From Candidatus Bathyarchaeota archaeon (GTDB taxonomy: Archaea > Thermoproteota > Bathyarchaeia > Bathyarchaeales > Bathycorpusculaceae), in assembly GCA_963702095.1 (NCBI GenBank), contig OY969706.1, positions 1,024,001-1,088,000 of the forward strand: a DNA stretch of 64,000 bases. The letters are read 5' to 3'. Shown here piece by piece: positions 1 to 64,000 of this stretch. Every line of letters starts with the position of its first letter. Positions within the stretch are counted from its first letter, which is position 1. The notes below the pieces were generated by a model, which saw only the letters and a list, made by a program, of their open reading frames with translations, made no database searches and was not told the origin of the DNA. Both the position numbers and the translations under genes were made by a program.

Positions 1-132
1 GAGCGACAATACCGATTAGCTGTAGAAATGCTGGTTATTTTAGCAGAATATTTGCATTTGAATTCACCGACAAGTTGACCTTCCAAATTTAATTGGTACA
101 TAAATCGCTGCTTTGGTTGAGTTTCTTGGTAG

Positions 133-708
133 TTAACTTGGTTTACAGATTAACTCATAATGGTATGGTCCTACGTCAACTTGTTTAATGACAGAGAAAC
201 CGTTCCCTGTAAAAACCCGTTTGGCTTCCTCTTCTGAGAGACGGTCTTTTAATGGCGGTCCATGCTCAGTTTGGATCTTCTTCCAGTCTACATCAACAAC
301 GGTGGCCGTTGGTTTAGATATGCGTCTAACTTCTTGGAAGAAAGCTTTCTTGTCCTCTACCTCATGTAGAACGTTGGCGAAGACGACGATATCTACCGAT
401 TCTTCTGGAATTCCTGTGTGGCACACGTCCCTATTTACTATTTTTATGATTGTTGGGTTCACTTCTGACTTGGCAATGTTTCCTTTTAAGCCACTAAGCA
501 TGGTTCGGTTGCTGTCAACGGCGTATACTATGCCTTTTTCTCCTGTCATCTGAGCCATCGGTAAAGTAAAAAAGCCCGGTCCAGAACCTAAGTCTGCGAT
601 AGTCATTCCCTTCGTTACCCCTGCCTCTTTTAGAATGGTGTCTGGATTATGCTGTTGCTTTCTTTCTTCCGACATTAGGAACTTGACGCGGTCAATATGA
701 TGTTCCAT
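133..708 (-). CDS. Class I SAM-dependent methyltransferase (UbiE/Methyltransf_31-like)
   Basis: Motif I IADLGSGPG, acidic end of beta2 (YAVD), post-II SVDIVVFANVLHE, C-terminal DW..HGPP typical of this family. Confidence 0.85.
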   Translation of the reverse strand: MEHHIDRVKFLMSEERKQQHNPDTILKEAGVTKGMTIADLGSGPGFFTLPMAQMTGEKGIVYAVDSNRTMLSGLKGNIAKSEVNPTIIKIVNRDVCHTGIPEESVDIVVFANVLHEVEDKKAFFQEVRRISKPTATVVDVDWKKIQTEHGPPLKDRLSEEEAKRVFTGNGFSVIKQVDVGPYHYELICKPS

Positions 709-768
709 TGCTAACTCCTCAACTTTTAAGCCTGAATCAATCCACTATTTGCATTGGTTGAAGACATA

Positions 769-1242
769 TTATTTTTGTTGGGTGAACGTTTTTTTTGTTC
801 GCCATGTTGTAGCGCTAAAGACTGTAAGCACTAGAAGAGCTGTGAATACTGCTACTTTTATGATTGTGAAATCTTGGATAGCAGAGTAGAGTGCGAATGC
901 CGCTGGAAAAGCGCCGATGTATAGTGTAAAGAATATTGCTGTGGGCAGTTTGTAGCTGTATTTGTAGTCTTTGAAGATGCGTCTGCCAAAGTACAATGCT
1001 GCCAAACGTCCCATGCCATGAGTGCATTTTATGCAATTGTGGCATGGCCTTAGGCAACCGAGTAGGTGCAGTACACCATAGATCAAGATTAGAGTTAAGA
1101 TAAAAAATACAATACCTGCTGTAAAATCGTATAGTAGGAAAGCAACTGTATCCAGAATAATCCATATGAAAAGAGCGATGTTGCCGAATGTAACCAGGTT
1201 TTCAGGGAAGAAAATTGGTCTGCCGTTTTTTGGTTCTATCAT
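769..1242 (-). CDS. Small membrane protein with Cys cluster
   Basis: About four hydrophobic segments; CLRPCHNCIKC between them; co-oriented with trx and MTase. Confidence 0.65.
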   Translation of the reverse strand: MIEPKNGRPIFFPENLVTFGNIALFIWIILDTVAFLLYDFTAGIVFFILTLILIYGVLHLLGCLRPCHNCIKCTHGMGRLAALYFGRRIFKDYKYSYKLPTAIFFTLYIGAFPAAFALYSAIQDFTIIKVAVFTALLVLTVFSATTWRTKKTFTQQK

Positions 1243-1256
1243 GACATAGCCTTCGT

Positions 1257-1673
1257 CTATTGCCCAATATGTTTTTTGAATGTTGCTTCTATGTGAGCTT
1301 TTGGATAAGCGCCAACTATTCGCTCCACTGCTTCACCGTGGTGGAAGACGACGATTGTGGGTATACTCATGATTCCGAAACTACTTGGGACCATTTGGTT
1401 TTCGTCTACGTTCATTTTCCCAAACGTTACTTTGCCTGCATATTCTGTTGCCAGCTGCTCTACTACTGGTCCAACCATTCGGCATGGTCCGCACCAGGGC
1501 GCCCAGAAGTCTACAACCAATAGCTCATGTGCTTTTAGGGTGTTTTGGAAGTTGTCGTCGGTGATAATAAGTGGGTGGCTGCTGGCTTGTTTTATTGTGT
1601 CTGCTTGGTCAAGCATAGCTTGAATTTTTTTTAGTCTTATTTGCTCTAATTCTTTATTCTCAAACATTGGCAT
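1257..1673 (-). CDS. trxA: Thioredoxin
   Basis: DFWAPWCGPC active site, cis-Pro motif SIPT, archaeal N-terminal ELEQIRLKK extension. Start moved from ORF-track 1724 to ATG 1673. Confidence 0.92.
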   Translation of the reverse strand: MPMFENKELEQIRLKKIQAMLDQADTIKQASSHPLIITDDNFQNTLKAHELLVVDFWAPWCGPCRMVGPVVEQLATEYAGKVTFGKMNVDENQMVPSSFGIMSIPTIVVFHHGEAVERIVGAYPKAHIEATFKKHIGQ

Positions 1674-1904
1674 TCCCTTAACCGCTTTTAGTCTTGTTTT
1701 TTCGCGTTTTCTCTTAGTTTCCACACGTTACAGGTGGAGGCGTGGTCACACATCTCTTCCGGTATGCCCCTTGGGCACTCAAATTTTTTCTCCATAGTCC
1801 ACACTTTCTTGTCAATGCAAATACCGCTACGGCCAAATATATCTTGCGGTATTGACAATATCGAACAATACTATTTATATGGGCGAAATCACAGTGCATT
1901 ATCC

Positions 1905-2288
1905 ATGGAAAGCATCAATCTGCTAACAAAAAAAGGTGCAACATGCACCGACCTACTCACATGCCTATATAACCTAAAACCAACAGACCTAGAAGTACTT
2001 CAAGCGGTCGCAAAAAACCAAAACGCAAGTCTAGACCAAATCGCCGCCATAGTAGAAAAAGACCGAAGCTCAGTACACCGCTGCCTATCTAAACTAGTTA
2101 GCGTAAACCTGGTTAATAAGCAAACTAAAACCATTAAGGGTGGCGGATACTACCACGTATACTCCATGCTTGACCCAGTATTGATTAAAAAGCATGCCAG
2201 GGAACGTGTAGAAGAAATAACTGAAAGCTTACAATTGTTAATTGATAACTTTGACTCAGACCTTGAAAACCACTTAACCGATAAATAA
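1905..2288 (+). CDS. TrmB/MarR-like winged-helix transcriptional regulator
   Basis: HTH SLDQIAAIVEKDRSSVHRCLSKL, wing GGYYHVY; ATG 1905 preceded by TATA-like TATTTATAT at ~1872; divergent from trxA. Confidence 0.8.
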   Translation: MESINLLTKKGATCTDLLTCLYNLKPTDLEVLQAVAKNQNASLDQIAAIVEKDRSSVHRCLSKLVSVNLVNKQTKTIKGGGYYHVYSMLDPVLIKKHARERVEEITESLQLLIDNFDSDLENHLTDK

Positions 2289-2594
2289 ATAGGAACCCCA
2301 AAATGCCTTTGCCGCCAAATGTAACTATGTCTTCTGGAAAGAATTTAATCCGCCCGCTTTCCGCAAGCTTAGCTCAAGGTTGTTCTGTTATATGCCCGTT
2401 GACTCAAACATTTTGCTTTTAACGCCTGCAAGTATCCGTCTGCTTGTGGTGGACTCCACAACCATTCTGCAACACACCTCAAACGTAAAAAACAAACAGC
2501 CGCCAAAGGTAAGCCCGCCAGAAGATGATGAGCAAGGAGGGCGTTGCCTTCATTAAATAACACAAAAAACCAAACGCAGAAAATTAAAATTGAA

Positions 2595-2609
2595 GCGGGT
2601 CCGACGGTT
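2595..2609 (-). repeat. att-like direct repeat copy 1 (GCGGGTCCGACGGTT), tRNA 3'-end-like
   Basis: Identical to 42543-42557; minus strand reads CCGTCGGACCCGC followed by a T-rich tract; 46 bp from the integrase stop. Confidence 0.75.
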
Positions 2610-2655
2610 TTCACGATACACGTAAAGCATTACATACGACCGTTTACAGTACACG

Positions 2656-4161
2656 TTAGACATTTTGTACTGTCGCCTCTTGGTGAAGTAGCTGTCTTAG
2701 CGTCTGGCTAAGAAGTTGGAACTGATAATTCTGTAGGTCATCTGCGTTTTTAGTAGTGACTGCACCTTGAGATAGAGCGTCTTTGGTGAGTATTTGTTCT
2801 GGGTTTAAGCCCAAAGCTCGCAGCAGCTCTTTAGCGGTCTCTATCTTGTTAAGCGGTGTTTTCTTTCCGATGCATAGGCCTGATGATTGGTAGACGTTTC
2901 GTAGTTTGTCTATGCCGACGCTTTGGATGTCGTGGTAGGTGTCGACGGTGTGGCCCATCATGTAGTCAACGTAGTCGGGTTGAACGCCTAAAGATAGAAG
3001 TTGGGTTTTGAAGTATTTTCGTAGGCTATGAACTCTGAGGTCGTACATGCGCCCGTTGCGCTGTTTAAGCAGGTTAGCTTTGACGTAAAGTCGGTGGACG
3101 AGGTAGCGGATTTGCTTTGAGGATATTCCCCTGATTTCACTTTTTGTGTGGTCTCGGATTAGTGGTGAGTTGTCGGTTAGGGTTTCGGGTGGTTTGCGTT
3201 CGGTTCCTTTTTGTCTTTGGTCAAGGTAGATTCTTAGGTATTGGGCTGCTTCAGCGCCAAGGAAAGTGTCGTAGTCGTGGTATTTGCCTTTAGTGATATC
3301 CGCTTCGATATGCACATGGATTGGGTTTGTGTTGTTTTCTATGTCTTCTTTGACGTGTCTGTACTGGAGTCTGCTGAGGGTTTCTTCCCGGAAAGCGCCG
3401 AGTGCTAAGCAACTGACGAGGACTTTGTCTCTTAGGGTGCCGATGTCAAGCAACTTTTCTAGTTCTTCGGGTTTGGGTGCTCTGTCTTTGTAGGTTACGC
3501 GTCTGCTGAGGGGTTCTATTAGGTCTATTCTAACGCCGTTGACTCTGTAGAAGGTTTTTACGCTTTTTATGTAGTTGTTGACTGGTCCAGGCTTAATTCC
3601 TTCGTCTTGTAGCCATGCGAGGTAGTCGTTGATGTTGCCTGTGTGGTTTTGTACTCTTTGTGGGTCTGGTATGTTGCCGACGGGTTTGGTGTCTGCTATT
3701 ATGAGGTCTGGGCTGTAGCCGAGCCATTCAGCATATTTGCGTATTTGCACCGTGTAGGTGATGAAGGTGCCTGAGGATCCTGAGCAGTGCCGCAGAAGGT
3801 GTCTTGCAACTTTGAGGAGGCTTTGGTTGTCAAAGATGTATGGTATGAGTGTTGGTCTGTCAGATAGGAAGGCGGATAGGACATATTCGACGAGTCCTCT
3901 TTCTTTAGCTGCTAAGACTTTGCCGAGGTTTAGCGTTACTGGTTGGCGTAGTTTGTAGCCTCTTTTGCTAATTTCTAAGGTGATGATGTTGCCTTGGATT
4001 TTCATGGGGTAGGGTATTTTCTTTAGGTCTTCAACGGTGAGTTGCTGGTTTCTTATGATGGGTGAGGCGATCGCTTTCGCTATGGTTTCAGCGGTCATTT
4101 GTTGCTTCCCCGTATTGTTTACGGTGAGTTTTTCGCTCCGATGGTCGAAGCGCATACTCAT
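2656..4161 (-). CDS. Tyrosine recombinase / integrase (element 1)
   Basis: Catalytic set R (GAFRE), K (ITKGK), HxxR (HSLRK), H (MMGH), Y (DTYH); paralog of 42601-44094. Confidence 0.92.
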   Translation of the reverse strand: MSMRFDHRSEKLTVNNTGKQQMTAETIAKAIASPIIRNQQLTVEDLKKIPYPMKIQGNIITLEISKRGYKLRQPVTLNLGKVLAAKERGLVEYVLSAFLSDRPTLIPYIFDNQSLLKVARHLLRHCSGSSGTFITYTVQIRKYAEWLGYSPDLIIADTKPVGNIPDPQRVQNHTGNINDYLAWLQDEGIKPGPVNNYIKSVKTFYRVNGVRIDLIEPLSRRVTYKDRAPKPEELEKLLDIGTLRDKVLVSCLALGAFREETLSRLQYRHVKEDIENNTNPIHVHIEADITKGKYHDYDTFLGAEAAQYLRIYLDQRQKGTERKPPETLTDNSPLIRDHTKSEIRGISSKQIRYLVHRLYVKANLLKQRNGRMYDLRVHSLRKYFKTQLLSLGVQPDYVDYMMGHTVDTYHDIQSVGIDKLRNVYQSSGLCIGKKTPLNKIETAKELLRALGLNPEQILTKDALSQGAVTTKNADDLQNYQFQLLSQTLRQLLHQEATVQNV

Positions 4162-4480
4162 CCTCTAGTTTAGGCTGTTTGACATTTAAATTCAACTCAA
4201 AACGCGATGATAGCTTTTGCATCTCTAAGATGTCAGTTTTTAGCAAGACAAGTCCTGAAGCTTTGGCGTCGCCGCCATGTAAGGTTGGAGATTCATCGTC
4301 GTGATCCCATGTTAGGGTTATGTATTGCTCGCATTCGTAGACCAGCCAACCCACTGCCTTTCTAATTTGTGGCTTCATGGCGACAGCTATTGCTCGATTA
4401 TAGAGGACATGGTCAACGTATCGAACGCAAACAAGCTCTTTAGATTCATTAAGCATACCCTTCAAGGACTCCTCTTGCAA
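4088..4480 (-). CDS. Integrase-associated hypothetical protein
   Basis: Clear paralog of 44033-44542 (VRYxDHVLYNR, AVGWLVY, PTLHGGDxKASGLVLLK); overlaps the integrase 5' end in both elements. Confidence 0.75.
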   Translation of the reverse strand: MQEESLKGMLNESKELVCVRYVDHVLYNRAIAVAMKPQIRKAVGWLVYECEQYITLTWDHDDESPTLHGGDAKASGLVLLKTDILEMQKLSSRFELNLNVKQPKLEDEYALRPSERKTHRKQYGEATNDR

Positions 4481-4627
4481 AGTCTTTATTGTTGCCGAGT
4501 TTGGCTTGTTGGGTTTTGATGCTTTGTACTGGAACCTTGCTGTCCCGGAAGACGTCGCTCCATTCTTGTTTGCCCCCCAAGTTTAGGTGTGCCCACGTTC
4601 GATAGTTAGCCAAGAAAAACTCCTACC

Positions 4628-4990
4628 TTATGTGTCGGTTTTGGGTTTGTGTTTTTGCCGGTAGATTTTGTCTTCTCCGTAGAGCCAGTAGCTGTATTGG
4701 TAGGTGTCGCCTTGATAGCGGTCTTTGATGGTTGCGTTGTTGATCCTTAGGATGTTATGGGCGCTTTGCCATTTGTCCGGTAGGTTGTTTTGTTTGTAGG
4801 CGACCTCAAAGTCTCCCAGTTTTGTGCCCTGCTGAGCCTCGAACTTTAGAGTGGTAAATGTTAGCTCTTGAACTGCAGTTAGTTCAATCTGGGGTGGCGT
4901 GATCGATTGGATGTATTGGTTTGCTGCATCGACTATTGTTTGGTAAGCGTCTCGTAGTTTAGTGAAGAATTCGATTTGTTTGTTGCTCAA
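4628..4990 (-). CDS. Hypothetical protein (element core)
   Basis: 120-aa ORF; its TTG start overlaps the stop of the RHH gene; GGAGG upstream. Confidence 0.65.
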   Translation of the reverse strand: MSNKQIEFFTKLRDAYQTIVDAANQYIQSITPPQIELTAVQELTFTTLKFEAQQGTKLGDFEVAYKQNNLPDKWQSAHNILRINNATIKDRYQGDTYQYSYWLYGEDKIYRQKHKPKTDT

Positions 4991-5145
4991 TCCTGAGTTG
5001 CCTCCTGTTTGTTTAGGTATTCGGTTATGGCTGCTCGGATTGCTTGGCTTATGTTCTTGAATTTGCGCTCAAAAATAAGCTGCTCAAGCCTCTCCATCTC
5101 GGGTGTTCCTAACCTTAAAGCAATTCTATACTTGTACTGTCTCAA
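4987..5145 (-). CDS. CopG/ribbon-helix-helix DNA-binding protein (52 aa, absent from ORF track)
   Basis: Manual translation MRQYKYRIALRLGTPEMERLEQLIFERKFKNISQAIRAAITEYLNKQEATQD; strand-helix-helix pattern; AGGTG upstream of TTG. Confidence 0.75.
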   Translation of the reverse strand: MRQYKYRIALRLGTPEMERLEQLIFERKFKNISQAIRAAITEYLNKQEATQD

Positions 5146-5202
5146 CTTTTTACACCTTGCTTTGTCATACCTTTAAGTAATGTCGCGCCGATACGGGGTA
5201 TT

Positions 5203-6102
5203 TTGCGGTCAACTATGTCTTCGCAAGTGGTTTATCAGACAAATGCAGATTGGCACGATTCATACGATGCCTTGGCGAAAAATTCACTTGTGACAGTTGA
5301 GGAAACTAAAAAGGGTTTGTTATGGTTTCATTTCAAAGAAAGCCGAACCGTTTTCACCCTATCTCCAACAGGAAAACTCCAAGTAAAATGGAGAGACCTG
5401 CATGAAAAAAGAATTCTCTACAAACAAATCAAAAACCTCTTAATCGCCAAACCCAACGAGAAACTAACCATTAAACCTCTAAAACAGCAAATGTGGATAG
5501 AATACCCTGTACCTGAATCTTTCAAAATTTATTGGTGTGACCACTTTTCGGAGTTTGGTTTGAAAAAGCCATCTGGAAGCAAGACGGAGGAATCGCTGAA
5601 TGAGCAGCAACATAGTGAGCAAGAAAAAGGTAGTTTGATACGTTATCGTAACGAAGCGGCGGTTGTCAAAAATGCTTTGGAAGAACTTAGACACGAATTC
5701 AGGTTTTTTAGGGAGCCAACCCTCAATGAAGTTGCATTGAAATCCGGACGTCTTACCGATTCTAGGTATATGAAGGATTATCTGTTCCTTGCAGGGTGGA
5801 AGCCTCCGCGCCTATACGACATAGACTTCGTAAAGAGTTTAGCTGAGCAAGCGATAAACTTGGCTGCTTGGCTTCGCTTTAAAACCAGTGGGGAACTGAA
5901 TCCTCAATTAATAATCCGTTCTAAAAGGGCTATAGATACAGCTACAATGAGTGCCATTGGAAAGGCACAAGAGATCCTTAAGAATTATCCAGAGATAGTC
6001 CCTGAGATTAATGAGACAGAACTCAAATGGCCAGATGAAGCAAAGAAGAAATGGATTGAAGTCTTTGGCTGTGATCCTCCTGCTTCGTCAGGATATTCCT
6101 AA
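5203..6102 (+). CDS. Hypothetical protein
   Basis: 299-aa ORF divergent from the RHH gene; possible HTH-like PTLNEVALKSG segment. Confidence 0.6.
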   Translation: MRSTMSSQVVYQTNADWHDSYDALAKNSLVTVEETKKGLLWFHFKESRTVFTLSPTGKLQVKWRDLHEKRILYKQIKNLLIAKPNEKLTIKPLKQQMWIEYPVPESFKIYWCDHFSEFGLKKPSGSKTEESLNEQQHSEQEKGSLIRYRNEAAVVKNALEELRHEFRFFREPTLNEVALKSGRLTDSRYMKDYLFLAGWKPPRLYDIDFVKSLAEQAINLAAWLRFKTSGELNPQLIIRSKRAIDTATMSAIGKAQEILKNYPEIVPEINETELKWPDEAKKKWIEVFGCDPPASSGYS

Positions 6103-6106
6103 TTGG

Positions 6107-6826
6107 TTAGTATGGATTTCCGGTTGCGTTGGTGCTTTGAGCTAAATTTCCGACATTGACAGCGTATTTTTTTCCATTCTTATGGAAAACAACAACAAAT
6201 TGGATCCCCTCTTTCAAATTCATTTTGTGGCTTGCAATGAAAGGTTTGGCTTCAGGAAAACCGTCAGCTGCACAGCGATCCAAATCTATGTCGATAAAGA
6301 ATGTTCGCAAAAACCTCTTGTGTGCTTCCTCTTCTTTTCTTTGGCGATCAAGCAACTTTATCAATAGCTTAGCTCTCTGCGGCAAAGACAATGATTCAGA
6401 GGTTTCGTTATACTCCCGCATTTCCTTTTCACGTAGTTCTCGGCAAAACCGATTAAACTGCCCCAGATGGTACGGCTTAATTTTAGCTTGATCCCGCTGA
6501 ACCGTCCGAACACTAACACCCAATCGCTCAGCTATCTCCAATTGGCTTAAATTTGAAAGCTCACAAACCCGTTTCCTTCGCTCACGTTCCTCCCGATACT
6601 TTGCAACACTTTTGACATAGACATGCTTTTTGCGGTAACCTGGCCCTTTCAAACTCGTTTTACGTTTGCAAACGGTGCTTTCTTGTGCTGAATTGTCCTT
6701 TTGCGAGTTGCTGAAAACACCTAAATCAAGCTCCGATTCACCAAAAGACGCCAATAGCTGATCTTTGCGGTCAACTAACCCCCCCTCTTTTTTAAAATCG
6801 TCCATGTCTCTGTAATTCTCCGCCAT
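6107..6826 (-). CDS. HTH-domain DNA-binding protein
   Basis: LSQLEIAERLGVSVRTVQRD helix-turn-helix. Confidence 0.7.
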   Translation of the reverse strand: MAENYRDMDDFKKEGGLVDRKDQLLASFGESELDLGVFSNSQKDNSAQESTVCKRKTSLKGPGYRKKHVYVKSVAKYREERERRKRVCELSNLSQLEIAERLGVSVRTVQRDQAKIKPYHLGQFNRFCRELREKEMREYNETSESLSLPQRAKLLIKLLDRQRKEEEAHKRFLRTFFIDIDLDRCAADGFPEAKPFIASHKMNLKEGIQFVVVFHKNGKKYAVNVGNLAQSTNATGNPY

Positions 6827-7561
6827 TTTTTAAAGCCTCAAAAACCTCAATTTAGCCTTCTTTTAACCATAAAATGAACGGTTATTAACTTTTTGTCAGG
6901 TATCTGTACTAAGGATTTTACGATACCTTTTTCGGTGCACCTCTATTTTTAGCTTGTAACAACAACTTCACTTGAGAAGAAGAAAAATCGATTTTTTTCC
7001 AGAAATCAGTATTTTTTCTTCTTTCATTCTTGTTTGCCATGCTACAGCTACGGTTGACGAAAACACGTTACACCGCAGTCAAACTGTTAGGGATGCGGTC
7101 TGCTAAATCTTAAGGAGGTGTTTTCCATGTTTTCTCGCAATTTCTCGCAATCATAACTAAACGATTAGTGGAGTCAACGCTTAGTTCTCTTTTTGTCTTG
7201 CCCTATGCATTTTTTTCTTCTTGACTTAAGACCGACCTAAAGAACGCAGGCATTTTCTTAGTAGAAGAAGAAACAACAGTGCAGCAACCTTCTTCTTCTC
7301 TTAAACAGGTCAAAGTTCAAAAGAACAACAACAAACAATGTGCAAATGTTGTAGTTCTACTGCTTAATAGGTGATTCAGTCGATTTTTCTTCGTTGTCCT
7401 GAGCTTTGATTTATGACAAGTGTTTTATGCCTTATCGACTAACAATTGGCTAATATCAACAACAATAGAGCGCAGACTAAACATGGAAGCACATTCTGTT
7501 AGAACTAATCTGGATAGTCATCTGTCAATAATTGTGCTATCTGCCAATCGGAGGATTTTTG

Positions 7562-10450
7562 TTGGCCACTGAATCTAGACATTCCGAGTTTCCTTTGGGC
7601 TCTATTGTTGAGTTGCGATCAAGGCTTTGGCGGGTGGACGACATACGAGACGAGGGTAATGTTCTTGTTGCCACAAGTATCGATGGTGCACCTGTTGAGC
7701 GCCGAAAGTTTTACGTACCTTTTGAGAAGATACGTGCCGGTAAGATTGAGCCGCCTTCAAGTGAAGTTTTGGGTAATTATTCTGCGCAGGATTTAATGTT
7801 GAGGGCTTTTCGCCTCAGTATGATTCATGGTGCTGCGCCTTTGCTTAGTCTTCAGCGGAGCCGGGTTGTGCCTGTTTCTTTTCAGATGGTTCCCGTTGTT
7901 ATGTCGCTTGAGATGCCGCGTGTTCGTTTACTCATAGCTGACGATGTTGGGTTGGGCAAAACGATTGAAGCGGGCCTTACTGTTGTTGAGTTGTTTGCTA
8001 GGCAGCGTGCTTCTCGGCTGCTGGTTATTTGTCCTGCTATGTTGAGGGAACAATGGAAAGAAGCCCTAGATTACTTCTTCCATGTGGATGCTAGAATAAT
8101 ATCTAGTTCTCACCGTCGGGAAATGGAGCGAGAGCTTCTTCCGGGAAGTAACCCATGGGAACATTATCCGTATCTTATCGCATCGATGGATTATGCCAAG
8201 ATGCCTGAGGTTAAACCACAGATTATCGAGCAAAACTGGGATATTGTGCTGGTGGATGAGGCTCATAACGTTGCTAAGCCTCATCAATCAGAATTCAGAA
8301 ACAAAGTTGAGATGGACCGCTGGGAGTTGATGCGTGAGCTCTCCAAGAAAACTAAGCATCTCATTATGCTTACTGCTACACCGCATAATGGCTATACCGA
8401 TACATTTGCTAGTCTGCTTAGGATGCTTGATGTGGGTGCTGTAACTGGTTCAGATAGTGACCCTGTAATCAATCGGGATATTGCAAAGAAGTATGTTTGT
8501 CAGCGTCGACGAAGCGACGTGGAAACTGAAATGAGTAGAGCAGGCGAGAAAAGTCCATTTCCCCAGAGGAACACAAAAGAAGCATACGCTCGGCTTTCTT
8601 CTCAGGAAATCAAGGTTGTCAAGGAGGTTGAGCGGCTAGGTAGGCATATTCTTGATAGTGCAGGTGGCGAGCGTACCTTTAAGATGCACATTGCTAAGTG
8701 GACGGTGATGCATTTTCACAAGCGGGCTCTCAGCTCTCCTTACGCTCTTGTTTGTTCACTTAAGAATCGGCTCAAGGTTATTGATGGAAAAATTGGTGCT
8801 CAAGATAATCAAGTGGATGAAGATGTTGGTTTGTCAGAGGATGAAGCCCGTGCCTCTGTATTGGATAACGATCCGGGGGATCGATTGGATGATGAGGAGC
8901 CTGGTTCAAGGATGGAGCATCATCTGTTTGGGGATAAAGATGCGGCGCTTAAGGAAAAAGAGTTACTGGAGCAGACGCTGTCAGCTGCACGAAAGATTAC
9001 ACCTGACAAGGATGCCAAGCTTGCCGAGTTGCTTGATAATGCATTGCGTGAACTTTATAGGAATAAACCCAAGGTCATAATTTTTACAAGATACAAGGAT
9101 ACATTAGATTATCTTGCTGAGAATATTCCACAACACAGGAATTATCGAGACGCCAAGATTGTTGTGATTCATGGCTCTATGAATGATTCTCAGCGGAAAG
9201 AGCGATTCAAAGAATTTGAGCTTGCGCCCCGAGCTATTCTGGTGGCTACCGACTGCATTTCTGAAGGAATTAACCTCCAATATGTTGCTTCACAGATAAT
9301 TCATTATGAGTTACCGTGGAACCCCAATAGGCTTGAGCAAAGAAATGGTCGTGTTGATCGTTATGGGCAGCGTGAACCCGTTGTTTACATTAGGACAATG
9401 GTTGTTAACGATTCATTGGAAGCTGCTATCCTAAAGGTTTTGGTGGAGAAGGCTTATAGGATTAGAGATGAGTTTGGGTTTTCTCCGCCTTTCTTTGGTG
9501 ACGATTTATCCGTTTTGGATTTAATTCGAGAGCACCGCTTAGAAGTCCCCTTAGGACAGTTAAGTATGGATGCATTTTTTGAAGGTTCAACTTCAAAACC
9601 TGAACTGGTAGTTGATCCTTTTTCTGATGAATCCGTTCAGCGCATGAAAAACGATAACTTTTATGGTCAATCGAGTATCGACTTGTCTGAAGTTAAAAAA
9701 CGTCTCAGTGAAACCGAGAACTTGATAGGGAGCAGTGGGCAGATTCAGGACTTCGTTAAAAGTGGGTTGAAACGGTTTGGTTGCCGATTAACCCCTAACG
9801 TGGATGGCACTCTTCGGGTTGAAGTTTTGGATAATCGTCTCTCTCAAGGGTTAGAGAAAACTGTATTACCAAGAACTACCTTTGACCCCTTGCGAGGCAG
9901 AGACGATCCTGACCTGGAAGTCATTGACTTAGGACATAAGCTGGTAAGAAACCTAATAGAGCTAGTCAAGCAACTTACCTTCTCGCCAAAAGAAACCGAC
10001 GTTTATGGACGCACTGCATGTATAGCAACTAAAGCAGCTAGTAGGGTCTCGGCGGTCTACACGTTTCTTGCAAGGTACGCTGTCCACACCCAACCTGTCT
10101 CTATCGTTGAAGAACTGTTGACTGTTGGGTTTGAAGTACATGGTGACGCTAAGCTAACGTCGGCTGAGGCTGAAGCGCTATCTCATTCAGTACCAACGGA
10201 CAACAGAAGAACTCCCATTGAGATGTGCGAGGACTTGGCAGCTGCGATTTCCAAGAGCAACCTTGAGGGGGCGTTGAAGCTTCGAGCTCAGGAGCGTTGT
10301 ACCGAGTTGACGGCTGAGCGGATGCAGGTGAAAAAGAGCCTGCAGAATCAGGGCGAGCAGCAGTGGCTTCAAGGCATCGACGACCTCTCCGTTGCATCGG
10401 TAGACCTGCTATGTGTTACTGTTTATTATCCTTCTTTGGGAGGTAGCTGA
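7562..10450 (+). CDS. SNF2-family helicase, DrmD/RapA-like
   Basis: LLIADDVGLGKT, DEAH, TATPH, SEGINLQ, WNPNRLEQRNGRVDRYGQ; TTG 7562 preceded by GGAGG. Confidence 0.88.
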   Translation: MATESRHSEFPLGSIVELRSRLWRVDDIRDEGNVLVATSIDGAPVERRKFYVPFEKIRAGKIEPPSSEVLGNYSAQDLMLRAFRLSMIHGAAPLLSLQRSRVVPVSFQMVPVVMSLEMPRVRLLIADDVGLGKTIEAGLTVVELFARQRASRLLVICPAMLREQWKEALDYFFHVDARIISSSHRREMERELLPGSNPWEHYPYLIASMDYAKMPEVKPQIIEQNWDIVLVDEAHNVAKPHQSEFRNKVEMDRWELMRELSKKTKHLIMLTATPHNGYTDTFASLLRMLDVGAVTGSDSDPVINRDIAKKYVCQRRRSDVETEMSRAGEKSPFPQRNTKEAYARLSSQEIKVVKEVERLGRHILDSAGGERTFKMHIAKWTVMHFHKRALSSPYALVCSLKNRLKVIDGKIGAQDNQVDEDVGLSEDEARASVLDNDPGDRLDDEEPGSRMEHHLFGDKDAALKEKELLEQTLSAARKITPDKDAKLAELLDNALRELYRNKPKVIIFTRYKDTLDYLAENIPQHRNYRDAKIVVIHGSMNDSQRKERFKEFELAPRAILVATDCISEGINLQYVASQIIHYELPWNPNRLEQRNGRVDRYGQREPVVYIRTMVVNDSLEAAILKVLVEKAYRIRDEFGFSPPFFGDDLSVLDLIREHRLEVPLGQLSMDAFFEGSTSKPELVVDPFSDESVQRMKNDNFYGQSSIDLSEVKKRLSETENLIGSSGQIQDFVKSGLKRFGCRLTPNVDGTLRVEVLDNRLSQGLEKTVLPRTTFDPLRGRDDPDLEVIDLGHKLVRNLIELVKQLTFSPKETDVYGRTACIATKAASRVSAVYTFLARYAVHTQPVSIVEELLTVGFEVHGDAKLTSAEAEALSHSVPTDNRRTPIEMCEDLAAAISKSNLEGALKLRAQERCTELTAERMQVKKSLQNQGEQQWLQGIDDLSVASVDLLCVTVYYPSLGGS

Positions 10451-10451
10451 T

Positions 10452-13400
10452 TTGCGAAAAAACCCCCTCAAAAACATGTCAGCGCACGGCGGCATAATCA
10501 CCTCCGAATTTTTAGAAACCATTCAAGGCGAGAACGTCAAGAATCCAAGGGTTGAACCCCAATGCTTTGCAGCCTTCAACCAGCCAACTCCCACAAAAGA
10601 CAAACGAGAACTCGGCGACAAGATAGCCAACTCATTCAAATTGCTTCTTGAACGCTGGGATGCCATATCCCTTCGCTATCAGAAGATGTCTGTTTCTGAG
10701 GCAAGAAGCAAATGGATGGTTCCTCTTTTCAAAGAGTTGGGATTTGATCCTGACTTTAGAAGAGAAGAAATCGTAGTTGGTGGCGATGATAAACTCCGAT
10801 TCCGTCTTTCTCATAGGGGCTGGAGTAGCGAGTTAGCGCCAAAGATACACATGGTTGCTCCTGCCCAAGATTTGGAAGAAGCCAGCGATGGTGGCGAGGG
10901 AGAGGTTGTTAGACGGGGACGAACCCGTAGCCCTCATGATGAAATGCAAGCCTACCTAAACGTAACTAAGGGCTTAAAATGGGGGATTGTAACCAACGGA
11001 ATCTTGCTCCGAGTCCTCCGCGAATACTTCCATACTACAACCAAAGGATATGTCGAGTTTGACCTGGAAAATATCTTCAGGGAAAGAAGCTTTACCGATT
11101 TTCGTGCAATGTACAGACTGGTGCATGCGAGCAGATTCCTCCCCGACCAAGACGGCACCAGCCCTCTAGAGCAATTCTACAAAGAAAGCGTAGCGGCCGG
11201 GGTAAAAGTCGGCGAGGACCTGCGCAAAAACGTTAAAAAAGCAATCGAAGCCTTAGGGAACGGCTTCTTAACACCTGAACTAACCAAGAAAATGATTGAA
11301 GACGAAGAGTTCTGCAAAGCATACTACGCCGAACTACTAAGAGTAATCTACCGCCTACTATTCCTACTGTTTGCCGAACAACGTGCCATGCTGCCAACAA
11401 AAGGCTCACTCTACATCGAAGAATACAGCATAACACGTCTTCGAGAAATGGCAGAAACAAGACACGGCAAAGATGACCACCATGACCTGTGGGAAGGATT
11501 GAGAGTAACCTTTCACATGCTGAAGAAAGGGTGTCTCCCTCTCAAAGTATTTGGTTATAATGGTAGTCTTTTTGATGACGCAGAACTTTCCATACTCTCA
11601 CAACAACAATGTAAGAATGAAGACGTACTCAGAGCAATTAGAAATTTAACATTAGTTGAAGAAGAAAGGGTTCTAAAACGCATTAACTATTTGGATCTAG
11701 GGGTTGAAGAAATTGGTTCGATTTACGAGAGTCTTCTGGACTTTGCGCCAAGAGTATTTGATAAAGAACAAGAAATAGATGAAGAAAATGTTCCATCAAA
11801 TACTTTTTTCCTAGATCCTCGTGGTGTTGCACGTAAATCTTCGGGCAGTTACTACACCCATCCTCGCCTGATAGATGAATTGATCAAGAGTGCTCTGAAA
11901 CCTGTAGTGGACGATAAAATTGCCAATGTCGTGGATAAACAGAATGCATTATTGTCAGTGAAAGTGTGTGATCCAGCTTGTGGCAGTGGGGCTTTTCTAA
12001 TTGCTGCGAACAATTATCTATCGAGAGAACTAGCAAAGCTACGGACTGGACAAGCCGAACCATCTGACAAGGAGGTTAAAAAAGCAACAAGAGAGGTATT
12101 GCAGCACTGCATCTACGGGGTCGACCTCAACCCTATGGCTGTAGAACTAGCTAAAGTCTCATTGTGGATAAACTCATGCGTTGAAGATATGCCCCTGAAT
12201 TTCTTAGATCATCATATCAAATGTGGGAATTCTCTAATTGGATCAAATTCCGAACTACTAAGCAAGGGAATTCCAGACAAGGCATTCGATCCAGTAGGCG
12301 AAGAAGATAAAACAATTTCAAAGAGGATTAAGCTTCAAAACTCTATACAACAAAAGGATAAACTGCTTAGCGAGTTTGGCATTGGAACAATTGAAGCTAA
12401 GAAAGAAGCTCAGGAATATGCTTCGTTAAGTGAACTTGCCGAAAAATCGTCTGAAGATGTGGATGCAAAAAAAAGTAAATATATTGCTTTAGTGAAATCT
12501 CCGGAATTTCTAAAGGAAAAGGAAGTAGCTAACTGTTGGACCTCAGCATTTTTCTGCCCCTTAAACAAAGAAGCTCCCCAACCTCCTACCCAAGGAATTT
12601 TGAGATCTATTCAACTTCGGGGACTTACTTCAATTCATAAAGAAACCGCCAATATGATTGAAAAGCTCTCAAAGGATTATTCCTTCTTCCACTGGGAATT
12701 CGAGTTTCCAGATGTTTTTCTAGGGGAAGGTAAAGGATTTGATTGTATAATCGGTAATCCGCCATGGGATAAGCTAATCAAGAATTCAGATGAATTCTTC
12801 AATTTCTATGTTCCAGACTACAGAGCACAGAACAATAGGGACAAGAAAAGATTACAAGAAGAACTGTGCAAGGACAATGTCATTCTTAAACGATGGCTAG
12901 AATGTGACAATTATTTTTCTCATACAACAAAGTTTTTCGTTCAATCCGACGCTTTTGTGTATCAAGGCAGCGGAACCATTAATGCCTTCAAGTTGTTTAT
13001 CGAAAAAGCCTACCAAATTTGCGGATTGAATGGAAGAATAGGTTTGCTCGTTCCTTCAGGAGTTTATACTGATGAGGGATGCACAGAGTTAAGGAAACTT
13101 CTATTTGACAAAACAAAGTTGGAATATCTTTTATGCATGGAAAACAAGCAGAAAATATTCCCTATTCATAGTAGCTTTAAGTTTGTTGTTTTGGTTACTG
13201 GAAAGGGAGGTCCAACGGAAGAGTTTAGCGCAGGCTTTATGATTCATGACTTAGATGTGCTTTCAAACCTAAAAGAAAACGGGCTAAGAATTCCAGTAAG
13301 ATTGGTAAAGAGATTTTCCCCAGATACATTATCAGTTATGGAATTTGCATCTCAAGAAGAGATAATGCTGATGGAGAAGTTGTATGGCGACATTCCTTTG

Positions 13401-14294
13401 CTAGGGGAAGAAATTAGTGGAACATGGAACGCCAAGTTTCACAGAGAACTTCACCTTTCAGATGACAAGGATATTATACAAACCAAACAAACGCCTCTAA
13501 GGATATTCGAGGGTAAGATGATTCATCATTATTATTACCTATATGAAGAGCCAAGATTTTGGATGTTAGAAAAGGATGCCCTTGATTTCTATGCCCATTG
13601 GGGCTATCAAGCTTGGAAGGAATACCGCCTAGCCTACAGGTTGGTTGCAAGCAGCACAAACGAAACTACCCTAATTACAACAATAATACCCAAGGACGCT
13701 GCATCGGTGAACTCCTTAATGATTTTAGAAGTTCATAGCTTGAAGGCAAAGAACTTGGTTGAGAACATATCAGAAAGTGAACAATGCTTCTTAACGGCTC
13801 TTATGAACAGTTTTGTGATGAATTACATTTTAAGAAGAAAAATTAGCGCAAATCTGAGTGCGTTTTATATTTATCAATTGCCAATACCGAGGTACAAGGC
13901 TGGAAACTGGTTTTTTGATCAATTAGTATGTCGTTCAGCACGACTTATTTGCACCACAGATGAATATGCCGAGCTTTGGGCAGAGGTGTATAGAACAACT
14001 TGGAAAAATATTTCACAAGACCTAACCAGCGAACTTGATGATTGGTCCATCTTAGAACCGAAGTGGACTACCAACTGTGGAGTGCAAGGTTGGGATGAGA
14101 CAAAGCACGATATAGGGAAACGAGCTCAACTCCGCTGTGAAATTGATGCTTTTGTTGCGCATTTATTCAAATTGACTGAGCCTGAGCTAAAGTACATCCT
14201 TTCAACTTTTCCTATAGTCAAAGAAAAGACCCCTTGGTTGATAGATGGCGTGATTAGAGAATACATCCGTTTATCTAAACATCTTAAGACTTAA
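10452..14294 (+). CDS. Type IIG/Eco57I-like N6-adenine DNA methyltransferase (DrmMI-like)
   Basis: GSYYT, DPACGSGAF, GVDLN, FFHWEFEFP, GNPPW; N-terminal WGIVTNG REase-like region; C-terminal TRD; GGAGGT before TTG 10452. Confidence 0.9.
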   Translation: MRKNPLKNMSAHGGIITSEFLETIQGENVKNPRVEPQCFAAFNQPTPTKDKRELGDKIANSFKLLLERWDAISLRYQKMSVSEARSKWMVPLFKELGFDPDFRREEIVVGGDDKLRFRLSHRGWSSELAPKIHMVAPAQDLEEASDGGEGEVVRRGRTRSPHDEMQAYLNVTKGLKWGIVTNGILLRVLREYFHTTTKGYVEFDLENIFRERSFTDFRAMYRLVHASRFLPDQDGTSPLEQFYKESVAAGVKVGEDLRKNVKKAIEALGNGFLTPELTKKMIEDEEFCKAYYAELLRVIYRLLFLLFAEQRAMLPTKGSLYIEEYSITRLREMAETRHGKDDHHDLWEGLRVTFHMLKKGCLPLKVFGYNGSLFDDAELSILSQQQCKNEDVLRAIRNLTLVEEERVLKRINYLDLGVEEIGSIYESLLDFAPRVFDKEQEIDEENVPSNTFFLDPRGVARKSSGSYYTHPRLIDELIKSALKPVVDDKIANVVDKQNALLSVKVCDPACGSGAFLIAANNYLSRELAKLRTGQAEPSDKEVKKATREVLQHCIYGVDLNPMAVELAKVSLWINSCVEDMPLNFLDHHIKCGNSLIGSNSELLSKGIPDKAFDPVGEEDKTISKRIKLQNSIQQKDKLLSEFGIGTIEAKKEAQEYASLSELAEKSSEDVDAKKSKYIALVKSPEFLKEKEVANCWTSAFFCPLNKEAPQPPTQGILRSIQLRGLTSIHKETANMIEKLSKDYSFFHWEFEFPDVFLGEGKGFDCIIGNPPWDKLIKNSDEFFNFYVPDYRAQNNRDKKRLQEELCKDNVILKRWLECDNYFSHTTKFFVQSDAFVYQGSGTINAFKLFIEKAYQICGLNGRIGLLVPSGVYTDEGCTELRKLLFDKTKLEYLLCMENKQKIFPIHSSFKFVVLVTGKGGPTEEFSAGFMIHDLDVLSNLKENGLRIPVRLVKRFSPDTLSVMEFASQEEIMLMEKLYGDIPLLGEEISGTWNAKFHRELHLSDDKDIIQTKQTPLRIFEGKMIHHYYYLYEEPRFWMLEKDALDFYAHWGYQAWKEYRLAYRLVASSTNETTLITTIIPKDAASVNSLMILEVHSLKAKNLVENISESEQCFLTALMNSFVMNYILRRKISANLSAFYIYQLPIPRYKAGNWFFDQLVCRSARLICTTDEYAELWAEVYRTTWKNISQDLTSELDDWSILEPKWTTNCGVQGWDETKHDIGKRAQLRCEIDAFVAHLFKLTEPELKYILSTFPIVKEKTPWLIDGVIREYIRLSKHLKT

Positions 14295-14348
14295 GTGCTG
14301 ATACCTCTAACTGTTGTTAATCAGAGTAACGCTAGAAGTGTTGAAAAA

Positions 14349-17300
14349 ATGAATCCATTTGAGACTCTATCGTACGTTCAAGATACCTATAGAACATATG
14401 TCTATACTTTTCAGAAGATAAGAAGCCCTAAAATCGAAAAATGGGTTCAGGACAAGATTGCTGAAGGTACTCTTCTTTGGAAAGATCCCTATATTCAGCT
14501 TAACCGTCGTTTTGAGCAAGGCGATTCGTTACAAAAGTTAGTAGATGAGGGTATTCTTCATAGAGGAGTTCTGAAGATTTTTTCAAGGAAGGAGGCCAAT
14601 GGACAGCTAACAGGTAGCCCTATCCTTCCTTACAAGCATCAGAGTGAAGCCATTCTTTCTATATTAAGGGACAATGCAAATACTCTTGTTACTACGGGGA
14701 CTAGTTCTGGTAAGAGCTTCTGCTTTGGTATTCCAATCGTTAGTGAATGCCTTAAGATGCGCGACCAGGGCTTGAGTGGGATTAAGGCGATTATTGTTTA
14801 TCCTATGAATGCTTTGGCTAATAGTCAGTATGAGGATTTTGCGCTGAGGCTTCATGGGTCTGGTTTGAAGATTGGGCTCTATACGGGCGACACTAAGAAT
14901 AGTCCTGATGAGGCGAGGGCAGCGCTGAAAATGGCCACTGGCAGAGAGGAACCATATGATAGCGAGCTTTTGTCCAGAGATGAGATTCAAGCTAACCCAC
15001 CGGACATACTCATGACCAACTATGTCATGTTAGAACTGCTTTTGACACGTTTTGAAGATAGAAAACTCTTTCCTAAAGACCAACGTAGCCTCAAATTCCT
15101 TGTTTTAGATGAGATTCATACTTATTCAGGCAAAAAAGGCGCCGACGTGGCCTGCCTAATCAGGCGGTTGAAACAGCGCACTGGTACAATTGGCAAACTA
15201 CGGTGCATTGGCACAAGTGCGACCGTTCAAAGCGAAAAAGGAGAGAGGGGCGAAGAGCTCATCGCTGATTTTGCCAAGACTCTCTTTAGTGAAGATTTCC
15301 AGCCAGCACACGTCATAGGAGAACATTACCTCAAAATATCGCGACCTAGTGCTGACCCGCTGCCCTCAGCCATCCATGTAACAAATGAAATGCTTGAGCA
15401 TTTTGATGGAACTCTCGAAAAAGCCATCGCGTTAACAGAAGCATTAACTGGAAACCCCGTAGCCGACCAGGACAAAACAGCAGAAGGCATAGGCAAAATC
15501 CTCTCTGCCCAGCAAACGGTGCAGTTCCTTGAAGACAAACTCTCAGAAAACTCTCAATCGCTAGTAACTATTCTCAAAGAGTACAAGGAACGGCATCGAC
15601 TTAGCTTTTCAGAGGAAGACGTCGCCAAGGAGCTAAAAGCGGCACTATTAGCCGGATCAGTTGGAATGGTGGAGATCCTTGGCAGCCAACAGCCCAAGTT
15701 TGTCCCAAAAATCCACACATTCTTCTCACAGGGCAAAACGATCACAACCTGCCTAACTAAAGACGGACCACACCTAAACGAACGCGGAGAAAGCACCTGC
15801 CCAACCTGCGCTAAAGACCAAAAAACAAGAGCCACCTTTCCCCTCAACTTCTGCCGAGCCTGCGGACAAGAATTCTACGGCGCCACCATAACAGAAGACA
15901 ACACGCTTTACCCCCGAGACATTGACATGGTTGAAACTCAAGGAACTAACGCTTACCTACAGATAGGAACTTTCAATGAGGAGACTGTTCCTTTTCCAGC
16001 AGAATGGTACGATAAAGAAGAAAAACAGCTTACAGCAAAACATGAGGAAGCAAGACCCCAAAGAGCGATCTACTGTCCAAGTTGCAACAAGATATACGCA
16101 ACATGCAGCTGCAAAGACCGCTTGGAAGTAACAGTTGTTCCATCGCCGTTTCTTTTCTGCCCCACGTGTGGAGTTTACTACGACAAGAGGTCAAGAGAAT
16201 TTAGTAAACTGTTCACGTTTGGCTCAATCGGCAGAAGCACAGGAACCGACGTTCTGGTGTCAAGCGTGGTTTCAAAGCTTAACCCAGACGAGAGAAAATT
16301 AATCGCGTTCTCGGACAGCCGCCAAGATACAGCTCTCCAAGCTGCTCACATGAATAATCTGCAGAAAAGAATCCATTTCAGACAATCACTCTACTACGCC
16401 CTAAAAGACAACGGCTACATCGAAGGTACAGACAAAGCCCTCGACATTAACCAAACAGGACTTAAGATATTCAAAACTATGGAGAACAATGATGTTATCC
16501 CAGATTATGCAAGGGCAAGAGGCAAATACGTCAAAACATCGGATGCCGATGAGGCGTATCAACGTTATCTAGAATACAACGTAGTCTTAGACCTAGGCTC
16601 CTCTACAAGAAAGAATCAAAGAAACCTCGAAGAAGTCGGATTAGTCCAGGTAATCTATAATGGACTTGAAGGTCTATCCCAAGACGAGGCGCTATGGAAA
16701 AAAATCAACCCCCTCGCAACCCTCTCACCAATAGAGAGACAAGACTATCTGAGCGGTATTCTAGATATTTTTAGAAGTAAACGCGCAATAAGCCACAAAG
16801 ATGTCCTCAACCAACGAGAATTTAGAAATGAAATCATTTCTAAATTAACTGAAGAATGCCAATTTGACATAGGTGCAGAAGCACCTGGTACCATAATGGG
16901 CTACTCAGATACAGCACGCAAAGGCGACAAAACCAAATATGTGCTGAGGATAACTGGACCGAAAAGCCGACTTATGATATGGACACAAAGAGTCCTGGGC
17001 TTAAGCCGCGAGGAAGCTGCTGATCTGCTAAACCAAATCTTCAGCATTCTATCCGATAAAGAGCTCCTACCCATATTGGCTTCGGTACCCGTCAAAGGAT
17101 ATAGAGGCATATCTCTTGGCGAAGTCTACATGCTAGACAGCCAATACCTCCAGCTCCAAGCCCTAAACAAAACCAAACATAAAATATGCCCAAAATGCGG
17201 CTTACTACACCACCGACAAACCATAGACATCTGCACAGACGTCAATTGCGGACAACTAGAACAAAGAGACTTTGAAAAAAACTATTTCAGAATAGCCTAC

Positions 17301-19604
17301 TCAAAACCGTTCAAAGACACCGTCCCAATTCAAGCTCAAGAGCATAGCGGTCAACTAGACGGTGACGAAAGAAAGAAGATTGAAGCAAAATTCCGCTCCC
17401 CAAACGACCCTCTAAACGTTCTTGTTTGCACACCTACCATGGAGCTGGGCATAGACATAGGCGACCTATCGGCAATTTACATGAGAAACGTTCCTCCAAG
17501 CCCAAGCAACTATGCCCAACGAGCAGGACGCGCAGGAAGAAAAAACCAACCCTCAATAATCACGACCTTTTGCGGAAGCGGCATTGCGAGAGGACCACAC
17601 GACCAATACTTCTACCGGTTCCCCGAAAAGATCGTTTCCGGAAAGATAACCTCACCCAGATTCATGCTAGACAACAAACAACTCGTAACAACACACCTAC
17701 ATTCACTTATCTTAGAAACTATGGAGACTAAACTCGAAACAGGCATAGGCAAAATCTTAGACCTAAACGAACCAAACTACCCCATGCTACCCGACTACAA
17801 AAACAGCCTATCAAAAAAAGTAGCAGATGCAAAACAAAAGATAACAGAATCAGCAAAAAGCGCCTTCTCATTAGAAATGACAGTTTATCCCTGGTTTACA
17901 GAAGGATTCGTCAACCAAACCATCGACTCATTTTTGGATCATTTTGAAAGCGCACTGGAATACTGGCGAAAAGAATACGCAACCCTTGACAGAGAACACC
18001 AGGACTTAAGCGCCAAAAACAGAAAAGAAGGCCCTTCAAGCCAGGACAGAAACCGTATTGAAGCCATAGCCCAAAAACTTATGAACATGAGAGACGGCGA
18101 AAAAGACTTCTACATATACCGCTACCTCTCAGCGCAAGGATTCCTGCCAAACTATGGCTTCCCAAGCAGCAATATCACCCTGTCACTGAGCGAATCAGAA
18201 AACGAAATCCAAAGAGACAACGTCATAGCCCTCTCAGAACTTGCCCCAGGGAACACCATCTACTACCAGGGAGCTAAATACCAAGTTGCATATGCCAGAC
18301 CAAAAGTGATGAATCAAAAACCCGTCAGAGAATACCTGCTCATCTGCCCCAACTGCCAAAACGCCCTAAGAGGTGAGATAGCTAAAACCGCTGCGGCATG
18401 TCCAAAATGCCAAAAACCTCTAACCGGCGAGCACCCAAACCCCAACGCCATGCAACTACCCGACATGTACGCAATACGCAGACTAAGAATCACAAGCGAC
18501 GAAGAAGAACGCATGCGACTGGGCTATCAAACATCGACACACTACCAAGCCAGCGACAAAATCAACGAATACGACGTAACCACCCCCAACGACTTATCTT
18601 TAAAGATACTCTATGAGCACAACGGACAAATTATCCACTTAAACAAGGGCACAACCAGAAACCAAGAAGATGGACAAGACGCAGGATTTGTTCTCTGCTC
18701 AGCCTGCAACCGATGGTTATTTGGCGACGACCGAATAGAAGACCACATCAACTCAGATTCAAACTCTCACTGCCCCAAAAACGCCCAAGAAGAAGACATA
18801 ATCAGAGGCATTGAACTCTTCACAGTAGGTACCCACGACGTGGCAACCCTAAAAGTTCCACCACCCAAAAACCTCACACAAGACCAAATACAACCCTACT
18901 ATCTCACACTCCAAGAAGCACTGTTGCAAGGCATGCAAATCGCACTCAACTTAGACGACAGCGAAATCGACGGCTTCATAACCCAGGAGGTTATTGACCC
19001 CTCAAGATATGATATAATTCTCTATGAGACTGCAGGCGGTGGCACAGGCGCCATTAAAGCTCTAACTTCAACACCCGGATTTACAAATATTGTAGGGAAA
19101 GCAAGAGAGCTCCTCCACGAACACGACCCCACTATTGGATGCAACAAAGCATGCTACGAATGCCTACTAAACTACTATAACCAGCGTGACCACGAAAAAC
19201 TCGACAGAAACCTAATCCTACCAACACTAAGACATCTCGAAAACGCAAGAACAACTCACATTCCACCCCCGAACAATGAACAAAAACTTGAGGAACTATC
19301 CAAAGCATGCGACTCAGAACTTGAAAGGACAGTACTCAATAAAATAATTGCTGAAGGTCTTCCACTGCCCGACGAAGCGCAACACATAATATACGACAAA
19401 GACGTGCGCATAGCAAAACCCGACTTCTACTACAAACAACAAAACATCGCACTATTCGTAGACGGCCCCGCGCATGAAGAAGACTATGTAAGAAAAGACG
19501 ACGAGGAGAAACGAAAGAAAATACGCGCTTTAGGTTATAGGGTGTTCGTAATTCATCACTCAAACATAGAACAAGGAATTGACAGCCTAAAACAAGCAGT
19601 GTAG
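14349..19604 (+). CDS. YprA/DrmA-type DEAD/DEAH helicase with DUF1998 and C-terminal DUF559/Vsr-like nuclease
   Basis: TGTSSGKS, YPMNALANSQ, DEIH, TSAT, TMELGIDIG, QRAGRAGR; many CxxC; YETAGGGTG and C..ACYECL (DUF1998); KPDF...FVDGPAH nuclease tail. Confidence 0.88.
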   Translation: MNPFETLSYVQDTYRTYVYTFQKIRSPKIEKWVQDKIAEGTLLWKDPYIQLNRRFEQGDSLQKLVDEGILHRGVLKIFSRKEANGQLTGSPILPYKHQSEAILSILRDNANTLVTTGTSSGKSFCFGIPIVSECLKMRDQGLSGIKAIIVYPMNALANSQYEDFALRLHGSGLKIGLYTGDTKNSPDEARAALKMATGREEPYDSELLSRDEIQANPPDILMTNYVMLELLLTRFEDRKLFPKDQRSLKFLVLDEIHTYSGKKGADVACLIRRLKQRTGTIGKLRCIGTSATVQSEKGERGEELIADFAKTLFSEDFQPAHVIGEHYLKISRPSADPLPSAIHVTNEMLEHFDGTLEKAIALTEALTGNPVADQDKTAEGIGKILSAQQTVQFLEDKLSENSQSLVTILKEYKERHRLSFSEEDVAKELKAALLAGSVGMVEILGSQQPKFVPKIHTFFSQGKTITTCLTKDGPHLNERGESTCPTCAKDQKTRATFPLNFCRACGQEFYGATITEDNTLYPRDIDMVETQGTNAYLQIGTFNEETVPFPAEWYDKEEKQLTAKHEEARPQRAIYCPSCNKIYATCSCKDRLEVTVVPSPFLFCPTCGVYYDKRSREFSKLFTFGSIGRSTGTDVLVSSVVSKLNPDERKLIAFSDSRQDTALQAAHMNNLQKRIHFRQSLYYALKDNGYIEGTDKALDINQTGLKIFKTMENNDVIPDYARARGKYVKTSDADEAYQRYLEYNVVLDLGSSTRKNQRNLEEVGLVQVIYNGLEGLSQDEALWKKINPLATLSPIERQDYLSGILDIFRSKRAISHKDVLNQREFRNEIISKLTEECQFDIGAEAPGTIMGYSDTARKGDKTKYVLRITGPKSRLMIWTQRVLGLSREEAADLLNQIFSILSDKELLPILASVPVKGYRGISLGEVYMLDSQYLQLQALNKTKHKICPKCGLLHHRQTIDICTDVNCGQLEQRDFEKNYFRIAYSKPFKDTVPIQAQEHSGQLDGDERKKIEAKFRSPNDPLNVLVCTPTMELGIDIGDLSAIYMRNVPPSPSNYAQRAGRAGRKNQPSIITTFCGSGIARGPHDQYFYRFPEKIVSGKITSPRFMLDNKQLVTTHLHSLILETMETKLETGIGKILDLNEPNYPMLPDYKNSLSKKVADAKQKITESAKSAFSLEMTVYPWFTEGFVNQTIDSFLDHFESALEYWRKEYATLDREHQDLSAKNRKEGPSSQDRNRIEAIAQKLMNMRDGEKDFYIYRYLSAQGFLPNYGFPSSNITLSLSESENEIQRDNVIALSELAPGNTIYYQGAKYQVAYARPKVMNQKPVREYLLICPNCQNALRGEIAKTAAACPKCQKPLTGEHPNPNAMQLPDMYAIRRLRITSDEEERMRLGYQTSTHYQASDKINEYDVTTPNDLSLKILYEHNGQIIHLNKGTTRNQEDGQDAGFVLCSACNRWLFGDDRIEDHINSDSNSHCPKNAQEEDIIRGIELFTVGTHDVATLKVPPPKNLTQDQIQPYYLTLQEALLQGMQIALNLDDSEIDGFITQEVIDPSRYDIILYETAGGGTGAIKALTSTPGFTNIVGKARELLHEHDPTIGCNKACYECLLNYYNQRDHEKLDRNLILPTLRHLENARTTHIPPPNNEQKLEELSKACDSELERTVLNKIIAEGLPLPDEAQHIIYDKDVRIAKPDFYYKQQNIALFVDGPAHEEDYVRKDDEEKRKKIRALGYRVFVIHHSNIEQGIDSLKQAV

Positions 19605-19652
19605 CATTTCGACGTACAGTACTAAATTATCGCTCAATTGATACTAAAAGCC

Positions 19653-19994
19653 TCATTTTAAAGCATACTCGTATCTAGGCTTCTTTAACGAGCCAATATT
19701 TTTCTTAGCCATTCTTCCTTCAGAAACAAGTTTGCCAATTGCATTTCTTACAACATCGCCATAATTTGGCCCTCTTATTTGAAAGGCATCAATGAAATCG
19801 CGTGTCTCCAAATCCATGCGGCCCATCTTAAAGGCTACCTCTGGAATCCTTGCCAGGAGCACCTCCAAAACGTTCCCTGCTCCAACTATTCTTTTATCGC
19901 CGTCATACATCACTGTCGTTGAAAGTACTTCTCCGGTTCGGGCATCTTTAAGATATTTACGGTCCAAATATGAAGATGACATTACAATCGTCAT
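19653..19994 (-). CDS. Small hypothetical protein, possibly winged-helix
   Basis: 113-aa ORF; VVRNAIGKLVSEGRM..KPRYEY resembles recognition helix plus wing. Confidence 0.5.
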   Translation of the reverse strand: MTIVMSSSYLDRKYLKDARTGEVLSTTVMYDGDKRIVGAGNVLEVLLARIPEVAFKMGRMDLETRDFIDAFQIRGPNYGDVVRNAIGKLVSEGRMAKKNIGSLKKPRYEYALK

Positions 19995-20107
19995 CTTCTA
20001 TTATCCATGTTATCCTAATTACACTTTCCCAACTCAGCGGTGGGACGTTGGAAAGTTTTAAAGACCTAAACAGGAAATAAGAGAACGTCTGAGCGGGGAT
20101 TGCATTA

Positions 20108-23100
20108 ATGACTAAACATATTTCAGTTAGACTTTTGTGGCATGATAGTGGTTGGAATGGTTGCATCTGCAAAAACCCTTCTAAGAACACTTACTGTTAT
20201 GCAGACAAATCGGTTCCTATAGTCAAACTTAAAGAAGACAAGCAAGATCCAACGTATCTGAACTGGGAAAATAAGAATTCAGGTAAATGCTGTACCGAAC
20301 TACAGAATCTTCCACGCTGCACCTGGTCCATAAACGCATTCTCACCTACAGAGGTAGATTTCATTCACATAGCCCAGCCATTCATGAAAATAGGCGATCC
20401 CGGAGTTCGAGACTTCCCCGAAAAAATGCAGCCATATTCGATGGGAACATGGAAATTCGACGATATGTACCCTACAAGATACAAAGGATTTGAAGACGTA
20501 AACATTTACACACCTTTTTATGTTAGTCAAAGAGAAGAGCTTTCCCGCAAATACTACGAACAATTCAAAAATGGCAAATCACTAGTCTTCACTTATTTGA
20601 ACACTGATAACCCACTGAATGACGAAAGAGAAACATATGTCCTTGTCGGAGTTTGTAAACTCAAAGAAGTAGGCCAACCTCAACGGTGGTCTTTTCAAAG
20701 GAAAGAGAGTAACCAATCATGGGGAGACCTCGTATGGAGTAGGAAAATAATTCAAAGTTATTCACCCAAAGACGAAGGTCTAAGGATACCCTACCAAGAA
20801 GTACTAGAATACCAAGAAACACACCCTAAAGTGGGTAACTTAATCAAACCAATCTTATTTGAAATTGATAACGGAAAAGAAATTGTAAGAAAATTCAAGT
20901 ATGTTTCAAGAGACCTCACTGACATAGAAGCATCTTCAATAATACAACAACTTCTCCCAATTGTTCGGATACTCAAAGAATATCAAAAGAAATATGGTAT
21001 TTGCCCTGAGATAGATTGGGAACGGAAAGAACAATGGTTAGGCGAAATTCTAGCAATAACATACAAGGAAAGGAGCAAATATCCTGGACTTGTAGCAATT
21101 CTGGACTGCTTACATTTTGATAATGCCTCTTTTTTCTTTAATGATGTACTCAGACCTAAAGAAGAAAAGGGCGAAGATATTCAAGAATATGTACGAAAAA
21201 TGCTGGAAACAGCCAAAGCTCCTAAACCATATTTAGAAGCAGCCAAAAAAGCCACAAAGTATTGGAAAAACAGTTACACAGATGAAGAAAAAGAATTCAT
21301 GTTAAAGATTCTTTCACTCATAGATTTGAGGGCTAGGGTTACCTTCGAGAGCGAAGAAGGTACAAAGGAAGTTATAAAAAACCAAGTTGAAAAAATAGTG
21401 GATGAAGATCGTGCAGAGATAGCAGGCATCGTATCTTCCTTGGAAGCACTTAAGAAAAACCCTTTCTTGATTTGTGAGGAATACCAAGGTGAAGACCCAG
21501 ATGACTTCATAACCTTTGACAAAGTTGACGCAGCATTCTTTCCCCCTGAAGATTACTGGAAGATCGACCCAAAAATAAAAATGCCCCCCGACGACCCAAG
21601 ACGAGTCCGAGCCAAAATTATTCAAATTCTGAAAAACCGAGAAGCCAACGGCGATTGCTTCCTAAATGTTAAAGAGATTCTCGAGATAATTGAAAGCGAG
21701 GAAGATTTAGCCCAGAAAATCCACATTAATATTCGTGATCTAAAAGCTGAAAAGAAATTTTACGAGGAAAAACTCTACTGGAAACCGGTAGAAGACCAAA
21801 TCTATCTTTATCGTAAAGAAATTCATGAAATGGAAGAATTGATTGAAAATAGCATTCGAAACCTTATCGACGCAAAACAACGACAACTTCCAACCATAAA
21901 TTTTGAAGAACTTTTAAGAAAGCCAGATGACGGGAAATTTCCTAAGGAAAAGCTTGACCAAGTCCGAAAAGAGAAAATTTCAGCTTTACAAAATACTTTC
22001 AAAAACAAATTTTCCGTAATCACAGGGATTGCAGGATCAGGCAAAACGACCCTGATTGAAAAATTAACCCGATTGATCTGTGAAAATGAAAAAGCTGACC
22101 TGAAAAGCGATTTTCTCTTTTTAACCCCAACGGGAAAAGCTGCAATTCGATTATCAGAGGTTGGAAAAAGAGCTTTCACAATCGACTACATACTTAACAA
22201 GTACAACTGGGTAAACCCCAAGTTGGCAAGCGGTTATTCAGAAAATGGCGATCCTCTAAATTTCAAGAACATAGTAATCGACGAAAGCTCAATGGTTGAC
22301 CTTGAAAAACTAGCCGTGCTATTCAAAGCCATAAACTGGAAGAGAATCGAACGCCTAATCATGTGCGGAGATGTAAACCAACTTCCACCGATTGGACTTG
22401 GAAAACCCTTTTTCGACATAATTCAATACTTGAAAAATGACCCTCAATACAAAGACGGAGGCTTCGTCAATTACCTAAATGTCAATTGCAGACAAATCCT
22501 AAGCGACAGTAAAGCCGCTAAACTAGCGGAAGTATTCAAATCATCAGAAGAAGAAGACCCATTTTGGGAGGAAATGATCCTCAAAGTTATCAATGGCTAT
22601 GATGAGGGCGACCTCAAGGTCACCTATTGGGAAGACGAAATGGATCTTCCAGGCCTTATCTACGCAGAAATAGACAAAATAGCTAGACAAGAATTCAAAA
22701 TGCTTCCTGATTGCCAAAAATTAAGGGATTATGAATGCTTCAATCGCTTGGTAGGAGCTCAAAGAGACGAACTAAAAAGAGATTTCAGTTCAGAAATTGT
22801 AAAAGCACATGGCGCAGGTTCCGAAAACAGATATTCAGTCGATTTCTTTCAAATCATAACGCCATACAAGCAAGACTACTTCGGTACGACAGGACTAAAC
22901 TATCAAATCCAGCACAAATACCACGCAGCACTCTGGAGCTTCATACCAAAAGTAAAGCCAGCTCTGTACGGAAGAGTTGACGAGTTCACTCAATTTGACA
23001 AGATAATCCAAATTAAGAATCGCTACCGACAACGGTTCGAATGGGATTTTAGGAATAACCAAAGAGCAGTTACGATAGACTTTTTGGCAAATGGACAACT

Positions 23101-23908
23101 TGGAACTACAAGGGTGCACAAAGATCAGTACGGACACAAATCTCTTCAATTAGAGTACAAAGGCGAAGAAGACAGATTGCTTAAAGCTGATGCGAATTTC
23201 GCCAAATCAAACCTAGAACTTGCATATGTTCTGACCGTCCACAAAGTTCAAGGCAGCCAGTTCAACATAGTATTTTTGATTATCCCTGAAAAAATTGCCC
23301 TAATTAGCAAAGAACTCATTTACACAGCATTAACTCGCCAAATAGACAAATTGGTCTTGCTAATTCAGAAATCCGCTAAATACCATCTGCTTCATGCAAA
23401 GACAAACTCTTCAATTCTGAATCGAAATTCCTCAATATTTTTCCATTACGATGTAAGAACTTCATCACAAGCAATCTGCAGACACCTAATGAATAACCAC
23501 ATACATAGGACCAATAGACTCGACAAAATTGAATTAGTAACATCAAAATCTGAAGCACTAATCGCAAATTTACTGCTCGCGTCTAAAATTCCCTATGAGT
23601 ATGAGCGAGTGCTGGACTGCGCGGATTTCCCAGTAAAACCCGACTTTACCTTTCTTAATGATGAGGGAAAACCATCATTGTATTGGGAACATCTAGGTAT
23701 GAAAGGTGACCCTGAGTATGACGAGAAATGGGAAAGGAAAAGGCAAGGCTACACGAAAAATGGCTACAAAATAATAACAAAAGACGAATTACTGAAAACC
23801 AAAGACTCCAAATGTATTCTAACTACAAAGGAAAATAAGGGTGCAATAGATAGCACTGAAATTCAATCAGTAATTAACGAAATTGGAAAAGTACTTTCTC
23901 AAACCTAA
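20108..23908 (+). CDS. RecD2-like SF1B helicase with C-terminal PD-(D/E)xK-like nuclease
   Basis: GIAGSGKT, TPTGKAA, IDESSMV, GDVNQLPPIG, AYVLTVHKVQGSQF, YTALTR; tail SKSE..KPDF..YWEHLGM; Cys/His-rich N-terminus. Confidence 0.85.
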   Translation: MTKHISVRLLWHDSGWNGCICKNPSKNTYCYADKSVPIVKLKEDKQDPTYLNWENKNSGKCCTELQNLPRCTWSINAFSPTEVDFIHIAQPFMKIGDPGVRDFPEKMQPYSMGTWKFDDMYPTRYKGFEDVNIYTPFYVSQREELSRKYYEQFKNGKSLVFTYLNTDNPLNDERETYVLVGVCKLKEVGQPQRWSFQRKESNQSWGDLVWSRKIIQSYSPKDEGLRIPYQEVLEYQETHPKVGNLIKPILFEIDNGKEIVRKFKYVSRDLTDIEASSIIQQLLPIVRILKEYQKKYGICPEIDWERKEQWLGEILAITYKERSKYPGLVAILDCLHFDNASFFFNDVLRPKEEKGEDIQEYVRKMLETAKAPKPYLEAAKKATKYWKNSYTDEEKEFMLKILSLIDLRARVTFESEEGTKEVIKNQVEKIVDEDRAEIAGIVSSLEALKKNPFLICEEYQGEDPDDFITFDKVDAAFFPPEDYWKIDPKIKMPPDDPRRVRAKIIQILKNREANGDCFLNVKEILEIIESEEDLAQKIHINIRDLKAEKKFYEEKLYWKPVEDQIYLYRKEIHEMEELIENSIRNLIDAKQRQLPTINFEELLRKPDDGKFPKEKLDQVRKEKISALQNTFKNKFSVITGIAGSGKTTLIEKLTRLICENEKADLKSDFLFLTPTGKAAIRLSEVGKRAFTIDYILNKYNWVNPKLASGYSENGDPLNFKNIVIDESSMVDLEKLAVLFKAINWKRIERLIMCGDVNQLPPIGLGKPFFDIIQYLKNDPQYKDGGFVNYLNVNCRQILSDSKAAKLAEVFKSSEEEDPFWEEMILKVINGYDEGDLKVTYWEDEMDLPGLIYAEIDKIARQEFKMLPDCQKLRDYECFNRLVGAQRDELKRDFSSEIVKAHGAGSENRYSVDFFQIITPYKQDYFGTTGLNYQIQHKYHAALWSFIPKVKPALYGRVDEFTQFDKIIQIKNRYRQRFEWDFRNNQRAVTIDFLANGQLGTTRVHKDQYGHKSLQLEYKGEEDRLLKADANFAKSNLELAYVLTVHKVQGSQFNIVFLIIPEKIALISKELIYTALTRQIDKLVLLIQKSAKYHLLHAKTNSSILNRNSSIFFHYDVRTSSQAICRHLMNNHIHRTNRLDKIELVTSKSEALIANLLLASKIPYEYERVLDCADFPVKPDFTFLNDEGKPSLYWEHLGMKGDPEYDEKWERKRQGYTKNGYKIITKDELLKTKDSKCILTTKENKGAIDSTEIQSVINEIGKVLSQT

Positions 23909-23924
23909 AAACGGACTTGGAAAA

Positions 23925-26900
23925 ATGAGTGAAGCTATCGAAGGCAAAGCCAGATTTGCAGAAGGACAAAACGTTTTGTACTTAGGCACAAACAAAGTCG
24001 GGACTGTCAACAAGGTAATCAAAGGATCACGAAGCTTTCAATACAAAATAACAATAGATGGAAAAGTTCAAGTCGTCGCCGAACGATTCCTCGAACCTGC
24101 AATAGACACAGAAGAAAACATTATTGAGGATTTCAATTCTGGAAAACTTGGCAATCATGAGGAGTACAGACTATTTCAAACATGGCTGCGCCTTTCAAGA
24201 CCAATCGAAAGCAACCTATACAGTTATCTTGGAAGTAAAACAATTTTCAATCCACACCAATTCAAACCTCTCCTAAGATTTCTGTCACCTAACTCCGAAG
24301 AGAGACTTTTCATCGCAGATGAAGTTGGAGTAGGAAAAACCATCGAAGCCGGCATAATAATAAAGGAGTTAATGGCTCGAAACAGAATAGACTATAGATC
24401 ACCTATCCTAATAGTCTGCCCCGTTTCTTTGGGATCAAAATGGGTCAAGGAAATGAAGGAAAGATTTTCTTATCAATTTCATCTTCACGATGGAAACTCT
24501 TTAAAAAACATGCTAAAAACAACAATAAGAGAGGGAATTCTCCCTCAAGGATACACTTTCTCAATAGCCGGTTTGCAGCTATTGCGGCGAGAAGAATACA
24601 TGACAATGTTAAACGAACTTGATTCAAAAAGAAATACGCCCGTTTTTTCGCTTGTAATAATTGACGAAGCTCATCACCTTCGTAACTCGGAGACAGACAG
24701 CAATGAACTCGGCAACGTTTTGAGCCGTATGACAGAAATGATGCTAATGCTTTCAGCGACTCCACTAAATCTAAAGAACGAGGATCTCTTCAATCAGATG
24801 CACATTTTAAACGAAGCCCAATTTCCCGATCCAACTACATTTGAAACTATGCTTGGTCCAGTCGTGGCACTTAACCAAATAAATCAAATAATAGCAGAAA
24901 ATGAGCCAAATAAAGCTGAAAAAATACTTTCAGTACTTGGACATTTGAGATTAGACCCACTGGGCAGAACAATTCTTTCACACCCAAACGTTAAAGACTT
25001 CACTTGTAGACTGGAAAATCCGGCTCCTTTTTCAACTGAAGAAATAACTTACTTCCAGCGCACTTTCACTTCTTTGAGCCCATTATTTTACTCTTTTACT
25101 CGAACAAGAAAAAGAGAAGCGCTTGATCACCAAATTATTAGAGAAGTTCACGAATTGCCAATTACATTAACTTCAACGGAACAACAATTCTCCGAAAATG
25201 CATTGCAGTTAATTGAACAGTATTACGCTTCATTGGAAAACGAAGATCTTCCAATGGGTTTTATCATGAACATTTATCAAAGAATGGTTAGCAGTTGCAT
25301 TCCAGCTTTGATACAATATCTGAAATGGATGGTTAAAGCCGCTAAAATTCTCGATATAGACGCGAAAAACTTTGAGGAGATTGAAGATGACACTGAAATT
25401 GAAACAGCAGATATTAACATGGCATTTAGTCAAAAAATTTCAAATCTATTAGAGCGAGCAAAAGAAATAGAAAGCGTCGATAGCAAGTATTCACAATTCA
25501 AGTTAATGGTTCAAAAAGTATTAGCAAATCCTGAAACTCCTCAAACAATGGTTTTTTCTTTCTTTGTTAGAACTCTTGAATATTTGAAGAAACGACTCAT
25601 CGAGGACGGCTTCACGGTAGAAGTAATTCATGGCGAAATTCCAATGCAGAGCCAAAATGGAATTCTTGGCAGAGACCAAATAATGACAGCTTTCAAAGAC
25701 GGCAAATATCAAATTTTGCTTTCAAGCGAAGTTGGAGGCGAAGGACTTGACTTTCAATTCTGCCATGCAATTGTCAACTACGATCTACCCTATAACCCAA
25801 TGAGAGTTGAACAACGAATTGGAAGAATAGACCGATTCGGCCAGAAAGCTGACAAAATAATTGTCACCAATCTTTTCATCAAAGGAACAGTTGATGAAGA
25901 AATATACAATCGACTATACAAGCGCATTCGATTAATTGAAGATGGCATAGGCTCTTTGGAGACAATACTTGGGAAAGAGTTGGCTGACCTTCAAACCGCC
26001 ATAATTACAGGGACATTAAGTGATAAACAAAAGGAGGAAATGCAAAGACGCATAGAGGAACGCGTTGCATCAGCAAAATCAGAAGCAGAAGAATTCGAAA
26101 AAAACCGCAAAGAATTACTAAGCGATGATTACCTTTCTGCACCCATTAAACAACTTATCTAAAGGAGACTTCATAAGTCCAAAAGATGCACAAGAACTAA
26201 CCGAGATTTGCCTCTCAAAATGGAAAGGATGCAAATACACTACCGACAGCAAAGGATTACCCCAAATACAAATATCGCCAGAAATCTCAGCAGATCTTAG
26301 AACATTTTCTTCGAGCGCCAGGACGCGAAGGAGGTTATAACGAACTTCATCAATTGATCTCAACTAAAGGTCCAGTCAAAATAATCTTCAATGGGCAAGA
26401 AGCTGAAGAAGAATTCAGATCGAGTCTTTTTATCTCCGACAGGATATTGGTCACGCTTTTTGGTAGAAAAACTCGAACTTGAAAAATCTATTTTCAAAAC
26501 TTTCGGATTTGCCGCATCCGATATTGGTCTTCCAAGTGGGAACTACATAGTTTTCTTTTTTGAGATTAAAATGGAAGGGATTAAAACTGAAATTGAGTTA
26601 TTAGGCATTCCAATAGATATTCGTGAAAATAAAGTTGCAGAAAGCGATTTTAGTGCTTTGCCCAGATTGCTTGCTAATACAAAAGGATCAGACAATTGTG
26701 TTAAAGGAAAAAGTTGACCTTATATCCAATTTGGATTTGGCAATGGCATATCTCGATGACCTACTTGAAGACAAAAGGAAGAAAGTATCAGACGAGAATA
26801 GATACAGAGCTGAAAGCCGAATAGCTGCATTGAGAAAAGGAACCGAAATACGAAATGAACGACTTGAACAACAAATTAAAAATCATATAACTAATAGAAT

Positions 26901-27066
26901 AGATGAAGGAAGAGCTCCAGACGAGAACTATATTCGACTAACCAAATCAAGAATTGAAAAAGAAAACGCAAAACTAACTTACAGTATAATAGATCTTCAA
27001 AAGAGGCAGATGCTAACCTTAGACTATAATTTGCAAGCAATAGCATACGTCAGGGTTTTTGGGTGA
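23925..27066 (+). pseudogene. Second SNF2/RapA-like helicase, C-terminal part split by several frameshifts
   Basis: IADEVGVGKT, DEAHH, SATP, GEGLDFQ, YNPMRVEQRIGRIDRFGQ in 23925-26162; continues through 26125-26340, 26391-26717 and 26623-27066 in other frames. Confidence 0.75.
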
Positions 27067-27070
27067 ACAA

Positions 27071-30000
27071 ATGTTTGAAACTTTTTACGATAGAATTCGA
27101 AAAGAAAACATCGGCAAATACGGAACTGAAGTGAGTATATACGGACCGGTTCTACTTGCGAATTTATACAGTGATCGGACCCATTTCTTATACGAAATAT
27201 TGCAGAATGCCGAAGACGCTTGTGAACGCGCAAGAAAAAAAGGATCAATGAAAAAGTTCTTCATAAAATTCTCTTTGCTTCCGGATAGGCTGGAAGTAAG
27301 ACATAATGGAATTCCGTTCGACGAAAACGACGTAAGAGGAATATGTGGAATAGTTGGATCAATAAAAGACAAGAATGTATCCCAGATAGGCAAGTTTGGT
27401 ATTGGTTTTAAGTCGGTCTATGCTTTTACCAATTGCCCAGAAATTCATAGCGGAGACAAGTTCTTCAGCATTAGAGACTATGTTTATCCTTACCCGGTCA
27501 AGGCGTCAGAAGACCTCAATCCTCAGGAAACATTGATAGTAATACGTTTTGATGAGGCGAGTGAAAAGCAAAAGCAAGCACATCTTGAAATTGAGAACAG
27601 ACTAAAAAGGCTTGGTATTAGATCCTTCCTGTTTCTTAAGAATCTGGAACAAATATCATACAATGTAGATTCTACAAATGGAAGTTACGTAAAAAGCTAC
27701 GAAACGAAGATGGGTATCAAAACCGTTGCCCTTAAGTACGTTGAAAACAACGAAGAGAAAACAAAAGAGAATTGGATTATCTTTGATAGGCCTCTGAGTA
27801 AGGACTCAACAAGAAGGCTTGAAATTGGCTATCAGCTAATCTTTGACCCTTCCATAAAGAAATGGAAAATCGGACCTGCAAATGACGTGAAACTATTTGC
27901 TTATTTTCCCACGGAAAAAGAAACTCACTTGAAATTCCTAATTCAGGGTCCGTTCAATACTACTCCTGCTAGAGACAATATACGTGATGACGACTGGAAC
28001 CGAGATTTGATTGCAGATTCTGCAGAGTTTGTCGCGAATAGCATAATGGAGGTTAAGGAGTTGGGCTTGCTAAATGCAGAGTTTCTTAATACCCTCCCAA
28101 TAGAAACAGATTTCTTCACACGTCAAGTGACCCCCTTCAGACCCGTGTACGAAAGCGTAAAAGAAATGCTGTCTTCTGAGGCCCTATTGCCGTCAATTGA
28201 TGGGTCATTTGCCAAAGTCGACCAAGCTTTCATTGCAAGAGGAAAAGAACTACGTTCATTGCTGTCTGGAGAACAACTCGATTTACTCTTCGACAGAAGA
28301 AACAGCAGATGGCTTGATGAAAATATAACTGAAGTAAGGACGCCAGGTTTGTTTAACTATTTGGTTGAAACACTTAAAGTCAACGAATTATATCCGGAAG
28401 CCTTTGCCCGAGTTTTCAGCGAAGCGTTCATAAAAATACAGAGCGATCAATGGGTCATATCGTTCTATACATTTCTATTGAGCCAAAAAGCCCTCTGGAC
28501 TAAACCTTTCTATTCTTACGATAGACCTGGAATCCTGAGAACAAAGCCGATAATTCGCTTAGAAAATAACTCACATGTAACACCTTTCGACGATAGCGGA
28601 TGTCAGAATGCATATCTTCCCCATAAAGATCCAACCGTTAGAACAATGTTTACTAATATTGTGAAAGAAATAATAACGAATGACAACAAAGCTAAAGAAT
28701 TTCTTCAAAACATAGGCATCACCGAGCCAAACAAAATAGACGGAATCTTGGCATTGATTCTGCCAAAATACAATGATAAAGCGATTACTATTTCAGAAAA
28801 ACAGAACATTCAACATGTTTCTTGGATTTTGAAGACCTTAGAAGAAAACGATTGCTCAAAAAAAGATGATCTGTTGGAAAAATTAGCTGATACACCATTT
28901 CTATTGGCTCAAAACGTAGTAGACAGTAGAGAAGAGTACCGAAAACCGTTTGAGATCCATATAGGCGAGGCTACACAGGAAACAGGAATTTGGAAATATT
29001 CTTTCAAGGGAATCAGGAAACGTGGTTTCTCAGTCAGAGATATTTATCACTAGAAAATGACGGAAAATTGATTGACAGATTCAAAAAGCTAGGCTGCAAA
29101 TCAGACATAGTCGCAAAATATAAAAAGCCGAACTATTTGGGCTATGTCATAATCTCTGATTATTTCGGTTATCACAAACGCGGATTCGACGGATTTGACC
29201 CAGATTGTAAAATAGAAGGACTAGAATTCGCGTTACAGAACATTAACCTCGAACGAGCAAGATTATTGTGGCAAGTAACAAAAGAATCTTGCAGATGTAT
29301 ATACGGCGAGGTTGAATCTTGTAGCAGACAAAATTACGAAGGATCAACAAGAGAAAAACAATACTCTGAAATTGGCAAATTGTTAGTGGAATATGCTTGG
29401 CTTCCGGATTCCAAGAACGCTGCTTTTCATAAACCCTCGGAAATTACTATTAGTGACCTTCCTGAGGATTTCGATAAAGAAAGCACCCAAGCAAAATACA
29501 TCTCAGAAAAGCTTGGGATGAAACCTGTTATAGATGAAGAGATAAGATTGATGCTCGAACAAACTCCAGAAGAAGCCAGGGAAATTGTTGAGATCTTCGT
29601 TTCTGCAGCACCTGAAATTAAGCAGCGCATCCTAGAAACCATCCGCACAATTAGACGTTCCGAGGTAAAATTGGACGATCTAAACAACTCTGATGGAACA
29701 GCCTCTACATTTATTGTATCGCCTTCGGTAAATGAACTGGAAACCGAGTTCCAACAAGCTTTGACGCTAGAAAGGCAACCGACGGTCGACTCTGAGGACA
29801 GGACTTGGAGACGCCCAACTCCTGAACAAGAAGAGAAAATGAAGCAATTTGAAGAAGAGACAATTGGCGAATTATCAAAAAGAACTCAAACTATATACAT
29901 AGAAAGAAACGAGGTAAGTCAGATTAGAACTGAGGGAGAAAAGGAACAGGAGCTTAAGCAATTCTTACTTGAGCAATACAAAGGCTATTGCCAGGTCTGC

Positions 30001-30351
30001 AATACAAGGTTGGATCTCGGAGGCGGCAAAGATCCATATTTTGAAATTTACCGCATCATTGAAAAGCGTCGAAAGGTTGGAGCGTGGAGCGACTTGGAGT
30101 TCAATGTTCTTTGCTTATGCCCCAACTGTCATGCTCTCATGAAATATGGCGGAAGAGATCTGGCAATTCTTTTCGACAAAGCTAATCTTGCAGCAAAGGG
30201 TGAGGTTGCACCTGAAGAGGTAAAAGAAAAAGGTGGAGATTTCTACATAGTCCCAATAACAGTAGCCGGAGAAGAAAAGGAAATCTTTCTTGCTCCCTTA
30301 CACATGGCAAAAATTTCGGCCTTTGTGAAAATGCTTTCCAGTCAAAAGTAA
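27071..30351 (+). pseudogene. Sacsin/NOV-type GHKL ATPase fused to C-terminal HNH-like nuclease, one frameshift near 28980
   Basis: YEILQNAEDA, HNGIPF, GKFGIGFKSVY, YFPT, QGPFNTTPARDNI in 27071-29053; overlapping 28990-30351 ends with CQVC...LCLCPNCH. Confidence 0.75.
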
Positions 30352-30603
30352 CATTCGCTCGCTTCAAATCTTTCCGGATCATCACATATGTCAGTTTACA
30401 CCCTTGCATTTATTTTGAGTTTGCTATGTTATGGTCCCAGAATAATTTGCAATTTAATCGATATAGTTGACGAGAGGAACTAACTTCTGAGATTGAATCT
30501 ATAATTTATCCTCTTAAACGTTATTAATTTAGGCTTTGTCCTTCATTTGGTAAAAGACCGTTTATGGAACTTGTGAAACTAAAACATTTGTTTCATAGCA
30601 AAA

Positions 30604-31077
30604 ATGAAATACAAGATAGCATTCACTCATCAATCGATTAATATGATCGATGAGAAGAAAATATGTATTTTTTCGTTATCGGAAAAAGACCCTGCGTTTA
30701 GTCATGGAGGCATGGAAAATGCCAAGAATTGGCTCTTAAATAAAGGAGAAAAGCCATATTATTTCAGAGAAACAAAACCTAAGGAATTAACTCCTGGCTC
30801 GATTGTTTTATTTTCGTTTGATGCACGAATCTTCGGTCAAGCCATTGTTAAGAAGGCTCCAAGGGAGGTCAGTCAAAAGGAGCAAGAAAATTGGCGGGAG
30901 ACTGGTGGTATAGTCTATAAGTACTACATGGTTCTGGAAGGCCCAAGCATAGAAGTATTTAGATTTCATCCTTCCAAAAGGGACATTGAAGAAAAATTGG
31001 ATTTACGTTTTGCACAGCTTTTTACATACATAAGTGAAAATAATTACCGGGAAATTCTAATGATGACGAGAAGATAA
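30604..31077 (+). CDS. EVE/PUA-like domain protein
   Basis: KELTPGSIVLFSF..IFGQAIV and terminal FTYISENNYREIL fit the EVE/ASCH pattern. Confidence 0.5.
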   Translation: MKYKIAFTHQSINMIDEKKICIFSLSEKDPAFSHGGMENAKNWLLNKGEKPYYFRETKPKELTPGSIVLFSFDARIFGQAIVKKAPREVSQKEQENWRETGGIVYKYYMVLEGPSIEVFRFHPSKRDIEEKLDLRFAQLFTYISENNYREILMMTRR

Positions 31078-31268
31078 CAAATGACAGCCGGTGCAAATGG
31101 AGCCGAATCTAAGGAGACTATGGTTTGGTATTTAAAAAGTCTCGGGGAATAGAGGAGACTCGTAAGGAACTAAATGTTAAGGCTAAGAGATGTGATTACA
31201 AAACTATAACTTCCAAAAAAATCAAATTTTGATACAAAATAACAATTAGGGATTTTTTCTTGTGGGAA

Positions 31269-32312
31269 CTAGCTAACTTTGATTTTACCCGCTATCGATT
31301 TAAGTCGGCTAATCGCTAAATCGTCAACTTTTGACTTTTGTTTTATGTATTTTTCTATACTTCCTTCTCCAAGTATTTTCTGGATTGCGTTAGTTTCTTT
31401 TAGCTGTTCAATCTGGTTTATGTTTTTCAAGTCATTTGGTGAGTACGTATTAGGAGGTAATATTTTGTAAGAATAATGATTCTTGGAGAACTCTTTTAAT
31501 CTGGGTTTACCGCCCATGGGCATTCCTCGCATTTTAAAAGTCCCACCAAGTATGTCGATGTAGGCAAAAATGCTTAGAAAATCGTCTGCCCTGGTTTCTT
31601 CTTTTTCGAACTGTGGGTATCCTAAATTGCATGCGTGAATAAAGCTCTCGCTTAAGGAAACCTTGCTATTGATAGCTGACAGAATTGACCTAAAGTCAGC
31701 TTCATGTGTAAGAAGGTCACTTGTATTACCATCAACTGAAAAAGCGTTGATTCCATAATCATGATAGAAATTAACGATTGACCTAGAGTACTTGGGCGCC
31801 AAGAGAGGCACGGTTCCAATAAGAACCTTTGAATTACCCACAGCTTTTATTTCGTCAATTATTGTCCTCATCATCACCAAATACTGCTGAACTCGCTTCT
31901 CAGTGATTTTGGTGCCTTCTTTAAACAAGGCAGTTCGAACGACTGGCAAAAAGATAGTTGCTTGACTGCAGGCATACAAATGGTGGGCAAGTGTGCTTAT
32001 CTTATCTTTACTGGGCACTTTATCGACAATCAAATTGAAAATTACGAGATTCAGGCTATCTTTCTTGAAGTTAACGCTAATTTCTCTTGCCACTCGTGAC
32101 GAAGCGCCCTCCTCAAGAGAATCCAAAACTTCCTCATCGATTCTTCTTACAATCTCATTTACTCTTGAATTGGAATCCAAGAAAGAATCTGGCTTGATTA
32201 ACTTTGTTGCCTTAGAGGGGCTCTCAAATGAAAAAAACCCGTCAATGGTCAAACCTTTCTTTATAACTCCCAGGTTTTCATCGCGTTCAAGTTCTCTAAC
32301 TTTCAACTGCAT
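31269..32312 (-). CDS. Hypothetical protein, degenerate TGT-like TIM barrel
   Basis: N-terminal GLTIDG..FESP, IHACNLG, YIDILG and C-terminal NQ...IQKILGEGSIEKYI echo the tRNA-guanine transglycosylase layout; no Zn Cys cluster. Confidence 0.45.
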   Translation of the reverse strand: MQLKVRELERDENLGVIKKGLTIDGFFSFESPSKATKLIKPDSFLDSNSRVNEIVRRIDEEVLDSLEEGASSRVAREISVNFKKDSLNLVIFNLIVDKVPSKDKISTLAHHLYACSQATIFLPVVRTALFKEGTKITEKRVQQYLVMMRTIIDEIKAVGNSKVLIGTVPLLAPKYSRSIVNFYHDYGINAFSVDGNTSDLLTHEADFRSILSAINSKVSLSESFIHACNLGYPQFEKEETRADDFLSIFAYIDILGGTFKMRGMPMGGKPRLKEFSKNHYSYKILPPNTYSPNDLKNINQIEQLKETNAIQKILGEGSIEKYIKQKSKVDDLAISRLKSIAGKIKVS

Positions 32313-32416
32313 GCTATCTAATTGGTTGGGAATAATATATTATAATTGCGCCTTTGCATACCACTAGAATTAAATCAATCCTCAACCAATAGAAACCAAA
32401 AGAAGGATTCCAAGTA

Positions 32417-33106
32417 ATGACTCTTATTGAGGACTACGGCTTAGATACACCCGCAAGGTCCCTATTATTAACAGTTTTATCAATAAAGGATAATGCCGAA
32501 AGGACAGAAATGGATAAACTGCGCATCCAAAAAGTCCTAAGATTCTACGAGTATCTGCGGGAAAAAAAGGAAATTGATTTCTCCAATTTTAAGCTTGGCG
32601 GAGTCGCATACGAACTGGAAGAAAACCGAGAAACCCTCATAGAATACGAGCTTATAGACCAGAAAAACTGCGATTTCTTCCTAACTGAAGAAGGCAAAAC
32701 AGCAGCGGGCGATCTCAAAAAAACCTTCAATCACGAAGAGTACGAACAGCTAGTCTGCGCCAAAAAACTTCTAAATGACTTACCGAACGACGAATTGCTC
32801 TACTTCATGTATAAGACAATTCCAGAAACACAAAAGCACTCAACCGAGTTCGACCGTCTTGAAAGGAAAAAAGAAACATTAGTTAAGAACCTATTTGCAA
32901 AACGAAAAATAGACTCTGAAACAGCAATTTGTTGGCTAGATGTAAGCGAAGAGGAATTCATTAAAATGTTCCCAAAGAAGAAGCTACCCGAAAGTGCAAT
33001 TAACATGATGGCCAAAGGCTACCAAGATTGCGCCGACGAAGATTTGAAGATTGCTAAGGACTTTGAGCAGGTAGAAAACGAACTTGATGAAGAATGCGGT
33101 GCGTAG
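32417..33106 (+). CDS. Putative antitoxin: wHTH-like body plus MazE/EndoAI-like C-terminal helix
   Basis: Overlaps mazF start; C-terminus MMAKGYQDCADEDLKIAKDFEQVENE; FFLTEEGK wing motif. Confidence 0.6.
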   Translation: MTLIEDYGLDTPARSLLLTVLSIKDNAERTEMDKLRIQKVLRFYEYLREKKEIDFSNFKLGGVAYELEENRETLIEYELIDQKNCDFFLTEEGKTAAGDLKKTFNHEEYEQLVCAKKLLNDLPNDELLYFMYKTIPETQKHSTEFDRLERKKETLVKNLFAKRKIDSETAICWLDVSEEEFIKMFPKKKLPESAINMMAKGYQDCADEDLKIAKDFEQVENELDEECGA

Positions 33107-33435
33107 AGGCAATATTTTCTGGGCAGATCTTGACCCAGTCAAGGGATCCGAGCAGGGCAAAACCAGACCAGTCTTAATCATCCAAAACGATGTTGGCAAT
33201 GAAAATAGCCCGGTAACTATAGTAGCATGTATAACAACAAATTTAGCTAAGAAAAGACTATCCAACCAACGTTTTTATTACAGCAAAAGAAACAGGGCTA
33301 AATTCTGACTCTGTAGTTTTACTTAACCAAATAAGGACACTGGATAAAACCAGGCTACAAAATAAAATAGGGTCGGTACCAAAACTAAAAATGCTTGAAG
33401 TCGGAGAAGCCCTAAAAATCAGCCTAAATCTTTAG
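33087..33435 (+). pseudogene. mazF: MazF/PemK endoribonuclease toxin, frameshifted at ~33255
   Basis: RRGNIFWADLDPVKGSEQGKTRPVLIIQND; +1 frame continues YPTNVFI...DSVVLLNQIRTLDKTRL...ALKISLNL* to 33435. Confidence 0.88.
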
Positions 33436-33706
33436 TCAATCACTTGTTACATTCGATTTTTCCTAATTAGCGGTAGAACACACTTAAAGTCATCTATTTT
33501 TATGGCTTATGTGGAAACAATTGCTATACTAGCGCAAGCTAAACTATCCCTAAGGTCTATGCGGAACAAACCTCTTAAGCAGCTTCTGCAGATGAAGTTA
33601 TTGCAGTTTTACGCTGCATAGGAAACATCCCTGGATGTCTTCCCCGAGAAAAGACTCGGATCATCAAGGATTCGGGCGATTTGCCCTCAATCGATGGTGA
33701 TAACAA

Positions 33707-36700
33707 ATGATGGCAAAGATAGACAAAAAAATTGGTATAATTGGAATTGGGGCTGTAGGTACTCCGCTAAAAGCAACCTGTGAAGTATATTTCAAAGAAG
33801 TAAAAGAATATGATAAGAAAGGCAACTATGACTGGCAACCAATACTTGGTTGTAACATAGTCTTTATCTGTGTTCCGACCCCTGAAGGTGCTGCCGAAAG
33901 GTTAGATTGCAGTTGCATCGAAGAAGTTCTAACGCGACTTGACAATGACCGCTTCCTTGGAATAGTAGCAATAAAAAGCACCCTCGCTGTTGGCTTTATG
34001 GATAAAGCGTGCGATTTTCATCCTAATTTGCGTTTGGTCTACAATCCAGAATTTTTAAGAGAAAAAAGCGCTTTTCAATGGACAGTCAATCCTGATAGAA
34101 TTGTAGTATCGGGTGATCTAAGCGACGCCAAAGAAGTCTTGTCAGTTTTTGTCTGGGCTGAACATGCGAAGACGATAATAACGGATCATCGGTCTGCTGA
34201 AATTGGGAAGCTCGCTCATAATGCGTTCATTGCAACAAAAGTAGCCTTTACGAACGAAATGGAGCGAATATGTCAGAAACTTGAAGCAAATGTCGAAGAC
34301 GTTATGGATGTAGTGACGTCGGATCGCCGGGTAATATCAAAAGAACATCTACAACCATACTTAGGTCCGTATGGGGGGAAGTGTGTTCCTAAAGACATTA
34401 AAGAGCTTAAGAATGCCTCAAAATCTAATTTCTTGCAAGCAGTTGAAGATGTCAATGAAGAAACCAAGAGAAGATACGGCGCTAATGAAAACAAAGTAGG
34501 ATGTAACCTAACCCCCAAGTCAGAGATTAGAATTGTAACAATAATTCCAACGCGGTCTAGGTTGACCCAATTAGAAAAAGCACTCACAAACGTAGCAAAG
34601 CAAACTCGACCACCGGATGAATTAATTGTAGTCGGAGATGAAAAGACCGATTTACCAACTGACAGAAAAGCTATGGAAAGCAAATTCATCAAAACAAAGG
34701 TATCTTGGCTTTTTAACGCAAGAACCAAAAACCTTTCGGGCGCCATAAACACAGCAACTCAATTCCTCATAAAGACGGAGATTGATCCAGAAAGAACCTA
34801 CCTTGCCCTCTTGGACGACGATGACAGATGGGCACCTGACTACCTGCAAACACTTGTTGATCGAGCGACTTCTGCACTACAAGACCTTGTTATTTCTGGG
34901 CTAATCCGCCATGAGACTGAAGGGGATGCAGGGACTAAGCAAACCATCCCCCAAGCCATCAACCAAAATATGTTCTTGGTTGGAAATCCGCACATACAAG
35001 GGTCAAACCTATTTGTGAAAATGAGCACTTTTCTGCGAGCAGGAGGGTTTGATGAAAACCTTCCAAGTTGCACTGACAGAGATTTTATGATAAGATTACT
35101 GGATCTTGGGAATATCCAATACTCTTGCATACAGAGACACCTTGTTCACCATTATGCTAGCTCAGCAAGTCGCCTTTCAAAATATGGATCCGCGAGCAAA
35201 ATCGGCGGTCTGACGAGATTTTTGCGAAAATATCAAGACCGGATGACCGCCCAAGAAAGTCTTCAATTTAAAAAAAGGGCCAAAACTCTTTTCGGATGGA
35301 CAGAAAGCATAGTGCAACAAAGTGCTGAAATATCAAGCCTTCCACCCCCTCCTAAGTCAACAAACAAACATGCCTTTCATCTGGTCGTAGGATTTACTGC
35401 TTCGCATCTATCATGCGCAGGCAAACTCTTACGCGATCTGAGTGTATTTCAGAAACGCTTTCCTCAACCGATCTCTCTTGTAATTTTAGACAATACAGAG
35501 AATAGGAAGCAGCTTGAGCAATTGGTTGCAGAAAACAAAACAGGCCTATTCAGTTCAAGATTGATCTCTGAAAGCGAGGTATACCAAGACGCTGACGCAG
35601 GCAAACTAGGGACGTTCTACGTAAACAGAGAACGAAGAAAAGGACCAAGTTATGGAAGAACGGCGCTTCATCGATTCTTGTATTTGACAGGGGTTGAGTT
35701 AGAGAATCCTGTTTTTTGGATACTTGACGACGATGTTAGATTAGACAAAATAGTATATGCCTCTAATAATCAAGTAATAATACCTGAGCAATTTCAAGAG
35801 ATTGTAGATTACCTGCTCGAACAGAAAGTCGCTATCTGCGTCGCTGGGATCATGGGCGACCCCCCACTGCCGATTGAAAGCAGCATCCGCGGCCAACTAT
35901 TGGAGCTAAGCCATTATCTGAGAAAACAAACCGGCAACGCTCACAGTGAAAAAAAGCTTGATGCTGATGCGGTTGCAGAACGCTTCCCTGACCAATACTA
36001 CGATCTGTCAACAAGCCGATATGACCATTTAGAAACCCCAATCAAAGTATCGTTAAACATAGATGGGCTGGCTTTTGCTCAATGCATAGACTCTTTGTTT
36101 GAGGGAAGAAACCAACTTAGACCTGCTCTGCCAACAAACGCATCTATCATAATGCGAGGCGGTAACACTATCGTCACTGACATAGAATGCCTTCGAACAC
36201 ACATTAACAGTTCTCCAAGGATTAACGGGGTAGAACTCCGGAGGGGTGATACAAGCTGGGTAGAGCTGAACCGATATGTTGGCGGGGAACTGGTGGGTTA
36301 TGAAAACAAACAGGTCATCAGCCTTCCTCTATTCCTCAGGCAAGAGCGAGCGCCAACATTCAAGGCGAAATTGCTGGGTGAGACGCTAGCAGCCGACCTT
36401 TTGGGAGGAGCATTCGTCAGGGCGTTTACCCACCTATTCCAAAAGAGAAGCGAGAACAGCAAAGAAATGGTGGATATCGGTAGCACCCTTGCCTTCTCAG
36501 AGGAAGATTGCCATACAGTAATAGCAGAAACAATGCGTAATCTTGAACAACGCTTAACCATTTTGCATATGAGTGCATGGCGAATAAACGGTCTCATTTC
36601 ATCGATTAGATACCAAATTGCCAATGGTAGTGGGACTACCGCAAATATGCTAAACCAGGAAGAAACCACAAGACTTTATGCGGTTTTAAAATGGATCGAC

Positions 36701-39637
36701 GAAGATCTGTCGATTCAAAGAATAAATGAATTCTCCCAAAATCTCAAGTTAGGTGTAGCTGAAGGCATTACTGACTATTTACTTACGTTCGAAAAATCTA
36801 GGCTGCAATTTGCAACTAACCTTGGTTTGAAGGCGACTGGTAAGCAAAAAAGAAAGGCTCAAGAACTTATCCAAAAGCATTTTGGGGCTGTTACTCTCGG
36901 GTTAATAGGTCAGGGTCAAGAAGGCCTTGTGTTCAGTGACGGAACTAATGCATACAAATACTTCATCAAGAATGGTATCCAAAAGAAGAGTGGGCTGCTT
37001 GACCTTATCCGGGATAAGCTTAATTCGTCAGCAGAGCTCAAGCGAATTGTTGCAGTTGAGAATCTCATTGTTGAAGATAACCAAGTTTTGTTAAGCATGC
37101 CATTGATAGAAGGAAGCCACTATAATGGCGGCAGGATAACAGAATTCCTCGAACTCTTAAGAGAATGCAAGAGGGCAGGCATAGTCACAACAAACCTTTG
37201 GCCAAAAAACCTCATCGTTGGCAAGAATGGTCTGGTTTATGTTGACATTGGAAGGAGTTTAGCGCCTTTCCGAGAAGACCTCTTCAATGAAATGTGCAAG
37301 AGAGCATACCTAACCTATAGGTGGCACTTCAGGTCCGACCTCAAAGAACTGCTTACAAAAAGCCTACAGAACCCTAATCTACCAGAACTATTCGGGTTTG
37401 AAGAATTCAAGAAATCAATCGAAAAAGTAGATGTTCATACACAAATGGATAACTACCTAATCCACGAATGTCTCAAATCAAATCCTCGGACTGTGCTAGA
37501 TTTTGGTTGTGGCACAGGCACTATAGCTGACCAACTTGCCCATTATGGCTGTAAGGTAGATTGCTATGACCCTAACCCTGATAGATTCAATAGTCGACCA
37601 CACAGAGAGAATGTAACTTTACTGCAGCTAAACGACGTGGATAAGTCGGTTAAAGATGGACAAGGCTACGACTTAGTTTTGTGTAATCTAGTGCTATGTT
37701 CAATAGAATCTGACATTGAGGTCGAAGCGATAATGCAGCGACTTAGAAGCTTGACATCGCAGAATGGGCGGGCTATTATAGGATTGTGCAATCCCCTCTC
37801 GGATGAGGTTAAAACAAGCCCAAGCCAAACAAGAAACGTTACACACAACCAGTACCACGATCAATATGCCATTACAGAAACTACGCCCAAAGGTAATCAA
37901 AGGACAGATTGGCATCGACCCATCAGTTGGTATGAACACATGGCCCACCAAGCAGGTCTTGAAATAGAAAAAACGGTCGAAGTTCCAGGCGTAGACACCG
38001 AACGACTATCCCCCAGCAGCGACCAAATTTTGTTAGTACTACGTCCGTTGATCCAACCAAAACAAATCAAAACAGTCTCTTTAATGATAAAAGCCAGTGC
38101 TATGGAATGGCAAACTATTGAAAAACAGGTTAGGCACATTGTTTCGCAACTGGAAGGACCACAGAAATTCATCGAAAAAATAGTCGTCACTGACACAGCA
38201 ACAGAAGGCTTCGCAAGACAATACGCCAAACCAAACCTGGAGAAATTCCAGCAAGCCCTCCAAAAACTCACAGAGGACCATGTCATTGATCGAATAATTT
38301 CAGCCCCAGATAATTCAGAGCAAATCAAGGAAGTTTACCAAAAATGGTTTGGTATCGAATGCTCAAAACCACGCGTTATAACCAACGGGCAACCGGCTTT
38401 TATGACACTTTATGGATTCGACCAGTGCAAAAGCAACTACATACTGCAGATGGATTGTGACTGCATATTCTTTAGACGCTCACGCTCACACGACTATCTT
38501 GGAGAAATGATTAGTCTTCTTGAAAGCGACCACACAGCAGTAACAGTTGCTTTGCCAATTCCATATGGTGAACCACAACCCTTCAAAAAAGAAAATGAAA
38601 ACACACCATTCAGGGTCGAAGTAAGGTGCTGTCTGCTAAACTTGTCAAAACTTAAATCCATGCTACCACTAGAAAACAAATTGAAAGATGGCCAGTTAAG
38701 CTTGCCCTGGCACCGCAGCTTGGATTTAGCGATATCAAAGGGAAAAGCAACTTCTTATCGAGGCGGCAATCCCCAGACATGCTTTGTGCATGTACCGAAC
38801 TTTAGGAAAATTGACGTAAACGACTGGATGAGTATACTAGATGCAGCAGAAAACGGCAGAATGATTCCAGAGCAACTAAACAAAATACAGCTAGCTGGCG
38901 AAGCGGCAGACTGGCTAGGAAAACGAAACGAAGAAATGGTTATTCTAATGCGAGGACGCAATGTCCCTCTCTCAAAAGTCCGCCGCTGTGTGGCTTCTTT
39001 GCAGGCTCAATCTTTCAAAAACTGGTCAGCAATAATAATTGACGCTAATTCGTCTAATGGACTTGAGGAATTGTACGAGTTTTCATTAAGGAAATCCATT
39101 GGACACAAAGCCACTTATGTTCGCAACCATGTTTTAATGTCTCCGATGGAAAACATCGAATACGCAACCAGTAGCATATGCATGAACCCCCAATCAATCA
39201 TACTGCACCTAGACTTAGACGATGCACTCATAGGAACAGACGCTTTAAGAAAGGTCAAAGATGCCTACGACAAAGGAGCAGACGTAACAGTAGGGTCAAT
39301 GCTTAGGACCGACAAACAAGCGGAATATCAAGTGACCTTAAAGAATCCCCGTTCTAATCGGGGCGGAAACGTTTGGCAACACCTTCGAACCTACCGAAAA
39401 TACATCTACGACACAGTGCCCAAGGAGTACTTCAAAGTTGACGGAGAATGGGTTACTCATAGCGAGGACTGGGCTTTCATGATCCCCATGGTAGAACTCT
39501 CAAAGAATCCGGTTCATATCAAAGATAAGATATACTTCTACGAGCCGTCAGAGGATAAGCCAAACAGGGATATCCAAGAAAGGGAAACCCTTATCGCTAA
39601 AATCATAGCTAAGCCATCCCTGGGGGGTAAGAATTGA
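33707..39637 (+). CDS. 1976-aa fusion: NDP-sugar dehydrogenase, several GT-A/GT2 glycosyltransferase domains, kinase-like domain, SAM methyltransferase
   Basis: GIGAVG, IKST, NPEFLRE, GPYGGKCVPKD; IIPT..LLDDDD..GGFDE..TDRD; ILDDD; GQGQEG..PKNLIV..VDIG; LDFGCGTG; QMDCD; IIDANS..HLDLDD..SEDW. Confidence 0.85.
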   Translation: MMAKIDKKIGIIGIGAVGTPLKATCEVYFKEVKEYDKKGNYDWQPILGCNIVFICVPTPEGAAERLDCSCIEEVLTRLDNDRFLGIVAIKSTLAVGFMDKACDFHPNLRLVYNPEFLREKSAFQWTVNPDRIVVSGDLSDAKEVLSVFVWAEHAKTIITDHRSAEIGKLAHNAFIATKVAFTNEMERICQKLEANVEDVMDVVTSDRRVISKEHLQPYLGPYGGKCVPKDIKELKNASKSNFLQAVEDVNEETKRRYGANENKVGCNLTPKSEIRIVTIIPTRSRLTQLEKALTNVAKQTRPPDELIVVGDEKTDLPTDRKAMESKFIKTKVSWLFNARTKNLSGAINTATQFLIKTEIDPERTYLALLDDDDRWAPDYLQTLVDRATSALQDLVISGLIRHETEGDAGTKQTIPQAINQNMFLVGNPHIQGSNLFVKMSTFLRAGGFDENLPSCTDRDFMIRLLDLGNIQYSCIQRHLVHHYASSASRLSKYGSASKIGGLTRFLRKYQDRMTAQESLQFKKRAKTLFGWTESIVQQSAEISSLPPPPKSTNKHAFHLVVGFTASHLSCAGKLLRDLSVFQKRFPQPISLVILDNTENRKQLEQLVAENKTGLFSSRLISESEVYQDADAGKLGTFYVNRERRKGPSYGRTALHRFLYLTGVELENPVFWILDDDVRLDKIVYASNNQVIIPEQFQEIVDYLLEQKVAICVAGIMGDPPLPIESSIRGQLLELSHYLRKQTGNAHSEKKLDADAVAERFPDQYYDLSTSRYDHLETPIKVSLNIDGLAFAQCIDSLFEGRNQLRPALPTNASIIMRGGNTIVTDIECLRTHINSSPRINGVELRRGDTSWVELNRYVGGELVGYENKQVISLPLFLRQERAPTFKAKLLGETLAADLLGGAFVRAFTHLFQKRSENSKEMVDIGSTLAFSEEDCHTVIAETMRNLEQRLTILHMSAWRINGLISSIRYQIANGSGTTANMLNQEETTRLYAVLKWIDEDLSIQRINEFSQNLKLGVAEGITDYLLTFEKSRLQFATNLGLKATGKQKRKAQELIQKHFGAVTLGLIGQGQEGLVFSDGTNAYKYFIKNGIQKKSGLLDLIRDKLNSSAELKRIVAVENLIVEDNQVLLSMPLIEGSHYNGGRITEFLELLRECKRAGIVTTNLWPKNLIVGKNGLVYVDIGRSLAPFREDLFNEMCKRAYLTYRWHFRSDLKELLTKSLQNPNLPELFGFEEFKKSIEKVDVHTQMDNYLIHECLKSNPRTVLDFGCGTGTIADQLAHYGCKVDCYDPNPDRFNSRPHRENVTLLQLNDVDKSVKDGQGYDLVLCNLVLCSIESDIEVEAIMQRLRSLTSQNGRAIIGLCNPLSDEVKTSPSQTRNVTHNQYHDQYAITETTPKGNQRTDWHRPISWYEHMAHQAGLEIEKTVEVPGVDTERLSPSSDQILLVLRPLIQPKQIKTVSLMIKASAMEWQTIEKQVRHIVSQLEGPQKFIEKIVVTDTATEGFARQYAKPNLEKFQQALQKLTEDHVIDRIISAPDNSEQIKEVYQKWFGIECSKPRVITNGQPAFMTLYGFDQCKSNYILQMDCDCIFFRRSRSHDYLGEMISLLESDHTAVTVALPIPYGEPQPFKKENENTPFRVEVRCCLLNLSKLKSMLPLENKLKDGQLSLPWHRSLDLAISKGKATSYRGGNPQTCFVHVPNFRKIDVNDWMSILDAAENGRMIPEQLNKIQLAGEAADWLGKRNEEMVILMRGRNVPLSKVRRCVASLQAQSFKNWSAIIIDANSSNGLEELYEFSLRKSIGHKATYVRNHVLMSPMENIEYATSSICMNPQSIILHLDLDDALIGTDALRKVKDAYDKGADVTVGSMLRTDKQAEYQVTLKNPRSNRGGNVWQHLRTYRKYIYDTVPKEYFKVDGEWVTHSEDWAFMIPMVELSKNPVHIKDKIYFYEPSEDKPNRDIQERETLIAKIIAKPSLGGKN

Positions 39638-40197
39638 ACAAACCAATCATCTCTGTCATCGGCGACACCCATATGGAGCCTGGCGGAGCCAAATGGAACA
39701 CTGCTGAAGAGCTTGGAGAAAAACTAGCAACCGCAGGATACCGCATAATGACCGGGGGGCTCGGAGACTTACCAAAAGCAATAGCTAAAGGGGCCAGAAA
39801 ATCCTCTGGCTACATAGATGGAACACTAATTGCCATTCTTCCAGGATTTGACCCTTCAATAGCCCAAGACTACGCAGACATAGTCATCGCAACAGGGCTG
39901 GATCAAGCTAGAAACCTCATCATAGCCAACTGCGACGCCATTATAGCAGTCGGTGGTGGCGCCGGTACACTATCAGAAATAGCCCTCGCATGGTCGCTAA
40001 AACGCCTAATAATAGCGTTTGATCTTCCGGGATGGAGCGGTTCATTAGGAAACCACAGAATCGATGGCAGAAAGCGCTACAATGAAATTTCAGAGGATAA
40101 AATCTATAAAATCACAACGTGTAACGGTGCCCTTGAAAAATTGAATCATTACTTGCCAAAATACACAAGACGCCACAATGGTATTAAAGTAAAATAG
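39634..40197 (+). CDS. SLOG/LOG-superfamily protein (TIGR00725-like)
   Basis: MTGGLG, IAILPG, ARNLII, VGGGAGTLSEIALAW; 4-bp overlap with the giant gene. Confidence 0.85.
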   Translation: MNKPIISVIGDTHMEPGGAKWNTAEELGEKLATAGYRIMTGGLGDLPKAIAKGARKSSGYIDGTLIAILPGFDPSIAQDYADIVIATGLDQARNLIIANCDAIIAVGGGAGTLSEIALAWSLKRLIIAFDLPGWSGSLGNHRIDGRKRYNEISEDKIYKITTCNGALEKLNHYLPKYTRRHNGIKVK

Positions 40198-40216
40198 TGT
40201 TCAATCTTATTGACTA

Positions 40217-40942
40217 TCAAGACTCTCCACTGAAAGAATCAAGTATACTCTCAGCAATTTTTCTCACTTTAAATTCTTCATCTTCTGACTGAGGCACCGA
40301 TAAGGAAATTTCAATGATGTTATCAATTCCGACAATTTGAGCATGGATGTCTTTTCCAAAAAGCTCAAAAAAGTTTGAGTTTTTGCCTTCCCATCTGTCT
40401 AGAAAGGTATTTGTTGCTCTGCTGAATTTTTCGATCTTAGACATATTAAGCTCCATTAACTTTTTCTCAAAAACCGCTCTTATACTCCACCGATTAGACA
40501 AATGGTCTATCGAGAACTTGTACCCTTCTTTTTTAGTGATAATTAACTCAGATTTATTTAGTGGCAAAGTATCGTCGAGCGTTTTTTGAGACTCAGTAAG
40601 AAGGTTAATCATGTCTTCAAAGCCTAGAAGTTGGATCAGATGAACCCCAGCAATAGCCCTAACTGGATCAATCTCCTTCTGTTCAAGAGTTTTCAGTAAT
40701 TTAGAGTGAACCCATGCTCTTCGATCTTTTACCTTCATCTCTCGAGGAGCACTTTTTCTCAACTCATAAGTGACGCTACGGATTTCTTCAGCTAGATCTA
40801 CCAAGCCTGCGAATTCTTTTTTCTCTGTAAGATATACATTCGATTTGATGATACTTTTGGCGGCATCATAGTCTCGAAGCCAAAGGTTATCCCTAATTTC
40901 ACAGATTGTACTTACTAGCTGGTTGATGTTCTGTTCACTCAT
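40217..40942 (-). CDS. Hypothetical protein
   Basis: 241-aa ORF with ATGA overlap to the upstream nuclease gene. Confidence 0.65.
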   Translation of the reverse strand: MSEQNINQLVSTICEIRDNLWLRDYDAAKSIIKSNVYLTEKKEFAGLVDLAEEIRSVTYELRKSAPREMKVKDRRAWVHSKLLKTLEQKEIDPVRAIAGVHLIQLLGFEDMINLLTESQKTLDDTLPLNKSELIITKKEGYKFSIDHLSNRWSIRAVFEKKLMELNMSKIEKFSRATNTFLDRWEGKNSNFFELFGKDIHAQIVGIDNIIEISLSVPQSEDEEFKVRKIAESILDSFSGES

Positions 40943-41700
40943 TTTTCAACCCTCAAGATGTAGGCGTCATAACGTCGTCTATTTTGATTTCTTGCCGCTA
41001 AGAAAACAAAACCAGTGTAAGATCTGCCTATAAGCGACTGAAGTTGCTCAAGAGCATGCGAAAGCCTATTTGGTTCTAGCGCACCGGTAAATCCCTTTAC
41101 CTCTGCTAATAATGGAACACGATAACTATTTCTACCAACGAGCGCTGAAAGTTTATGAGCGTTATCATAAACCAGAAAATCAGGAACCAAGAATGTAGCT
41201 TTCTTGCCTGGTCTCAAATGGCTAATCTCTGAAGGACTTACTCCCATCTCAGTTAGAAGAAAATATGTGAATAACGATTCTCCAATCTCACCTGAAACAT
41301 CTCCAGAAAATGTTTTCTTAACTAAACAAGTCGCACCTTTGGGAGCCCGCGAACTAGACCTATTTATCGGAAGTCTTCTTCCAAAGCTGTAATAACAAAA
41401 ATTATCGTCTATTCTACTCACTTGTTTTTCAGAAAATCTACTATTGCAAATCTCCAATGTAGCCAAGTTGACGGAAAAGTTCCTAAAAATTGTGCAAACA
41501 CTACGATTGATATTATCAATTATTTGTTTTGCATCTGACTTCAGTTGCGCCTTCAGTTTTGCCCAGAACGCTAATTGTTGAAGGATATTCAAATAGATCA
41601 ACTGTAAGCAAATGAGCAAGCGGATTGGCAGACATACTTTCTCAATTGAACTGTGTTCTTCAGAAGAGCATATTAGCTTTTGTGCGCGCCATACTTTCAA
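40939..41700 (-). CDS. PD-(D/E)xK nuclease-like protein (start uncertain)
   Basis: GEIGE...VPDF...AEVKG...ALEQL pattern. Confidence 0.65.
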   Translation of the reverse strand: MKVWRAQKLICSSEEHSSIEKVCLPIRLLICLQLIYLNILQQLAFWAKLKAQLKSDAKQIIDNINRSVCTIFRNFSVNLATLEICNSRFSEKQVSRIDDNFCYYSFGRRLPINRSSSRAPKGATCLVKKTFSGDVSGEIGESLFTYFLLTEMGVSPSEISHLRPGKKATFLVPDFLVYDNAHKLSALVGRNSYRVPLLAEVKGFTGALEPNRLSHALEQLQSLIGRSYTGFVFLAARNQNRRRYDAYILRVEK

Positions 41701-41882
41701 AACGTTTCTAGGACAATAGCTCAGATCTAGTAATCCAGATAATTACCATAAAGACTAATGAATTAACGGGTCAAGAGCATCTCGAATAGTGAATATCTGT
41801 TTGCTATTAGTTGCTATTTCTTGTGATCTCTCGTCGTAACTTCTTTTAAGAGTTATGAGCGCAAGCTTCGTAAACAATTGTT

Positions 41883-42425
41883 TTACTGTGTTGTTCTCTC
41901 ATGTGAACAGTTCTCGGCTAGACGCTCTGTTAGATAGTAGAATCTTGGAACTGTACGCTGTGGATTGGCAACGATTTTGCCTTTCCGTCGCAAACGAAGG
42001 ATAATTCGCCTGAATGCATCATGTTTGAGCTCTAAAAAGTCTTGATAGCTGAATTCACGCTTTATGTCGTTTGCTTTGTTTAGGATGTAGCCCTCAAGAA
42101 GAAGACTACTAAATGTTCTCTGATACTCCTTCTTTACACAACTCAAATCATAGGGCTCGCGCCGGGGCTTGCTGACCTGGTATTGGAAAACGTTGGTCTG
42201 CTGAATATTGATAACCTGTTTCCCACTGCGAACCTCCGCAGCGCCCTCAGTTCCTTTCATGAAGGCGTCTACTAAGCTTAGGGTGATGTGGCATACGTCC
42301 ATGCCGTTATCTTTGGCCCACTGGACATATTCCTTCCAGCGCTGATAATGCCGCATGTTCGGCGCCCTAAAATTACAGATCAAATTCTTGGGCTGAACAC
42401 CACTGACCGCTTTTTGCTCTTCCAC
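41883..42425 (-). CDS. Hypothetical DNA-binding protein (RHH-like N-terminus, wHTH-like C-terminus)
   Basis: FRRIILRLRRKGKI..PRFYYL; located at the right end of element 1. Confidence 0.55.
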   Translation of the reverse strand: MEEQKAVSGVQPKNLICNFRAPNMRHYQRWKEYVQWAKDNGMDVCHITLSLVDAFMKGTEGAAEVRSGKQVINIQQTNVFQYQVSKPRREPYDLSCVKKEYQRTFSSLLLEGYILNKANDIKREFSYQDFLELKHDAFRRIILRLRRKGKIVANPQRTVPRFYYLTERLAENCSHERTTQ

Positions 42426-42542
42426 TTGCTATCTCAGCCCCAAAACAAAAGAAAAAAATGGGTGGTGAAAAGTCAGTACAAAAGTCTCACGTGTGCGGCG
42501 GATCTGGATACGTAAAAATCGTATAAATGCAAGACATGTATG

Positions 42543-42557
42543 GCGGGTCCGACGGTT
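42543..42557 (-). repeat. att-like direct repeat copy 2
   Basis: Identical to 2595-2609; minus strand of 42541-42555 reads CCGTCGGACCCGCCA (ends in CCA); 43 bp from the integrase 2 stop. Confidence 0.75.
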
Positions 42558-42600
42558 GTAGACCACATACACACGAAAGAATACTAGATTTTTGGGGTAT

Positions 42601-44094
42601 TTAGGTAGCCTCCTTACGGATAATCTGCTTAAGATTCTCTGCAAGAATCGATAGCTGATGATTCTGCGTCTGGTCCTGTGTTTCTGTGTGGTTGCCTCGG
42701 ATTAATGCATCTTTGGATAGGATTTCTTCTGGGTTTCCGCCCCATGCGCGTATGATCTCTTTGAGCTGGTCAATTCTGTTAGCTTGGGTCTTAGGTCTAA
42801 TCGCTAAGCCGGCTGTCTGGTAGAGGTTTCTTAGGGTTTCTATGCCTAAGCTCTGGACGTCTTCGTAAGTGTTGATTGTGTGTCCCATCATGTACTCGAT
42901 GATTTCGGTGTCGATTTTTGCTGTGCTGAGTTGGCTTCGGAAGAATTTTCTCAAGCTGTGAGTTCTAACGGTGTACATCCAACTGTTGGGTAGTTTTTTA
43001 GAGACGTTAGTGCTGACTGCTAAAGTATGTACGATGTGTCTGATGGCTTTCTCGCTGACGCCTAACACTCGGTTTGTGACTTGTTGGTTTCGGATGAGTG
43101 GGGCATCGTCTGTTAGGGTTTCTGGTGGCATTGATCTGCCGCCTCTTTGTCGGTCTTGAAGGTACAGTTTTAGCAGTTGGCATGCTTCTGCGTTTATGAA
43201 GGTGTCGTAGTCGTGGTATTTTCCTTTGGTTATGGCGGCTTCAACGTGGATGTGGATGGGTACGCGGCCTGCTTCATAGTCTTCTTTTATGTGTCGGTAT
43301 TTGAGTTTGGCAAAGGTTCCTTCACGGAATGCGCCTGAGGTTATAGCTGCGATGATGAATGCTTCTCGTACTGCGGCTTTGTCTAGCATCAATGCGATTT
43401 CTTCTGGTTTTGGCGCTCGGTCTTTGTATGTTACTTTGCGGCTTAGCGGTTCGTCGAGTTCAACTTTTTTTACTCCGTTAACTCGGTAGAAAGTTTTTAT
43501 GGATTTTATGTGGTTGCTGACTGCGCCTGAGCTGAGGTCTTGGTCTTGGAGGTGGGCTAAGTAGTCGCTTAAGAATTCGCAGTGGCTTTGCACTTTTATT
43601 GGGTCTGGGATTGCGCCGACGGGTTTGACGTCTTGGATGATTATATCGGGGTTATGGCCTAACCATTCTGCGTATTTCTTGGTTTTAGTCGTGTAAATAA
43701 TGCAGCTGGAGTGCGAGGCTGAGCAGTGTCTTAAGAAGTGTCGTGCGATTTTTAGCATGCTCTGGTACTCAAAGATGTATGGAATTATGCTTGACTGGTT
43801 TCTTAGGCATGAGCGTATGATGTAGTCTACGAGTCCTTTTTCTTGGGCAGCTAAGATTTTGCTGAGTTGGATGGTTATAGGCTGTCGGAGTTTCCAGCCG
43901 TCTATGCTTCGCTCGATGGTGACGGTGTCGCCTTGGATTATCAGCGGTAGGTTGAGGCTTTTTAGTTCTTCAACGGAGAGGTTGCGGTTGCGGGTTATAG
44001 CGGAGGCTAAAGATGCTGTGCGTTGTAGCAATCTAGTTTTCTCCTTTGGAGCTTTTTGCTCTTCGAGTTTTTCGCTCCGATGGTCGGAACGCAT
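42601..44094 (-). CDS. Tyrosine recombinase / integrase (element 2)
   Basis: GAFRE, ITKGK, HSLRK, MMGH, TYED; shares e.g. ITKGKYHDYDTF and VTYKDRAPKPEE with integrase 1. Confidence 0.92.
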   Translation of the reverse strand: MRSDHRSEKLEEQKAPKEKTRLLQRTASLASAITRNRNLSVEELKSLNLPLIIQGDTVTIERSIDGWKLRQPITIQLSKILAAQEKGLVDYIIRSCLRNQSSIIPYIFEYQSMLKIARHFLRHCSASHSSCIIYTTKTKKYAEWLGHNPDIIIQDVKPVGAIPDPIKVQSHCEFLSDYLAHLQDQDLSSGAVSNHIKSIKTFYRVNGVKKVELDEPLSRKVTYKDRAPKPEEIALMLDKAAVREAFIIAAITSGAFREGTFAKLKYRHIKEDYEAGRVPIHIHVEAAITKGKYHDYDTFINAEACQLLKLYLQDRQRGGRSMPPETLTDDAPLIRNQQVTNRVLGVSEKAIRHIVHTLAVSTNVSKKLPNSWMYTVRTHSLRKFFRSQLSTAKIDTEIIEYMMGHTINTYEDVQSLGIETLRNLYQTAGLAIRPKTQANRIDQLKEIIRAWGGNPEEILSKDALIRGNHTETQDQTQNHQLSILAENLKQIIRKEAT

Positions 44095-44542
44095 ACTCAG
44101 ACTCTTGTATAGACTGATTGCTTTTTAAATTCAATTCATGATTTTCTGGTAGACGCTGCAAACCAACCTTAAGCCGTTGCAAGTCCAAAATGTCGCTTTT
44201 CAGAAGCACTAAACCTGAAGCTTTTGGGTCGCCGCCATGAAGCGTAGGCGGTCCAGCGTCTCTATCCCACGACAAAATGAGGTATAACTCGCAATCGTAG
44301 ACTAACCAGCCGACGGCTTCTCTTTTCTGCGGTTTCATCGCAACAGCCAAGTTTCGGTTGTAGAGGACATGGTCTAAATAGCGGACAAAAATCAGCTGCT
44401 GAGATGGGTTTGGGGGGCTGGTGCCTGAATCCCGTTTTAGAGATGACTTATGGTTTGTGCCTCCAATGCTGCCTGGGGGTTGTGTCGCGTTTGGTGTAAG
44501 TTCAGCCATTCCCTCCCACCCAGCAAGCCTATGATTTGACAA
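44033..44542 (-). CDS. Integrase-associated hypothetical protein
   Basis: Paralog of 4088-4480; true start probably ATG 44509. Confidence 0.75.
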   Translation of the reverse strand: MSNHRLAGWEGMAELTPNATQPPGSIGGTNHKSSLKRDSGTSPPNPSQQLIFVRYLDHVLYNRNLAVAMKPQKREAVGWLVYDCELYLILSWDRDAGPPTLHGGDPKASGLVLLKSDILDLQRLKVGLQRLPENHELNLKSNQSIQESEYAFRPSERKTRRAKSSKGEN

Positions 44543-44873
44543 AGTCTAAATCCGATATTCCAAGCGTATCGCACAGATTCTTGAATGCCTGCAAAGCTTC
44601 CACTTGCTTTTTTTGGTCAGAAATCGATAGAATTCTGTTTTTGAGTAGTTCAAGCTCAGCCTTCAGGTCCAACTCTTCGATAAGCTGTAGTCTTTGTTCA
44701 TGGTCGTTTAGTACAAAGTTGATTTTGTTTAGGATGGCGCCGATGTCTGCGATGATTTCCTGAACCGATACTTTTTTGGGTTTTACCAAGCCCTTTTCAC
44801 CTTGACCAACTCTCAGGCTCATCATAAAAAGTATCTGCCCCCGCAAAGTGCTCATCACTTTGAAGGGTACCAC
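44529..44873 (-). CDS. Hypothetical coiled-coil protein (start uncertain)
   Basis: Heptad-like helical segment; co-oriented with the element core. Confidence 0.5.
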   Translation of the reverse strand: MVPFKVMSTLRGQILFMMSLRVGQGEKGLVKPKKVSVQEIIADIGAILNKINFVLNDHEQRLQLIEELDLKAELELLKNRILSISDQKKQVEALQAFKNLCDTLGISDLDFVKS

Positions 44874-44888
44874 AAAGTGACGTATCTT

Positions 44889-45275
44889 TTACAGATATAT
44901 TGAGAGCACGTCAACCATGATTTCTAAGTCAGTTTCTTTTGCGACTTGGATAAATTCGTTTAGGTTTGTCTTGCTAAGGGTAAGGGCAGCTTCTGCTTTG
45001 ATGCTTAATGTGTAAAGTGGTGATAAAAAGTGGGCTTTTGCTGGTCGCACTCCATACTTTATTATCCAGCCCTGCTCACACAAGGCCTTCATGCGCCTAT
45101 CGACACTTTGCCGTTTGACGTGCCTAAAACCCTTAATATGCCTAATTTTCAAGTACATATCATAACTTGTCAGCGGGTTCTTTGCATCAAGAACTAGGAG
45201 TATAACACGGTTAAGTTTGGCTTCTCGGCCACTGAAGACATCAAGTTCTGTGCTCCTGTTTCTCTTCCGCGTCAC
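44889..45275 (-). CDS. Winged-helix DNA-binding protein, copy A
   Basis: LTSYDMYLKIR..VKRQSVDRRMKALCEQGWI..PLYTLS; paralog of 48271-48654. Confidence 0.75.
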   Translation of the reverse strand: MTRKRNRSTELDVFSGREAKLNRVILLVLDAKNPLTSYDMYLKIRHIKGFRHVKRQSVDRRMKALCEQGWIIKYGVRPAKAHFLSPLYTLSIKAEAALTLSKTNLNEFIQVAKETDLEIMVDVLSIYL

Positions 45276-45281
45276 AGATGT

Positions 45282-45360
45282 TTACCCTCCAGACGGCTTT
45301 GGAGGGCAAGAAAGCATGGAGTTTAGTTCTTACCATGCCCTGCTGTTGTTTTGGGCAGGC
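45282..45360 (-). promoter_or_regulatory. Structured 5' leader of wHTH copy A
   Basis: Minus strand TTGCCCTCC/GGAGGGTAA stem covering an SD-like GGAGG, plus two further hairpins; covaries with 48662-48721. Confidence 0.5.
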
Positions 45361-45444
45361 AGACGCTCGCTTCTCCTTTCAAAAGTTGTTATTTCTTGGT
45401 TTTCCTTTTTCAAGGACCCTTCTATGTCATTAAGAGTTTGAGCC

Positions 45445-46257
45445 TCAGGTGAACTCTTTCCTCTCGAACAGCAACAATCCTAAAACTGTAGTTATGACAA
45501 AGTAGAGTCCTATTATTGCTAAGCCTTCTGGAACTGTTGCACTATAGTTCGTGACTTGGAGATCCGTTTTTGCCAAAATCCCTACACTTTCATGAGGTGG
45601 ATAAGGCACCATCAATATGTTTCCGACTATTTGAGCTGCATAGTTCAGAATGAACCAGGGTTCAAGTGGAATCAGCCCTGAGATATTAACGATAAGGGTA
45701 AAAACTATCAGAAGTAGCATAGAGTTGACGAAGACGGCGTTAGTGCTGTTCTTGAAGAGTGCGCTAATTAAGAAAACGAACCCTATGACGGCTGCAAGGA
45801 AAAGCCAAGCAAAAAGTATAGACAAGCCGAATCCTGAAGGAATATTTCCATAGTAAAATCCTACGGCTAAGGTTATTGTTGTAAAGATGGCGATCATTAT
45901 AGAGGAAGCTGCAAAAGCAGACAGCCACTTGCCTATGTATACTGTTGATCTCCGGATAGGGTTTGGAATGCTGAAGTAACCTGTTTTGTTTTGGAACTCG
46001 CCTGAAATTGCATCCCCTCCAAAGAATATTCCCGAGAAAATGGCTACCATTGGTGCTAGCGTGCCCCATAGGAAGTAAATTGAGAGGTTGGTATATACCG
46101 CTACTACTGTCAAGCCTATGCTTATGCCAAGTATGATTGATAGCGTCATTAAGAACCTTCGTGAACGTAGATAGTCAAGAAATGTATACTGCATAATGAT
46201 ACTTGCTTGGTTCAAGCTGTTTGGGATTGCAGTTTTTGTTTTGCTCATGCTTGTCAC
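45445..46257 (-). CDS. ABC-2 type transporter permease
   Basis: Six TM segments, DAISGEFQNKTG, PIRRSTVYIGK, terminal FERKE. Confidence 0.88.
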   Translation of the reverse strand: MTSMSKTKTAIPNSLNQASIIMQYTFLDYLRSRRFLMTLSIILGISIGLTVVAVYTNLSIYFLWGTLAPMVAIFSGIFFGGDAISGEFQNKTGYFSIPNPIRRSTVYIGKWLSAFAASSIMIAIFTTITLAVGFYYGNIPSGFGLSILFAWLFLAAVIGFVFLISALFKNSTNAVFVNSMLLLIVFTLIVNISGLIPLEPWFILNYAAQIVGNILMVPYPPHESVGILAKTDLQVTNYSATVPEGLAIIGLYFVITTVLGLLLFERKEFT

Positions 46258-47201
46258 TTCGTATCCTTAATTAATTTTAGATAAATTTCCTCCAATTCAG
46301 AGGATGCTGGCTTATAGCTGGTCACATCTATGTTCAGATGCACTAAATCACGTAGAAGCTGGCTTTGCGCAGCTAAGCTTCCATTGATAGCAATCTTGAG
46401 CTTTGTATCATCTATTTTTTCTGCCCTTACGACGTTGTGGAGGTTAGCAATTGTTTTAGTCACCATTTTGCTATCGATGGGGCTTTGTAATCCAACTTCT
46501 ATGACGTTATTTTCTCCAGAGAATTTGGCGGTTAGGTTGGATAGTGAGTCATAAACAATCAGTTTGCCGTGATCGATCATTGCGACTTCATCGCAGATTT
46601 CGGCAACCTCGCTTAGAATGTGACTGCTCATGAAGATCAGGCGGTCTTGTCCCTTTAGTGACTTTATGATTTCTCTTATTTCGCAGACTCCTCTGGGGTC
46701 TAATCCTACGGTTGGTTCGTCAAGAAGAATCACTGTGGGATTACTTAGAAGTACGGAAGCTAGACAGATTCTTTGTTTCATGCCTTTCGAGAATTTGCCA
46801 ACACGTTTATCTATCCATTCAGTCATTTTGACATTTGCGACGACGTCCTCTATTTTGTTCCTACGCTCATCTGTCGGCACTCCTCTGATTTTTGCTATCA
46901 TGCTGAGGGCTTCTCGGGGAGTTAATGAGGAGTAGATCTCTGGTGTTTCAATTAGGCTGCCAACAGAAGCCAAAGCTTCTTTCTTGTGAGTGTGAACATT
47001 TAAACCGTTTATCAACGCGCTCCCAGATGAGGGCTTTATTAAGTCTGTGAGCATTTTGAGAGTGGTTGTTTTTCCAGCGCCGTTAGGGCCTAAGAACCCA
47101 ACGCATTTTGCGCCTTCGATTTTTAAGTTCAGGTCGGAAACAGCAGGGAATGAATTGAATTTCTTAACGAGATTTAATGTCTCTATCGATGGTTTAGTCA
47201 A
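46254..47201 (-). CDS. ABC transporter ATP-binding protein (ABC-2/drug exporter type)
   Basis: GPNGAGKT, FSKGMKQR, LLDEPT, SSH. Confidence 0.93.
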   Translation of the reverse strand: MTKPSIETLNLVKKFNSFPAVSDLNLKIEGAKCVGFLGPNGAGKTTTLKMLTDLIKPSSGSALINGLNVHTHKKEALASVGSLIETPEIYSSLTPREALSMIAKIRGVPTDERRNKIEDVVANVKMTEWIDKRVGKFSKGMKQRICLASVLLSNPTVILLDEPTVGLDPRGVCEIREIIKSLKGQDRLIFMSSHILSEVAEICDEVAMIDHGKLIVYDSLSNLTAKFSGENNVIEVGLQSPIDSKMVTKTIANLHNVVRAEKIDDTKLKIAINGSLAAQSQLLRDLVHLNIDVTSYKPASSELEEIYLKLIKDTK

Positions 47202-47239
47202 AGTGACCGCCCTTTTCTCCTTTTTAGACTACAATTTAC

Positions 47240-47263
47240 TTATTTGACTACTTGGTCAAATAA
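47240..47263. promoter_or_regulatory. Putative TetR operator
   Basis: Perfect inverted repeat TTATTTGAC-N6-GTCAAATAA between the divergent tetR and ABC genes. Confidence 0.6.
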
Positions 47264-47345
47264 AAAATAGTTCATGTCCTAATAAAACTTGCCGTCGCAT
47301 AAGCAATTCTTAAATCGTGAAGAACAGTAGTATACGTTGGTCTTC

Positions 47346-47939
47346 ATGCCCAAAATGTTATTCGAATACAAAAAAGCCGCAATAGCAAAAATTGTCCAAA
47401 CAGCATTTGAAATCTTGGACACAAAAGGGCATCAAGACTTAACAATGGATGAAATCGCAAAAAGATTAGGAATTAGCAAGGGCGCACTATATTCATACTT
47501 CACAAGCAAAGAAGAAATCCTTAAAGAAATCTACAAGAGCGGACGCCAAATAGTCCAAAGAATTTTGCTTGAAGCCAGCGAATGTAATGACTTCAAACAA
47601 ACGATGGAGCTGATCTTTAAGCTTATGTCCGATAAATATGAAAAGCAAGTTCGAATCTATTTTGAGATTTTGGCTTTGGCCTTACATAATGAGGGCATAA
47701 GAAAAACGCTTAAGGAAGATTACGAGAAAGATTTTGATATGATGCACAGCTTCGTACAGCATTTAGTCGCTAAGAAGCAGATCAGAACGGATGTGAACTC
47801 AAGAACCTTGGCGCATGTCTTTCGATCACTTTGGATGGGTGCCTGTGAAAAATTGATTCTTGGGTACGATACTTCAGAAATCCATGAAAACTGGATAACA
47901 CAAACATCATTGATGATGCAAGAAATAGATAGCCCATAA
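47346..47939 (+). CDS. TetR/AcrR family regulator
   Basis: LTMDEIAKRLGISKGALYSYFTSKEEI. Confidence 0.93.
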   Translation: MPKMLFEYKKAAIAKIVQTAFEILDTKGHQDLTMDEIAKRLGISKGALYSYFTSKEEILKEIYKSGRQIVQRILLEASECNDFKQTMELIFKLMSDKYEKQVRIYFEILALALHNEGIRKTLKEDYEKDFDMMHSFVQHLVAKKQIRTDVNSRTLAHVFRSLWMGACEKLILGYDTSEIHENWITQTSLMMQEIDSP

Positions 47940-48029
47940 TATTCCAAACTGGTGATTATCCTGTCAGCCATAGTAGCGCTACTAACGGCTTGTTGGTCCT
48001 ATCGGGGTATTAAAAGAAAAATAAAAAGA

Positions 48030-48107
48030 CCTTGGCTCAAAGCGAGTGGTTATGGGCGTCTTTTTCTTGCCTAAAGAGGCGGTGCTCCCAGAGTTTAGCG
48101 TGTAACG
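48030..48107 (+). repeat. Dispersed ~80-bp direct repeat, copy 1
   Basis: 28-bp exact core TCTTTTTCTTGCCTAAAGAGGCGGTGCT at 48059-48086 equals 52735-52762; flanks are similar. Confidence 0.8.
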
Positions 48108-48270
48108 ATTCTTGTCAGGGCAGGGTAATTAATCAACTGCGATGGCATTAACCAGAGCGCACTCTCATTTTCAAATACTGGCAAGATATTAAAAAAAGTC
48201 AAATTCGGGTGCATCATACACCTTAAAGAAAAACATTTACCGATAAGGATACTGCAAAGTGACGTATTTC

Positions 48271-48654
48271 TTATAGACATATTGATAAGGTGTCGATAAG
48301 CATTTGCAGGTTGGTTTCTGGGGCTGTTTGAAGATAATCGTTTAGGTCTTTTTTGTTAAGGGCTAGTGCTGCTTGTGCCCTGATGTTTAATTTATAGAGC
48401 GGTGAGAGAAAATGCGCTTTTGCTGGCCTTATTCCCTCCTTCTTTAGCCAGCCTTGTTGGCAGAGTGCTTTTACTCGTCTATCGACACTTTGCCGTTTGA
48501 CATTCCTGTATCCTTTGATGGCTCTAATTTTCAAGTACATGTCATAGCTTGTTAGAAGCTTATTAGAGAGAACCAGGAAGATTATGAGGTTCAGTTTGGC
48601 CTGTCGGCCACTGAAAACCGCTAATTCTGTGCCCTTGGCTCTCTTCCTTGTCAC
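48271..48654 (-). CDS. Winged-helix DNA-binding protein, copy B
   Basis: Paralog of 44889-45275 (shared RPAKAHFLSPLY, VKRQSVDRR). Confidence 0.75.
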   Translation of the reverse strand: MTRKRAKGTELAVFSGRQAKLNLIIFLVLSNKLLTSYDMYLKIRAIKGYRNVKRQSVDRRVKALCQQGWLKKEGIRPAKAHFLSPLYKLNIRAQAALALNKKDLNDYLQTAPETNLQMLIDTLSICL

Positions 48655-48661
48655 AGATGTC

Positions 48662-48721
48662 TACTCCCCAGACGGATAAGGGAGCAAAAAAGCCACTGAC
48701 CTTTGGCTTACCTTTCAGAGG
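48662..48721 (-). promoter_or_regulatory. Structured 5' leader of wHTH copy B
   Basis: Minus strand TGCTCCCT/GGGGAGTA stem with the same CCGTCT segment as copy A, and AAGCCA/TGGCTT second stem. Confidence 0.5.
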
Positions 48722-48824
48722 CACGCCTGCTCCTTTCATGGCATAAGAAAAATGGAAGTAGTGAGCGGATTACGCTTACTTATCCACTTGTATTGTGGAC
48801 TGATTTATTCGTCATTTATTACGG

Positions 48825-50063
48825 CTATTCGTATCTTAGTGCGTCTACTGGTTTTAGTTTGGATGCTCTCCATGCGGGATACAATGCAAAGATTACGCTG
48901 ACTCCGACGCCAAATCCAAAAGCGCCCGCCAGAACAGTGGACGTTAGAACCGGCGTTATAGCTAAGCCTCCCGTCTGCGTTTGACTAAGCACCGCCAGAA
49001 TCACATTAGCCATTCCCCAACCAATCGCTATGCCCGTGATTGCGCCGATTAATCCGATAATCACTGACTCGCCCAAGAAGATGGTAAGTACCGTATGGCT
49101 CTTCATGCCCAATGCCTTTAGAATACCAATCTCACGGGTGCGCTCAATCAATGACACAATCATTATGTTCATTATTCCAATGCCCGCTACGAGCAATGAA
49201 ATCGCTGCAATTCCTCCAAGGAAAAGCGAATTGGTTTGGAACACAGAGTTCAAGGTATCTGTTACACTGCTGGGAGTAATGACAGTTACTTGGTTGTCAA
49301 AGTGGTTTTGAATAGTCTTTGAAGCCTCTGTAATCGTTGCGTTGTCGGCGCTGTTTAACCTGACAATTATGGCGTATGCTACGTCGGTGTCAAAGAAGCT
49401 CTGTGCTTTCTCAATTGGGATATAGACACCTAAATCGTTGGGTCCACCAATACCAAGGACGCCCACTGTTGGAAGCACAGCAGCCACACGCGCAACATAG
49501 GTTTCGTTCTTGAATGGGTAAGTGGTTGCGTTAACCCAGACTATGCTGACTTTGTCGCCTGCTTCAAGAAATTTTGTGCCGTTTTGGTTGGGATCACTAA
49601 CCCTTGCACCCACAATTATTGCGTTCTCGTCTCCATTGGCTGGGAAGGTTCCGCTGGCGGCAGCGAAGGTTTTGCTGTAGATGCTCTGGTACTCAGTGAA
49701 GTTTAAGCCCACTATGCCTGGTGCTAAATGTGTGACGCCGCCGTTTTGGATGTAACCTATCTGATTGATAGCAGGTGTAGCGGAAATGATTGTTGGTGAG
49801 AGCGATTTTATTTCGTCAGTATAGTTCAGGTACAGCTTAAACGATGAAGAGGCAGTTGCAGTGTTGGGCATTACTATTACTGTGTCAGCTGCAAATCCGC
49901 CCTCAAGTTGTCCTGTCAAGGTAGTTTGTAAGCCCTGCGTGATTGACATCAACGCGACTATGGCTGCTATGCCAATTACCACGCCCAAAGTGGTTAAGGC
50001 AGCACGGAATTTTCGAAGCTTTATGGCACTTAAAGAATAACCCAATACATCAAGCGGATTCAT
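48825..50063 (-). CDS. MacB/FtsX-family ABC transporter permease
   Basis: RAALTTLGVVIGIAA, GIGIMNIM..ERTREIGILKALG, YPAWRASKLKPVDALRYE. Confidence 0.93.
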   Translation of the reverse strand: MNPLDVLGYSLSAIKLRKFRAALTTLGVVIGIAAIVALMSITQGLQTTLTGQLEGGFAADTVIVMPNTATASSSFKLYLNYTDEIKSLSPTIISATPAINQIGYIQNGGVTHLAPGIVGLNFTEYQSIYSKTFAAASGTFPANGDENAIIVGARVSDPNQNGTKFLEAGDKVSIVWVNATTYPFKNETYVARVAAVLPTVGVLGIGGPNDLGVYIPIEKAQSFFDTDVAYAIIVRLNSADNATITEASKTIQNHFDNQVTVITPSSVTDTLNSVFQTNSLFLGGIAAISLLVAGIGIMNIMIVSLIERTREIGILKALGMKSHTVLTIFLGESVIIGLIGAITGIAIGWGMANVILAVLSQTQTGGLAITPVLTSTVLAGAFGFGVGVSVIFALYPAWRASKLKPVDALRYE

Positions 50064-50780
50064 TTAGTTCACCTCGTCAGAGATGATGTTACCGTCAAAC
50101 ACTTGCACTGTGCGCTTAGCGAGTTTGGCGACGTTTTGGTCGTGGGTTACCATAATGATGGTTACTCCGTCGGCGCTGAGCTTCTTGATTAAAGCAATAA
50201 TCTCTTGTGCGGTTTTTGAATCGATATTCCCTGTCGGTTCATCTAATAGTAAGAAGCGGGGGTTGTTTGCCAAGGCGCGAGCAATGGCGACGCGTTGTTG
50301 TTGCCCTCCGCTGAGTTCTGCGGGTTTATGGTTCATTCGGCTCTTCAAGCCAACCATCTCTAAAAGTTCTGCAACTCGAATATCCCGCTGCGCTTTATCT
50401 GCACCTGCTATTATCATAGCTAATTCGACGTTAGCTTTAGCGGTCAATCTTGGGATGAGATTGAAGAATTGGAAGACGAAGCCGATGCGACTTCTTACTT
50501 CGGTGAGTTGGTTGTCGTTTAGGGTTGATACGTCGGTGGATTGGATGAAGAGTTTGCCTGTTGTGGGTTTATCCAGTGCTCCGATCATGTTGAGAAGAGT
50601 TGATTTGCCGCTTCCCGAGGGCCCTAAAATGGCGAGAAACTCGCCTGACTTGACTGTTAGGTTGACGCCTCGGAGGGCTTCAACGGGTATTTTGCCTAAC
50701 AAGTAGGTTTTTTTGAGGTTTACTGCTTCTACGACGGTTGACATGGATATTCGACCTTGCATGCCTAAGCCTTGGCGCAT
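50064..50780 (-). CDS. LolD/MacB-type ABC ATP-binding protein
   Basis: GPSGSGKS, LSGGQQQR, LLDEPTGN, VTHD; start may be ATG 50744. Confidence 0.93.
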   Translation of the reverse strand: MRQGLGMQGRISMSTVVEAVNLKKTYLLGKIPVEALRGVNLTVKSGEFLAILGPSGSGKSTLLNMIGALDKPTTGKLFIQSTDVSTLNDNQLTEVRSRIGFVFQFFNLIPRLTAKANVELAMIIAGADKAQRDIRVAELLEMVGLKSRMNHKPAELSGGQQQRVAIARALANNPRFLLLDEPTGNIDSKTAQEIIALIKKLSADGVTIIMVTHDQNVAKLAKRTVQVFDGNIISDEVN

Positions 50781-50793
50781 CCATCTAATAAAG

Positions 50794-50812
50794 CTATGTC
50801 AATAAGACATAG
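50794..50812. promoter_or_regulatory. Putative PadR operator
   Basis: Inverted repeat CTATGTC-N5-GACATAG just upstream of the ABC operon; contains ATGT..ACAT half-sites as in known PadR operators. Confidence 0.5.
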
Positions 50813-50834
50813 TTCTTTACGACGTAGTACGCCA

Positions 50835-51368
50835 CTACATTTCCATCATTCGCTTATACAAATCAACCGTTCCCTTAAGCATCAAAACAGCGTACTCAAG
50901 CAAAGCCAAATTAAACTTATCTAAAATCGCAGAATACTTCTCCAGCTTACCAACATTCTCATCATAACGTGCCAAAGCAAAAGCATAGTACGGCTCGATT
51001 ATCTTCTGGCGCTCCTCCTTTGTAATCAAATTAAAAAAGACAATGTGCACCGTAAGTTCATCAGTGTAGGTACTCTGCACTTGACCCGTCAAGCGTATTG
51101 GAGTCGCGGTGAGTTCTTTAACGTGTTTTAGACCGGATTCGGTGAGCCAGTAAACCTTTCGGTTTGGAGCATTGGGTTGCGATTCCACCCTGCATTTAAT
51201 ATAGTCCTCATTTTGGAATTGAGCCAAACGTGGATAAATCACGCTATTGCTTAAGTTAGGGTATAGTGACCCGAACATGTCAGTAATCCGCTTCTTTAAT
51301 TCATAACCGTGCGCTGGACCCAACACTAACGCGCCAAGCACCATCAGGTCAATTTCGTTCTTACCCAT
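50835..51368 (-). CDS. PadR family regulator
   Basis: GPAHGYELKK, VIYPRL, PNRKVYWLTESG. Confidence 0.9.
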   Translation of the reverse strand: MGKNEIDLMVLGALVLGPAHGYELKKRITDMFGSLYPNLSNSVIYPRLAQFQNEDYIKCRVESQPNAPNRKVYWLTESGLKHVKELTATPIRLTGQVQSTYTDELTVHIVFFNLITKEERQKIIEPYYAFALARYDENVGKLEKYSAILDKFNLALLEYAVLMLKGTVDLYKRMMEM

Positions 51369-51554
51369 CTGAAGCAACCCAAGGTAACATAGAGCACTTA
51401 AGGTAATAAATTCAAGCATTCTTATACATGACTAACAGGTGAGCCACTTACTTCTCTTTTACAAAACTAAATGGTGAAACCTTAAACCTTTACATGGCAG
51501 GGGGCATACAAAAGCACGTTTTCGTATATCGGCAAGCTATTTAAATACCGTTAA

Positions 51555-51572
51555 TTACCGATATATCGGTAA
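51555..51572. repeat. Perfect 18-bp palindrome TTACCGATATATCGGTAA
   Basis: Read directly; related half-sites nearby. Confidence 0.7.
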
Positions 51573-51677
51573 ATAGCCGTGAGAAAAACACTTACCGACA
51601 TCAGGGCGAAAAACATGAAAAACAGATTAACCTTCCATGTGCTCGCACAACTTATCAAGCAGTCTGAATGCTAATGC

Positions 51678-52175
51678 TCAAATTTTTTCTATGACGTTAT
51701 ATTCAACTTCTTTGATGAACGGTTTAAGCGCTTTTAGTAGTCCTTTATCTAATGTTGCAACAAAGACTTTTTCCTTAACTTCATCATAGAGTTGAATAAC
51801 AAGCGCTATGAGTTCGGGGTCGCCCTTTTTCACCGCGTATTCTGGTCTCGCGTCTAGCTTGCTCAAGTGTTTTCTAACGTTATCCATCACTTTCGAGTAT
51901 TTTCTATAGTTCACTGCTTCCACTTGGATAAGACCTTGCTCAACTGCAGCGCTGATTCTTTCCACAGAATCGAGTATTCGGTTTGCCGCCTCGGGAGATG
52001 TTTCTTGGATTTCTTCTGCGAACTCTTTGGGGTCATCAACAACTTCCTGCGCTATCGCTTTTGGGATTATGACTTTAAAGTTTTCTTTCTTTTTCTGCCG
52101 CAAGAAATCCTCTAGTTTCCCTTTTCTATCATAGAATATGAGAATTGATGAGTCTACGACAAGATAGTTAGGCAT
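51678..52175 (-). CDS. PIN-domain (VapC-like) toxin
   Basis: VVDSSILI, IPKAIAQEV, GDPELIAL, ATLDKGL. Confidence 0.75.
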   Translation of the reverse strand: MPNYLVVDSSILIFYDRKGKLEDFLRQKKKENFKVIIPKAIAQEVVDDPKEFAEEIQETSPEAANRILDSVERISAAVEQGLIQVEAVNYRKYSKVMDNVRKHLSKLDARPEYAVKKGDPELIALVIQLYDEVKEKVFVATLDKGLLKALKPFIKEVEYNVIEKI

Positions 52176-52617
52176 CGATGGCGCCAGCTTCATCTAGAAG
52201 TGAGACAAACTCATAGTAGCTTATTCCTATTGTGGCGGCTGCTTGTCTAAAAGTCATCTTTTCAGCTTTTACCTTGGCGGCAACTTTGTTAAACTTCTCC
52301 ACTCCCTCAGCCCCAAATCGGCCTTTGTAGAGGTCCATCATTGTTTGTTCCTCGAATGCCTCCATTAACTTCTGGGGTGAAACTTCAAGCTTGAAATCAC
52401 CAGCAAAATACACTCTTGTGTTGCCTTTGGCTTCGCTCTCTACGGCGCTGGCAGCTTCAAGCTCTCGCAGATACTTGTAAACGGTTGGCAGCGGATAGCC
52501 TAAGTGTTTTCCAATGCCTTCCGCAGTCTCGCCCCTGTGCTTTGCTAAGTGCGCGATTATCTTTGCTTTGTTCGGATTCCCTATCGCTCGGAGAATCGAA
52601 ACTGTTTTCTCAGCCAT
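52168..52617 (-). CDS. ArsR-like HTH fused to UPF0175-like antitoxin module
   Basis: ILRAIGNPNK..LPTVYKYLRELE; C-terminal MTFRQAAATIGISYYEFVSLL; overlaps the PIN gene. Confidence 0.7.
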   Translation of the reverse strand: MAEKTVSILRAIGNPNKAKIIAHLAKHRGETAEGIGKHLGYPLPTVYKYLRELEAASAVESEAKGNTRVYFAGDFKLEVSPQKLMEAFEEQTMMDLYKGRFGAEGVEKFNKVAAKVKAEKMTFRQAAATIGISYYEFVSLLDEAGAIDA

Positions 52618-52705
52618 AAAGGTCAGTTAATAAAATATATAATGCCAACTATAAACATTGTGGACTAATATTAGGACCCACCGACTAAGCAAAATGAAAA
52701 TAGAA

Positions 52706-52785
52706 CTTGGCTACAAAGCATGAGGCTATGGAAATCTTTTTCTTGCCTAAAGAGGCGGTGCTTCTGGAGTTTAAGCGTGTAAACG
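52706..52785 (+). repeat. Dispersed ~80-bp direct repeat, copy 2
   Basis: Core 52735-52762 identical to 48059-48086. Confidence 0.8.
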
Positions 52786-52947
52786 GTTTTGAGACTTTGT
52801 ATGTCAATATGAGGTTTCAGATCAGCGCTACCGATGGCAACCGCTTGCGTTTAATTTCACCGTGTGAATTGCTATCATTTTTTGAGTCAGGAGTTAAAAG
52901 CCTTTGTTCAACTTGTAGGTTTTTGATTAATTATGGCTACCAACATT

Positions 52948-55662
52948 CTAAAGGTCATCAGGGTCTATGCCGTGCAAAGTTTTGTTGGATTTAAACAACT
53001 CAATTATTCTTTCAGCTGTAAGTTTACCCTGCCAAAATTGAACAATCATGTCACCGATAATAGGCGCTGAAATCAGGGTCACCTTGGAACTAATTGCATT
53101 ATCCTTTGCAACATCAGCAAAATCTGGATAACCCAAAGTCATGTTCACTACAGGTTTGTATTTAGCCCCTTTACCAAGAACTTCCTCCGCTTCAATAGCC
53201 GAGACCCGCCCAATTTCTTTTCGTTTTACTTCAATTGCAATTAAGCCTTCTGGAATAGTAATCAAAATGTCTGGACTGTGCTGGTCTTTATCCCCCACAA
53301 ATTCAGACTTGATACCAAACTCAGCAGTAAACACCTGTGCCAAGTGCCTTGCTAAGTCGTCGCCGTGAGTTTCATAAAGCCCATCGATTGCACCCGTTTC
53401 TTTTCCCATCTTCTTTGCTAGCCTAATTTGACTGGACCTCTTTCTTTGGGCTTCGTTTTTGATATACGCTTCAACTGACTCTTTTATTCGCAATGCCAGA
53501 GAGTCTCCGATATCAGAAACTTTTGCCAACTCGTCAATGCTGGCTTTAAGAATATTATCGATGTCAACGAATCCTGCTTTTACCAGATTCATTGCCCGCC
53601 TTCTATGTATGCCTTGAATTCTTAACCTAATTATCGGAAGTGCTTCTTTGGGTACACCAAAATAAATGCGCTCTGACAAGTCGTATAGGAATTTGACGAA
53701 ATCATCGTCAAAATTGAAAAGAGGTTTCTCTGCTAAGCGCGCAAGACCATGAAGTATCCATTGGATATTGTCAGCCACCCTGTGAATTACACCTGGCGGT
53801 GCATATTGGCTTAATTCAATGTATTGTGCTCCCTCTGTCCATCTTAAAAGCATTCGAGTTGTCCTTAGACTTGCTAAGAAGATGTCAGGGGAGGGTTTGT
53901 ATATGAAAGCATCTTTATGCATAAACCAAATTGCTTGTAATTCTTGTGTTTCCGCTTGGCTTTTGGGGGGATAAACCCTTTCAGCGCCATTGGTGCAACA
54001 ACAGAGATGAATAATTCCCTCAGTGATTAATTCGTAGTTACCCTTGGAAAATTTAGCTTCATTGGCTTGAAGTACGGTTTTAAGAAGGATTATTGCTTTT
54101 GGGGTAAGTAGCTCTTCTGCACATCGTAAGCCTAGTTCAGTTGCCTCTAACTTTCCATTTTCTTTTACTAAGCCACCATTTTTGAGTACGCCTATTTCTT
54201 TTTCTATCATTTCTACGATTTCTTTTTTGTAAGTCTCTGGCTTATCGATAGAATATTGAAAACCGAAAAGTGTGTTTTGGAGACAGAAACTTAATTCGTC
54301 TGTGTTAGAGCAAGTTTTAGAGCTTATTAGTTGTAATAACGAGCAGTCTAAGCCTTCACATTTCGAAATTTGAGAGGTAATCCTTTCAGGTTTCGTATTT
54401 ACGTAGTTATCCCAAAAGTATTCTAAAGTTCTCTCATCAGACGCCAACAAAATTGATCTGCCAAACTGGTCGGGTCCCCTTAATCGTCCAGCTCTTCCTG
54501 AAATATTTTTGTAACTTGACACTGAGAGTGGTTGACCATCATAATATCGGGTGAAAAGAATGACAGCATTTTTTGCTGGTGTATTGACTCCAGCAGAAAG
54601 TGTTGGTGTGGTGCAAATTATTCGGATATTTCCATTCTTAAATTCTTTCTCGACGAACCTACGTTCATCAGCTAGCAAACCTGAATGATGGAAAGATACG
54701 CCATGTGGAACAGACTTTTTGAGTTTGGCAGTGGTAGGTGTTGCCTCTAACAGCTCATCGAGTTTCTCCAATTCACGCTCAAGTTGAGGAAGTATCGGCA
54801 TCTCTTTTGCCAAACCTTCAGCAAGTTCCTCTGCCTTAAGTTGTGTGTTAACAAAAACTAAGCATTGTTCTGTTTTGCTTGTTTGGACTATTTCCCCGTA
54901 TGTCTGTATCATTAAACCTTTTTCAATTCCGACATTCCCAGAATTGAATTCTCTATATAGGAAATCTCTATTATTGAGGGCTTGCCCATGAAACTTAATA
55001 GGAGCTGTTCCTGAGTAGAAAATGCCTTCTCTAAGTTCAACATCCCTCTCTTGAATGTTTATAAGACCACAGCTGAGCCATTTTGCAAGAATATCAGCAT
55101 TTGTGATAGTAGCGGAAAGTCCAATAATTTGAATATCTTTGGTAAAGAAGATTAACCGTGTAAGTAACATTTCAAGGGAAATCCCACGAGTATTATCGCC
55201 TATATGCTGTATTTCGTCGATTACAACTAAGCCTATATTGTCCAGAATCTTGGGTCTTTTTACTATTAATGAGTTAAGCTTTTCATATGTTGCAATTATT
55301 ACGTCAAAGGATAGCAACTCATTATCAAATTCATAATGATCAGATGTGGAAATAGCGGTTTTTAGTCCCCAGGTGCCGTATTTTTCTTCAAAGTCTTTGT
55401 ACATTTGTTCGGCTAACGCTCGTAGAGGAACTAAAAAGAAGCTTTTTTTATCTTGTTTTTTTGAAGCGTTTAGAGCTGCAAGTTCGCCTATGAAGGTCTT
55501 ACCAGTATTTGTTGGAGCACTTACAAGAAGGTTCTTGCCTTCAAAAAGACCTGATTGAACTGCCGCTTCTTGTGCTTTTGTAAGACTTTCAAAGCATAGT
55601 TCTTTAAGCCGGTCAATGATCGTCTGACTTAGGCCAAACCCTGCGAGCTCATCAATACGCAT
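52948..55662 (-). CDS. Ski2/Hel308-like helicase with HhH and C-terminal PD-(D/E)xK nuclease-like domain
   Basis: APTNTGKT, DEIQ, LSAT, FHHSGL, TPTLSAGVNTP, GRAGR, ATELG, GIHRRRA; tail SPDIL...IEVKRK. Confidence 0.85.
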   Translation of the reverse strand: MRIDELAGFGLSQTIIDRLKELCFESLTKAQEAAVQSGLFEGKNLLVSAPTNTGKTFIGELAALNASKKQDKKSFFLVPLRALAEQMYKDFEEKYGTWGLKTAISTSDHYEFDNELLSFDVIIATYEKLNSLIVKRPKILDNIGLVVIDEIQHIGDNTRGISLEMLLTRLIFFTKDIQIIGLSATITNADILAKWLSCGLINIQERDVELREGIFYSGTAPIKFHGQALNNRDFLYREFNSGNVGIEKGLMIQTYGEIVQTSKTEQCLVFVNTQLKAEELAEGLAKEMPILPQLERELEKLDELLEATPTTAKLKKSVPHGVSFHHSGLLADERRFVEKEFKNGNIRIICTTPTLSAGVNTPAKNAVILFTRYYDGQPLSVSSYKNISGRAGRLRGPDQFGRSILLASDERTLEYFWDNYVNTKPERITSQISKCEGLDCSLLQLISSKTCSNTDELSFCLQNTLFGFQYSIDKPETYKKEIVEMIEKEIGVLKNGGLVKENGKLEATELGLRCAEELLTPKAIILLKTVLQANEAKFSKGNYELITEGIIHLCCCTNGAERVYPPKSQAETQELQAIWFMHKDAFIYKPSPDIFLASLRTTRMLLRWTEGAQYIELSQYAPPGVIHRVADNIQWILHGLARLAEKPLFNFDDDFVKFLYDLSERIYFGVPKEALPIIRLRIQGIHRRRAMNLVKAGFVDIDNILKASIDELAKVSDIGDSLALRIKESVEAYIKNEAQRKRSSQIRLAKKMGKETGAIDGLYETHGDDLARHLAQVFTAEFGIKSEFVGDKDQHSPDILITIPEGLIAIEVKRKEIGRVSAIEAEEVLGKGAKYKPVVNMTLGYPDFADVAKDNAISSKVTLISAPIIGDMIVQFWQGKLTAERIIELFKSNKTLHGIDPDDL

Positions 55663-55739
55663 TCTGTTTACCTAATGAATGCTTATTGCTAGCGTCAATA
55701 TATAAGCTAACTCGCTATTCATGGTTCGACAAGGTATTA

Positions 55740-56450
55740 CTATAAAACCTTTGTTTCGTTTAGTAACTCAGTTGTTTTTTCAATAAGTAAATCTACAAGT
55801 TCCCCCCGCTCAACATAGTCAAATTCATAGACGATTCGAGTGTAGTCAACATAAGCACTATCAGTTCTGACAACATCGAGGATACAGGGATTTATCAATT
55901 GGTGAATATTTCTTAATCGTTTCAACTTGTCAGCAGCCGATTGGGGGTTTTCATTTGGTCTTATTTCTGGAAAGTCAGGGGTTGGAGCAAATCTGTAATA
56001 ATTCTGAAAAGGGTCCTGATAATCTCGGAGCTTTTCAAATCGAGGATTCATGGGTTTAACCTCTAAATGGTGAACTACACCATTTCGGAACACTTGTATG
56101 GTTTCATATAGACTCCTCCATTTTTCTCGAAGCGAAGGCGTAGGTGTAAACTTGCAGTTATCGGTCTCCGTTAGTTGATATCCTCTTTTATCTTGATGCA
56201 TTGCAGAATGGTTGTAACGAGTTGCGCGACAATCGGGTGTTCCATCGAAAATTTCTATGGTTGTCTCTCTGAGAACCGCAAGAATAGCAACATATGTCGG
56301 TAAGTCTGTGCCTTTAAGTGAGACCCAATCGTTCCTTACGGCGTCCCACCACTGCTTAGTTACTTCTAAACTTCGGCACCAATCATAACATATTTCACAT
56401 TTTAGCATACTAGAGCGATATGTGGCATACTGTTCATAGCATTTTCTCAA
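55740..56450 (-). CDS. Hypothetical protein with HEPN-like RxxxxH motif
   Basis: FRNGVVHH in a mainly helical protein; start uncertain. Confidence 0.5.
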   Translation of the reverse strand: MRKCYEQYATYRSSMLKCEICYDWCRSLEVTKQWWDAVRNDWVSLKGTDLPTYVAILAVLRETTIEIFDGTPDCRATRYNHSAMHQDKRGYQLTETDNCKFTPTPSLREKWRSLYETIQVFRNGVVHHLEVKPMNPRFEKLRDYQDPFQNYYRFAPTPDFPEIRPNENPQSAADKLKRLRNIHQLINPCILDVVRTDSAYVDYTRIVYEFDYVERGELVDLLIEKTTELLNETKVL

Positions 56451-56572
56451 ATTATCTGCCTAAGAGTCATTCAGAAAAGCCTGCTGATGAATTTATGGAA
56501 AAAGAGAAATACCAAGAATAGAGTTATGGATAGGTTATCCCAAGCATAGAATGCCCAGATTTCCTTTGAGTA

Positions 56573-58162
56573 ATGCTTGGAAAGGAAAATGAAATGCAGG
56601 ATAAATGTGAAAAAGAGGTTGACGACGCCTCATACGTAGTAGCGCTCGGATATTCTAACGTACCTCAAATTGTTAAAGAGAACCCTGTTATTGTAGTTGG
56701 AATATTAACAACAAAAAATTTAATGGATCAGTTAGAAAATGTGGAGTTCGATAAAAAAGAGAATGTAATTCATAGAAAAAATAGTCTTCTTGAACTCGAA
56801 GAAATAGCCGAAGATCTCTCAGAATACGTTCTTGAGTTTAGGGTTAAAATAATTGAGTCTATGACTCACCCCATTAGTGAGATAAAAGAAGTATATACTT
56901 CGATAATAAAAGACCTCATGGAAGGAACACTTTACCAATTCCAAAAAAGCATAGTTTACACTCGAAAGGTACTAGATTATGGCTTTGAGGAAAAGGAAAT
57001 TGCACCCGACCTTCCAAGTAATTCAAAAGTAATATATTGCCCGAAAAAGGATCCTAATAAATTCATAAGATTGGCAAGACTTCTTGCAAGACTTCACTAT
57101 GAAAGAGAAAAAACCATTACGTTATCAAGCGCTTTGGACCGAGTAAAAAGAAGTTACCCCAATAATTTCCAAATTGTTCGTATACGTTGGAATAGCCCGT
57201 CAATTGATGATTACAATGATCTTAACGTTGGCCCACCTTTTATGGTTATGAAGAAACCATTTGCAGCGCATTATGAAACTCAGTCCATTATGGTTGGTAA
57301 ACGGCTTAATATTTCACCTATCGCCCGTTTTTGCAGCGGGCAAGATAATGATGGCGAGATATCAAGATGTATACACAGTAATGGAAGCGAGAATCCATAC
57401 GGAGCTCTTGCAATTGACTCCTCTGGTGAGACGTGTGAAGATTGTTCCGCCCAGACGCGTTATCTAAAATGTGCGTACCAGAGACCTGCGTGCGATGGCA
57501 AGACCGTAGCCTGCAAAAATTATGCTTTTGCAGGAATTTTTTGTTTGGGTGCACACGCATTATATGTAACGCATTTTGGAAACACATTGAAAGTGGGAAC
57601 TGCTTTTGGAAGTAATGTAATCGGAAGATTACTAGAACAAGGTGCTGCTAGTGCTCTCGTAATATACCCAATTAATGGGGTAAAAATAGCAAGTGATCTT
57701 GAGCTAGCGATTACACGTTGCCTCAAAGAGAGGTTTATCCAAGGAACTGAACAATTGTGTGGTGGTGAGATTTCAAAGGTCGTATTTAAGGGACCGTCTA
57801 ATGAATACAGATTAAGTACTTTTCTACAAACATGGCATAATACTCGAGTTGAGATGTTGGAGGATATCCGTCGATACCTTTTCTCGGCAACTTTAAAGCT
57901 AGAGCAAGGTAACATCCATTTGAATAAAGCAAGCGTTGATTCCTCAATTGTTTCTTTAACTGATTGTTATGAGAATCCTGGTAACTCGTTTGAATTTGAA
58001 AAGAACTTAAAAGTAGTCAGAAAACGGTTCCAACAGTGTCAATCATCATTCACAGGCAAAGTTGTTGGATATAGAGGACCGTTTGTTTTTCTAGATTCAG
58101 GCAGTATATTAGATTTGAAAGCTATACAAGGCTTTGTGGTGGAGGGAAATTTAAGTGAGTGA
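56573..58162 (+). CDS. DUF2797-like Zn-binding protein with extra N-terminal domain
   Basis: RFCSG..C..CEDC, HALYV..LKVGT..RLLEQGA, GKVVGYRG..DLKAIQG; stop overlaps the pAgo start. Confidence 0.7.
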   Translation: MLGKENEMQDKCEKEVDDASYVVALGYSNVPQIVKENPVIVVGILTTKNLMDQLENVEFDKKENVIHRKNSLLELEEIAEDLSEYVLEFRVKIIESMTHPISEIKEVYTSIIKDLMEGTLYQFQKSIVYTRKVLDYGFEEKEIAPDLPSNSKVIYCPKKDPNKFIRLARLLARLHYEREKTITLSSALDRVKRSYPNNFQIVRIRWNSPSIDDYNDLNVGPPFMVMKKPFAAHYETQSIMVGKRLNISPIARFCSGQDNDGEISRCIHSNGSENPYGALAIDSSGETCEDCSAQTRYLKCAYQRPACDGKTVACKNYAFAGIFCLGAHALYVTHFGNTLKVGTAFGSNVIGRLLEQGAASALVIYPINGVKIASDLELAITRCLKERFIQGTEQLCGGEISKVVFKGPSNEYRLSTFLQTWHNTRVEMLEDIRRYLFSATLKLEQGNIHLNKASVDSSIVSLTDCYENPGNSFEFEKNLKVVRKRFQQCQSSFTGKVVGYRGPFVFLDSGSILDLKAIQGFVVEGNLSE

Positions 58163-60683
58163 TGACTATTCTTACGATTCGTACTTTTTAGAACTATTTG
58201 AGTTACAAACAGAGGAATTCTTGACCAGTTTTAGGGAATTACCCTTCTCACTATACCTTCCTCAACATTCAGAGAAAGTGCGCGCTCTATTTCCAAAAGA
58301 CTTCAAACGATTTGCATATTTTTCAGGGATGCTTGAATCGGGGGATTTTATTACCGCCTATATGGAGAAAAATCGTCAAGCATACCTTGTTTCTTCAAGT
58401 GATTTATCGACAAAACAATTTTTTGCGTTTGGAAGACAAGAATCCGATTATAAAGTTACCTTTAAAAAAATAGAAAACATTTCAGCTGCCGAGGTTTTGC
58501 AGCATGCTCCTTGGTTGATGGATCATTTTCTTTATTCATTCTTACGAAAGTCCATTCCTAATAACTTCAGATGCGAGGGTTCAGTGGCTTACGACATTAG
58601 TGCTGATTTACTTACTGGGAAAGAGGTCAAATCAACCAACGCACTTCTATCTAATTTGGCAGTATACCCCGCAGTAACCTTTTCAATTAACCACTATGGC
58701 GAAAAAATATATATTCATCTATCTCCGACCACCAGAATTTTGTCCAAAGCATCGATTCACAGGATTCAGCAGAATGCTGACTTCTCAAAAGACATAGTAA
58801 AGTATGTACGTTTAGATCTTGGCAAAATCAGCAGGTTTGCCGAAATTAAGGAAATCACCGAATTGCATAGTGATGTAAAAATTAATTCTGAAGCTTTTGG
58901 AAATAGAAATTTTCTTGAATTCGCTAGAGCCAATTACCCTGACATTCAACTGAACGATCCCAAAGCCAAATTGGCGATAGTTATTCCTTCGGGTTCTTCA
59001 AATTCATGGGTTTTCTCCTCAGAGGCCATGTATCCTTCATTCAATTTCCAAGCTATTGATGCTCTAGATCCCAAATTTTTTAAAAGCCTTCTTGGCATCA
59101 TAAAGGCTAGATCAGTAGCCAGATTGGAAAACGCAAGGCAGTTTGTTACAGCCATAAATCCGCTGAGTTCACCTTGCGGAGTAATTGAGATTAATGAAAC
59201 ACCTTTCACATCGAGAATATTGGTCAACGCTCCTTTCCTTCACAGCAATAAAATTGACGAAAGAAACCTCGAAAGACTCTCTGTGTCAGATGATGGCGCC
59301 GTTTTCGAGGCTCCATCAATTAGTTTAAGGGTTGCCGATAGCAAAGGTACATTCAGTGAAAAAACTATTTATCCGGGAATTGATCGTAAATTTGCTAATC
59401 TAAACGATTTGATGAAATGGCCAAATTTAGCACCTCTTGAGCCTATCCCCGAAATAAAAATTTGTTTGATAGTCGATAAAAAATTGGAAAATCAATGGAG
59501 CGCCGAGAAGGAAAACTTTAAACAAGCGTTGCTAAAAGGTGTGAATAATTACAAGTATTCATTTTCAGGGTTTGAGCAAACTTTTAAGTGCCCAATCGTG
59601 ATGTTGAATGAGTTTATAGTCGGCGACTTTTTTGGGGCTGAATTCGAAGAAGTTGTTAAGAAAATAAGTCCGGCTAACTTTGACTGCATTATTCTTATAA
59701 TTCCCCGATGGCTTGAATCAGCCCTTTCATCTAAGCAGATTTATTTGGTTCCAAAGGAAAAAATCATGCAAAAGGGCGTTCCAGTGCAGGTTATCGCAAA
59801 TGATCCAACTAGGGTAAAAGGAACGCTCAAGGATAAAGTTAGAGATCCATTTGTCATGTTTGGCTTGGCATTAAATATTGCTGCTAAACCTGGATATCGG
59901 CTTACTGCTTTCTCTAAAGAATTTGCTGACAAAATAATCGGAAACTCTGTAGTAATGGGCTATAACATAACGCGGATAACTCCTAAGTTGAGGAGTCTCG
60001 AACAAAACAGTACTTTAGAAGAGCGTATGGGTAAAACTATCCCTCTTGTAGCCCCACTCTTTATTATTGACAATAGAGGCTCTCGCATACTTCATTGGAA
60101 TTTTTATCAACCAACTTCCGAAGTAACGCTTTTTTCTGAGTTTGGTGATAAAATATTTAACAAAATTCCCAATGATGTTCAAAGGGTAATCATTCACAAA
60201 GACGGCCCCTTCAAGGATAATGAACTGAAGGTTCTTGAAAGTTTTAATACCGCCGACAGAAAAGTTATCCCCATCTCGATCACGCAATCAAATGCTTTGA
60301 GAATGCATAATGCATCGCATATAGGTGTAGGCAACGAGATTCAGCGTGGCGTCTTTCTAAAGTTGGATAACCGCAACTTCGAACTAGCAACAACGACTAT
60401 TCAAAGCTGGGACGCAACAAATTGGGGTTGGCCGCATCCTATTCACGTTCGAATACATGCAAATCAGGAATATGTTCAAAACCTGAAATTACTGTATCAT
60501 ATTTTCGCTCTTACTAAGATGCATTTTGGATCGCAACGTCCTACGCGGGCGCCAATTTCTATCCATTACGCAAATATGGTATCGACATTTCTACGTGCCC
60601 TTGGTGACGAAGCTCCTTCATTCCATCAAAGCTTCGAAAAAGTCTTTAATGAGAAGGGAAGAATGCCCTTATGGTTCCTTTAA
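58155..60683 (+). CDS. ago: Long prokaryotic Argonaute with degenerate catalytic tetrad
   Basis: MID pocket IYLVPK..GVPVQVI..NIAAKPG; PIWI VMGYNI, IIHKDG, GWPHPI, RAPISIHYAN; terminal PLWFL; L1/PAZ-like segments upstream; 842 aa. Confidence 0.85.
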   Translation: MSDDYSYDSYFLELFELQTEEFLTSFRELPFSLYLPQHSEKVRALFPKDFKRFAYFSGMLESGDFITAYMEKNRQAYLVSSSDLSTKQFFAFGRQESDYKVTFKKIENISAAEVLQHAPWLMDHFLYSFLRKSIPNNFRCEGSVAYDISADLLTGKEVKSTNALLSNLAVYPAVTFSINHYGEKIYIHLSPTTRILSKASIHRIQQNADFSKDIVKYVRLDLGKISRFAEIKEITELHSDVKINSEAFGNRNFLEFARANYPDIQLNDPKAKLAIVIPSGSSNSWVFSSEAMYPSFNFQAIDALDPKFFKSLLGIIKARSVARLENARQFVTAINPLSSPCGVIEINETPFTSRILVNAPFLHSNKIDERNLERLSVSDDGAVFEAPSISLRVADSKGTFSEKTIYPGIDRKFANLNDLMKWPNLAPLEPIPEIKICLIVDKKLENQWSAEKENFKQALLKGVNNYKYSFSGFEQTFKCPIVMLNEFIVGDFFGAEFEEVVKKISPANFDCIILIIPRWLESALSSKQIYLVPKEKIMQKGVPVQVIANDPTRVKGTLKDKVRDPFVMFGLALNIAAKPGYRLTAFSKEFADKIIGNSVVMGYNITRITPKLRSLEQNSTLEERMGKTIPLVAPLFIIDNRGSRILHWNFYQPTSEVTLFSEFGDKIFNKIPNDVQRVIIHKDGPFKDNELKVLESFNTADRKVIPISITQSNALRMHNASHIGVGNEIQRGVFLKLDNRNFELATTTIQSWDATNWGWPHPIHVRIHANQEYVQNLKLLYHIFALTKMHFGSQRPTRAPISIHYANMVSTFLRALGDEAPSFHQSFEKVFNEKGRMPLWFL

Positions 60684-60694
60684 GGTGAATAGAT

Positions 60695-61838
60695 ATGGTT
60701 GGTGGCGACACTGGAAAAGAAGGTATTGGTTATGAAGAATTGACTTTAGCGTTTCTCCTTTGTGGACCCTACGAAGTCGGCGCTTGTGAGTATGTTAACT
60801 TTGAAAGAGCAAGGGAATGGGAAATCAACCCTAAGCTTTTCAACTCAAAAATTCTCCAAATCCCATTTACAATTGATGTAGATTTTTTTATTAAAACGCC
60901 AGCTGTATACCATATTTTCTTCTGCAAAAGTTCAAGAAAGCTGGAAAAAAATAGCCCAAAAGAGTACTTTGAGAAAGCCCTCAGTACTTTTTGCGTTCTT
61001 GAAAGTCGTGGAAAAGAAAAATTTCAGGATAATTTTAAGTACTATTTCTTTTCCGACGCCATTCCTTGGCATTTAGTTAAGGATTTGCCAACTCGAGACA
61101 CTATCGAGCTCTCAGCAACGTTACTCAAATCAATGGGTTGTAAGAACACTGCAAAAAATAGGCAAATGTTTTCTCAACCGATTATAGCGGCAGTAAAACA
61201 AAAAACTAGATTTTGCCAGATTGACGAGGCGCTAATAAAAGAAAGAAAACCGCGTTTTCCTCAATTTGATGATATCGTCTCTCAGATTGCACAAGCTAAG
61301 CGTGAAGTTGAGCAAGCAATAAGTGCGCTTTTCCTCGGACTCTGTAGCTCAAGTATCTTTAGGTAAAGGTAGCAATCATTTAGGCAAACAATTCACTGTT
61401 GGAAAAACCACCTTCTCAATAGGAAATTATAAAAAAATACTTAGCGCTGCTAAATCATTTCAAAAGTCAAACAAAGAGCTAAAAATATTTGGTCACTTAA
61501 TTGATGAATTCAAGTTTTTAGGGAGTGACGAACCCGAAAGTATTGCAGGTATCTGTATTCTTTTTAATGACATTGTCTTCCCCCAAAATAATCTGGAAAT
61601 TTCGATGGCTATTACTCTAAATAATTACGATATTATTTTGTTCAAGCATAAGGAATTGTCAGACTTAATATGGGAAAAGTTGGATAGAAAACAAGGAAAA
61701 TACAACCTGTCTAATGTTAATGTACTTCGACAATTTGATGAAAAAACCGCTGTCGCTATTGCAATGCGAGCTTTTTCTAAAGGTCGATCAACCGATTTAA
61801 TGGAAAATAAATTCATTGTGCGAACCGACGAGATGTAG
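60695..61838 (+). CDS. PD-(D/E)xK-like protein downstream of pAgo (ORFs 60695-61366 and 61323-61838, probably one frameshifted gene)
   Basis: GIGYEE...IDVDFF...FFCKSS resembles a restriction-fold core; the two ORFs overlap by 44 bp across a T-run at ~61330. Confidence 0.5.
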
Positions 61839-61939
61839 TAGACGTGTATTTCTAATTCTAATCTAATTTATATACAAAATACTGACTACATTATACAAAT
61901 CTAACGATTTGCTAGAAAAACTATGGAAGTTCAAGAGCA

Positions 61940-64000
61940 ATGAGTTATTTTTGCAAAAACGTTGATAAGATTAAGCTGATGCAGAAAAGCGTTCCTACTG
62001 ACAAGGGTCTAAGAGAGTGCCAAATTGGTGCCTACTGGGCTGTTAATGCTCATTTTACATCTTCAGATGAACCTGCTCTTGTTGTAATGCCAACGGGTTC
62101 CGGAAAAACTGCATTAATAGAATTGTTGTCTTTTGGGTTAAAAGCAAAACGCGTACTTGTAATTACTCCGGGTGCTGTACTGCGTGATCAGTTAAAGGAT
62201 AACTTTCATGAGCTTACTGATTTAGTTGGACAAGGCATCCTTCCAGATGATATTGAGAAGCCAAAGGTTGACTGCCAAAATACTGTAATTACGTCAAAGG
62301 ATCAATGGGAACAACTCGAGAATTGTGATGTTATCGTATGCACACCGCATTCAATCAGCCCTAAGTATCATAAAGCAATTGCTCCTCCACCGGAAGGATT
62401 TTTCGATGTTGTCTTTTTCGACGAAGCACACCATATTAGGGCACCAAGCTGGGAAGAACTGCTTGGAATGTTTGGATCAAGCAAAAAAGTCCTCTTAACG
62501 GCCACTCCTTTCAGGCTTGACCAACTAAAAATGCTCGGTCGTATGATCTACAATTATCCGATTGAACGAGCAGTACAGAATAAAATTTACCAAAAAATAG
62601 AGTACCATAAAGTAGAAGTAGCAAATCCAGACGATCGGAATAGAGCCCTTTGCGATACAGTAAAAATAATTATGGGAGAAGAGAAAGAAAACGGTTTGAA
62701 ACCAAAAATTTTAGTACGAACCGATAAAGTGAAGAAATCAGATGCCCTAATTAAATTATACGCCGAAAATGGATTAAAAATCCGTAAAGTAGATTACACT
62801 CAAAATATGAATGCAAACAAAGCAGTTTTAACTAACCTTAAAGATGATAAAATAGATGGTATAGTTTGTGTGGGCATGCTTGGTGAGGGTATTGATATTC
62901 CTGCCCTCAAAATAGCAGTTTTACATGACCCCCCTAAATCCTTTCCACTCACCATTCAATTTATAGGCAGAATCTGTAGACCTAATGAAGCAAAAAAAGC
63001 ACATGTTGTTGCAGATCCTAAGCAAATAATTGAACGGGACACAAGTGATGAACTACGCCGCCTGTATGGATATGATAAAAAAGGTTGGCATGACCTCATT
63101 CCCGATATGGTTGACGAAGTGGTAGGTCGTGAGACAGAGATTCTTAGTTTGCCCTACCAAATCGGAAGTGGCCCATAAACGCCCAAGACATCAAACCATT
63201 TTACAGCGTTCAAATATATTCTTTGCAACCAGAGACCCTTAATTTAGATACTACCTGTAATTTTGCCGATGATGACATAGCAGTCTTCAAGCTACCGACA
63301 GCCAACGCCAATCTAAGAGTGTTTATCACTCAAAGAATAACTTCTCCTGCATGGGCTTCCAACTTAAGTAAAATCCGTGCTTTAACTTTTGATCTGCATT
63401 TATATTATTACCTGCCCGCAATAGGCTTTTTATTCGAATCAACAACTTTCAATCCTATCTCAGAAGAGATAAGGTATTCAATGACCAATGGACAGGAGCA
63501 AAAACTTCCTAGTGAGGAATTGGTTAAAGCCCTGAGATGTGCAGACCATTTAAACTTTAATATGTTAGGATTAGCGAGCGCTATTGGTTCTAGCCCGTCA
63601 ATTCCAAGTTATAAAACGTTAATGGGCAAGGAGGTCGAAGCTTCGATCGTTCCCACCGACTCACACATATTTATTCCAGGTCACGCTCTTGCAAGGAAAA
63701 AGACTGGCGAAACTATTGGCTTTTCATCATTTCAGGGGAAAATTTGGTCATTAAAGCGTGGAACAATCACACAATTCATTTCATGGTGCAATGAAGTTGC
63801 AGCTAACATTAATATGACTGCAGAAGTTTATTCGCTTCGCGATATTCCCTATCTGAATCCCATTAAAACGGCATGGAGCTTTTCAAGTAAGCCAATCGTA
63901 GTTACGGTGGACCCACATATTTCTGAGTATATAGCAACAATTATTCATCATGAGAGCGGGAAAGAAGACAACTCGATTATTTTTGGGGACCCAATTTTTG
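61940..64000 (+). CDS. SF2 (ResIII-like) helicase, frameshifted near 63170 and running off the window
   Basis: MPTGSGKT, DEAHH, TATPFR, EGIDIP, QFIGRICR in 61940-63178; another frame continues from ~63172 (PINAQDIKPFYSV...SYKTLMG...KIWS...FISWC) with no stop seen towards the window end. Confidence 0.8.

Follow-up and report, generated by a model that had tools for sequence, protein, structure and literature searches.

The window analysed here, a stretch of 64,000 nucleotides from a Candidatus Bathyarchaeota genome, carries at positions 56573-61838 what we regard, with moderate confidence, as an Argonaute cassette of three genes, which are passed on together and most likely form a nucleic-acid-guided defence system. 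Gene 1 (56573-58162, + strand; 529 aa) encodes a protein in which a catalytically dead RNase HII-like domain is combined with an eight-Cys module and a DUF2797 domain. Gene 2 (58155-60683, + strand; 842 aa, GTG start) encodes a divergent long prokaryotic Argonaute (pAgo), recognized by PADLOC, Pfam and PDB profile matches. Gene 3 encodes a PD-(D/E)xK-fold protein of the Cap4/Avs/LmuA type and is present as two pieces, the first with the fold domain (60695-61366, + strand; 223 aa) and the second, in another frame, with a C-terminal domain without fold match (61323-61838, + strand; 171 aa). An SF2 helicase (61940-63178, + strand; 412 aa) and the 5' part of a further ORF (63223-64000, + strand) follow. 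An earlier reading made from the sequence only had counted four co-oriented genes. This applies to the ORFs 56573-58162, 58155-60683 and 61940-63178; however, gene 3 consists of two overlapping ORFs, and the ORF starting at 63223 (554 aa in the genome) is a fifth co-oriented one. The spacings were given correctly: gene 1 and the pAgo gene overlap by 8 nt (GTGAGTGA, 58155-58162), the ATG of gene 3 (60695) follows the pAgo stop (60683) after 11 nt, and 101 nt lie between the end of gene 3 (61838) and the ATG of the helicase (61940).

To check whether homologous pAgos keep the same neighbours, the window was compared with 25 fetched loci; as two pairs are near-duplicates and each counts as one, this makes 24 distinct loci. 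The pAgos of these loci are 27-65% identical to the window pAgo, and the hosts known by name comprise a Bathyarchaeota MAG and a Sifarchaeum MAG (Asgard). A DUF2797 protein of about 510 aa is encoded directly upstream of the pAgo in all 18 distinct loci whose contigs extend upstream of it, and a PD-(D/E)xK-fold protein of about 390 aa directly downstream in all 22 with more than 213 nt downstream. The gene order is constant wherever contig ends permit. The stop of gene 1 and the start of the pAgo mostly overlap by 1-8 nt, and gene 3 starts between -8 and +35 nt relative to the pAgo stop. This result supports the proposal that a pAgo without two of its tetrad residues is joined by DUF2797 and restriction-fold partners in a candidate Argonaute system. 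Gene order, tight coupling, folds, residue conservation and rarity are direct results of this comparison and of the searches described below.

The pAgo clade is small and sharply set apart, with members scoring at least 328 bits and the next full-length pAgo 86 bits. No member of the family was found when 400 further genomes sampled from the phylum were examined, 10 of which belong to the same genus. A search of 185,579 species genomes gave only two loci, and among 1.84 billion proteins 33 cluster representatives were obtained at E <= 1e-30. This distribution is like that of defence genes.

The PADLOC pAgo model PDLC02436 matches residues 431-819 of the gene 2 protein (E 5.3e-38). Pfam Piwi matches the window protein at E 1.4e-4 (21.7 bits, under the cut-off of 28.9) and is found in 11 of 12 family members, at best with 1.8e-9. 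When the family profile was compared with the PDB, CtAgo (5e-11), CpAgo (1.2e-10), CbAgo and AaAgo were matched. CtAgo and CpAgo belong to the long-A group, whereas neither a long-B chain nor a SiAgo chain was reached at E <= 0.01. With its PIWI domain and MID pocket the protein is a classical pAgo of the Argonaute/PIWI superfamily. The GTG start is backed by the conserved N-terminal residues E13 and F15. Positions 93-334 of the family profile run colinear with CpAgo residues 77-322 in a weak match of 9.8 bits, and in language-model features (Atlas) residues 1-430 resemble, among others, PAZ/ArgoL1/ArgoN clusters with scores of 0.86-0.89, which is below the lead level of 0.9. The resemblance of the N-terminal half to N/L1/PAZ clusters in these features is taken as a lead only.

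The MID pocket of pAgos, which holds the guide 5' end, has the motif Y/H/R-K-Q-K. In the window pAgo the residues Y530, K534, Q545 and K578 (59742-59888, + strand), which we take to be the 5'-phosphate pocket, are invariant in a 12-member alignment; among the 21 loci covering the region, 19 carry Y-K-Q-K and two Y-E-Q-K. The pocket had been described as intact-looking, and all four residues are indeed kept. The catalytic tetrad reads N604-E656-D683-N807 (N-E-D-N), where the third and fourth positions were set by the CpAgo alignment and the first by a GxDV-type motif, while the assignment of E656 is less sure. Asn had been seen at two catalytic positions, and these are N604 and N807; D683 is kept. 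The window pAgo departs from the DEDX tetrad of active pAgos (Asp, Glu, Asp, Asp/His) and, judged by these residues, is probably cleavage-dead. Across 23 family loci the first position is N in 17 and D in six. At the fourth position 23 of 24 loci carry N, which is thus conserved and not drifting. The D-E-D-N tetrad kept by 6 of 23 members could still support cleavage, and this would alter the model.

The identification of the first protein as DUF2797-like was confirmed by Pfam (PF10977; residues 287-387, E 1e-11, 45.6 bits with a cut-off of 25), which also matches all 16 orthologues (best 2.9e-15). In addition, residues 240-529 resemble stand-alone DUF2797 proteins (Atlas score 0.93), all 30 of the 30 matches being DUF2797 clusters. 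The AF2 model of the protein has a pLDDT of 79.7. Residues 20-186 (56630-57130, + strand) have a type-2 RNase H (RNase HII/HIII) fold in which the catalytic acidic residues are missing. S28-N29 replace the motif I Asp-Glu in 15 of 15 orthologues, a register that presumes an ungapped extension of the hhalign alignment by 5 residues. At motif II no acid is conserved, and at motif III 11 of 16 sequences have D/E, while the window copy has N. A catalytic RNase HII/HIII is ruled out by these exchanges. Pfam RNase_HII gave no match at E <= 1 in the gene 1 protein or its orthologues, and the source genome holds a separate, normal RNase HII elsewhere. Because the domain has lost the GRG motif and every residue of motif I, its binding of a hybrid is a guess.

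The eight-Cys module (residues 254-324; 57332-57544, + strand) comprises Cys 254, 266, 288, 291, 300, 307, 314 and 324, which are invariant in 16 of 16 orthologues. It is modelled with low confidence (pLDDT 51-65) and presumed to bind Zn or Fe-S. The DUF2797 core (residues 327-390; 57551-57742, + strand) falls within the Pfam match and is modelled as strand-strand-helix-strand-helix, with Y331, G342, R352 and E377 invariant in 16 of 16 orthologues. This topology and the invariant residues are compatible with GIY-YIG, and a GIY-YIG-like fold in DUF2797 is reported in the available part of a preprint (bioRxiv 10.64898/2026.10.10.758204). An hhalign comparison of the core with an alignment of seven small GIY-YIG proteins found nothing (P 0.62), and no GIY-YIG match was obtained with Pfam on the gene 1 protein and its orthologues or with Foldseek on the model of the whole gene 1 protein. 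The core is thus treated as a candidate GIY-YIG-like nuclease centre, a putative assignment resting on the preprint and the conserved residues.

Orthologues of gene 3 are single ORFs of 378-426 aa. In the window, the gene is split by a one-base difference at 61326 (+ strand), within the disordered linker between the two domains (residues 207-215, pLDDT < 50). The contigs of three runs from two studies (X2, X3 and X4; relatives of about 90-97% identity) are each one base shorter at this site, the DNA alignment of the window with L001 has a 1-nt gap near it, and the closest run, X1, has no coverage there. That the third protein has a restriction fold was upheld by a fold search with an intact orthologue, which backs a Cap4/DUF4297-like PD-(D/E)xK fold with Cap4, Avs and LmuA as nearest folds. 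One of the 50 fold matches listed touches the C-terminal domain; the second piece shares 47% identity with the L001 orthologue over residues 218-375 of the latter. The active site in the window reads D62...F-C-K77, with D62 and K77 kept and Phe at the position of the ExK Glu, and a catalytic D...(D/E)xK motif is therefore ruled out here. Of 21 family members, 13 have the complete motif, while five have Ser and three, namely the window, L001 and L003, have Phe. L007/L008 carry a shortened gene 3 of 178 aa.

These features could also mean that the window cassette is decaying or crippled, with a real frameshift and a degenerate active site in gene 3, and inoperative here even if the family works. 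The extra base relative to the three close-relative runs, the Phe in the ExK motif and the shortened gene 3 of L007/L008 agree with such a reading. However, the frame is interrupted precisely within the disordered linker, both pieces are open and conserved in sequence, genes 1 and 2 are intact, the closest run does not cover the site, and a split-but-working gene or an assembly error is equally possible; we therefore consider a crippled copy unlikely, if worth serious attention. The window copy of this putative second nuclease may be impaired. Because protein 3 lacks the ExK Glu and is split at the linker, protein 1, with its putative activity, is the likelier active effector in the source genome.

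For a guided defence cassette, the reading we prefer, we infer complex formation, guide type, nuclease activity and the defence role as follows. The pAgo would hold the guide 5' end in the intact pocket and bind the complementary strand of the invader, probably without cutting it because of the Asn at the first and fourth tetrad positions. Cutting would be left to the two co-translated partners, proteins 1 and 3. The guide/target duplex, perhaps an RNA/DNA hybrid, could plausibly be read by the dead RNase HII-like module, the DUF2797 core with its never varying Tyr, Arg and Glu would be a candidate GIY-YIG-like endonuclease, and protein 3 would act as a Cap4-like PD-(D/E)xK partner. The DinG-like helicase (PDC-S28) that adjoins the trio in many relatives would unwind or translocate the target. 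Should the DUF2797 protein prove to be a nuclease licensed by the target, it might also be useful as a tool. A bolder version, which we hold to be doubtful, would be a new archaeal Argonaute immunity class in which two dead RNase H-fold modules, the PIWI domain of the pAgo and the degenerate RNase HII fused to the effector, co-read a guide/target RNA-DNA hybrid and license the GIY-YIG-like DUF2797 endonuclease, with the Cap4-like nuclease and interchangeable helicases (the DinG-like PDC-S28 and others) as add-ons. If true, DUF2797 would gain a function for the first time, the orphan PDC-S28 would be connected with Argonautes, and there would be a third way of signalling by inactive Argonautes, besides APAZ-fused effectors and helicase-nucleases.

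Alternatively, the partners might make or process guides and not be effectors at all. The nuclease-fold proteins, with the helicase where there is one, would then chop nucleic acid of invaders or transcripts into guides, and the pAgo would act alone by binding and blocking or, in D-E-D-N members, by residual cleavage, for which the Asp at the first tetrad position in 6 of 23 members leaves room. Co-encoded nucleases that help pAgos are described in excerpts of PMC12094033 (ACE1, Cas4-family, with long-A pAgos), and excerpts of PMC11162769 describe guide RNAs supplied by a co-encoded RNase. However, a separate executor is needed for cutting because of the Asn at the first position in the window pAgo and 16 others, and the nearest folds of protein 3 (Cap4, Avs, LmuA) belong to known effector-type partners, so that guide making appears improbable.

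PADLOC-DB v2.0.0 (2023) was used for models of known defence systems. Matches in the loci were limited to generic pAgo models and PDC-S28 for the helicase of other loci, and proteins 1 and 3 (window pieces, L001, L005) had no match. This version holds no model for either partner, which rules out that the system is already contained in PADLOC v2.0.0, and no published account of the gene set was found in the literature searched. The cassette looks like an undescribed variant among the pAgo-plus-effector systems. Few effector types are known by which cleavage-dead long Argonautes convert target recognition into an outcome, and the cassette adds a partner set not described in the literature searched, including DUF2797, a family of domains that occurs widely in bacteria and has no assigned function, and an RNase HII-derived domain without catalysis. 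As a compact three-gene unit it is suited to testing for guide-dependent nuclease activity, and it comes from poorly studied lineages (Bathyarchaeota, an Asgard MAG).

The DdmDE plasmid defence system of Vibrio cholerae combines a non-cleaving pAgo-like sensor with a helicase and PD-(D/E)xK nuclease activity; helicase and nuclease are one protein, and an RNase H-like or DUF2797 partner is absent. The cassette resembles it in outline, with a probably non-cleaving pAgo, a PD-(D/E)xK protein and, in many relatives, a helicase, but here these are separate genes. SiAgo is a short pAgo, and its effector Aga2 is a membrane protein. In Sulfolobus islandicus, SiAgo-Aga1-Aga2 is, according to excerpts of PMC11788926, also an archaeal pAgo requiring two associated proteins; the pAgo described here, in contrast, is long, its family profile reached no SiAgo chain at E <= 0.01, and both partners are soluble nuclease-fold proteins. 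Long-B pAgo systems act with nuclease, SIR2 or membrane effectors and share the principle of a full-length, cleavage-impaired pAgo functionally tied to a neighbouring effector gene (excerpts of PMC10620215). The cassette differs from them in that its effectors belong to other families and are two in number, flanking the pAgo, and in a profile that reaches long-A structures and, at E <= 0.01, no long-B structure.

The three-gene pPIWI-RE system (Burroughs, Iyer and Aravind, 2013; PMC3702460) is similar in several respects. As far as the excerpts of that paper show, its PIWI protein is encoded with a Zn-module restriction-endonuclease-fold protein and a DinG-family helicase, gene ends are overlapping or close, the distribution is patchy and RNA/DNA hybrid targeting is predicted. 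However, pPIWI-RE is bacterial, its genes always follow the order REase-DinG-PIWI and its PIWI proteins form a separate family, whereas the cassette has a classical PIWI, the order protein 1-pAgo-REase, an optional helicase and the additional RNase HII-like/DUF2797 protein. No pPIWI_RE Pfam model was matched at E <= 1 in 12 members, which together with the gene order rules out membership. In ACE1 systems, a long pAgo is likewise co-encoded with a PD-(D/E)xK-superfamily protein, but the excerpts of PMC12094033 describe these long-A pAgos as active nucleases and ACE1 as Cas4-like, different from the N-E-D-N tetrad and the Cap4/Avs/LmuA-like partner fold found here. Stand-alone DUF2797 proteins (PF10977), which residues 240-529 of protein 1 resemble, are about 270-310 aa long and mostly bacterial, whereas in the cassette DUF2797 forms one protein with a dead RNase HII-like domain and is linked to a pAgo. 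The only context for DUF2797 found in the literature searched was an association with protease domains in generated sequences, mentioned in excerpts of PMC12804078.

The downstream gene was confirmed as an SF2 helicase (ResIII, 1.2e-24, plus DEAD and Helicase_C). Its location on the same strand at 101 nt from gene 3, its match to the PADLOC defence helicase PbeA (2.3e-19) and the presence of a helicase of a different family next to the trio in 9 other loci could suggest that it and the 554-aa ORF are the fourth and fifth parts of the system in the source lineage, replacing the DinG-like helicase. We regard this as improbable. BLASTP against the 25 fetched loci gave zero matches, also in L001 as the nearest long one, in line with the caution that the helicase may be independent. 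Furthermore, a TATA-like motif (TTTATATA) in the T-rich spacer could be its own archaeal promoter, and helicases are generally abundant in defence islands. The helicase and the 554-aa ORF probably form a separate unit. For this ORF no Pfam family was found, it was not found in the 400 other genomes of the phylum sample, and PADLOC PDC-S71 gives a weak match (1.7e-5 over 57 residues). The helicase that adjoins the trio in the 9 other loci is DinG-like and corresponds to the PADLOC candidate PDC-S28, located on either side and on either strand; this single-gene candidate becomes linked to Argonautes. Because the trios of L001, L010 and L011 have no helicase at all, it is not obligatory for the cassette. 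The sequence-only reading contained neither this trio-linked helicase nor the frameshift of gene 3 or the RNase HII-like domain of gene 1.

Carriage on an archaeal integrative element had also been proposed. An integrase-family ORF lies about 12.5 kb upstream and a terminase gene a few kb downstream, and the region 52.8-64 kb of the window has no DNA match in five genomes of the same genus; however, no element borders were found, and the evidence is only suggestive.

A role outside defence, in handling R-loops, ribonucleotides or replication/recombination intermediates as proposed for some pAgos, would fit the RNase HII-derived domain and the DinG-like helicases, which both suggest RNA/DNA hybrids (for DinG and R-loops see the excerpts of PMC3702460), and the position of the L001 and L011 trios among housekeeping genes (GTP cyclohydrolase, CBS protein, methylmalonyl-CoA mutase), but it is very improbable in view of the extreme rarity and patchiness of the family in the phylum sample and the same genus, the missing DNA match in the five same-genus genomes, the dead RNase HII-like domain beside a normal RNase HII in the genome, and the fact that a PADLOC defence candidate and RM genes are linked to the trio. 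Among the neighbours are a type IIG RM enzyme in L014 and an Mrr-type nuclease in L011.

Five ORFs of the same orientation were found towards the 3' end of the window, gene 3 being listed as two overlapping frames. Gene 1 (56573-58162, +) is an ORF of 529 aa and gene 2 (58155-60683, +), the pAgo gene, is an ORF of 842 aa with a GTG start. The two pieces of gene 3 overlap in different frames (60695-61366, 223 aa, and 61323-61838, 171 aa, both +) and are followed by an SF2 helicase of 412 aa (61940-63178, +) and by an ORF (from 63223, +) that has 554 aa in the genome. The junctions described in the sequence-only reading were recovered exactly, i.e., the overlap GTGAGTGA between gene 1 and the pAgo gene at 58155-58162, the 11-nt gap from the pAgo stop to the ATG that follows and the 101 nt upstream of the helicase. 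TATA-like motifs were identified by eye.

The entry of this pAgo in a public protein collection has 784 aa and begins at an internal Met (region concerned: 58155-58331). We favour the 842-aa GTG start as the probable one, because E13 and F15 upstream of the internal Met are conserved and the starts of the orthologues overlap likewise. Gene 1 also contains a family of antisense ORFs of 97-131 aa (window 57520-57915, -, with counterparts in the related loci L001, L006, L009 and L011), which most likely shadow the conserved coding sequence and are no genes.

A profile built from 12 pAgos of the family served to search for related loci. It detected two among 185,579 species genomes, one in a Bathyarchaeota MAG and one in a Sifarchaeum MAG, and metagenomes contributed 23 further loci. 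With the window added and the near-duplicate pairs L007/L008 and L014/L015 each counted once, 24 distinct loci were compared. A member of the protein 1 family lies directly upstream of the pAgo in all 18 loci with any upstream sequence, the other six contigs starting within the pAgo gene, and a member of the protein 3 family lies directly downstream in 22 of 22, the other two contigs stopping 105 and 213 nt past the pAgo. The question whether related pAgos keep the same neighbours, raised from the sequence alone, is thereby answered positively, and the synteny counts rule out chance adjacency of the trio genes. In most loci the stop of gene 1 and the start of the pAgo gene overlap by 1-8 nt, and gene 3 starts between -8 and +35 nt relative to the pAgo stop. 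Order and coupling persist down to 27-32% pAgo identity with the window, and therefore neither chance nor recent common descent alone explains the link. No member of the pAgo family was present in the other 400 sampled genomes of the phylum, 10 of which belong to the same genus.

The PADLOC pAgo model matches protein 2 (E 5.3e-38) and Pfam Piwi matches 11 of the 12 family members, while none of the 12 was matched by the pPIWI_RE models of Pfam. Against the PDB the family profile scored long-A structures best (CtAgo 5e-11, CpAgo 1.2e-10, CbAgo 6e-9 and AaAgo 2.4e-8), with weaker scores for short pAgos and no long-B or SiAgo chain at E <= 0.01. Among 1.84 billion cluster representatives 33 matches reached E <= 1e-30, where the lowest full-length member reached 328 bits versus 86 bits for the top outside pAgo. 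By these profile scores the family appears as a small, well separated clade. The likeness of the N-terminal half to N/L1/PAZ lobes is at the level of a lead only.

The MID residues Y530, K534, Q545 and K578 are invariant in the 12-member alignment, and the pocket reads Y-K-Q-K in 19 of 21 loci. The four catalytic positions of PIWI are N604-E656-D683-N807 in the window. Across the loci position 1 is N in 17/23 and D in 6/23, position 3 is D in 23/24 and position 4 is N in 23/24. With these residues the window pAgo should not cleave via the usual two-metal route; cleavage might be possible for the D-E-D-N members.

For protein 1 an AF2 model (16 orthologues, pLDDT 79.7) makes three parts visible. 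Residues 20-186 fold as a type-2 RNase H; the 13 Foldseek matches at E <= 0.001 are without exception RNase HII, H3 or H2. The comparison of this part with RNase HII of related genomes by hhalign gave a probability of 67% and P 5e-5 over 172 columns, and the cross-controls gave P 0.76-0.81. In the hhalign register Ser28-Asn29 takes the place of the motif I Asp-Glu (15 of 15 orthologues) and the GRG motif is missing; the Asp position of motif III holds D/E in 11 of 16 orthologues and Asn in the window. Judged from these replacements, the domain is a predicted RNase HII derivative with catalysis lost.

The second part, residues 254-324, carries eight invariant Cys. It is followed by the DUF2797 core (residues 327-390), a strand-strand-helix-strand-helix unit within the Pfam DUF2797 match (E 1e-11) with the invariants Y331, G342, R352 and E377, and residues 240-529 overall are like stand-alone bacterial DUF2797 proteins. 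From the fold and the pattern of invariants we suspect a GIY-YIG-like core in DUF2797 as a candidate, and the nuclease reading of this core is likely but unproven. When the C-terminal half of the protein 1 family alignment was compared with seven small GIY-YIG proteins of same-class genomes, hhalign was negative (probability 0.1%, P 0.62), though this is a weak test with one subfamily and shallow alignments. The profile of the same alignment gave only chance-level rows against the PDB, e.g., the FAS death domain at E 0.013, and searching BFVD by fold with the model of protein 1 gave no match at E <= 0.001. The matches listed for the model all belonged to another domain and held none for the C-terminal half; no new fold is claimed. 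In a complex prediction of protein 1 with the MID-PIWI half of the pAgo (431-842), each with its own alignment, the score was 0.06 relative to a mark of 0.32, which is evidence neither way.

Beside the related pAgos, protein 3 is encoded by single ORFs of 378-426 aa. Of the window pieces, the first is 64% identical to one half of the L001 protein and the second 47% identical to the other. Neither piece was matched in Pfam, NCBIfam or PADLOC scans. The base at 61326 is missing from contigs of three public runs of close relatives (two studies; ~90-97% identical to the window) and without it the two frames become one; in the closest run no contig crosses 60814-61483, so that the site is uncovered there. 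The break falls within the sole disordered stretch of the predicted structure, a linker of residues 207-215. It may stem from an error in the assembly, from a recent mutation or from a split that is tolerated; the window's copy of the system may be impaired in gene 3.

D62 and K77 of the PD-(D/E)xK-type domain are kept throughout the 21 loci, 13 of which also have the Glu of ExK; this residue is Ser in five and Phe in three, namely the window, L001 and L003. Mid-protein, most members beyond the clade of the window carry a Cys/His pattern (C, H, C, then CH), likely a metal site as judged from the alignment, which is absent from the window, L001, L003, L002, L020 and L024. The C-terminal domain of protein 3 had no match among the fold matches listed, which another domain took up, and here also no new fold is claimed. 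In the near-duplicates L007 (8637-9173) and L008 (7387-7923) the ORF after the pAgo starts 35 nt past the stop and has only 178 aa; it is a shortened protein 3.

A DinG/XPD-like helicase of 855-896 aa (DEAD/ResIII and Helicase_C_2) is encoded 38-762 nt away from the trio in nine distinct loci (L005-L009, L013-L017 and L023), on either side and on either strand. It corresponds to the PADLOC single-gene candidate PDC-S28 (E 1.6e-287 for L014), and the linkage to an Argonaute cassette may account for this orphan candidate. The trio is the core of the system, because the window, L001, L010 and L011 (2.4 kb or more on each side) are without this helicase. The 904-aa protein encoded divergently upstream of the trio (52948-55662, -; DEAD, Helicase_C, archaeal helicase domain 4 and HhH) was rejected as its counterpart, as it is of Hel308/Ski2 type, the L005 helicase finds nothing in the window by tblastn and the protein clusters with no ORF of the loci. 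It is a paralogue, with a second copy of 775 aa and 31% identity elsewhere in the source genome (G000:C1:10293-12488).

The 412-aa helicase (ResIII, DEAD and Helicase_C in Pfam) matches PADLOC PbeA and helicase parts of type IV REases. The 554-aa ORF begins 44 nt after it (together window 61940-64000 and 940-3887 of L027, source-genome DNA that reaches past the window end), matches PDC-S71 weakly and has no Pfam family; it was not detected in the 400 phylum genomes sampled. Neither the helicase nor this ORF has a match in any related locus, and the two possibly form a separate two-gene defence unit.

The best reading of the observed gene set, coupling, folds and residue conservation is that the pAgo would be a guide-dependent sensor coupled to two nuclease-fold partners, with the helicase optional; binding, guide type, nuclease activity and phenotype we infer. 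The system most likely serves in defence or against plasmids. DdmDE shares the principle but has different parts. The same applies to the long-B effector systems (PMC10620215) and to SiAgo/Aga (PMC11788926). The closest published logic (PMC3702460) is pPIWI-RE, a bacterial triad of REase, DinG helicase and PIWI; the window system fell outside this family in the membership tests. PADLOC v2 has no model for protein 1 or protein 3. Literature searches on DUF2797, PDC-S28, RNase HII or GIY-YIG with pAgo yielded no account of the gene set; supplements, e.g., the orthogroup tables of PMC6299218, could hold these families. The system is of clear interest for the Argonaute and archaeal immunity fields.

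The stretch of the trio has a G+C content of 37-40% versus 42-46% upstream, and window 52.8-64 kb gave no DNA match in five same-genus genomes. Carriage on an integrative element, proposed in the sequence-only reading, is suggestive at most; no borders were found and the 64-kb window holds no tRNA gene. The divergence of the same-genus genomes (DNA identity of 67-87% without synteny) is too great for mapping the island ends. Two of the seven Phage_integrase matches of the genome lie in the window (~2947-3468, -, E 9e-8, and 42601-44094, -, E 1.6e-7, both over the cut-off). Just past the window end, minus-strand genes (L027 3946-7259, i.e., G000:C1:1088946-1092259) encode an ABC/SMC-like ATPase of 481 aa and a T4-type terminase large subunit of 482 aa; farther along, an ORF of 691 aa gave YQBQ-like and InlB B-repeat matches. 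A provirus or remnant appears to adjoin the island. Other neighbours of the trio include a type IIG RM enzyme (L014) and an Mrr-type nuclease (L011). Further upstream the window also contains a very long ORF of 1976 aa (33707-39637, +).
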